In this document: positions 1-64,000 of the stretch, piece after piece
Layout: the number at the start of each line of letters is the position of its first letter
Numbering within the stretch: position 1 is the first letter of the stretch
Program-made: the position numbers and the translations under genes
The notes under the pieces: model-generated
Database searches by the model: none
Seen by the model: the letters and a program-made list of their open reading frames with translations, nothing else
Told to the model about the DNA's origin: nothing
Source: an uncultured Clostridia bacterium
GTDB taxonomy: Bacteria; Bacillota; Clostridia; TANB77; CAG-508
Reading direction: 5' to 3'
Length of the DNA: 64,000 nucleotides
Assembly: GCA_934132805.1 (NCBI GenBank)
Contig: CAKPAB010000001.1
Location: 197-64,196 of the forward strand

Positions 1-190
1 TTGCATTCAAGAATTCTAAAAACATATACATATATACAGTTTTGGCCTGAGTGAGAGAGGCTCCAGTTTTTTATGTTAGATTTTCTTTTTGAACGTAATG
101 AACAGGACGAAATCTCAAATATATACAATTACCCAAGGTGAAGGGGTGCCACACAAACAATAATTTTATTGGCTGTGAACAGTAACTATT
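1..190 (+). repeat. Copy A of a roughly 190-bp interspersed intergenic repeat family, possibly truncated at the window edge
   Basis: Bases 5-190 align nearly base for base with 8145-8338 (attcaagaattctaaaa...tacagttttggcctgagtgagagaggctc...ccacacaaacaataatttta...ctgtgaac.gtaac). They also align in inverse orientation with 7864-8034. Confidence 0.7.
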
Positions 191-203
191 AGTTACAACT
201 CAA

Positions 204-1052
204 CTACTTTTTAAAATGAAATTTATAATAATAAGGCTGTATATCACTCAATAAACTATCCATATAAATCATATTTCCATCAACATCTTGTATCTTAAGA
301 TTAGGAAAAGTTCTTAACATTTTTCTATCTCCCCAATGCTTATATATAAAATCAGAAGCAATTTTATTATCATAAATATCATCATATTTCTGCATTATAA
401 AATCTTTATTAGTAACATTCAAATCATAATTATGGACCATTCTTACCAAGAAAAATGATAATGCTATACCAGTTGCAACGCAATCAATAAGTAACAATAT
501 GGTAACTACAGCTGTTACTATCTTTAAAGCTTTTTCAGAAAGTTTATTTTTTATCCAATCAATTAATCTATCAACTCTTGGGTTAAATGATGCAATTAAA
601 TATAATGCTAAAAAGCCCCAAAATATTGAAAAATAAACACAAATTCTTCCATTTATATTAAGTGGCATATCAGAATAATCCCACCACTTTACACCTAGCA
701 ATATCTCCCCTATCCAGCTAACTAAATATTCCACAATTGAGCCAACTATAAAACCACCTATAAACAATCTTGTATATTTTTTAGAATACTTATGTAAAAA
801 GATAATCATTACAGCTGCTCCAAGTCCATATATTGCACAAAATGGACCATATAAAAAGCTTTGTCTGCTTTCCCAAGTTCCCTTTGTTATTATGCCAAAT
901 ATTGTTTCTATTACATATCCAACTACACTATAAATTATGAAGTATGCCAATATTCTCCATATTGACAACCCCATAATTGTAAATTTCTTTTTATTGTTTT
1001 CCGCTTCTTTTTTATTTTTTTCTGTTGTATTTTCTATTTCATTTTTTGGCAT
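204..1052 (-). CDS. Polytopic membrane protein, putative ABC-transporter type IV / DUF1113-like
   Basis: 282-aa ORF with about 6 hydrophobic helices and a lysine-rich N-terminus. The motifs YGPFCAIYGLGA and GGFIVGSIVEY resemble the PF06541-like family. Recognised from memory only. Confidence 0.45.
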   Translation of the reverse strand: MPKNEIENTTEKNKKEAENNKKKFTIMGLSIWRILAYFIIYSVVGYVIETIFGIITKGTWESRQSFLYGPFCAIYGLGAAVMIIFLHKYSKKYTRLFIGGFIVGSIVEYLVSWIGEILLGVKWWDYSDMPLNINGRICVYFSIFWGFLALYLIASFNPRVDRLIDWIKNKLSEKALKIVTAVVTILLLIDCVATGIALSFFLVRMVHNYDLNVTNKDFIMQKYDDIYDNKIASDFIYKHWGDRKMLRTFPNLKIQDVDGNMIYMDSLLSDIQPYYYKFHFKK

Positions 1053-1091
1053 ACTGCTTTTCTCCTCTCATTCTCTTTATATAATCGCAAA

Positions 1092-2876
1092 CTATAAAAG
1101 TTCTTTTAACTCATTTATTTTTTGATTATAAAATTCAATTGTGCTTTTATAAGTATCTTTGCTTTCCAAATCAACATCAACCATCTTAAGTAAATCTATT
1201 GATTTTTTAGAACATCCTTGTTTTAACATTTCAATATACCTTTCTAGAAAACCAGGCTCATTATTTAGAATTTTACTTGCAATAGCTATTGCTGCTGAAA
1301 CTCCTGTAGAATATTTATATACATAAAAGTCGCTATAAAAATGAGGTATTCTTGCCCATTCGTATTTAATTTGTTCATCTATTACTATATCATTTCCAAA
1401 ATATTTTTGATTTAATTTATAATATATATCATTCAAATCATCAGCAGCAAGCATAACATTGTTTTCAATCTTTTCATGAGCTATTTTTTCAAATTCAGCA
1501 AACATAGCTTGTCTAAAAAAGGTCGCTCTTATATTTTCTAATAATACATATATTAATTCAGCTTTTTTCTTGTTATCTTTCTCCTTTTTTATCTGATAAT
1601 CACTTAACAATATCTCATTAACAGTTGATGCTACTTCTGCAACCATAATAGTGTAATTAGCATCTAATACATTTTGTTCTTTATTTGAATAATATGAATG
1701 CATACTATGTCCTAATTCGTGTGCAATCGTACTTATATCCCTTTTACTATTTACAAAATTAGTTAATACAAATGGATGTACACCATATACTCCCATGCTA
1801 TATGCTCCACCCCTTTTATTTGGTTTTGCATATACATCTATCCATCTGTTATCAAATGCTTCTTGTATTTTATTAATATACTCATTTCCTAATACTTGTA
1901 ATGCATTTAAAACCTCCTGTTGTGCATATTCAAATGTTATTTCATCTTTTCCATGTTCACATGGATTTGCATATAAATCATACATATGCATTTCATTTAA
2001 TTTTAACATTTGCTTTTTTAATTTTATAAAATCATGATTTACTGAAATATTTTCATTTATAGCTTCTATTAAACTTGCATAGACTTTAAGGCTTGCATCA
2101 TCATGTTCAACTGCCTTTTCTAAACTTGAATTATATTTTCTTAATTTTGCAGTTATTGATTTTGCATTAATGTTTGATATATACATTTCTGTTATTGTAT
2201 TTATAAATTCACTATATTTTTTATACATCAAGTTAAAAGCTTGTTTTCTTACATTTCTATCTTTGCTTTTTAAAAATAATGTATATGTACTATCTGTCAT
2301 TTCTACTTCTTGATTATTTTCATCTATTAAAGTTCCGAATTTAAATTCTGCATTTGTTAATATATCAAATGTATTTTCTGGGGCTGATATTATTCCTGAA
2401 AAGTTTGCAAGTATATTTTCCTCTTCTTTACTTAATACATGTTTTTTCTCTTTCAGTATGTCGTTTATATTTCTTTTATAACCACTAAATCTTTCTTCTT
2501 TAATATATTCCTTTATTGTATTTTCATCTGCATATGTTATTTCAGGTGTCATAAATGATGTTGCTATGCCAAATTTTGTACCTAACTCTTCTACTTCTTT
2601 AAATATTTTTATACCATTTTGGTTAGACATGTCTAAATGATATTTTAACATTCCATATGCATATGCTTTTTCAAATTTTTCTAATGCTTGTTCATATAGT
2701 TTGTAACAATTATATAAATTGTCTGATGTAGTACATAATTTTCCTTGATATGTTTTTATTTTTCCTAATATATTTATTATTTCGTTTTTTTCCTTTTGAA
2801 ATTGTTCTTCATTTTCAAAGATGTCTTTTAAATTCCAATTATATTTTTCTTCCATCTTCATCATCCTTTCCTTCAT
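1092..2876 (-). CDS. pepF: Oligoendopeptidase F (M3B metallopeptidase)
   Basis: 594 aa with a HEXXH zinc motif (IAHELGHSMHSYYS). Length and overall similarity are typical of the PepF family. Confidence 0.88.
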   Translation of the reverse strand: MKERMMKMEEKYNWNLKDIFENEEQFQKEKNEIINILGKIKTYQGKLCTTSDNLYNCYKLYEQALEKFEKAYAYGMLKYHLDMSNQNGIKIFKEVEELGTKFGIATSFMTPEITYADENTIKEYIKEERFSGYKRNINDILKEKKHVLSKEEENILANFSGIISAPENTFDILTNAEFKFGTLIDENNQEVEMTDSTYTLFLKSKDRNVRKQAFNLMYKKYSEFINTITEMYISNINAKSITAKLRKYNSSLEKAVEHDDASLKVYASLIEAINENISVNHDFIKLKKQMLKLNEMHMYDLYANPCEHGKDEITFEYAQQEVLNALQVLGNEYINKIQEAFDNRWIDVYAKPNKRGGAYSMGVYGVHPFVLTNFVNSKRDISTIAHELGHSMHSYYSNKEQNVLDANYTIMVAEVASTVNEILLSDYQIKKEKDNKKKAELIYVLLENIRATFFRQAMFAEFEKIAHEKIENNVMLAADDLNDIYYKLNQKYFGNDIVIDEQIKYEWARIPHFYSDFYVYKYSTGVSAAIAIASKILNNEPGFLERYIEMLKQGCSKKSIDLLKMVDVDLESKDTYKSTIEFYNQKINELKELL

Positions 2877-3031
2877 TTATTATGTTTGTATTTTATCATA
2901 TTATTAAAATATTGGCTATAGGTATTTTATATTTTATATACTAATATCATTCTCATAGTCCTTTCTTGACGCAAAAAAAGATATTTTTCATATAATATAT
3001 AAATGTCGAATGAAAGGAGGTTTTGTAAATT

Positions 3032-3617
3032 TTGGAATTAGAACATAAAAAAATAGGTTTTGTTTTAACAGGTTCATTCTGTACATTTAGTAAAACAATT
3101 CCTAAAATAAAAGAATTAGTAAAAATGGGTGCAGAGGTCATACCAATTATGTCTTACAATGCATATAATTTAGATACTAAATTTGGAAAAGCCAATGATT
3201 TTATAAATGAAATTGAGGAAATTACTGGTAATAAGATAATTCATACAATACAAGCAGCTGAGCCAATTGGTCCAAAACACTTGACCGATATTATGGTTGT
3301 AGCTCCTTGCTCTGGTAATACTATGTCTAAACTTGCAAATGATATTATTGATACACCTGCTACTATGGCTGTTAAATCTCATTTAAGAAATAATCTGCCT
3401 GTAGTTATTGCCGTTTCTACCAATAATGCCCTAAGTCGGAAATGCAGTTAGCCTCGGCACTTTACTTAATAGAAAAAATTATTATTTTGTTCCTTTTAGA
3501 CAAGATAACCCTATTAGTAAGCCACGTTCTGTAGTTTTTGATTTTGATTATCTTATAAAAACAATTGAATTTGCATTAGATGGAAAACAAATTCAACCTA
3601 TATTAAAACAAATATAA
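3032..3617 (+). pseudogene. dpaB: Dipicolinate synthase subunit B-like flavoprotein (SpoVFB/DpaB family), interrupted by a 1-nt frameshift at about 3436
   Basis: The N-terminal part (3032-3451) matches DpaB (KKIGFVLTGSFCT...APCSGNTMSKLAN...VSTNNAL). The reading continues in another frame as GNAVSLGTLLNRKNYYFVPFRQDNP (DpaB signature FVPFGQDDP) to a stop at 3615-3617. Removing the c of agtCgga restores one ORF. Confidence 0.75.
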
Positions 3618-3626
3618 GAAGTTACA

Positions 3627-3662
3627 AAAGCAGATAATTATCAACTAATTATCTGCTTTAAA
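3627..3662. terminator. Bidirectional intrinsic terminator between convergent dpaB and the P-type ATPase gene
   Basis: Perfect hairpin aagcagataatta-tcaac-taattatctgctt flanked by A/T runs. Confidence 0.7.
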
Positions 3663-3686
3663 AGTTGTAAATTGTCAGTAAGGTTA

Positions 3687-5987
3687 TTATATTACATTAT
3701 ATTCTATTATTGTAGTCCGCCTAATTAATGAAAATTCTGCTATTGCAAATAGTGTAACAAGTGCAGCTGCTCGTGTTGATATCGCTTTTATTGCAAAAAA
3801 ATCTGGCATAATATTAATTGTTAAAAGAATTCCAAGAATACACAAAGCCATGACACATGCCCTGTATTTATTTAATGGTCTAATAATTTTATATAAGATT
3901 AAAAATCCACCCGTAAAAAATAAATAACTACAAGCTGTTGTTATTTCTTGGTCACCCACATTAAATAATACAGAAAATCTAACCATAGCCACAATCGCTA
4001 AAAACGAAGTTACTGCAGCAGGAAGTGAATTTTTAACCACTTTTTTCAAAAAATTGCCATTTTGCTGTTTCTTTTGATTTTCTTCAAATGTTAATAAAAA
4101 GGCTGGTATACCAATTGTAAATGCACTACCTAATGATACTTGATTTGGCTCTAGTGGATACTGCATTGCAAAAATTATTGAATACACAGAAAGTAACAAA
4201 GAAAATATATTTTTATATGTAAATAATGAAGCTGATCTTGTTATATTATTGATATTTTTTCTTCCTTCATAAACTATGTCTCTCATATTACCAAAGTCTG
4301 AATCGAGTAATACAACTTGCGCTGTTTCTCTAGCTATATCTGCTCCAGCTCCTATAGCAATTGAGCAATCCGCTTCTTTCATTGCTAAAATATCGTTTAC
4401 TCCGTCTCCTGTCATTGCTACTTTTAATCCCTGTTCTTTTAAAGCTTGAATTATTTGTTTTTTCTGATTAGGATTTACTCTTCCAAAAATAATATATTTT
4501 TTTACTGCTTTTTTTATCTCTTCATAGCTTTCTAATTCTCTACAGTCAATATATTTCTCATATCCTTTTATTCCTGCTTGTTTTGCAATTGATGATACTG
4601 TAATTGGATTATCACCTGATATAACTCTAATTTCAACTTTTCTATTGTCAAAAAACTTAAAAATTTCTTTTGCATTTTTTCTTATTTCATTTTTCAAACT
4701 TATAAATAAAATCGGAACATTTTTCTTACCTTCTTCTTTAACAAAAGCAAGTATCCTTTCTCCTTTTTTTGCTCTCTTATTAAGCATCTTTTCAAATGTT
4801 TTATCTAATAATATTTCTGGTGCTCCTAATTTATATGTTAAATTTTCATCAATTTTGATGAATGAAAATTTATTTTTCGAATTAAAATTTTCTTTGCCTA
4901 TATTAGATAATTTTTCATAAGAAATTCCATCCAACTGTTCTTCTATAGAATCCATTGTTATGTTATTATCATCTATTGTATTAATATATTTAGCAAGAAG
5001 TTCTAATTTTGAATTTTCTCTGTCCTTAATTAAGCTAGTTTCTTTTTCATCAAATATGTCCAATACCTTCATTTTATTATTTGTAATTGTTCCTGTTTTA
5101 TCAACACATAAAACATCAACTCTTGCAAGACTTTCAATGCTTTTCATATCATGTAAAATAACCTTTTTCCTAGCAAGCCTTCCTGCACTTATTGCCAAAG
5201 CAACTGTTGTTAATAAGTATAAGCCTTCTGGTATCATTCCAACTAATGCTGATACCATTGAATTAACACTTTCTTTATAAGTATTTCCATTTACATTATA
5301 AGACTCCCAAAACAATAATAATCCAATTGGAATAATGACTATCCCTGCAAATTTAACAATTTTATCAATTGCTAAAATCATTTCAGACTTTGTTTTCTTA
5401 ATTTTTTTTGACTCTTTCATTATTTTTGCAGAAAACGACTCATCTCCAACATTTGTAAGCCTTGCTATTGCTTTTCCAGATACAACAAAACTTCCAGACA
5501 TAAGATTTGAATTTGCATTTTTTTCGATTTCATCCTGTTCACCTGTCAATAAAGATTCATTTACATACATCTTTCCTGAAACTACTATTGCATCAGCTGG
5601 AATTTGATTTCCAGTCTCTAAAGATACATAATCTCCTTCAACAAGATTTTCAGAACTTATTTTTTCTTTTTCACCATTTCTAATTACAATATAATCACTT
5701 TTATCTAGTAATGATAATTTGTCTAATGTAATCTTTGATTTTATTTGCTGGAAAATTCCAATTAAAATATTTATTGTTATAATAATTAGAAACGTTAAAT
5801 TTCTATATGATTGTGATGTAATAAGCAATATTGCTAATATTAGAAAAATTAAATTAAAATATGTAAATATGTTTTTGCTTATTATTTTTAAAATACTTTC
5901 ATTTGCTTTATTTTTTATTTTATTTGTCTTTCCTTGTTTTATTTTTTCTTCTATTTCTTCTGGTGTTAAACCTTTTAGTTCTTCCAT
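3687..5987 (-). CDS. Cation-transporting P-type ATPase (P2-type, Ca2+/cation family)
   Basis: 766 aa with the DKTGT phosphorylation motif (CVDKTGTITNN) and the TGDGVNDILAMKEAD hinge motif. About 10 TM segments. Confidence 0.85.
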   Translation of the reverse strand: MEELKGLTPEEIEEKIKQGKTNKIKNKANESILKIISKNIFTYFNLIFLILAILLITSQSYRNLTFLIIITINILIGIFQQIKSKITLDKLSLLDKSDYIVIRNGEKEKISSENLVEGDYVSLETGNQIPADAIVVSGKMYVNESLLTGEQDEIEKNANSNLMSGSFVVSGKAIARLTNVGDESFSAKIMKESKKIKKTKSEMILAIDKIVKFAGIVIIPIGLLLFWESYNVNGNTYKESVNSMVSALVGMIPEGLYLLTTVALAISAGRLARKKVILHDMKSIESLARVDVLCVDKTGTITNNKMKVLDIFDEKETSLIKDRENSKLELLAKYINTIDDNNITMDSIEEQLDGISYEKLSNIGKENFNSKNKFSFIKIDENLTYKLGAPEILLDKTFEKMLNKRAKKGERILAFVKEEGKKNVPILFISLKNEIRKNAKEIFKFFDNRKVEIRVISGDNPITVSSIAKQAGIKGYEKYIDCRELESYEEIKKAVKKYIIFGRVNPNQKKQIIQALKEQGLKVAMTGDGVNDILAMKEADCSIAIGAGADIARETAQVVLLDSDFGNMRDIVYEGRKNINNITRSASLFTYKNIFSLLLSVYSIIFAMQYPLEPNQVSLGSAFTIGIPAFLLTFEENQKKQQNGNFLKKVVKNSLPAAVTSFLAIVAMVRFSVLFNVGDQEITTACSYLFFTGGFLILYKIIRPLNKYRACVMALCILGILLTINIMPDFFAIKAISTRAAALVTLFAIAEFSLIRRTTIIEYNVI

Positions 5988-6044
5988 AATTTTATTTTTT
6001 ATTGCACCTTCCTATTTAATTATTTACATATTTGTTTATATTTT

Positions 6045-7814
6045 TTATTTACCCAAAATTTCTTTTAATTCTTCATTTCTCTTAACTTTTTTAGTAGTAG
6101 TCTTAATAAGTTCCTTATCTGTCAAAATCATATTCATAATATGTTTATATCTAGGAACAGTAGTATTAACATCGCTTTTAATTTTATCCCAAATAATGCT
6201 TCTAATCTCATCAAAAGAAATATCACCATACTGTTGTTTAACCTCATCCTTATTATAAACAACCTTAACAGAAAGTTTAACATCATTTTTATCAATCTCA
6301 TCAGGCATACCAAATACCATACATTCCTCTACTAAATCTATTCTATTAACTAATGTTTCAATTTCCTCTGGAAAAACTTTTTTACCATTTTTTAAAACAA
6401 TCATATTTTTTTGTCTACCAGTTATAAAAATAAAGCCATCACTATCAATATAACCTAAATCGCCAGTATAAAACCAGCCATCCTTAAGAACATTACTTGT
6501 TTCTTCTTCATTCTCATAATAGCCAAGCATAACATTTGGTCCTTTTGCACGTAATTCCCCTATGCCATTATTATCTTTATTTACTATTTCCACAGTTACA
6601 TTTCCCATAGGAACACCTATTGAGCCAGTTCTTGATTTATGCATATTTTCCGCAGCAATTACTGGAGAAGTTTCTGTAAGGCCATATCCTTGTACCATAT
6701 CTATCCCTAAATCAATAAAACCTTTTTGTATTTTAGGGTCCAACGGTGCACCACCTGAAATAACAAATCTCATTTTTCCGCCTAATTGGTCAATTATTTG
6801 TTTGAATAATTTTCTTCTAATGTCTATATGAAATTTCAATAAAAAATTACTAAATTTTATTGCACTTTTTATAAGTTTTGTTTTTCCTTTTTTTTCTATT
6901 TCTTTTACGACTTTATTATAAATCGCTTCAACTAATAACGGAACACCAACAAATACAGATATTTCATATTCCTTTAAATTTTGTGCTACATATCTTAATC
7001 CATCTGGAAATGACGTTTTGACACCACATGCAAGCATCATTATCAAACATGTTGAGCCAAATATATGATGCATTGGTAAAAATGCTAAATTTGAATCTGT
7101 ACTCCTTATATCTTCAACTTTTTGCATTGCATATACATTTGATGCAATATTTTTTTGTGACAACATTACTGCCTTTGATTTTGATGTTGTTCCTGATGTA
7201 AATAATAAAATATTCATTTTATTTTCATCTATTTTTGCTGATATGTATTCTTTATTGCCTTTTTCTAATAATTTTTGTCCTTCTTCTTTTAATGTATGTA
7301 TATCATTATACCCTGTTAGTTTTGACATACAAATATATTCTTTAACATTCGTTGTATTTCTATTTTTTATTTCTTCTATTTTTTCTATATATTTTTCATC
7401 AAAATAAATTGCATCTGCTTTACTTCTTATTAATGAATTTTCTAATTCGTCTATTTGTAAATCTTTGTCTAATGGAATTGATATTATTCCCCCTAACAAA
7501 CTTGCTAAATGTCCTAGTGTCCATTCATATCTATTTCGTCCTAAAATAGCTATCCTTTTGTTTTTTAGTCCCATATCATATAATTTAGTGCCTAATGAAT
7601 TTATTTGTTCTAAAAGGGTTTTATATGTTATTTTTTCATATGTTTTGCTTTTTCCCTCTTGATGTTTTACTACAAATGCTATGTTACCGGCATATACTTT
7701 TGCCGAGTTATACATTATTTCTTTTATATCTTTAAATTCTTGAACATTTTTTTCTTTTTTCATTGTTTTCTCCTTAATTTTATTATTGTTATATAATAAT
7801 ACACTATTTTTCAA
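6045..7814 (-). CDS. Long-chain fatty acid--CoA ligase (AMP-binding adenylate-forming enzyme)
   Basis: 589 aa with an AMP-binding motif (LFTSGTTSKSKAV) and overall FadD-like architecture (YTGDLGYID..GR). Confidence 0.85.
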   Translation of the reverse strand: MKNSVLLYNNNKIKEKTMKKEKNVQEFKDIKEIMYNSAKVYAGNIAFVVKHQEGKSKTYEKITYKTLLEQINSLGTKLYDMGLKNKRIAILGRNRYEWTLGHLASLLGGIISIPLDKDLQIDELENSLIRSKADAIYFDEKYIEKIEEIKNRNTTNVKEYICMSKLTGYNDIHTLKEEGQKLLEKGNKEYISAKIDENKMNILLFTSGTTSKSKAVMLSQKNIASNVYAMQKVEDIRSTDSNLAFLPMHHIFGSTCLIMMLACGVKTSFPDGLRYVAQNLKEYEISVFVGVPLLVEAIYNKVVKEIEKKGKTKLIKSAIKFSNFLLKFHIDIRRKLFKQIIDQLGGKMRFVISGGAPLDPKIQKGFIDLGIDMVQGYGLTETSPVIAAENMHKSRTGSIGVPMGNVTVEIVNKDNNGIGELRAKGPNVMLGYYENEEETSNVLKDGWFYTGDLGYIDSDGFIFITGRQKNMIVLKNGKKVFPEEIETLVNRIDLVEECMVFGMPDEIDKNDVKLSVKVVYNKDEVKQQYGDISFDEIRSIIWDKIKSDVNTTVPRYKHIMNMILTDKELIKTTTKKVKRNEELKEILGK

Positions 7815-7863
7815 GATTTGTCACTAGTCTTATTGGTCAGTATTCTCAAGTCTTAAAAATATT

Positions 7864-8034
7864 GTTACAGTTCACAGTCCGTAAAATTATTGTTTGTGTG
7901 GTCCCCTTCCCCTTTGAGTAATTGTATATATTTGAGATTTCGTCCGTTTGATTGGAGTGAAAAATAGAAAATCTTAAATAAAAAACTGAGGAATGCTCAC
8001 GGAAAAACTGTATATATGTATATGGTTTGATAAT
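7864..8034 (-). repeat. Copy B of the roughly 190-bp interspersed repeat, in inverted orientation
   Basis: gttacagttcacagtccgtaaaattattgtttgtgtggtccccttcccctttgagtaattgtatatatttgagatttcgtcc is the exact reverse complement of the 3' part of copy C (8145-8338). The remainder is degenerate but retains ccatatacatatatacagtttt. Confidence 0.7.
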
Positions 8035-8144
8035 TCTTTCGGCTTCATTACACAACATAAGAATTTCTAAAAAAATAAATGGCACCCTTCCACTTTGTGA
8101 ACTCTTTCCATTTATTTTTTAAGAAATTCTAATATTGTTTCAAT

Positions 8145-8338
8145 TACATTCAAGAATTCTAAAACCATATACATATATACAGTTTTGGCCTGAGTGAGAG
8201 AGGCTCTAGTTTTTTATGTTAGATTTTCTTTTTGAACGTAATGAATAGGACGAAATCTCAAATATATACAATTACTCAAAGGGGAAGGGGACCACACAAA
8301 CAATAATTTTACGGACTGTGAACTGTAACAAAATGTCA
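8145..8338 (+). repeat. Copy C of the roughly 190-bp interspersed repeat; forms an inverted pair with copy B about 110 bp away
   Basis: Near-identical to 5-190. It ends about 35-75 bp before the start of the flippase gene. Confidence 0.7.
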
Positions 8339-8374
8339 GATTTATAGGGGATACAGAGCTTTGTAGGTATATAT

Positions 8375-9961
8375 TTGATATATACATGCATATTCATTAT
8401 AGAGGTGAAATATTTGAGACAGAAAAGTAAATTATTTTTAATAAATGGTGCTATACTTACCAGCACATCATTACTTATGAAATTTGCAGCACTTATTTTT
8501 AACATATATATATCAAATCAAATAGGAACAGAAGCTATTGGAGTATTCAGTCTAGTAATGGCAGTATACTTATTTTTTATAACAGTAGCTACATCTGGAT
8601 TAAACATTGCAGTAACAGTAATTGTTTCTGAAAAGTTTGCCTTGAATAAAAATAATCAAGCTATAAAAGCGATACGAACATGTATATTTTTTAGCTTATT
8701 ATTAGGCATTACTGCAGGAGGATTAATTTTATTTTTTTCTAGTTTTATTACAAGCAAATGTTTGCATAACATGGTTTCCTCTAAACCGTTATTTTATATT
8801 GCAATTGGGTTACCTTTTATTGCTATGTCTTCATGCATTAGTAGTTATTTCACAACTGTAAGAAAAGCTTATAAAAATGCTATCACACAAATTTTTGAAT
8901 TCACAATTAAAATGTTTGCAACAATAATATTACTAAAAATAAATATAAATAATGGTGTAGAAGCGGTTTGCATTTCACTTATTTTAGCTGATGTAATATC
9001 AGAAGTGTGCTCATTTACTTTAATTTTTATTATGTACATTATAGATATAAAACTTAAAAAATTAGAAAATGTCCGTTCTTTTGGTCAAAGGATTAATATT
9101 TTAAAAATTGCATTTCCAGTAGCCATCACATCATATATACGTTCTGGACTCTCAACTTTAAAACAATTAATAATTCCCACTCAACTTGAAAAGTCTGGAC
9201 TCTCTTGCAATATAGCTCTTTCACAATATGGAATGATTAATGGAATGGTATTACCTGTTATTACCTTTCCTACTGTACTTACTGATTCATATAGTATGCT
9301 TTTAATACCAGAATTTTCAACTTATGTAGCTCAAAAAAATTATAAGGCAATTAATTATATCTCTAATAAAATCTTTAAAGTTACTTGTAGTTTTTCTATG
9401 TGTATTTGTAGTATATTTTTTATATTTGCAAATGATTTAGGGCTGGTTATTTATAATAATGTTGAAATTGGTTATTTTTTTAAGGTTTTTACTCCTTTTA
9501 TATTTTTTATGTATATGGACCACATAATTGATTGTATTTTAAAGGGTTTGAATAAACAGTTTGGCGTTATGTGTTGTAATATTTTAGATTTGAGTGTTAC
9601 TACTTGTTTTATTTATTTTTTGCTTCCTGTTTTGGGTATTAAGGGTTATGTTCTTTCTATCTTTTTTAGCGAAGTTTTGAATTTTAGTATTAGCCTTTTT
9701 CAATTGTTTAAATATTCTAAAATTAAGCCTAATTTGATTGATTGGATAGTGGTGCCTTTTGCTTGTAGTTTGGTTGCTTATTTTATTATAACTGTTTTTC
9801 ATTTTACTTTTGTTAATCTTATTGTTAATTTAGTTTTTAATATTTTACTTTTCATTTTGATTTATATTATTGCTTTTTTTATACTAAATCATATATTAGC
9901 TAAAAAAACAAAAAGATTCATTAATTATTTTTTCTACAAAGAAAAGAGTTCACACATTTGA
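8375..9961 (+). CDS. Polysaccharide biosynthesis protein of the MOP superfamily (Wzx/MurJ/SpoVB-like flippase); true start probably TTG at about 8414
   Basis: About 14 TM helices and a Polysacc_synt-like organisation. A good RBS (aggtga) sits 7 nt before TTG at 8414. The gene is convergent with the glycan locus. Confidence 0.7.
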   Translation: MIYTCIFIIEVKYLRQKSKLFLINGAILTSTSLLMKFAALIFNIYISNQIGTEAIGVFSLVMAVYLFFITVATSGLNIAVTVIVSEKFALNKNNQAIKAIRTCIFFSLLLGITAGGLILFFSSFITSKCLHNMVSSKPLFYIAIGLPFIAMSSCISSYFTTVRKAYKNAITQIFEFTIKMFATIILLKININNGVEAVCISLILADVISEVCSFTLIFIMYIIDIKLKKLENVRSFGQRINILKIAFPVAITSYIRSGLSTLKQLIIPTQLEKSGLSCNIALSQYGMINGMVLPVITFPTVLTDSYSMLLIPEFSTYVAQKNYKAINYISNKIFKVTCSFSMCICSIFFIFANDLGLVIYNNVEIGYFFKVFTPFIFFMYMDHIIDCILKGLNKQFGVMCCNILDLSVTTCFIYFLLPVLGIKGYVLSIFFSEVLNFSISLFQLFKYSKIKPNLIDWIVVPFACSLVAYFIITVFHFTFVNLIVNLVFNILLFILIYIIAFFILNHILAKKTKRFINYFFYKEKSSHI

Positions 9962-9974
9962 ACTCTTTTTAAAT

Positions 9975-10976
9975 TTATCCCATATTTATTTTTTCTTTTA
10001 AGTCATTTTTTTGTACATTATCTCCAATTTCTTCTTTAACAATATACTTTGGTCTTTGTTTAATTTCCAAATACATTTTTGAAATATATTCAGATAATAT
10101 ACCAATAGAAACTAATTGAATACCTCCAATAAACAATACCGCAGTTATAGTAGATGCATATCCAGGAACAGCTTTTCCCTTAGCTATAGTTTCTATAACA
10201 ATTGCAATTCCTAAAATAATTGCTAAAAAAGAAATAATAAAACCAAGTACAATTGATATTTTAAGTGGTGCTATTGTAAAAGAAGTAATACCATCTATTG
10301 CATATTTAAATAATTTACTAAAATTCCATTTTGATTCTCCTGCAACTCTTGGTCTATTTTCAACCTCAATATATTTAACATTATAGCCTACCCAATTAAA
10401 AATACCTTTAGAAAATCTGTTGTACTCTTTTAATGAAAGTATTGATTCAGCCACTTGTCTTTTCATCATCCTATAATCTTGTGAGCCTTGCCTAATCTTC
10501 ACAGAGCCAACGTTTCCCATTATTCCATAAAACATTTTGGCAAACATACTTCTTATTACAGATTCACCTTTTCTATTTCTACATGTAGTAACAATATCAT
10601 ATCCTTCTTCTATTCCTTTTATCATTTGCAATATAATTTCAGGGTCGTTTTGTAAATCTGCATCCATTATTACAACATATTCACCAGTAAAATTTTCCAA
10701 GCCTGCATACATAGCTGCTTCTTTGCCAAAATTTCTTGAAAAAGATATTACTCTAACATTTTTATCTTTTTGATTCAAACCTTTCAATTTTTGTAAAGTA
10801 TTATCTGCACTTCCATCATCTATGAATAACATTTCATAGTCATATTTTTCAATTAGTTTATTTATTGTTTTCATAGTTTCTTCATAAAATTTTTCAATTC
10901 CTTCGCCTTCATTATAACATGGCACTACTAATGAGATTTTTTCTTTCATTTTTATCCTTTTCCTTTGCTTTTCCAT
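9975..10976 (-). CDS. GT2 polyprenol-phosphate glycosyltransferase (GtrB/CsbB/DPM1-like)
   Basis: N-terminal GT-A fold (VVPCYNE...FIDDGSADNT...DADLQNDP) followed by 2 C-terminal TM helices. Confidence 0.8.
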   Translation of the reverse strand: MEKQRKRIKMKEKISLVVPCYNEGEGIEKFYEETMKTINKLIEKYDYEMLFIDDGSADNTLQKLKGLNQKDKNVRVISFSRNFGKEAAMYAGLENFTGEYVVIMDADLQNDPEIILQMIKGIEEGYDIVTTCRNRKGESVIRSMFAKMFYGIMGNVGSVKIRQGSQDYRMMKRQVAESILSLKEYNRFSKGIFNWVGYNVKYIEVENRPRVAGESKWNFSKLFKYAIDGITSFTIAPLKISIVLGFIISFLAIILGIAIVIETIAKGKAVPGYASTITAVLFIGGIQLVSIGILSEYISKMYLEIKQRPKYIVKEEIGDNVQKNDLKEKINMG

Positions 10977-10996
10977 TTTTTATTTTATGTATAGCT

Positions 10997-11410
10997 TTAT
11001 TTTTTAAAAGCAAAAAATTTGCTTATAAAAAAGTTCAAAAATACTATTATTATATTTACTATAATTTTGCTTACTATTGCTGGAATTGCAGTTTTGAATA
11101 ACAACATACATCCAAAAAATTCAACAGCCATCGTTGCGGCTCTTCCAGCTATAAATTTTATAAACTCATAAAAATTTTCTTTAAACCCTTTAGCTTCTGT
11201 ATGGAAAACCCATTTTCTATTAGTAAAATAAGCAAATATAATTGCTAAAGGTATGGCTACAAGATTTGAAATATTTTCATCTACATGTATTAAACTATTT
11301 AAAATATAAAATGTAACTAAATTTACAAGTGTTGTTAATACTCCAAATATTATATATAATATAACATCTCTATTTAATACTTTTTTCATCAGTTCTTTTA
11401 ACTTGTCCAT
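10997..11410 (-). CDS. GtrA family protein (putative lipid-linked sugar flippase)
   Basis: 137 aa with 4 TM helices and the FxxNRxWVF motif (YFTNRKWVF). Lies immediately upstream of the GtrB-like gene. Confidence 0.75.
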   Translation of the reverse strand: MDKLKELMKKVLNRDVILYIIFGVLTTLVNLVTFYILNSLIHVDENISNLVAIPLAIIFAYFTNRKWVFHTEAKGFKENFYEFIKFIAGRAATMAVEFFGCMLLFKTAIPAIVSKIIVNIIIVFLNFFISKFFAFKK

Positions 11411-12127
11411 CTATTTTTCCTCCATATTTAGTAATATTGTTTCTAAAATATCTATATTGGAAATCTTCTGCTTTGAATTAGTAGTAATCTCCAATATTAA
11501 ATTGTTTTCATTTTTATACATTTCCATTATTTGATTTGGATCCATTCTTTCAAATGGATATTCTACTATTTCACCTGATAAGTCATCTCTAACATAACAA
11601 GTTCCAGAAATGTCAATTATATATAACTTGTCAGTTTTCAAAATTTCTTTTAGCTGATTTGCCTTTTCACTATTTTCTTCTCTTTCTTCATATACATATC
11701 CATTTTCATCTATTAAAAAATTAGTCAATTTATTATCATCTAGTATTTTTCTAAATTGTTCTCTAGATTTTTTTGAAACCCATATACCAGAATTGGTTGG
11801 TCTTTCTTCTAAAATTTTATTAATTTCAGCTTCAGTAGGAACACTTTCTTTCAGAATACCAGCCAATACAGTGTCAAACTGTATATTCGGTTTTATTTGT
11901 ATCGAGTGTCTTCCATCATATTCGTCTTCTACCTGATATATGTTTGTATCAGCTGTACTATTTATTTCATTTTTTATCTGGTTAATTATATTTTTATCAT
12001 ATTCATTGGTTTCATTTATAGTATTTTCTGTTTTCTTTTTATTAGTAAAAATTTTTCCAGTTAATATAGAAATTAATATTACTAATATTATAATTAATAT
12101 AGTTACATACAATTTTTTCTTATTCAT
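11411..12127 (-). CDS. Hypothetical membrane-anchored extracytoplasmic protein
   Basis: N-terminal signal-anchor (LYVTILIIILVILISILTG) followed by a charged, soluble domain with no recognised motifs. Confidence 0.4.
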   Translation of the reverse strand: MNKKKLYVTILIIILVILISILTGKIFTNKKKTENTINETNEYDKNIINQIKNEINSTADTNIYQVEDEYDGRHSIQIKPNIQFDTVLAGILKESVPTEAEINKILEERPTNSGIWVSKKSREQFRKILDDNKLTNFLIDENGYVYEEREENSEKANQLKEILKTDKLYIIDISGTCYVRDDLSGEIVEYPFERMDPNQIMEMYKNENNLILEITTNSKQKISNIDILETILLNMEEK

Positions 12128-12140
12128 TTTCCATTTCCTT

Positions 12141-15137
12141 TTATATTTCTCTCAATAATTGCATAGTAGCATTTATAAATTTTTGTGCATAATTTCTATT
12201 TAATGTTTGAGTATGACTATTTACTTCTGGAAGTTCTACTAAAGATGCACGTGCATTATTTAGCGACATTCTAGCCCAATTATCTAAATAGCCTCTTCCA
12301 TAAGAATATATATGATTGTTGTTTGAAATTCCAAAAGCATTTCTATAGTATCTACCTAATTCATAGTCTCCTATAGTTTCATTTAGCCATCCATGTGTAT
12401 CTATCAACACATTTTTACTACCTTGTTTTTTTAATAAAAAGTCTCTTAAATACCTTGCCTCATATGCTTGGAAGCCTGATGTTCCATTATAATTTCTACT
12501 GTCCTTATATGTTATATAGCTTTCTCCACTTGTAGACCAATTTCTATTCATATCAATTCCTTTGTTTCCAGGAGCTGCACTATATAATGTTGTCCTACCT
12601 GGTCCATTATTTGTCCAGCCATATTGTTGACCATCTGGATTCAAATTAGGAAAAATATATATTGTCCAACTATTTACTATATTTTCAGATATATTATTTT
12701 GTAAATAATTTTTAAATTCATTAGCAATATATGTCAACTCTGCTCCGTCATTATTATATGAATCTTCAAAACCATGTATTGAAAATGTCGTAAATAATAC
12801 TTTACTACCTTTTCCAATTTTATAGTATTTTAAATCTGTACCTCGCCAATCACCTTTTATTGCTAAACCAGATTTTCCATAACTTCCTTCTTCATAGAAT
12901 TTCCTAAAGCCTAATACAAATCTAAATTTTTGTGCATCTGTATAATTTATTTTAAAAGTTTGAACATTTTGTCCATTTCTACTAACTCCATTGTCAATAT
13001 CTATAGCTAAGCCATTTGCTTTTGAAATTATATTATAATATCCATTTCCGCATTCTTTTATTATCCATTTTTGATTGTCATTTCCCAAATACTCTGATTG
13101 ATATACATTATTTGTTGAAATGTCTACAGTTATCGCTTTATTTGATTTTTTAGATATAATTTTATATGTATCTGTAGATAATGCTTCAAATTTAAATCTT
13201 TGTTGCTCTACATTATCAGCATTCCAAATTTGAATATTTGCTCCAGACTGTATTGAGCCATCATAAACATCTAAAACCTTGTTGTAGTCTAGTTTTGTTT
13301 CTACCTCATATGTATCATTTTCTATTATGTTTATAGGTTGTAACTTAAATTTTTGTGCATCAGTTCCATTATTGTAATATAATTGAACATTTGCTCCATT
13401 CTCATTAACCTTTCCTGATTGTATATCTAGCACTAGACCATTTGCCTTTGAAATTATATTATAATATCCATTTCCACAATCTTTAAAATACCAATATTGA
13501 TTATCAGTAGAATTTGGAGTATATTGTTGAATATTTGTTCCTAATTTTTTCTCTCCCCATTGAACATCTAGTGCCTTTGCAGATTTTACAGATGTCACTT
13601 GATAATAATTTGTGTCTTTAATTTTTGTTATACGGAATTTCTGTTGTTGCACTTTATCATTTCCCCAAATTTGCACATTCGCACTATCATCACATGAGCC
13701 ATTCCAAATATCTAATACTTTATTGCTCATTGTTGCTATTTGATATATTCCATCTGCAATTTGAGATATATTTTCTTTTGGTGTTTCATTTATAAGCATA
13801 AAAATTTGATTATTTAAATCTGTTTCATACTTTAGTTCTAATGATGTTCCATTATATTCTAAATATAATTCTCCACATTTTGAAATTATAGAATACTTAC
13901 TCTCTCCTGATTTTTTTAATATCCATTTTTGTGTTTCTAATTCTTGGTCTTCTTGTTTTAAAATTACGCTTCCAGCTCTTGGAGTACTGCTCTCAACTGT
14001 TAATAGTTTCCCGTCATTCTTAGATTTTATCTTATAATATCCATCAGAAATATAACTTATCTCAAATTTATCATTTTCTACTAAATTATTTATATTATCT
14101 AAGCTATACATTCTATATAAACCATCTTCAGCTGATTGTGTAGCCTTTTCTTTTTGACATAATTCAAATGTGAATTTTTGTGCATTTGAGCCGTTAAAAT
14201 GATATGTTTGTAAATTTGTTCCAATTTTATTACTAGCATTTTCTACATCTAACAATAAACCATTAGATTTAGACATAATTGAATATGTATTATCCTCATT
14301 TTTCAGTAATATCCATCTTTGAGCATTTGTGTTATTAGAATTATATTGTTGCACTTTAGTTCCATTTCTTCTAGATCCATTTTGTACATCTAGAACTTTT
14401 GAAGAGTGTAATACTGTTATTGTATAAGTTCCGTCTGTATTATATGAAAGCTTAAATTTTTGATTTGCTTTATTATTAGGTGTAGCAATTTTTAATATAG
14501 CTTGACTGTTAATATCACTATTTGGAATTTCTAATACTCTATTATCTCCTATTTTAGAATAAATATTATATATTCCTTCTTCTAATGTTTTATTTGCTTT
14601 TCTTTCTTTAACTTCTAATAATTTGAATTTTTGTGCATTAGTTCCATTTCCTGCGTAAACTTGAATATTTTGTCCATTATTCCCCAAACCTGAAGCAATA
14701 TCTAAATATAGTCCATTCAATTTTGAAATAATATTATAATATCCATCTCCACATGATTTTAATATCCATTTTTGAGCATCTGTGTTATTACTATTATATT
14801 GCCATACATTAGCCCCAGAATATTTTGCTCCATCTTGAACATCTAAAACTTTATTAGAATGTGATGCAATAATTGTATATGTACCATCATCATTCAAAAC
14901 AAATTTAAATTTCTGTTGTGGCACATCATCTCTTTCATATATTTGAACATTTGCACAAACATTTAAGCTTGCATCCACTATATCTATTGTTTTAGTATCA
15001 CTAACTCCTGTATATATTTCATAAATGCCATTTTTGATATTTGCACTATCTGATGTAGCAATAGACTTAGTAGGTAAAATTGTTAAACTACATACAAAAA
15101 TTGCTAATATTACTATAATACAAAACCTTTTTTTCAA
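12141..15137 (-). CDS. Secreted multi-domain protein: signal peptide, five ricin-B (beta-trefoil) lectin domains and a C-terminal M14 zinc carboxypeptidase domain (gamma-D-glutamyl-diamino-acid peptidase-like)
   Basis: Signal peptide MKKRFCIIVILAIFVCSLT. Five QxW-type repeats (DAQKWIL, NAQRWIL, AQKFKL). The C-terminus carries M14 motifs (IFPNLNPDG, DMNRNW, IDTHGW). Confidence 0.75.
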   Translation of the reverse strand: MKKRFCIIVILAIFVCSLTILPTKSIATSDSANIKNGIYEIYTGVSDTKTIDIVDASLNVCANVQIYERDDVPQQKFKFVLNDDGTYTIIASHSNKVLDVQDGAKYSGANVWQYNSNNTDAQKWILKSCGDGYYNIISKLNGLYLDIASGLGNNGQNIQVYAGNGTNAQKFKLLEVKERKANKTLEEGIYNIYSKIGDNRVLEIPNSDINSQAILKIATPNNKANQKFKLSYNTDGTYTITVLHSSKVLDVQNGSRRNGTKVQQYNSNNTNAQRWILLKNEDNTYSIMSKSNGLLLDVENASNKIGTNLQTYHFNGSNAQKFTFELCQKEKATQSAEDGLYRMYSLDNINNLVENDKFEISYISDGYYKIKSKNDGKLLTVESSTPRAGSVILKQEDQELETQKWILKKSGESKYSIISKCGELYLEYNGTSLELKYETDLNNQIFMLINETPKENISQIADGIYQIATMSNKVLDIWNGSCDDSANVQIWGNDKVQQQKFRITKIKDTNYYQVTSVKSAKALDVQWGEKKLGTNIQQYTPNSTDNQYWYFKDCGNGYYNIISKANGLVLDIQSGKVNENGANVQLYYNNGTDAQKFKLQPINIIENDTYEVETKLDYNKVLDVYDGSIQSGANIQIWNADNVEQQRFKFEALSTDTYKIISKKSNKAITVDISTNNVYQSEYLGNDNQKWIIKECGNGYYNIISKANGLAIDIDNGVSRNGQNVQTFKINYTDAQKFRFVLGFRKFYEEGSYGKSGLAIKGDWRGTDLKYYKIGKGSKVLFTTFSIHGFEDSYNNDGAELTYIANEFKNYLQNNISENIVNSWTIYIFPNLNPDGQQYGWTNNGPGRTTLYSAAPGNKGIDMNRNWSTSGESYITYKDSRNYNGTSGFQAYEARYLRDFLLKKQGSKNVLIDTHGWLNETIGDYELGRYYRNAFGISNNNHIYSYGRGYLDNWARMSLNNARASLVELPEVNSHTQTLNRNYAQKFINATMQLLREI

Positions 15138-15169
15138 AATAATACGCCCCCTTTATTTCTTTTGTGTAA

Positions 15170-16117
15170 CTATTTTTCATTCATTTCTTTTTCATCATTA
15201 TACTCATTTACTAAATACAATGGTCTATTTTTGGTTTCATTAAATATTCTTCCTAAATATTCTCCTACTATTCCAAACAATAAAATTTGAATTCCAGAGA
15301 AGAATAATATCAATAATATTATAGCCTGAAAAGCTTGTATGGCTTCATGTATAATACAACTCTTTGCTATAACATATACAAAATATACAAATAAAACTAA
15401 AAATGTAGGAATTGAAATATAAGTAGATAGCCTTAATGGTGATGTTGTAAATGATGTTATTCCATCTATCGCTAAATCTATTAGTTTTATATAGTTCCAT
15501 TTAGTTGTTCCTGCTACTCTTGGGTCTCTATCATAAAGTACTTCTTTCTTTTTATACCCTATCCAACTAAACATACTTTTTGTGTTTCTTTCTGATTCTC
15601 TAATTTTTCTTAGTGCATTAACACATCTTCTATCTAATAATCTAAAGTCTCCAGTATCTTTTTGTATTTCTATTCTAGTTGTTTTTTGTAATACTTTATA
15701 ATACATTTTTGAAGTGAATTTTTTTAGCCATGTTTCTCCTTTTCTTGAACGTCTTTTAGCGTATACATCATCATAGCCTTCTTCCCAATATTTTACAAGC
15801 TCTGGTATCAATTCTGGTGGATCTTGCAAATCTGCATCCATAAATATCACACAATCACCTGTTGCATAGTCTAGACCTGCTATCATTGCTATTTCTTTTC
15901 CAAAGTTTCTTGAAAAATCTACATAACTAATTCTTTTGTCTTTTTCTCTTAATTCTTTTATTATACTTATTGTTTTGTCTTTGCTACCATCATTTACAAA
16001 TAAAATTTCAAAGTCATAGTTTTTCATGCCTTTCATCAATTTGTCCAATCTTTCGTATAAAAATGGTAATGATTCTTCCTCATTATATGCAGGAATTATA
16101 ATAGTTATTTTTTTCAT
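15170..16117 (-). CDS. GT2 polyprenol-phosphate glycosyltransferase (second GtrB/CsbB-like paralog)
   Basis: IIPAYNEEE...FVNDGSKDKT...DADLQDPP followed by C-terminal TM helices. Confidence 0.8.
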   Translation of the reverse strand: MKKITIIIPAYNEEESLPFLYERLDKLMKGMKNYDFEILFVNDGSKDKTISIIKELREKDKRISYVDFSRNFGKEIAMIAGLDYATGDCVIFMDADLQDPPELIPELVKYWEEGYDDVYAKRRSRKGETWLKKFTSKMYYKVLQKTTRIEIQKDTGDFRLLDRRCVNALRKIRESERNTKSMFSWIGYKKKEVLYDRDPRVAGTTKWNYIKLIDLAIDGITSFTTSPLRLSTYISIPTFLVLFVYFVYVIAKSCIIHEAIQAFQAIILLILFFSGIQILLFGIVGEYLGRIFNETKNRPLYLVNEYNDEKEMNEK

Positions 16118-16195
16118 TTCTTAACCCTTCTTTCATAATTGCAATTTATAGTTTACAAATATATTTATAAACTATAAATTGTAATAAATAATAAT

Positions 16196-17932
16196 TTAAT
16201 ACGTAAAGAAATATCCTTCTCTTTCATTCTCTATTTCATCTTTTATAGTATAATTTTTAACTCCTAGATCATCCAAAGTATATAATGCTCCCTGTACTCC
16301 ACTATGATTTAATTTTATTTCAACATTGTCTGTTGACCTATAATAATCTAAAAATTCATTTAATCTATTGCCTATATATTGGTCACTTGCTTTTGTCTTT
16401 TTAACATTTGCATATAAAACTATACATGTATTTGTAAACATTATAATTGCAATTATTATTCCTATAATAAATTCCACTTTTTTATTTTTATCCCACAATA
16501 AATATGCAAGTGATAATATTGGAACAGCATAAAAATATGGTATATATCTAGCCCAATAATTTCCATCTAAGGCTAATATTAAAACTGCTGTAATTCCTAA
16601 TATTAATAAATATGGTATTAACAAATTCCAATTTTTGTTTTTTATTAATCTAACTACAATATAAATAGTAGCTATCATTGATATAATGAATATTCCACTA
16701 AACAATGGTCCAAAACCGCCTACTCTAATATCTGGTATAGAATAATTTGATATTTCACCATCCATTATTGTAAATGGTATTTTTAATGTAGGTTGTACAT
16801 TTTCACTAGAATAAGATGGAGATACATTTTCACCTTTTGAAAACATTGATATTAAAAAGATTTGTAAATGGTTTTTATCACTAAATGATGTAGGTTGTTC
16901 TTTTAATACCATGTTATCAACATGTCCTTTTCCTGATAGTGGATATAATGGATGTCCATGGTCTATTGTGTTTCTTGTATATGATGAGAAACCAACAATA
17001 CCAATAGCTACCACAACAGTAATTATATAAAATACTGTATATTTTTTTAAGTCTTTTAAAAATTGTTCTTTGCCTTGTTTAAATGCTTTTATTAACCAAT
17101 ATACATAAAATACAAAACAGAATATTCCTGCAAAAGCAAGTCCTGTAAATTTTATATTTATACATAATATTATATTACATGCTAATAATAATAAATTTTC
17201 TTTTTGGTTTTCGTTTGTTCTAGTACTTTGAACAATTAAACTATATATTATAAGCAAAGTAGTTATTAATAATGCTCCATCAACATAATAATTGAATATT
17301 TGTACTGCAGTTATAGCATTAAACGGTACTAATATTGCTATTGCTAAACTTGTAAATAAGTTTCTCTTTTTGTCTTTGTATAAGTATGAAAACAATATTC
17401 CAAATGCTACATACATAAGTATAATTGTATATCCTTTTCCTGTTTCAATATTACCTGTAAATGCATATATAACCGCTGCATATATTTCTGTTCCTTTAGC
17501 ATAATGGTCTATCCATAATGTATTTATGTTTTCCTCTGAAGTATCAAAAGGATTTCCATTTTCTTTATTTCTGTCTTTGCTGTCTTCATAATTTGGGTTC
17601 CACCCATTTTTTAAACTTCCTATTGCTAATTTATGGTAAGTATTTCCATCTGCTGTTGAGTCATATATTTTTCCCTCTATTAATGTTGTTACAGATAATA
17701 TTATTAGACCTATAACTATAGCAGTAGAATTTATTTTTATATCATCTTTTTTGTAAAATAATAATGTTACAATTATTGAAATTATTGTTATTATTGGTAA
17801 ATGAAACTTGGAAATAGTTACACCTACAAAAAACAATAATGTTGTTATTACTAATATTAATGTTATTTCTATTAATAGAAATATTGACGATTTTTTTATT
17901 ATATTAGTTACTTTGTCCATTTTTAACCTCAT
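16196..17932 (-). CDS. Large polytopic membrane protein, putative GT-C-type glycosyltransferase partnered with the adjacent GtrB-like enzyme
   Basis: 578 aa with at least 12 TM helices and a C-terminal soluble domain. Its position next to a polyprenol-P-sugar synthase matches three-component extracytoplasmic glycosylation systems. No family was firmly recognised. Confidence 0.45.
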   Translation of the reverse strand: MRLKMDKVTNIIKKSSIFLLIEITLILVITTLLFFVGVTISKFHLPIITIISIIVTLLFYKKDDIKINSTAIVIGLIILSVTTLIEGKIYDSTADGNTYHKLAIGSLKNGWNPNYEDSKDRNKENGNPFDTSEENINTLWIDHYAKGTEIYAAVIYAFTGNIETGKGYTIILMYVAFGILFSYLYKDKKRNLFTSLAIAILVPFNAITAVQIFNYYVDGALLITTLLIIYSLIVQSTRTNENQKENLLLLACNIILCINIKFTGLAFAGIFCFVFYVYWLIKAFKQGKEQFLKDLKKYTVFYIITVVVAIGIVGFSSYTRNTIDHGHPLYPLSGKGHVDNMVLKEQPTSFSDKNHLQIFLISMFSKGENVSPSYSSENVQPTLKIPFTIMDGEISNYSIPDIRVGGFGPLFSGIFIISMIATIYIVVRLIKNKNWNLLIPYLLILGITAVLILALDGNYWARYIPYFYAVPILSLAYLLWDKNKKVEFIIGIIIAIIMFTNTCIVLYANVKKTKASDQYIGNRLNEFLDYYRSTDNVEIKLNHSGVQGALYTLDDLGVKNYTIKDEIENEREGYFFTY

Positions 17933-17955
17933 TTCTTAATTTAAGGTGCAGAACT

Positions 17956-18732
17956 TTATAATTGTTCTGCAAATCCTTTTTGTAATTTATTAAATATTAC
18001 ATATCCTATAACACAAATTAAAATAGATATTAATATTAAAATTAATAATGGTTTTAAATTTATCATAGTTTGATTATAGAAAATATCTCTATAAGCTTCA
18101 ATTATATAAGTCATAGGGTTTATATTTAAAATCCATTTTAAATTATCTGGTATAACATTTGCTGAATATACTATTGGAGTTGCATAGAAAAACAATTGTA
18201 ATGCTACACCTATTAAGTGTTGTAAGTCTCTTACATACACAGATATACTAGATACAATAAGCGCAATTCCTATTAATAATATGTATTGTGCAATTAATAC
18301 AAGTGGATAAAAAATTATATATTTACTAAGTCCAACACCTCCAAATACTACAAATGCTATAATTATAATTGTAGATATTAAAAAGTTAACTGCTTCACTT
18401 GTTACAATTGATATTGGCAAAATTTCCCTTGGAAAATACACCTTTTTCAATAAGTTTCCATTCTCTACCATTGTAAATGCAGCTCTACTAATTGCAGAAG
18501 AAAAGAATGTCCAAGGTATTAAACCACAACAAATAAAAATTGCATAATTTTCCTGTGGGTTTTTTAATATTATTTGAAATACTATAGCATATACTACTAT
18601 TTGTAATAGCGGATTTAAAAATGACCATAATACTCCTAAAAAAGAATTTTTATATTTTCCTCTTATTTCTTTTTTTACATTTGTTTTTAATAATTCTCTA
18701 TAATTATATAAATTTTCAAATACTTTTTTCAT
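17956..18732 (-). CDS. ABC-2 type polysaccharide/teichoic-acid export permease (TagG/Wzm-like)
   Basis: 258 aa with 6 TM helices and an ABC-2 permease architecture. Its partner is the ATPase at 23659-24405. Confidence 0.75.
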   Translation of the reverse strand: MKKVFENLYNYRELLKTNVKKEIRGKYKNSFLGVLWSFLNPLLQIVVYAIVFQIILKNPQENYAIFICCGLIPWTFFSSAISRAAFTMVENGNLLKKVYFPREILPISIVTSEAVNFLISTIIIIAFVVFGGVGLSKYIIFYPLVLIAQYILLIGIALIVSSISVYVRDLQHLIGVALQLFFYATPIVYSANVIPDNLKWILNINPMTYIIEAYRDIFYNQTMINLKPLLILILISILICVIGYVIFNKLQKGFAEQL

Positions 18733-18761
18733 TTTTCACTCTCCTTCCTTTATATACACTT

Positions 18762-21323
18762 TTATTCAGTCTTCTTTTTTATTAAAATAGAATAAAAAAC
18801 AATAATTCCAATGGCAAAAATAGTAACACATATTCCAGTCTTAAAGCCTGGTAATTGGTATTTTATTTCAATACTATTTTCTCCCTCTGTTAATGGTATA
18901 ACCATCAATGCATTTTCTACTTTTTCTACTTTTTCTACTTTTATTTCTTCACCATTTCTAAAGATTTTCATTCCTTTTATATATGGTATAGTTGTACATA
19001 AATTTGTATTTTCTTCTGCTTGTACATTAAATTTAATATTATTTTGATTTAATTGTATATCTACTTTTTTATTGTTTATTTCTTCTGTAACTTGTTTTAA
19101 AGCATCTAAATCTAAAACATAAAATTGTTCTAAATCTATACTTAATTCAATATTTGATTCTACTGTTACAAAAGCTTTATTTGCATTTGTTGGAACATAA
19201 AAAACTGTTGGTGACATAGAACATGCATATCCTGTAGTATACACATCATTAACATTCAATTTTTCACTTACCATTGCACTATATGCTAAATTTCCATATA
19301 AAGCATAATTTCCATTTGGTATTTCTATATCATACCTAACCATATTATCACTTGTAGCAATCTTACTTATATTTTTCACTTCTTTATATAGTGTTATATC
19401 TTTTCCTACTAGATAACTATATAGTTTATTTTGATATTCAAATGAATTACTAGCTTCTATTTTTGAATAATCTTTATTATTAATTACAAACGCCATATCT
19501 AGTGCATATGGATTTCTATATACATATTTTCCATTAACCGGCTCAATTTCAGTTATTTTTTCTAAGCCTTTTATATCATATGGTGACAATACATACTTAA
19601 CTCCTAATAACGAATCTGCACCTACTATAGATGTGTTTATAATATTAGTAACTTTACCCTCAGACTTATATCCAAGTTTATCTAATAGTTTCATTTGATT
19701 ATTATCAGATGTTGATGTATATGCATTTATTGACATATAATTAAGTGCCAATGCTTCATTATAATTTAATGTTAAATTATTATCATCTTTTTGTCTAGTT
19801 TCTATTTGAGATACTCTATAATTACCAACATCATATTTTTTTAAGTCTTCTAGTTGTTTTTCTTGTTGTACTTGATATTCATTAAATGTATCAACCTTAG
19901 CATATTGATATTGTAGCATTAATAATCGTGTATTATGCATCATCTCAATAATACTCGTTAAAAGTATGCAAATTCCTACAATCTGATTTATATTTTTTTT
20001 ATTTTTAGTTTTTATATATATCATTATAACAATTGTAATTATAAATAAATAAATTAATGAAATATATACTAATTTATTTTCTGTTATATCTTTAGCCAAA
20101 TTTAAACATATGGATACTACACCAAAGACAACAGAAGTTATTATTAATTTTAATATACTTTCTTTTTTTATATTTTCATAATAATTTGCTGCTATAAAAA
20201 TAAATGTAAATATTATAACATATGCAAATCTATAAAAATAGCTTTCTGGTTGCTTTAGCAATGAAAATATTATGAAAAGTGGTTGCCAATAACTAAACAT
20301 AATTGTTATAAGTAATGTAATTGCTAATACAAGTTTATTTTTTATTTTATGTGATTTGCTTATAAAAAATTGCATACAACCTATTAATGGTATTGACCCA
20401 CAAAAAATTGTCAAAGCATCTGATGTACTTCTAGTTCCTATATGATAATTTTTAATTACTGTTAACATATTACCCCTAAAAACATTTCTAAAATTATCCC
20501 AATCAAAGCTACTTCCTTTTCCACCTCTTAATATTAATACATTTGGTAAAAATAATATCATACTTAGCATTACACCAAGCGACATAGACACAACATATCT
20601 TATGCCATCTTTTATAAATATTGTAAAGCTTTCTTTAAAATCATTTTTTCCTTGTACTTTATCTAATAATTCCTCTACTAAAAACCAAAATATCGAAAAT
20701 AAGCAATTTATTCCACCAGTATACCAATTAAAAATAATTGATAGTCCAACTGATATACTTAGTAGCCTCATTTTTTTGTTCTTTACTAATTCATAAACTC
20801 CCAATAAAATTAGTGGAAGCATATATACTGCATCTATCCACATGATATTACTTGCTTGTGCTATATTATATTGCATCAAAGAATAGCTAATAGCTAGTAA
20901 ATATACAAATAATGGTTTCATATTTTTAAATCTTTTTTGTATATACCATGAAAAAGTAAAACTTGCTAATGCCAATTTTATAACAACTAATAAATTAAAA
21001 AATGTTGGTATATTATCTTTACTAAAAAGCAATATTAATATATTTAATGGTGAGCTTAAATAATAACCATATATACCTATACCCGTATTTCCCAATGTAT
21101 TGCTTAATGTATAAAAAATACTATTTTTTCCTTCTAAGACATCCTTAAAATATGAAAAGAAGTCCATATATTGAATATTAGCATCCATCCAAGCAAATGA
21201 ATTATTTCCAAATGGTGCATATTTTTCTATAATTAGCAATATAAATAACATTGCAAAAACAAGCATAAAGGAAATTGTTGAATTTATTAGTATTTTATTT
21301 CCTTTTTTTATTTTGTTTTCCAT
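18762..21323 (-). CDS. YfhO-family membrane protein (GT-C glycosyltransferase used for teichoic-acid glycosylation)
   Basis: 853 aa. The N-terminal region (APFGNNSFAWMDANIQYMDFFSYFKDVL...GIGIYGYYLSSPLN) is typical of YfhO, with many TM helices and a large C-terminal extracytoplasmic domain. Confidence 0.8.
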   Translation of the reverse strand: MENKIKKGNKILINSTISFMLVFAMLFILLIIEKYAPFGNNSFAWMDANIQYMDFFSYFKDVLEGKNSIFYTLSNTLGNTGIGIYGYYLSSPLNILILLFSKDNIPTFFNLLVVIKLALASFTFSWYIQKRFKNMKPLFVYLLAISYSLMQYNIAQASNIMWIDAVYMLPLILLGVYELVKNKKMRLLSISVGLSIIFNWYTGGINCLFSIFWFLVEELLDKVQGKNDFKESFTIFIKDGIRYVVSMSLGVMLSMILFLPNVLILRGGKGSSFDWDNFRNVFRGNMLTVIKNYHIGTRSTSDALTIFCGSIPLIGCMQFFISKSHKIKNKLVLAITLLITIMFSYWQPLFIIFSLLKQPESYFYRFAYVIIFTFIFIAANYYENIKKESILKLIITSVVFGVVSICLNLAKDITENKLVYISLIYLFIITIVIMIYIKTKNKKNINQIVGICILLTSIIEMMHNTRLLMLQYQYAKVDTFNEYQVQQEKQLEDLKKYDVGNYRVSQIETRQKDDNNLTLNYNEALALNYMSINAYTSTSDNNQMKLLDKLGYKSEGKVTNIINTSIVGADSLLGVKYVLSPYDIKGLEKITEIEPVNGKYVYRNPYALDMAFVINNKDYSKIEASNSFEYQNKLYSYLVGKDITLYKEVKNISKIATSDNMVRYDIEIPNGNYALYGNLAYSAMVSEKLNVNDVYTTGYACSMSPTVFYVPTNANKAFVTVESNIELSIDLEQFYVLDLDALKQVTEEINNKKVDIQLNQNNIKFNVQAEENTNLCTTIPYIKGMKIFRNGEEIKVEKVEKVENALMVIPLTEGENSIEIKYQLPGFKTGICVTIFAIGIIVFYSILIKKKTE

Positions 21324-21339
21324 TATATCCCCCTATAGT

Positions 21340-23643
21340 TTATTTATAAATCTTCCTTAATTTTTCTTTAATTCCTGCCTTTTTCACTAATTTTATAATA
21401 CCAGTAGCTTGTAAAAATTTTATAAAACCTCTATAAACTGGGTTTGACCACAATCTTCCTTTTAACATAGATATTTTATAACTTTTAGCATTTTCAATTT
21501 CTAAATTATTTCCTCCACTTTGTGGAAAATAATTTCTTCTGTCTATTTGATTATATAAAACTATATATTGCTTATATAAATCTTTGTTTACTACACTTAA
21601 TGGGTTTATTGAAGTTCCATTTTTAGCAAATTCTTCAAATTCTTCTTCAAATGTTTTTACCATATTATTAACTGTAAAGCCATTTAATATTTTTTCTCTG
21701 CAATTATTTTTAATTTTATTATCTGCAAGTACTTCTTCTATAGCATTAGCATATCTTTCTATCTCTTCTTCTGAATAATTTCTATTGTACATTCCATTTT
21801 TTGCAGTTTGAATATTTTGAACTACTCTACCACAAGTATCGTCTACTAATTCTTTCTGTCCACCTACATCTGCTGTAACTACAGGTGTTCCCATAGCCAA
21901 TGATTCATAAGTAGTAATTGTTAAGCCTTCTACTAAAGAGCATATAACACTTACATCTGCAACTTTATAAAATGGTTTTACATTGCTTTGCATTCCGAAG
22001 AATATTACATTTTCAGCAACTCCATCTTTTTGTGCCATTTTTTTCATTTCTGTCAAAACCGGACCATCACCTACTACCATTAGTACTATATTAGGGTCTT
22101 TTTCTAACATCTTTTTTAGTACTTTTAAAATAAATATTGGTCTCTTTTCTTCTGATATCCTACATAAGAATAAAATTGCTTTTTTTCCTTTTAATCTATC
22201 TTTTTGTTCTGCTAAATCTTTATTGCTTTCTATATCTATTTTTTGACTATCAAATTCTTTTTCGTCAACACCAATATATACTGTTTTTACATTATCTATA
22301 GTTCTGCCTAAATCTTCCTTCATTATTTTTCTTAGTACTTTTGTACATGTATAAGTTTTATCCAAAAAACCATCTATTGCAACAGAGTCTCTTGGATATT
22401 CTCCATTTCTCCATCCCCAATTTACACTATGTAAATAATCTGTAAATACAACATTTGGGAATTCTGATTTTAACCATGGTATAGCATAAAAGCCAAAATA
22501 ACTACTTGATTGCATTACTATATCTATATTTCTTGATTTTATTAAATAATGTATAAATGCTGGCCAATCTTGTCTATTTAAAAAGCTTGTTAAGTCAAAT
22601 ACTTCTGCATGTTTTTCAAACTTTTGTCTCCAAACATATTCAGAATATTCTGTTGTGACTATTGTAATATCAAATTTATTTTTATCTAGCCTTTCTATTA
22701 AATCCAAATTAAATTTATCTGCTCCACCAACTTTAAACCATGGAAATATAAATAATAATCTTATTTTTTCGCCCTTATTATTGATTGGTTTACGATTCCA
22801 ATCAAATATATATGGATATGTATCATAATTCCATTTCGTTGTTGTTGGAAATTGTATTGCATATACATCATTTTTAACTTTTTTTGCTTGCTTTTCTATT
22901 TCATTTCTTGCATGTTCATCTCTTTTTTTATCATTATTAATAGAGTCTAATATCCCGCCTTCTTTTTTCTTTCTATACCAAAAACCATAATAATTCATTC
23001 TAATAGGAAAATATCCTTTTTCCATCATTCTTAGCCATAAATGCCAATCTTCATGAACATCATTATCCACTACTCCATATCCACCAACATCAAGTAATGC
23101 TTCTTTTTTTATTAATGAACAGACAGGAACAATATTTTCTTTTTTTTCTATATTGCAATCAAAGATTTTTCTCCATAAAAATTCTTGACCATCAAAATTA
23201 ACTAAATCTGCATATACCCATGACGCTTTAGGATTTGTTTTTAATGTCCAATAACTGCATTCTAGCATAGTTCTATCTATTGTATCATCTGCGTCTAATA
23301 TAAATAATAAATCACAATTAGATTTAGCAATTGCTGTATCTCTTGCCAAAATTCTGCCCTGATTTTTTTCATTATATACTTTTATTCTACTGTCTAGATT
23401 TTCAATCTCTTTTAAAGTTTCTTCTGTACCTTCTTCTGTGCTTCCATCATTAATAATTATCCATTCCCAATATGGAAATGTTTGGTTTATTACTGAATTA
23501 GCTGTTTGTCTAATATAGTTTTTACAATTATAATAACCTGTTATTATACTTATTAAAGGTTGTCCATCATTAATTGATTTATTTTTTGTTAATTCTTTTC
23601 CTGGGACCATATTATAGTCAAAATATTTTTCTTCCTCATTCAT
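21340..23643 (-). CDS. Bifunctional glycosyltransferase (N-terminal GT2 domain plus C-terminal GT4/GT1 domain)
   Basis: 767 aa. N-terminal ISIITGYYNC...IIINDGSTE...DADD. C-terminal GT1-like region (FLCRISEEKRP...VVGDGP...E..SLA.GTPVV). Confidence 0.7.
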   Translation of the reverse strand: MNEEEKYFDYNMVPGKELTKNKSINDGQPLISIITGYYNCKNYIRQTANSVINQTFPYWEWIIINDGSTEEGTEETLKEIENLDSRIKVYNEKNQGRILARDTAIAKSNCDLLFILDADDTIDRTMLECSYWTLKTNPKASWVYADLVNFDGQEFLWRKIFDCNIEKKENIVPVCSLIKKEALLDVGGYGVVDNDVHEDWHLWLRMMEKGYFPIRMNYYGFWYRKKKEGGILDSINNDKKRDEHARNEIEKQAKKVKNDVYAIQFPTTTKWNYDTYPYIFDWNRKPINNKGEKIRLLFIFPWFKVGGADKFNLDLIERLDKNKFDITIVTTEYSEYVWRQKFEKHAEVFDLTSFLNRQDWPAFIHYLIKSRNIDIVMQSSSYFGFYAIPWLKSEFPNVVFTDYLHSVNWGWRNGEYPRDSVAIDGFLDKTYTCTKVLRKIMKEDLGRTIDNVKTVYIGVDEKEFDSQKIDIESNKDLAEQKDRLKGKKAILFLCRISEEKRPIFILKVLKKMLEKDPNIVLMVVGDGPVLTEMKKMAQKDGVAENVIFFGMQSNVKPFYKVADVSVICSLVEGLTITTYESLAMGTPVVTADVGGQKELVDDTCGRVVQNIQTAKNGMYNRNYSEEEIERYANAIEEVLADNKIKNNCREKILNGFTVNNMVKTFEEEFEEFAKNGTSINPLSVVNKDLYKQYIVLYNQIDRRNYFPQSGGNNLEIENAKSYKISMLKGRLWSNPVYRGFIKFLQATGIIKLVKKAGIKEKLRKIYK

Positions 23644-23658
23644 TAAATATACTCTCCT

Positions 23659-24405
23659 TTATTTTGTCTCTTTAATATATTCTTCCACAACTTCTTTTGT
23701 TTCTCCATCCATTTTTATTTTTCCATCTTTAAGCCATACTGCTCTATCACATAACCTTTTTACTGATTCCATACTATGTGTTACAAATACCATTGTTTTT
23801 CCTTCGTTTTTTAATTCTAACATTTTATTAAAGCATTTATTTTGAAAATGTTCATCACCTACAGATAATATTTCGTCTATAAGCAAAATATCTGCATCAA
23901 CATTTATTGCTACCGAAAAGGCTAATCTCATATACATTCCTGATGAATATGTTCTTACTGGATTATCTATAAAGTCCCTTAGCTCTGAAAATTCTATTAT
24001 GTCTTCTAGTCTTTCATCTATTTCTTTTTTTGTCAAACCAAATATAGAAGCATTAAAATATATATTTTCTCTTCCTGAAAAATCAGGATGGAAACCTGCT
24101 CCTAATTCTAATAAAGATGTTAGTTTTCCATTTGTTTCTATTTTTCCTTTATTTGGATATATTATTTTTGTCATTAATTTTAGTAATGTTGATTTTCCAC
24201 TTCCATTTGTTCCAATTAAAGCTACAACTTCACCTTTTTTTACATTTAGATTAATTCCTTTTAATACTTCTCTTTTTTCTTTTCTATTTCTACTAAACAA
24301 AAACAATAATTTTTCTTTAATAGTATTTGCCTTATCTAAATACACATTAAATGTTTTGTATACATTATCTACTATAATGCTATATTCTTCATTATTTTTT
24401 TTCAT
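23659..24405 (-). CDS. ABC transporter ATP-binding protein (TagH/Wzt-like, no C-terminal carbohydrate-binding domain)
   Basis: Walker A GTNGSGKST, signature SGMYMRLAF, Walker B LLIDE. Confidence 0.85.
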   Translation of the reverse strand: MKKNNEEYSIIVDNVYKTFNVYLDKANTIKEKLLFLFSRNRKEKREVLKGINLNVKKGEVVALIGTNGSGKSTLLKLMTKIIYPNKGKIETNGKLTSLLELGAGFHPDFSGRENIYFNASIFGLTKKEIDERLEDIIEFSELRDFIDNPVRTYSSGMYMRLAFSVAINVDADILLIDEILSVGDEHFQNKCFNKMLELKNEGKTMVFVTHSMESVKRLCDRAVWLKDGKIKMDGETKEVVEEYIKETK

Positions 24406-24475
24406 TTTAAGCCTTTTTCCTTTCTAATTTTTCTCATTATATCATAAAATTATAATTTGTAAACATTTGTCGTAT

Positions 24476-25126
24476 TTATTTTTTATGTTTTGCTTTCTTT
24501 TTTCCTGTAAAAATTTTTATTATAACTATTAAAACAATGACTGCTACTACTATTCCTATAATTTCTTTATTATTTGAATCTATTTTTTTATTCTCTTCTT
24601 GATTTTCTATTTCATTAATTATAGTTTTATCTGTAAGAGTTGTTTGCATATCGTTTGCGGTAGAATTTTCATCTGTATTTGTATCTACACTAGAGCTATC
24701 ACTTTGTGTTATTTTTATTATATATGTCCTAACTGTTCCAGATTCTGCTGCAACATCAATTCTATATTCATTTTGATTTTTATTTATTTTTATATTTCCA
24801 GTTCCTGTTACAGTTGCCTTGCTGTCATCTGCTATTGCTTTTATATTGATTTCACTTTCTTTTACTTCCTTATTCAAAGTATATTCTAGGGTTTGCTTAT
24901 CAAATTCAGGTGATAATTCATATCCTTCCACACTTAAACTTGACAAATAATTATTATTTGATTTTAATGTATCAAATTTCTTATTTTGTTCTTGTTCCAT
25001 TTTTTCTGTTTGATTTCTTGCATCACCATCAGTAAAGTCAGCAAAACTTCCATATACATTATAAAAGTTTATATAAAAAGTTGTTGTTATACAAAATACA
25101 ATTAAAAATTTTATAATTTTTTTCAT
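24476..25126 (-). CDS. Small surface protein with a signal peptide, a cadherin-like beta-sandwich domain and a C-terminal TM anchor
   Basis: N-terminal signal, then LSSLSVEGYELSPEFDKQTLEYTL...ATVTG (PF12733-like), then a C-terminal hydrophobic helix with KKKAKHKK stop-transfer. Confidence 0.5.
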   Translation of the reverse strand: MKKIIKFLIVFCITTTFYINFYNVYGSFADFTDGDARNQTEKMEQEQNKKFDTLKSNNNYLSSLSVEGYELSPEFDKQTLEYTLNKEVKESEINIKAIADDSKATVTGTGNIKINKNQNEYRIDVAAESGTVRTYIIKITQSDSSSVDTNTDENSTANDMQTTLTDKTIINEIENQEENKKIDSNNKEIIGIVVAVIVLIVIIKIFTGKKKAKHKK

Positions 25127-25202
25127 ATTAATTCATTCCCTTCTACAAAAAATAGGTTGGAAAAGAATTGAATTTCACTCTAATTTTCCAACCTATTTCC
25201 AT

Positions 25203-28049
25203 TTATTTCAAGTATTTTATAGGCATAAATGCCTGTCTACCATCTGATAATTGAATTCTGCACCAATCATATCCATCTATATTATTATATCTTCCTTTAT
25301 CAATTACCCTTACCTCTGTTCCATCTGATAATGCCGTTATTTGGTCTAAGTAGATACTTGGTCCTACTCTTATTTTACAACCACTTCCGTCATTTGTTTT
25401 AACTTTTGCAGTATAATAACAATTTGTAACATCATTAACAACACTCAAATATGTTCCTGACATATAACCTATTACTCCATCCTCAGTTATTACTTTTTGC
25501 CAATTGCTATTAATTCCCCTCTGCACTGATAAAATAACAGTTCCTTGTGGTATTAATCTTAATTGTTTAGAACTTGTATTTGCACTTTCTCTTAAATACA
25601 ATCCACCATTTGCAGTAACCTTTACATTAATTGGTGATATTTCTGAGTTATTTACTGGCATTGCATATGCTGTTGTATTCATTTTTTCATATACTGGTAT
25701 TATAAATGTAAAATTAGCATCTGTTTTTCCTGTATTAGCATACATTGATTTTAATGTTCTTGCTTCACTATATGCTCCCATTAAATTTTGCATATATTGA
25801 TGTTCATATAATGCTGTTCCATTTCGTGTATCTATATCAAATTTATTTTGATATAGTGTATTTTGATAATTTTCTAACCAGTTTCTTTTGCAGAAATCTA
25901 TTCCGCCTTCAATTGCTTTTTCCATTGTGTCCCAACCATAAGATTTAGCTGTAGCTAATGCATTTTTACATATCTCTGCCCATCCATTTCCTGATGCGCC
26001 TATGTTGAATGGATTATAGTATGTTTTTCCATCTCCTCCATCCATTCCTCTACCTATAATTGTACCTGAATTACCTTGTTCTTGTAACAATCTTGATACT
26101 ATGTAATATGAATTTACATTTTTATTTCTACATGCAGTATCTATATCATTAGCATAATTTTGTAAAAATGTACCACTCACTTTGCTTTTTACTCCTTCTA
26201 GAGAGCATACTCCATTTAAATAACTATTTAAATTTTGAAATTGGAATACATTAGTTTCGTCTAAGAAGTTTCTTGGGTCCATATAATATGCTATTGCTTT
26301 TTCTGATGCACAATACCATCCACTATCATACAAAGTTGTCCCACATACTGAGCATATCCATTCTCCACCATATGAAGTTGGTACTAAGTTTCTTGAATGT
26401 ACTTTATATTCTCCTGCAACAACATCATCAAATTTTAAACCTGTATATAATAATTCAAAATTCCAATTTGGATGTTTATCAATTAAATTTTGTATTTTTT
26501 CTTTATATCCAGGATATTTTGTCTCATCTATATTTATATTGTTTTTAGATTCAACAAAAACAAATCTTTGTGCTTTTGAGCCATTACCTGCATATACTTG
26601 TATATTTCTAGCATTACCTGCAATACCATCTTGAACATCTAAATATAAATCATTACACTTTGAAATAATAGAATATGTTCCATCTGTGTTTTTAGCAATT
26701 ATCCATTTTTGTGCATCTGTTCCATTTGAATCATATTGCCTTACATTAGTTCCAGATGTTTTTCCTCCATCAGCTACATCTAATGCTTTACCAGAATGCG
26801 CTGCTGTTATTGAATAATATCCATCTCCTAAATATTTAACTTTAAATCTTTGTTGTCCAACTATTGCATCTTGATATAATTGCAAATTAGCATAACTTTG
26901 TGTTGAGCCTCCTGCAATATCAAATACATATTGTGTATTTAAAGATGATTTTATTGTATATGTTCCATCTGATATTGTTTTTTCTGGCTTTGGTGTTTCA
27001 TTTTTGTCTGGTGTACTACTTGAAACATTTTCAAACTCAAATTTTTGTGCTTTTGTTCCATTTCCAGCATACATCTGTATATTTTTTCCATTGCCAGCAC
27101 TTCCGCCTTGTACGTCTATGTATAAACCATTATGTTTTGAAATAATAGAATATGTTCCATCGCTGTTTTTAGCAATTATCCATTTTTGTGCATCTGTTCC
27201 ATTTGATTTAAATTGTTGTACATTTGTTCCTGATTCTTTTCCACCATTTGCTACATCTAATGATTTGTCAGAATGTTCTGCAAATATAGAATAATATCCA
27301 TCTCCTAAGTATTTAACCTTAAATCTTTGTTGCCATACATTTGAATTTTGATATAATTGTATATTGGCATAATTTTCTTTTGACCCGTCTACAACATCAA
27401 AAACATATTTAGTATTTAAAGATGATTTTATTGTATATGTTCCATCAGATAACGTCTTTTCTGGTTTTACTGTTTCATTTTTGTCTGGTGTACTATTTGA
27501 AATATTTTCAAATACAAATTTTTGTGCTTTTGTTCCATTTCCAGCATACATTTGTATATTTCTTCCATTTCCAGCTTTGCCATCTTGTACATCTATATAT
27601 AAACCATTACACTTTGAAACAATAGAGTACGTTCCATCATTGTTTTTAGCAATTATCCATTTTTGTGCATCTGTTCCATTTGAAGCATATTGTCTTACAT
27701 TAGTTCCTGATGTTTTTCCTCCATCAGCTACGTCTAATGACTTGTTAGAATGTACCGCAAATATAGAATAATATCCATCTCCTAGATATGTAATTTGGAA
27801 TTTTTGTTGCCATACATTTGCATTTTGATATAGCTGTAAATTTGCATAACTTTCTTTTGAGCCATCTACTATGTCAAATACATATTTTGTGTCTAGTGCT
27901 GATTTTATTACATATGTTCCATTTTCTAATGTTTTTGTGTTTTCAACTGCCTTTGTTTCTTTTATATTAAATATAAAAAGTAGAATTAAAAAGGTAATTG
28001 AAATATATAATATTTTTTTGATTTTTTTCATATTTTCTCTTCCTTTCAT
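25203..28049 (-). CDS. Secreted protein: signal peptide, three tandem ricin-B lectin domains, a cell-wall hydrolase-like domain and two bacterial SH3 domains (autolysin/enterotoxin-like architecture)
   Basis: Three 159-aa near-identical repeats with QxW motifs (AQKWIIAKN). A C-terminal region contains cysteine and aromatic-rich motifs (YYMDPRNF, NPFNIGA). Two SH3b-like modules follow (GYMSGTYLS; DWCRIQLSDGRQAFMPIKYL). Confidence 0.65.
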   Translation of the reverse strand: MKGRENMKKIKKILYISITFLILLFIFNIKETKAVENTKTLENGTYVIKSALDTKYVFDIVDGSKESYANLQLYQNANVWQQKFQITYLGDGYYSIFAVHSNKSLDVADGGKTSGTNVRQYASNGTDAQKWIIAKNNDGTYSIVSKCNGLYIDVQDGKAGNGRNIQMYAGNGTKAQKFVFENISNSTPDKNETVKPEKTLSDGTYTIKSSLNTKYVFDVVDGSKENYANIQLYQNSNVWQQRFKVKYLGDGYYSIFAEHSDKSLDVANGGKESGTNVQQFKSNGTDAQKWIIAKNSDGTYSIISKHNGLYIDVQGGSAGNGKNIQMYAGNGTKAQKFEFENVSSSTPDKNETPKPEKTISDGTYTIKSSLNTQYVFDIAGGSTQSYANLQLYQDAIVGQQRFKVKYLGDGYYSITAAHSGKALDVADGGKTSGTNVRQYDSNGTDAQKWIIAKNTDGTYSIISKCNDLYLDVQDGIAGNARNIQVYAGNGSKAQRFVFVESKNNINIDETKYPGYKEKIQNLIDKHPNWNFELLYTGLKFDDVVAGEYKVHSRNLVPTSYGGEWICSVCGTTLYDSGWYCASEKAIAYYMDPRNFLDETNVFQFQNLNSYLNGVCSLEGVKSKVSGTFLQNYANDIDTACRNKNVNSYYIVSRLLQEQGNSGTIIGRGMDGGDGKTYYNPFNIGASGNGWAEICKNALATAKSYGWDTMEKAIEGGIDFCKRNWLENYQNTLYQNKFDIDTRNGTALYEHQYMQNLMGAYSEARTLKSMYANTGKTDANFTFIIPVYEKMNTTAYAMPVNNSEISPINVKVTANGGLYLRESANTSSKQLRLIPQGTVILSVQRGINSNWQKVITEDGVIGYMSGTYLSVVNDVTNCYYTAKVKTNDGSGCKIRVGPSIYLDQITALSDGTEVRVIDKGRYNNIDGYDWCRIQLSDGRQAFMPIKYLK
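26496..27929. repeat. Three tandem 477-bp direct repeats (about 85-90% identical) encoding the three lectin modules
   Basis: Opposite-strand spurious ORFs are duplicated with 477-bp periodicity (27004-27294 vs 27481-27771). The protein repeats are near-identical. Confidence 0.8.
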
Positions 28050-28147
28050 ATATTTATTTCATCCTAATTTTATCATATTTTGTAGAATATTTAAACATTT
28101 TTAATATTACATTTATGTTACAATTATATTACATAAAACTTTCTTTT

Positions 28148-29527
28148 TTATTTTCTAAATATTTTCTTTGCAAATTTAAAAAATCTACTATTATATATTT
28201 CTTCTAACTTTCTATTTAACTCATGATTTTCAGCATTTACTTTTTCTAATTCAATATTTTTAGCATTCAAACTATCCATCAATTTTCCTGCCTTTTCTTT
28301 TTCATTTTCTATTTGAGAAGACAGCCATTGCTTTGCTTCTTCACTTTTAGCATAATTTTCATTTACTTGATTATTAGCCTTCACATACAAATTTTGTAAA
28401 TCTATAATATATTTAAGAAATTCCGTTGTATATTCATTTTTATTAATTCCTGTATTATTTTTGACAATATAAATAGAATTAGATGAATTTAAATTTTTAT
28501 AAGCATAATCGTAATTTTCTTTTACAATTTTATCTATGTCATCTTGGTTTAATTTTTCTACTAAATCAACTATTTTTCTTTCTTCAATAGTTTCAAAGTC
28601 TATTGCGGCAAAATTTGTATTTGCAACTTTTTCTATAATATCTGGAGTCAAAATACATTTTATTCCATTATAACTACTTATTAATGCAATTTTTTTCATT
28701 GCAACCGCTTCTAATATACATCGTCCCATTCCTATAACCATATCATTTTCTGCCATAATTTCAGCAACATTATTTATTTGTCCCAGCATAATAACAGATT
28801 TTTTTATATCTTCTATCCATTCTTCTACTTCTTTCCTTTTTTCACCATCTCCTGCTATTGTTAACACTGAATTAGGATGTTTTTCATTATATATTCTAAA
28901 CAAAGCTATTGCATTTTTTATTGAATCTAATTTTTCGGTGCTAAGCCTACTAATCAACAAAATTTTTTCGATTTTCTCAGGATTTTTTTTACCATTAAAG
29001 TTATCAAAATCTATACTGTTTTTTATAACTAAATATTTGTTATCTTGTATATTATACTTTGTTTTATTTTCCTCTTTTACTGCTTCTGTTATTGTTATTA
29101 TTTTTTGAGCCAACTCAAAATACAAATTAAACATTATATTATAAGAAAGATAATTTTTTTCAAACCAATCATATGTTCCTTTTATTTCTGAGTGAATATA
29201 TGCAACATATGGCACTTCGCAAAAAACACATGCAGGAAACACTACACTTATGCAATCTATTTGATGAATATTAACTTGTTCAATATTATATTTTTTTATA
29301 ATATCACATATATGTTGTATTTTAGTAGTATCAACTTCATTTTGAATAATAAATTCAAAATCTATACATATTGCTCCTACTTTTTCAAACTGTTCTTTAT
29401 AAATCCCATTTTTTGCTACTACCACAACTTTATAGCCTTTTTTTATTAATTGAGTCGTTTGACTTAAAGCTGCTGTTTCAATTCCACCTATACCAAGTTG
29501 TTTTAAACATAACATTATTGTTTTCAA
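28148..29527 (-). CDS. GT4 (GT1-fold) glycosyltransferase with a C-terminal coiled-coil extension
   Basis: N-terminal GIGGIETAALSQ motif and retaining GT-B architecture. The C-terminal 80 aa are lysine/glutamate-rich and heptad-like. Confidence 0.7.
   Translation of the reverse strand: MKTIMLCLKQLGIGGIETAALSQTTQLIKKGYKVVVVAKNGIYKEQFEKVGAICIDFEFIIQNEVDTTKIQHICDIIKKYNIEQVNIHQIDCISVVFPACVFCEVPYVAYIHSEIKGTYDWFEKNYLSYNIMFNLYFELAQKIITITEAVKEENKTKYNIQDNKYLVIKNSIDFDNFNGKKNPEKIEKILLISRLSTEKLDSIKNAIALFRIYNEKHPNSVLTIAGDGEKRKEVEEWIEDIKKSVIMLGQINNVAEIMAENDMVIGMGRCILEAVAMKKIALISSYNGIKCILTPDIIEKVANTNFAAIDFETIEERKIVDLVEKLNQDDIDKIVKENYDYAYKNLNSSNSIYIVKNNTGINKNEYTTEFLKYIIDLQNLYVKANNQVNENYAKSEEAKQWLSSQIENEKEKAGKLMDSLNAKNIELEKVNAENHELNRKLEEIYNSRFFKFAKKIFRK

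Positions 29528-64000: not shown

What the first reader, a model, noticed from the sequence alone, without database searches (positions are those of the whole stretch)
1..8338. Novel roughly 190-bp interspersed intergenic repeat family, including an inverted pair and a hairpin miniature before rluA
Copies A (1-190), B (7864-8034, inverted), C (8145-8338) and the 44-bp hairpin D (52830-52873) share long identical stretches.

B and C form a roughly 480-bp inverted pair between the acyl-CoA ligase and flippase genes. In three of four cases the conserved ...ctgtgaac.gtaac end lies 25-75 bp upstream of a start codon and points toward the gene.

This could be a MITE-like element, a transposed promoter or leader cassette, or a small structured RNA. 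An internal gcct...aggc hairpin plus T run resembles a terminator or attenuator. I do not recognise it as any known RNA family.
Basis: seen in the sequence. Interest (0 to 1): 0.6.

Follow-up and report, generated by a model that had tools for sequence, protein, structure and literature searches.

The report
Foldback miniature transposon in gut Clostridia
The "190-bp repeat" is one arm of a roughly 470-bp non-coding palindromic mobile element that inserts with an 8-bp target duplication; it is a new family of an already well-known kind of selfish DNA, not a new RNA or regulatory cassette.

Summary
The repeats are real, but the unit was drawn wrongly. B and C are the two arms of one 466-bp foldback element (window 7864-8329). 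It consists of two non-identical arms of about 220 nt around a 25-nt loop. A is one arm of a second element cut by the window edge. D is a 44-bp internal-deletion derivative that keeps both termini.

Evidence for transposition:
- Two assemblies of the same species (98.9% identical) have an empty site exactly where B-C sits. The filled site has a net gain of 8 nt, with target duplication GACATTTT/AATATTTT.
- D is flanked by a perfect 8-bp duplication, TATCAAAT.

Complete, truncated and rearranged copies occur at other loci in a second species (uncultured Clostridium sp. UMGS1423-like), and short remnants occur in a third. Most short-read contigs break inside the element.

There is no Rfam match, no conserved ORF, no promoter enrichment and no adjacent recombinase. 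A single arm does not fold better than shuffled sequence.

Best reading: a non-autonomous, MITE-like foldback transposon moved in trans by an unidentified DDE transposase, which also acts as a local rearrangement hot spot. The arms evolve in concert (12 shared changes against about 0.6 expected), which remains unexplained.

It is a new member of a known kind, of modest interest.

The parts
1..186 (+). Copy A: the outer ~186 nt of an arm of type 1, cut by the window edge. The whole element lies at L020:6867-~7236 and consists of arm 1, the central hairpin and a truncated arm 2.
   Evidence: (D7).
7856..7863 (.). Left copy of the 8-bp target-site duplication of the B-C element (AAAATATT on the + strand, AATATTTT on the - strand).
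   Evidence: Comparison with the empty site.
7864..8082 (-). Its terminus GTTACAGTTCACAG starts at 7864. Type-2-specific blocks are TCCGTGAGCATTCCTCAG and TTCACTCCAATCAAACGGA.
8083..8107 (.). Non-palindromic central loop (CACCCTTCCACTTTGTGAACTCTTT). Its orientation relative to the two arm types is the same in all complete copies.
   Evidence: (I13).
8108..8329 (+). Type-1-specific blocks are GGCCTGAGTGAGAGAGGCTCTAG and TTGAACGTAATGAATAGGA.
8330..8337 (.). Right copy of the 8-bp target-site duplication of the B-C element (AAAATGTC on the + strand, GACATTTT on the - strand). It matches the left copy at 6 of 8 positions.
52822..52829 (.). Left copy of the target-site duplication of D (TATCAAAT).
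52830..52873 (.). Copy D, a 44-bp deletion derivative. The first 35 nt of one terminus are joined at a TGTG microhomology to the last 9-13 nt of the other terminus. It lies in the rluA leader between the TGATATAAT box and the ribosome-binding site.
   Evidence: (I5, I8).
52874..52881 (.). Right copy of the target-site duplication of D (TATCAAAT), 8 of 8 identical to the left copy.
   Evidence: chance about 9e-5.
50085..50098 (-). Possible solitary terminus remnant (ATGTGAATTGTAAC, 2 mismatches to the terminus) upstream of the Fe-ADH gene, in a stretch absent from the sister species. This assignment is uncertain.

Best explanation
The repeats belong to a family of non-coding foldback transposons, that is, miniature inverted-repeat elements whose inverted repeat covers almost the whole element.

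Structure: a full copy is 466-489 bp. It consists of the reverse complement of arm 1, a short AT-rich central hairpin with a 25-43-nt loop, and arm 2. Both ends read GTTAC(A/T)GTTCACAG...

Inferred mechanism: the element is cut and pasted, or copied, by a transposase supplied in trans. That enzyme makes 8-bp staggered cuts in the target, which is the behaviour of a DDE-type enzyme. Families with 8-9-bp duplications, such as IS256/Mutator, ISL3, IS6 and IS66, are candidates.

After insertion, the copies decay and recombine:
- Microhomology deletions leave miniatures such as D.
- Homology between an internal motif and the arm deletes an arm.
- Copies act as break points for local gene gain and loss.

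What is shown: the insertion itself (filled versus empty site), the 8-bp duplication at two independent insertions, the lack of coding capacity, the dispersal in at least two species, and the decay products.

What is inferred: the type of transposase, mobilisation in trans, and that effects on neighbouring genes are by-products rather than the reason the element exists.
For: 1. Empty site. Two independent assemblies of the same species (L034 and L035, 98.9% nucleotide identity to the window) read ...AAATCTGACATTTTTAGAACTTGAG... between the flippase and ligase genes. The window reads ...CTGACATTTT[466 bp]AATATTTTTAAGACTTGAG... The difference is the element plus 8 nt.
2. D is flanked by TATCAAAT on both sides, 8 of 8 identical. 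The empirical chance is 9.5e-5.
3. All copies share the same sharp outer boundary and have unrelated flanks.
4. As single-stranded DNA the 496 nt around B-C fold at -164 kcal/mol, z = -29.
5. There is no conserved ORF. The longest stop-free frames differ almost only by non-synonymous changes.
6. Copies sit at other loci in an uncultured Clostridium sp. UMGS1423-like species: downstream of ackA, beside a thioesterase gene, at an NRPS-like gene, and a partial copy upstream of rpsO. The window has no element downstream of ackA.
7. Copies within one species share substitutions, for example TACAAT and CAGTTTT in the window species against TATAAT and CATTTTT in the UMGS1423-like species.
8. Decay series:
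- L020: arm 2 truncated.
- L034: a 24-nt remnant, and a rearranged piece replacing 1.6 kb of a P-type ATPase gene.
- Sister species: a 27-nt remnant at the same CmpB-LysM spacer, and a 55-bp miniature with termini ATTACAATTCAC/GTGAATTGTAAT.
9. Contigs end inside the element in 6 of 9 metagenome hits, 3 of 4 genome hits and 6 contigs of the window species. This is expected for a long inverted repeat.
Against: - No autonomous element with matching ends was found. Every exact match to the 29-nt terminal pattern in the genome and metagenome collections is a non-coding copy. There is nothing in viral contigs, plasmids or phages, and no transposase among the window ORFs scanned.
- The one other complete copy (L019) has no target duplication: GAACTATA against GTGCCTTC.
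- The B-C duplication is only 6 of 8 identical, although the insertion is polymorphic within a species.
- Copy number is low, roughly 3-6 loci per genome as far as can be seen, which is unusual for a MITE.
- The two arm types and the pairing between them are both conserved across species. A purely selfish element needs this only at its tips.
Confidence: 0.78

Rival explanations
1. It is a mobile promoter or leader cassette. Each arm would carry an outward-facing promoter, or a conserved 5' leader, and the element would be kept because it drives or regulates the genes beside it.
For: - The arms contain a conserved TATAAT or TACAAT about 60 nt from the outer end.
- B, C and D, and the L003 and L019 arm-1 ends, lie 21-110 nt upstream of start codons.
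- In the sister species, the rluA leader carries a weakly similar stretch at the same distance from its -10 box: TATAATGGCCAAGGGGAAAATAGACACACACAAACTATAAAATTAT (nhmmer E = 1).
- The B-C element and the UMGS1423 ackA copy both border a surface-glycan locus.
Against: - The promoter scan over 7600-8600 finds 7 sites against 6.3 in shuffles, and none of them is outward-facing within an arm.
- There is no acceptable -35 box 16-18 nt upstream of the conserved TATAAT (read from the sequence).
- The ligase has its own GTGACA-17-TATTAT promoter between the element and its start codon. That promoter is present and unchanged in the empty-site strain.
- A, L001 and L004/L019 arm 2 point into the 3' ends of convergent genes.
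- Strains without the element have the same genes.
Confidence: 0.08
2. It is a gene for a structured RNA. This could be a long hairpin RNA made by transcription across the palindrome, or a small RNA made from the central hairpin under an inward-facing promoter in arm 1.
For: - Pairing between the arms is kept between species: 13 of 176 predicted pairs carry a compensatory (both-sided) change in one of the two elements, and only one pair is broken, by a gap.
- There are 12 concerted changes against about 0.6 expected if the arms evolved independently.
- A TTGAAT-16-TAGAAT match in arm 1 faces the central AT-rich hairpin, which is followed by a T run.
Against: - No Rfam family matches at the gathering score. 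Sub-threshold hits are generic long-hairpin microRNA models.
- Single arms fold no better than shuffled sequence.
- The D hairpin is weak (-13.7 kcal/mol, z = -1.2).
- Concerted change is equally expected from gene conversion between inverted repeats.
- The central loop tolerates an 18-nt insertion (L019). The putative -35 box is not conserved there (TCGAAT).
- Copies are freely truncated.
Confidence: 0.06
3. It is an invertible phase-variation switch. The long inverted repeats would be recombination sites, and flipping the segment between them would change expression of the neighbouring surface-polysaccharide genes.
For: - The same flank carries arm 1 in L003 but arm 2 in L016, although these contigs are 99.3% identical. 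L014 carries a hybrid arm, with arm-2 inner sequence and arm-1 outer sequence.
- The B-C element sits between the ligase gene and a 28-kb glycan locus.
Against: - All four assemblies of the window species that cover or enter the B-C element show the same orientation and an identical sequence.
- No recombinase gene lies next to any copy examined.
- The element is simply absent from conspecific strains, and target duplications mark it as an insertion.
- Alternative arms at the ends of short-read contigs can arise from assembly path choice inside an inverted repeat, or from ordinary homologous flip-flop.
Confidence: 0.05
4. It is an assembly artefact, that is, a chimeric hairpin contig or a collapsed repeat.
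For: Palindromic joins are a known artefact, and many contigs end inside the element.
Against: - The 466-bp element with unique flanks on both sides is assembled identically by different assemblers from different samples (L025 with SPAdes, L026 with MEGAHIT, and the window).
- The arms are only 86% identical to each other, with arm-specific blocks that are conserved in another species.
Confidence: 0.01

Closest known systems
Bacterial MITEs (for example Correia/NEMIS elements of Neisseria, RUP of Streptococcus pneumoniae, ERIC/IRU of enterobacteria, Nezha of cyanobacteria)
   Same: It is non-coding and has terminal inverted repeats and a fixed-length target-site duplication. It inserts in intergenic regions, shows presence/absence polymorphism between strains, has hairpin potential, and generates truncated and miniature derivatives.
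   Different: - It is much longer (466-489 bp against roughly 100-300 bp).
- The inverted repeat spans almost the entire element (about 220-nt arms) instead of 20-40-bp tips.
- Only a handful of copies per genome are visible.
- No cognate insertion sequence has been identified.
- The list of named examples and their sizes comes from my own knowledge, not from a tool.
Foldback elements and Mutator-like elements of eukaryotes, and their prokaryotic relatives, the IS256 family
   Same: It has long terminal inverted repeats of 100-plus bp together with an 8-9-bp target duplication. The eukaryotic Mutator/Foldback association appears in the title of PMC3169594. The 8-9-bp duplication of the IS256 family is established knowledge of my own. 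A Transposase_mut (PF00872) gene fragment exists in the sister species (L029).
   Different: - No transposase link is shown.
- The published IS256 inverted repeat GATAAAGTCCGTATAATTGTGTAAAAG... (PMC4045577) shares only AGTCCGTA with some copies. That stretch is the most variable part of the terminus.
- The DNA upstream of the L029 transposase fragment shows no similarity to the arms.
Invertons, that is, phase-variable promoter switches flanked by inverted repeats (Bacteroides capsule promoters; Clostridioides difficile cwpV and flgB switches)
   Same: Inverted repeats bracket an intergenic segment next to a surface-glycan locus, and one locus shows alternative arms in different samples.
   Different: - The repeats are about ten times longer than typical inverton repeats.
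- There is no adjacent recombinase.
- There is no orientation polymorphism in the window species.
- It is clearly an insertion with a target duplication.
REP/BIME and palindrome-associated elements linked to IS200/IS605-type (HUH) transposases
   Same: They are palindromic, intergenic, non-coding repeats that can form hairpins in single-stranded DNA.
   Different: Those elements are 20-150 bp, insert without a target duplication and depend on subterminal hairpins. Here an 8-bp duplication is seen at two insertions.

Membership tests
MITE (non-autonomous DDE-transposon derivative) | Terminal inverted repeats | tested here: met
   The termini are GTTAC(A/T)GTTCACAG.../...CTGTGAAC(T/A)GTAAC. The inverted symmetry extends over the whole arms.
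MITE (non-autonomous DDE-transposon derivative) | Target-site duplication of constant length | tested here: met
   The duplication is 8 bp at D (8 of 8 identical) and 8 bp at B-C (net +8 nt against the empty site, 6 of 8 identical). The complete copy L019 has none.
MITE (non-autonomous DDE-transposon derivative) | Filled and empty sites in close relatives | tested here: met
   L034 and L035 are the same species (98.9% identity) and lack the B-C element. The window lacks the copy that sits downstream of ackA in UMGS1423.
MITE (non-autonomous DDE-transposon derivative) | Small size and no coding capacity | tested here: met
   The element is 466-489 bp. The longest stop-free frames (86 and 61 codons) differ between species almost only by non-synonymous changes.
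MITE (non-autonomous DDE-transposon derivative) | Several dispersed copies in a genome | tested here: met
   There are three loci in the 64-kb window and at least 4-5 loci in the UMGS1423-like species. The number is low for a MITE, and whole genomes could not be scanned.
MITE (non-autonomous DDE-transposon derivative) | A related autonomous insertion sequence with the same ends | tested here: inconclusive
   None was found among exact-pattern matches in the genome, metagenome and viral collections, in plasmids or phages, or among the window ORFs scanned. The rest of the host genome could not be searched.
IS256/Mutator-derived element | 8-9-bp target duplication | tested here: met
   The duplication is 8 bp at two insertions. 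It is not specific, because ISL3, IS6, IS66 and IS1595 also make 8-bp duplications (own knowledge).
IS256/Mutator-derived element | Ends similar to those of an IS256-family member | tested here: not met
   Only an 8-nt match to the IS256 inverted repeat was found, and it lies in a variable part of the terminus. There is no similarity to the DNA next to the Transposase_mut fragment in L029.
Inverton (phase-variable invertible promoter) | Both orientations present in populations of one strain or species | tested here: inconclusive
   The window species shows one orientation in four assemblies. At one UMGS1423-like locus, L003 carries arm 1 and L016 carries arm 2 at the same flank. Assemblies cannot separate a real flip from a difference in assembly path.
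Inverton (phase-variable invertible promoter) | Site-specific recombinase encoded nearby | tested here: not met
   No recombinase lies next to the B-C, A or D copies. The integrase near the A site in L034 and the sister species has no element end on its far side.
Known RNA family (Rfam 15) | Match to a covariance model at its gathering score | tested here: not met
   There are 0 matches in the whole window. Only sub-threshold hits to generic long-hairpin models appear in 7800-8400.
Intrinsic terminator or attenuator | G+C-rich stem-loop followed by a T run, conserved among copies | tested here: not met
   The terminator scan finds nothing inside the arms. The gcct...aggc stem has 4-5 pairs with a 9-nt loop and is replaced by a different sequence in arm 2.
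REP/BIME or IS200/IS605-linked palindromic elements | Insertion without target duplication, and small size | tested here: not met
   An 8-bp duplication is seen at two insertions, and the element is 466 bp.

The most novel reading that the evidence does not exclude
The hairpin form itself would be what is selected or transposed. The two deliberately non-identical arms co-evolve so that pairing is kept, with 12 concerted changes and 30 arm-specific differences conserved across species. This could mean that the element moves through, or functions as, a snap-back single-stranded DNA or cruciform, or a long hairpin RNA. It would then be a prokaryotic counterpart of eukaryotic Foldback/Mutator elements rather than an ordinary deletion derivative of an insertion sequence.
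Probability: 0.1. Interest if true: 0.6.

Novelty: new member of a known kind. Interest (0 to 1): 0.3.

Why it matters
The practical value is mostly for annotation and assembly.
- The family explains why contigs of these uncultured, low-G+C gut Clostridia break at particular intergenic sites.
- It marks sites of strain-level gene gain and loss. These include a truncated P-type ATPase gene, changed neighbours of the CmpB-like gene, and the borders of a variable cell-surface glycan locus.
- It gives a strain marker through presence/absence polymorphism within a species.

Biologically, it adds an unusually long-armed, low-copy foldback element to the catalogue of bacterial MITEs. The co-evolution of its two non-identical arms is a small open question: is it gene conversion or selection for a hairpin?

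It does not reveal a new regulatory RNA or a new kind of system.

Tried and rejected
- Rfam at gathering scores on the whole window, and at E up to 10 on 7800-8400. Nothing meaningful was found.
- RNA folding of a single arm on both strands. The fold was no better than shuffles, so a compact structured RNA was rejected.
- Sigma-70 promoter and terminator scans around B-C and D. Neither was enriched, and no outward promoter lies in the arms.
- I inspected by eye for sigma-E/K/G/F promoters, CRP/Rex, LexA, parS, dif, hix, CodY, cre and Spo0A boxes. No convincing match was found, so these are not reported as findings.
- BLAST of the 466-bp element against plasmids and phages gave no match. Three further pattern scans of viral contigs gave no match.
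- Hunt for an autonomous partner:
  - Pfam on 30 window ORFs found no transposase or recombinase. A third batch failed on a wrong coordinate.
  - The Transposase_mut fragment in L029 has no arm-like DNA beside it.
  - The integrase beside the A site is not bounded by element ends.
- IS256 ends. The published inverted repeat was checked. The similarity is only 8 nt and lies in a variable stretch, so it was rejected as evidence.
- I first treated the sister-species rluA leader as an empty site for D. It instead carries a weak arm-like stretch (E = 1), so it cannot serve as a clean empty site.
- I initially took 7859-8334 as the element and miscounted the B-C duplication as 5 of 8. This was corrected to 7864-8329 and 6 of 8.


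Full report

Yes, with corrections.

- A 28-nt core of the repeat occurs four times in the window, at the stated places, and never in 100 shuffles.
- Positions 1-186 and 8144-8329 are 92% identical (D7; BLAST E = 6e-75).
- B is the inverted partner of C. Three inverted-repeat pairs (7859-7969/8224-8334, 7996-8038/8152-8194, 8052-8082/8108-8138) are all symmetric about position ~8095.
- The whole stretch between the acyl-CoA ligase gene (6045-7763, minus strand) and the flippase gene (8414-9961, plus strand) is therefore one long imperfect palindrome.
- A profile built from the arms aligns over about 233 nt to 8097-8329 (+) and about 230 nt to 8093-7864 (-).
- The exact ends are 7864 (GTTACAG...) and 8329 (...CTGTAAC), which gives 466 bp.
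- As single-stranded DNA the region folds into one hairpin of -164 kcal/mol, z = -29 against shuffles.

Its copy C ends at 8329, not 8338.

**2. Anatomy**

Complete copies were compared: the window B-C element, L019:1048-1536 from a human-gut metagenome, and L020 for the locus of copy A.

- The layout is always the reverse complement of arm 1, then a central AT-rich hairpin, then arm 2. The loop reads GGAAAGAGTTCACAAAGTGGAAGGGTGCC, and L019 carries an 18-nt insertion in it.
- The two arms are not the same.
  - Arm 1 carries GGCCTGAGTGAGAGAGGCTC(C/T)AG and TTGAACG(C/T)AATGAA(C/T)AGGA.
  - Arm 2 carries TCCGTGAGCATTCCTCAG and TTCACTCCAATCAAACG(G/A)A.
  - Their inner 40 nt also differ.
- These arm-specific blocks are conserved in both species.
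- Arms of the same type from different species are 88-89% identical. The two arms of a single element are only 79-86% identical.
- Copy A in the window is the outer part of an arm 1. In another assembly of the same locus (L020) it continues through the central hairpin into an arm 2, which is truncated by a different, terminator-like repeat.
- Copy D is 44 bp. It is the first 35 nt of one terminus joined, at a TGTG microhomology, to the last 9-13 nt of the other.

**3. Evidence that it is a transposed insertion**

The ligase protein has a 99%-identical variant in two other samples. Their contigs, L034 and L035, are 98.9% identical in nucleotide sequence to the window.

- Their flippase-ligase spacer is 176 bp, against 650 bp in the window.
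- The alignment shows ...AAATCTGACATTTTTAGAACTTGAG... in the empty strains.
- The window reads ...AAATCTGACATTTT[466 bp]AATATTTTTAAGACTTGAG....
- The filled site has 8 extra flanking nucleotides, as a direct repeat GACATTTT/AATATTTT (6 of 8 identical).

D is flanked by TATCAAAT on both sides, 8 of 8 identical. The probability of this at a given pair of positions is about 9e-5, both analytically and by sampling the window.

Two independent insertions with an 8-bp duplication point to a transposase that makes 8-bp staggered cuts.

The element has no conserved reading frame. Nothing in the window ORFs that I scanned encodes a transposase or recombinase.

**4. Distribution**

An exact 29-nt terminal pattern was searched in one genome per species (185,579 species).

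- It occurs only in an uncultured Clostridium sp. (UMGS1423), on four contigs.
- The metagenome collection gives nine more loci from human-gut samples.
- Viral contigs give none.

The UMGS1423-like organism is a different species from the window organism, at about 87-89% nucleotide identity over the ackA region. Its copies lie at different loci:

- downstream of ackA, where the window has no element;
- between a thioesterase gene and a membrane-protein gene;
- upstream of an NRPS-like gene;
- at one further locus (L011);
- as a partial 3' module upstream of rpsO.

Copies within one species share substitutions that distinguish them from copies in the other species.

A third, very abundant sister species (RluA 84% identical, ligase 91% identical) has no full copy in the roughly 200 kb fetched. 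It does have two short pieces:

- a 27-nt arm end at the CmpB-LysM spacer, the same site as copy A;
- a 55-bp miniature with diverged termini ATTACAATTCAC/GTGAATTGTAAT.

At the same CmpB-LysM spacer, strain L034 keeps only the first 24 nt of arm 1. The insertion at the A site therefore predates the split of these species. The B-C insertion, in contrast, is polymorphic within one species.

**5. Side effects**

Contigs end inside the element in many assemblies, as expected for a long inverted repeat in short-read data:

- 6 of 9 metagenome hits;
- 3 of 4 genome hits;
- six contigs of the window species.

Copies coincide with structural differences between strains:

- In L034 a rearranged piece replaces the 3' 1.6 kb of the P-type ATPase gene that is intact in the window, and brings TehB-like and NUDIX genes with it. 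The piece is arm 1 lacking its 57 terminal nt, with the centre fused to the last 35 nt of an arm through the shared GGAAGGGTGCCA motif.
- Downstream of the A copy, the window species has a GerA operon where L034 and the sister species have LysM and integrase genes.

One locus shows arm 1 next to a flank in one sample (L003) and arm 2 next to the same flank in another (L016, 99.3% identical). L014 carries a hybrid arm. This is what flip-flop recombination between the inverted arms would give, but assembly path choice inside a repeat gives the same picture. In the window species, all four assemblies that reach the B-C element agree in orientation and sequence.

**6. What it is not**

- Rfam: there is no match at gathering scores in the window. 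Only generic long-hairpin models appear below threshold.
- Structured RNA: a single arm folds no better than shuffled sequence on either strand. The D hairpin is weak.
- Promoter: promoter-like sites are not enriched, and none faces outward inside an arm.
- Neighbouring genes: the ligase has its own promoter outside the element, unchanged in the empty-site strain.
- Terminator: the small gcct...aggc stem with a T run belongs to arm 1 only, and it does not pass the terminator scan.
- Other collections: plasmids and phages hold nothing similar.

**7. An unexplained feature**

The four arms of the two complete elements were aligned.

| Site class | Count |
|---|---|
| Identical in all four arms | 162 |
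| Arm-type-specific and conserved across species | 30 |
| Changed in the same way in both arms of one species | 12 |
| Single-arm changes | 16 |
| Showing the crossed pattern | 0 |

Independent evolution of the arms would give roughly 0.6 concerted sites. In the consensus fold of the two complete elements, 13 of 176 predicted pairs carry a compensatory change in one of the two elements, four carry a one-sided change that keeps the pair as a G-U wobble, and only one pair is broken, by a gap.

Gene conversion within the well-matched blocks of the arms explains this most simply. The diverged blocks would act as barriers to conversion. Selection for a hairpin in DNA or RNA cannot be excluded.

**8. 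Mechanism and comparison**

The best-supported reading is a non-autonomous foldback transposon, MITE-like, mobilised in trans.

- Shown: the insertion, the 8-bp duplication, the lack of coding capacity, the dispersal and the decay products.
- Inferred: the transposase class. An 8-bp duplication fits IS256/Mutator, ISL3, IS6, IS66 and IS1595 (own knowledge).
- Long inverted repeats with 8-9-bp duplications recall eukaryotic Foldback/Mutator elements (title of PMC3169594, seen). A Transposase_mut fragment exists in the sister species.
- However, the published IS256 inverted repeat (PMC4045577) shares only 8 nt with some copies, in the most variable part of the terminus. The DNA beside that transposase fragment is unrelated to the arms. 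Membership of an IS256-derived group is therefore not supported.
- Compared with known bacterial MITEs, the element is unusually long, is palindromic over its full length and is low in copy number.

**9. Verdict**

The unit was mis-drawn, since each '190-bp copy' is half of a foldback element.

It is a new family of a known kind. It is useful for assembly, annotation and strain typing of these gut Clostridia, and it leaves a minor open question about why the arms co-evolve. Interest is modest.

Noticed in passing
window 37516-37573 and 50133-50190; also L020:7218-7270: A second repeat family, AAGGA(C/T)TGTCCC..AATCCCT...AGGGATTTTAAGGAACGTCCCT, followed in the window by GTCCCTCA repeats. On the coding (minus) strand it forms a long hairpin followed by a T run just after stop codons (pfk; the gene upstream of ackA). 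It therefore looks like a shared intrinsic-terminator module. In L020 it truncates arm 2 of the foldback element.
   Followed up: partly
L008:~7040-7160 and L010 (sister species, pfk-adh spacer): A different palindrome of about 110 bp, GACCAATGGGGACGTTGTTAAATTGGTTGAA...TTCAACCAATTTAACAACGTCCCCATTGGTC. It is present in some sister-species strains and absent from L006 and from the window. These genomes seem to carry several families of small palindromic intergenic elements.
   Followed up: no
window 59577-59680: Two 35-nt arms that are 97% complementary, AAAAGTTGTCAAAAGGGCCGCCCCTTTTTGACAAC / GTTGTCAATAAGGGGCGGCCCTTTTGACAACTTTT. Each arm is itself a hairpin with a G+C-rich loop. They lie in the spacer between two minus-strand genes.
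   Followed up: no
L029:19117-19171 (sister species): A 55-bp miniature element with perfect 12-bp termini ATTACAATTCAC/GTGAATTGTAAT and an arm-like interior. It lies between an integrase gene and an HTH gene and looks like a diverged relative of copy D.
   Followed up: partly
L034:11742-13556 compared with window 3709-5686: In a conspecific strain the P-type ATPase gene is cut after about 370 nt. Its remainder is replaced by a rearranged foldback piece plus TehB-like methyltransferase and NUDIX genes.
   Followed up: partly
window 8414-36211: A cell-surface glycan locus of about 28 kb. It contains a flippase, many GT2 and GT4 glycosyltransferases, YfhO, an ABC-2 exporter pair, an O-antigen-ligase-like protein and two proteins of about 950-1000 aa with many ricin-type lectin repeats (12141-15137, 25203-28049). 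Its gene content differs between conspecific strains (L034/L035 against the window).
   Followed up: partly
window 36255-37445 and 37550-38764: Two tandem paralogous acetate/butyrate-kinase-family genes, about 75-81% identical in DNA (D4 and D5), downstream of a phosphotransacetylase/butyryltransferase gene.
   Followed up: no
L006-L010:9930-9980 (sister-species rluA leader): The stretch TATAATGGCCAAGGGGAAAATAGACACACACAAACTATAAAATTAT resembles the -10-like box plus the G-rich and CACACAAAC part of the arm. It lies at the same distance from the -10 box as D does in the window. The similarity is statistically weak (nhmmer E = 1). It may be an old decayed copy, or chance.
   Followed up: partly
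whole window: No Rfam family reaches its gathering score anywhere in 64 kb. That means no tRNA, rRNA, riboswitch, T-box or ribosomal-protein leader.
   Followed up: no

What the first reader, a model, noticed from the sequence alone, without database searches (positions are those of the whole stretch)
12141..15137. Secreted M14 peptidoglycan-peptidase-like enzyme targeted by five ricin-B lectin domains, encoded inside the glycan locus
Ricin-type beta-trefoil lectins are rare as targeting modules on bacterial cell-wall peptidases. LysM, SH3b and CWB2 are the usual ones.

A 998-aa exported protein with five QxW lectin domains and a C-terminal M14 gamma-D-Glu-diamino-acid peptidase-like domain sits between glycosylation genes.

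This suggests the lectin array may recognise the very polymer the locus builds, as an autolysin or remodelling enzyme anchored by glycan binding.
Basis: partly seen in the sequence, partly recalled or inferred. Interest (0 to 1): 0.7.

Follow-up and report, generated by a model that had tools for sequence, protein, structure and literature searches.

The report
Lectin-anchored wall carboxypeptidase with partner protein
An uncultured gut Clostridium encodes a secreted zinc carboxypeptidase that hangs on five sugar-binding (ricin-type) domains inside its cell-wall sugar-polymer gene cluster; related genomes suggest these domains are the lineage's general way of attaching wall-cutting enzymes, and that the peptidase works with a previously undescribed partner protein.

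Summary
ORF 12141-15137 (minus strand) encodes a 998-aa protein with a signal peptide, five ricin-B trefoils and a C-terminal M14 zinc carboxypeptidase domain. The third trefoil is degenerate, and 10 of 15 lobes keep the sugar-site signature. All M14 catalytic residues are invariant across the family. The gene lies in an operon-like run of wall-glycan genes.

Comparative data add three points.
- In about 80 related species of uncultured gut Clostridia, the same trefoil arrays carry M14, GH73, Amidase_3 and GH25 domains, almost always in wall-glycan loci.
- Related genomes in the same public collections carry ChW repeats in place of the trefoils, in the same gene arrangement.
- The 238-aa membrane-anchored protein just downstream (11411-12127) is a new family with no fold match. 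It accompanies the M14 gene in 74 of 87 loci and is fused to M14 in several independent proteins.

Best reading: a lectin-anchored peptidoglycan-trimming carboxypeptidase controlled by a membrane-anchored partner. The peptide substrate and the sugar ligand are both inferred. It is a new variant of a known kind.

The parts
12141..15137 (-). Whole ORF, 998 aa plus stop: signal peptide, five ricin-B trefoils, M14 carboxypeptidase domain
   Evidence: ORF list; Pfam; TTG start with RBS
15057..15137 (-). Predicted Sec signal peptide, aa 1-27 (MKKRFCIIVILAIFVCSLTILPTKSIA|T)
   Evidence: Read from the sequence; no predictor was run
14607..15041 (-). Ricin-B trefoil 1 (aa 33-177); all three lobes canonical
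   Evidence: closest solved relatives are ThreeFoil 3pg0 (E 9e-25) and the C. thermocellum CBM13 3vsf
14154..14585 (-). Ricin-B trefoil 2 (aa 185-328); alpha lobe degenerate, beta and gamma canonical
13773..14135 (-). Ricin-B trefoil 3 (aa 335-455); shortened, all three sugar-site signatures lost, probably a spacer
13329..13760 (-). Ricin-B trefoil 4 (aa 460-603); all three lobes canonical
12906..13319 (-). Ricin-B trefoil 5 (aa 607-744); beta lobe degenerate
12144..12896 (-). M14 zinc carboxypeptidase domain (aa 748-998): H788, E791, H915 (zinc), R848, N864, R865, Y950, E968
11411..12127 (-). Partner gene: 238-aa protein with an N-terminal membrane anchor and a ~190-aa extracytoplasmic domain of a new family. 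It starts 13 nt after the M14 stop, and its own stop abuts the GtrA start codon
   Evidence: No Pfam or NCBIfam hit; 188 homologs, none named; model pLDDT 87; no fold match; present in 74 of 87 M14 loci; fused to M14; junction sequence
25203..28049 (-). Second lectin-bearing wall hydrolase of the locus: signal peptide, three ricin-B trefoils, SagB-like GH73 N-acetylglucosaminidase, two SH3b domains (948 aa)
   Evidence: Pfam; PDB 6u0o SagB E 1.2e-21; NCBIfam SagB hit at E 4.8e-25, far below its cutoff
15170..16117 (-). GT2 with two C-terminal membrane helices (GtrB/CsbB-like polyprenol-phosphate sugar synthase), 32 nt upstream of the M14 gene
   Evidence: Pfam; sequence
9975..11410 (-). GtrA-family flippase-like protein (10997-11410) and a GT2 (9975-10976), directly downstream of the partner gene
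   Evidence: Pfam
8375..36211 (.). Surrounding wall-glycan locus: Wzx-like flippase, ABC-2 permease plus ATPase (TagGH/RgpCD-like), YfhO, a 578-aa unassigned membrane protein, a GT2-GT4 fusion, seven further GT2/GT4 genes and an O-antigen-ligase-like protein
   Evidence: Pfam

Best explanation
The gene encodes a Sec-exported enzyme that attaches to the cell wall without a covalent link. The five-trefoil array, with about ten intact sugar sites, is this lineage's wall-targeting module. It most likely binds the secondary cell-wall polysaccharide that the surrounding locus builds and decorates. The C-terminal M14 domain is an active zinc carboxypeptidase that most likely removes C-terminal residues from peptidoglycan stem peptides; which bond it cuts is unknown. 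It works as a unit with the protein encoded 13 nt downstream. That protein's extracytoplasmic domain sits on a short tether at the membrane surface and probably binds the M14 domain, either restricting or switching its activity at the membrane-proximal, newly made wall. Shown here: the architecture, intact catalytic residues, the M14 fold, the glycan-locus context, lineage-wide sharing of the trefoils among wall hydrolases, and the adjacency and fusion of M14 with the partner. Inferred: the sugar ligand, the peptide substrate, and the direction of the partner's effect.
For: Architecture and active site. Trefoils as a wall-targeting module: in 124 ricin-B ORFs near M14 genes in 83 loci, 62 carry M14, 38 GH73 (32 of them with SH3b), 7 Amidase_3, 4 GH25 and 2 RHS, with 11 undetected. 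Protein B in this window is SagB-like GH73 with SH3b. Link to the glycan locus: 39 of 42 loci with full 10-kb flanks hold homologs of the window's glycan genes, median 5. Module swap: a ChW-M14 protein with a partner homolog (E 7e-65) sits among GT genes and other ChW proteins. More distant relatives of the M14 domain carry SH3b or SLH. Shared evolution: trefoils of the M14 protein and of the other ricin-B protein in the same genome are 48.5% identical, against 35.2% between genomes (43 loci, p 3e-9). Phage endolysin-type proteins elsewhere carry a C-terminal ricin-B trefoil. Partner: present in 74 of 87 loci, with a gap of 120 nt or less in about 54. Its globular part is fused after M14 in ChW, RicinB and Big_7 architectures and before SH3b-M14 in another, and in MAG loci L042 and L069 with linkers of about 20 aa and no membrane segment. 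71 of 75 standalone partners have the N-terminal anchor. The operon is tight.
Against: No binding or activity data exist, and the organism is uncultured. The M14 domain is nearer to digestive M14A/CPT than to any peptidoglycan-active M14. The half that forms the specificity pocket matches no solved M14, so the substrate cannot be read from homology. Wall-binding modules also display nutritional enzymes in other bacteria. Ricin-B domains commonly bind Gal/GalNAc, which host mucin also carries. The window's own A-B trefoil identity (42%) is no higher than the best between-genome values. Higher within-genome similarity could reflect gene conversion between neighbouring genes rather than a shared ligand. 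Three loci with full downstream flanks lack the partner.
Confidence: 0.55

Rival explanations
1. It is a surface-displayed nutritional or peptide-processing carboxypeptidase. The lectin array only keeps a digestive-type M14 enzyme at the cell surface, where it releases amino acids from peptides for a small-genome gut bacterium. Peptidoglycan is not the substrate.
For: The closest relatives by sequence and fold are digestive M14A enzymes and carboxypeptidase T. The residues that bind a free C-terminal carboxylate are conserved. No peptidoglycan-specific motif was found. A related MAG chromosome is only 1.8 Mb.
Against: The gene lies within a wall-glycan operon and is co-conserved with a dedicated membrane-anchored partner. 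About 90% of the ricin-B array proteins in these loci (111 of 124) carry a wall-hydrolase-type domain (M14, GH73, Amidase_3 or GH25). Relatives carry SH3b, SLH and ChW modules. There is no M14A pro-domain.
Confidence: 0.2
2. The lectin array binds host or dietary glycans such as mucin Gal/GalNAc or plant galactan. The protein would then be an adhesin-enzyme aimed at the gut environment rather than at the bacterium's own wall.
For: The nearest solved trefoils are ThreeFoil and the CBM13 of a C. thermocellum exo-beta-1,3-galactanase, a galactose-type lineage (ligand from my own recollection). All relatives come from gut metagenomes.
Against: The same arrays carry amidase, glucosaminidase and muramidase domains, whose substrate is the bacterial wall. 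ChW, a wall-binding module, replaces them in the same locus position. The genes sit inside the organism's own wall-polymer locus.
Confidence: 0.12
3. It is an antibacterial lysin with an immunity protein. The M14 protein would be secreted to damage competitors' walls, and the membrane-anchored partner would be the producer's inhibitor.
For: A conserved small outward-facing partner gene directly follows a secreted hydrolase gene. RHS-repeat proteins, typical of toxins, also carry the trefoils in two loci.
Against: The M14 gene and the partner gene recur in the same arrangement, in most cases one M14 gene per locus, across about 80 species, with 54-87% M14 identity, unlike polymorphic toxin-immunity pairs. 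In natural fusions the putative toxin and immunity would lie in one polypeptide. The gene sits in a housekeeping wall operon.
Confidence: 0.07
4. One reading: the domain is a gamma-D-Glu-(L)-meso-diaminopimelate peptidase of the M14C type (ENP1/YqgT-like), or it works like MpaA/Csd4 and cuts the D-Glu-DAP bond.
Against: It is no closer to MpaA or Csd4 than to digestive enzymes. The pocket-forming half is unlike any solved M14. No M14C reference sequence was available for a test.
Confidence: 0.2

Closest known systems
MpaA (E. coli murein tripeptide amidase) and Csd4/Pgp1 (Helicobacter/Campylobacter), the peptidoglycan-active M14 carboxypeptidases
   Different: MpaA is a soluble single-domain recycling enzyme, and Csd4 has its own accessory domains (both from my own knowledge). 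Neither has lectin arrays or the partner protein. Sequence similarity is weak (MpaA E 3e-5, Csd4 not detected).
Carboxypeptidase T and M14A carboxypeptidases A/B
   Different: Those enzymes are zymogens with an N-terminal pro-domain and digest proteins (from my own knowledge). Here there is no pro-domain, the domain is about 50 residues shorter, the pocket-forming half is unrelated in sequence, and it is fused to lectins inside a wall locus.
Bacillus sphaericus endopeptidase I (ENP1; MEROPS M14C), LysM repeats plus M14
   Same: The same logic: an M14 catalytic domain joined to wall-binding repeats (my own knowledge of ENP1).
   Different: The targeting module is LysM, which binds peptidoglycan, not a lectin for a secondary polymer. 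Subfamily membership could not be tested here.
Non-covalent wall-anchoring systems: CWB2 proteins with PSII in C. difficile, SLH with pyruvylated wall polymer, choline-binding proteins in pneumococcus, ChW proteins
   Same: One repeated binding module is shared by many wall hydrolases of a lineage and is genetically linked to synthesis of a secondary wall polymer. ChW replaces the trefoils in related genomes.
   Different: The module is a ricin-B/CBM13-type beta-trefoil, which is absent from two surveys of wall-hydrolase architectures. The ligand is unknown.
CBM13 of C. thermocellum exo-beta-1,3-galactanase Ct1,3Gal43A (3vsf) and the designed ThreeFoil (3pg0)
   Same: These are the closest solved trefoils (E 2e-13 and 9e-25), with the same lobe signature.
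   Different: Those are single trefoils on or derived from glycoside hydrolases. Here five to seven tandem trefoils sit on wall hydrolases.
Membrane-partner-controlled wall hydrolases: SagB-SpdC and LytH-ActH in S. aureus
   Same: A wall hydrolase is paired with a dedicated membrane-anchored protein (my own knowledge of those systems). The locus also holds a SagB-like GH73.
   Different: The partner here is single-pass with a large outside domain of a new family. It shows no match to any Pfam or NCBIfam family or to any solved structure, and it is sometimes fused to the enzyme.

Membership tests
Peptidase family M14 (Pfam PF00246) | Significant match to the family profile | tested here: met
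   56.6 bits against a cutoff of 21.6, E 4.1e-15, but only profile positions 66-184 of 286
Peptidase family M14 (Pfam PF00246) | Zinc ligands HxxE...H | tested here: met
   H788 and E791 (IHGFE) and H915 (DTHGW) align to His69, Glu72 and His196 of CPB/CPA4. All three are invariant in 54 sequences.
Peptidase family M14 (Pfam PF00246) | Residues that bind the substrate's C-terminal carboxylate (Asn144-Arg145) and the Arg124/127 position | tested here: met
   DMNRNW aligns to D-x-NRNF (N864, R865). R848 is invariant at the Arg124/127 position.
Peptidase family M14 (Pfam PF00246) | Catalytic glutamate (Glu270 equivalent) | tested here: met
   E968 (LVELP) is invariant in 54 of 54 sequences and lies at the end of a beta-strand in the model. 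Assignment is by motif and position; no residue-level superposition was available.
Peptidase family M14 (Pfam PF00246) | M14 alpha/beta fold | tested here: met
M14C, gamma-D-Glu-(L)-meso-DAP peptidase I (ENP1/YqgT) | Closer sequence relationship to M14C references than to other M14 subfamilies | not testable with these tools
   No M14C member turned up among the solved-structure hits, and no MEROPS subfamily models are in the libraries. NCBIfam gave no hit for the domain.
M14C, gamma-D-Glu-(L)-meso-DAP peptidase I (ENP1/YqgT) | Closer to the peptidoglycan-active M14 enzymes than to digestive ones (proxy test) | tested here: not met
M14C, gamma-D-Glu-(L)-meso-DAP peptidase I (ENP1/YqgT) | Cleavage of the gamma-D-Glu-DAP bond | not testable with these tools
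   Needs an enzyme assay
Ricin-B / CBM13 (QxW)3 beta-trefoil lectin | Profile match and three-lobed QxW organisation | tested here: met
   PF14200 E 5.5e-112 and PF00652 E 5.4e-42. Four trefoils have three QxW/F lobes. Trefoil 3 keeps two and has lost part of its alpha lobe.
Ricin-B / CBM13 (QxW)3 beta-trefoil lectin | Sugar-site residues in each lobe (Asp, stacking aromatic, Gln) | tested here: met
   Present in 10 of 15 lobes. Lost in T2-alpha, all of T3 and T5-beta. The Asn46-equivalent is mostly Ala or Gln (ricin numbering from my own knowledge).
Ricin-B / CBM13 (QxW)3 beta-trefoil lectin | Demonstrated carbohydrate binding | not testable with these tools
   Needs a glycan array or a wall-polymer binding assay
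Non-covalent wall-binding-repeat hydrolase systems (CWB2, SLH, ChW, choline-binding) | The same repeat module is shared by several classes of wall hydrolase in one lineage | tested here: met
   M14, GH73 with or without SH3b, Amidase_3 and GH25 all sit on ricin-B arrays
Non-covalent wall-binding-repeat hydrolase systems (CWB2, SLH, ChW, choline-binding) | Genetic linkage to synthesis of a secondary wall polymer | tested here: met
   39 of 42 full-flank loci, median 5 glycan genes; the window's own locus
Non-covalent wall-binding-repeat hydrolase systems (CWB2, SLH, ChW, choline-binding) | Binding of the module to the wall polymer | not testable with these tools
   Only indirect support: the ChW swap, within-genome trefoil similarity and phage endolysin-type proteins with ricin-B
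Hydrolase plus membrane-partner pairs (SagB-SpdC, LytH-ActH type) | A dedicated membrane protein functionally coupled to the hydrolase | tested here: inconclusive
   Adjacency in 74 of 87 loci and natural fusions argue for coupling. No interaction or regulation was tested.
Hydrolase plus membrane-partner pairs (SagB-SpdC, LytH-ActH type) | Partner homologous to SpdC or ActH | tested here: not met
   No match to any Pfam or NCBIfam family or to any solved-structure sequence; no fold match. It has a single membrane helix, and I recall SpdC and ActH as multi-pass membrane proteins.

The most novel reading that the evidence does not exclude
Ricin-B trefoil arrays are the general, so far undescribed, wall-anchoring system of a whole lineage of uncultured gut Clostridia. 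They would read a lineage-specific secondary wall polysaccharide, as CWB2 reads PSII or SLH reads pyruvylated polymer. The M14 domain plus the new partner domain would form a previously unknown two-part peptidoglycan-trimming module whose activity is gated from the membrane.
Probability: 0.45. Interest if true: 0.75.

Novelty: new variant of a known kind. Interest (0 to 1): 0.6.

Why it matters
How Gram-positive bacteria place and restrain their wall-cutting enzymes is known for a handful of cultured models. This finding points to another solution in abundant but uncultured gut Clostridia: a lectin-type anchor paired with a locus-encoded wall polysaccharide.

It also identifies a new protein family that travels with, and sometimes fuses to, an M14 peptidase. 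That gives the poorly studied wall-active M14 enzymes a testable regulator.

The trefoil arrays could serve as specific probes or capture reagents for bacteria that cannot yet be grown. Their sugar ligand would define a surface structure that the host immune system sees.

Tried and rejected
- Megablast of the gene against plasmids found no match.
- NCBIfam on the M14 domain gave no hit. The whole protein hit only generic "lectin" subfamilies.
- A homology search with one trefoil returned only 12 short fragments and no architectures. I replaced it with my own classification of ricin-B ORFs in the fetched loci.
- The promoter and terminator scan found no more sites than shuffled sequence in this AT-rich DNA, so operon structure rests on gene spacing only.
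- The AFDB fold library was unavailable.
- The C-terminal half of the M14 domain searched alone against the PDB gave only chance hits to calpain, so the specificity pocket could not be mapped.
- Phage contigs carrying related trefoils have 36-68% GC, so they are not phages of this 26% GC lineage. They serve only as precedent.
- Four of the five literature searches looked for precedent and found no description of ricin-B as a wall-hydrolase anchor or of this M14-partner pair. The fifth found the two architecture surveys.
- My guess that the lineage is GTDB order TANB77 was not verified.
Full report
**1. The observation**

The ORF at 12141..15137 (minus strand) is real and encodes 998 aa.
- It starts at a TTG 9 nt after an AAAGGGGG ribosome-binding site.
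- It opens with a typical Sec signal peptide: KKR, a 15-residue hydrophobic core, then SIA|T after residue 27 (read from the sequence).
- Pfam finds ricin-B lectin repeats (PF14200 E 5.5e-112; PF00652 E 5.4e-42, five stretches) and a Peptidase_M14 match (E 4.1e-15, 56.6 bits against a cutoff of 21.6). The M14 match covers only profile positions 66-184 of 286.
- The window has 22-33% GC and carries ordinary chromosomal genes: the spoIIIA operon, uvrB, two ack genes with pta, nrdD and addA.

**2. The lectin part**

The five trefoils are aa 33-177, 185-328, 335-455, 460-603 and 607-744.

I checked each lobe for the canonical ricin-B site: an Asp in L-D-V/I, a stacking aromatic in N-V/I-Q-x-Y/W, and QxW/F. 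The ricin numbering is from my own knowledge.
- Ten of 15 lobes keep the signature.
- Trefoil 3 is shortened and has lost all three sites.
- T2-alpha and T5-beta are also degenerate.

The closest solved trefoils are the designed ThreeFoil (3pg0, E 9e-25) and the CBM13 of the C. thermocellum exo-beta-1,3-galactanase (3vsf, E 2e-13). Actual sugar binding is untested.

**3. The catalytic part**

In pairwise alignments to carboxypeptidase B and A4:
- IHGFE aligns to the HxxE zinc motif.
- DMNRNW aligns to the Asn144-Arg145 motif.
- DTHGW aligns to His196.

In an alignment of 54 family members, H788, E791, R848, N864, H915 and E968 are invariant. R865 and Y950 are at least 90% conserved. An AlphaFold model built on that alignment is very confident (pLDDT 96, pTM 0.93).

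A family profile hits M14A enzymes at E 2e-9 and MpaA at 3e-5. The half of the domain after the second zinc histidine shapes the specificity pocket in M14 enzymes. It has no detectable sequence similarity to any solved M14.

The domain is therefore an intact M14 carboxypeptidase lacking a pro-domain. No M14C reference was available, so strict membership remains untested.

**4. The neighbourhood**

All genes from about 9.9 to 36.2 kb lie on the minus strand and form a wall-glycan locus. Reading with the genes from 36.2 kb down to 9.9 kb, the order is:
- GT4, GT2, an O-antigen-ligase-like protein, GT4, GT2, GT2, GT4
- a 948-aa ricin-B protein (protein B)
- a 216-aa protein with a weak cadherin-like hit
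- ABC ATPase, a GT2-GT4 fusion, YfhO, an ABC-2 permease
- a 578-aa unassigned membrane protein
- a GtrB/CsbB-like GT2
- the M14 gene
- a 238-aa unknown protein (the partner)
- GtrA, GT2

A Wzx-like flippase gene lies on the other strand.

The M14 gene starts 32 nt after the GT2 stop. The 238-aa gene starts 13 nt after the M14 stop, and its own stop abuts the GtrA start codon.

Protein B has three trefoils, a SagB-like GH73 N-acetylglucosaminidase (PDB 6u0o, E 1.2e-21; the NCBIfam SagB model at E 4.8e-25 but far below its cutoff) and two SH3b domains. It is a genuine peptidoglycan hydrolase carrying the same kind of lectin.

**5. Relatives elsewhere**

The catalytic domain has 115 database relatives, almost all unnamed metagenome proteins. 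Their architectures are M14 alone, M14 with ricin-B, with ChW, with SH3b or with SLH.

In one genome per species, 322 loci encode a relative. The best 80 are all MAGs of uncultured gut Clostridia, for example "Clostridium sp. 28_17" and "CAG:354".

My own domain calling on these loci gave the following.
- The M14 domain follows 1-7 trefoils in 62 ORFs and a Pfam-less N-terminal region of about 400-800 aa in about 20.
- Of 124 ricin-B ORFs near the M14 genes, 62 carry M14, 38 GH73 (32 with SH3b), 7 Amidase_3, 4 GH25 and 2 RHS repeats. Eleven had nothing detected, several at contig ends.
- Of 42 loci with full 10-kb flanks, 39 contain homologs of the window's glycan genes, with a median of five.
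- Two metagenome contigs show the same picture.

In this lineage the trefoil array therefore accompanies every major class of wall hydrolase, inside the wall-polymer locus.

**6. Module swap and other support for a wall-binding role**

- A relative with 49% identity (P0047) has ChW repeats in place of the trefoils. It lies in the same arrangement (GT genes, a ChW protein, ChW-M14, a partner homolog, then more GT genes and an O-antigen-ligase-like gene), with another ChW protein nearby. ChW is listed as a wall-binding module for M14 domains in a survey of wall hydrolases (PMC6403190).
- That survey and a second one (PMC8051824) never mention ricin-B.
- Trefoils of the M14 protein and of the other ricin-B protein in the same genome are more alike (48.5%) than those from different genomes (35.2%; 43 loci, Wilcoxon p 3e-9). 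This fits a shared species-specific ligand but could also arise from gene conversion. The window's own pair (42%) is not exceptional.
- Phage contigs from other hosts (36-63% GC) encode endolysin-type proteins with a C-terminal ricin-B trefoil: NlpC/P60- or Amidase_5-like plus RicinB, and GH25 plus CHAP plus RicinB.

**7. The partner protein**

The 238-aa protein downstream (11411..12127) was the most conserved neighbour of all.
- It is present in 74 of 87 M14 loci.
- It lies within 120 nt of the M14 gene in about 54 of them. In about 17 it lies 4-5 kb downstream, in several cases just after the second ricin-B hydrolase gene.
- It accompanies M14 whether the N-terminal module is ricin-B, ChW or the unknown region.
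- It is absent next to the more distant, partner-less M14 genes of C. massiliamazoniense and a Sarcina MAG.

An exhaustive profile search of 1.84 billion representative proteins finds only 243 clusters. Among them are fusion proteins in which the globular part, without its membrane anchor, follows the M14 domain:
- ChW-M14-partner (P0358, P0364, P0371)
- RicinB-M14-partner (P0385, P0395, P0409, P0428)
- Big_7-M14-partner (P0382)
- a protein with the partner domain ahead of SH3b-M14 (P0419)

Two species-representative MAGs (L042, L069) carry such fusions with linkers of about 20 aa. In contrast, 71 of 75 standalone partners keep the anchor.

Conserved adjacency plus repeated independent fusion is strong evidence that the two domains act together.

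**8. Most likely mechanism**

- The protein is exported and held in the wall by multivalent binding of its trefoils to a secondary wall polysaccharide, most probably the one made by the surrounding locus (inferred).
- The M14 domain has a complete carboxypeptidase apparatus, including the residues that hold a free C-terminal carboxylate. It most probably trims C-terminal residues from peptidoglycan stem peptides (inferred from context, not from homology).
- The partner's ectodomain, tethered at the membrane surface, binds the M14 domain. It either confines activity to the membrane-proximal wall or keeps the enzyme latent. The direction of the effect is unknown.

The logic resembles the membrane-partner control of SagB and LytH in S. 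aureus (my own knowledge), but the partner has no detectable relationship to any characterised family.

**9. Rivals**

- A surface-displayed digestive carboxypeptidase is the strongest rival, because the nearest relatives are digestive enzymes.
- Binding of host or dietary glycans is less likely, given the hydrolase repertoire on the same arrays and the ChW swap.
- A lysin-immunity pair is unlikely, given the conserved arrangement across about 80 species and the natural fusions.

**10. Novelty and verdict**

The kind of system is known: wall hydrolases placed by a shared non-covalent binding module linked to a wall polymer. Two things look new.
- The module is a ricin-B trefoil array, used lineage-wide.
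- The M14 peptidase has an obligatory partner domain of a new family.

I found no description of either in the searchable literature. I rate it a new variant of a known kind, interest 0.6.

Noticed in passing
window 25203-28049 (-): A second large lectin protein in the same locus: three nearly identical ricin-B trefoils, a SagB-like GH73 glucosaminidase and two SH3b domains. Homologs sit next to the M14 gene in about 38 related loci.
   Followed up: yes
window 24476-25126 (-): A 216-aa protein with a weak cadherin-like beta-sandwich hit (E 5e-4, below the Pfam cutoff), directly downstream of the GH73 lectin protein. Homologs occur in 22 related loci. Function unknown.
   Followed up: partly
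window 16196-17932 (-): A 578-aa multi-pass membrane protein with no Pfam or NCBIfam match, lying between the ABC-2 permease and the GtrB-like GT2. In related contig L003 the corresponding stretch encodes DUF2142 proteins. It could be an unrecognised wall-glycan transferase.
   Followed up: no
L045-L050, L053, L054, L064, L073, L078-L083 (M14 ORFs of 740-1040 aa): About 20 related species have the same M14 domain and partner gene, but the trefoils are replaced by an N-terminal region of about 400-800 aa with no Pfam match. It may be yet another undescribed wall-binding module.
   Followed up: partly
L010 5767-9804 and L019 11816-19030: Ricin-B arrays are also fused to RHS-repeat proteins (1345 and 2404 aa) next to the M14 gene. 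The trefoils may therefore also deliver toxin-like proteins.
   Followed up: no
L093 5572-6429, L108 4786-6432, L111 3797-4798 (IMG/VR contigs): Phage endolysin-type proteins with a C-terminal ricin-B trefoil (NlpC/P60- or Amidase_5-like plus RicinB; GH25 plus CHAP plus RicinB). I did not find this type of cell-wall-binding domain described in the literature searched.
   Followed up: partly
window 53978-56591 (-): A P-type cation ATPase appears split into two overlapping ORFs: 679 aa with the E1-E2 and hydrolase domains, and 214 aa with the C-terminal domain, overlapping by 71 nt. This suggests a frameshift, pseudogene or assembly error.
   Followed up: no
window 36255-39889 (-): Two tandem acetate kinase paralogs (396 and 404 aa) follow a phosphotransacetylase-family gene at the edge of the glycan locus. 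The ack genes are also near the M14 gene in 14 related loci.
   Followed up: no
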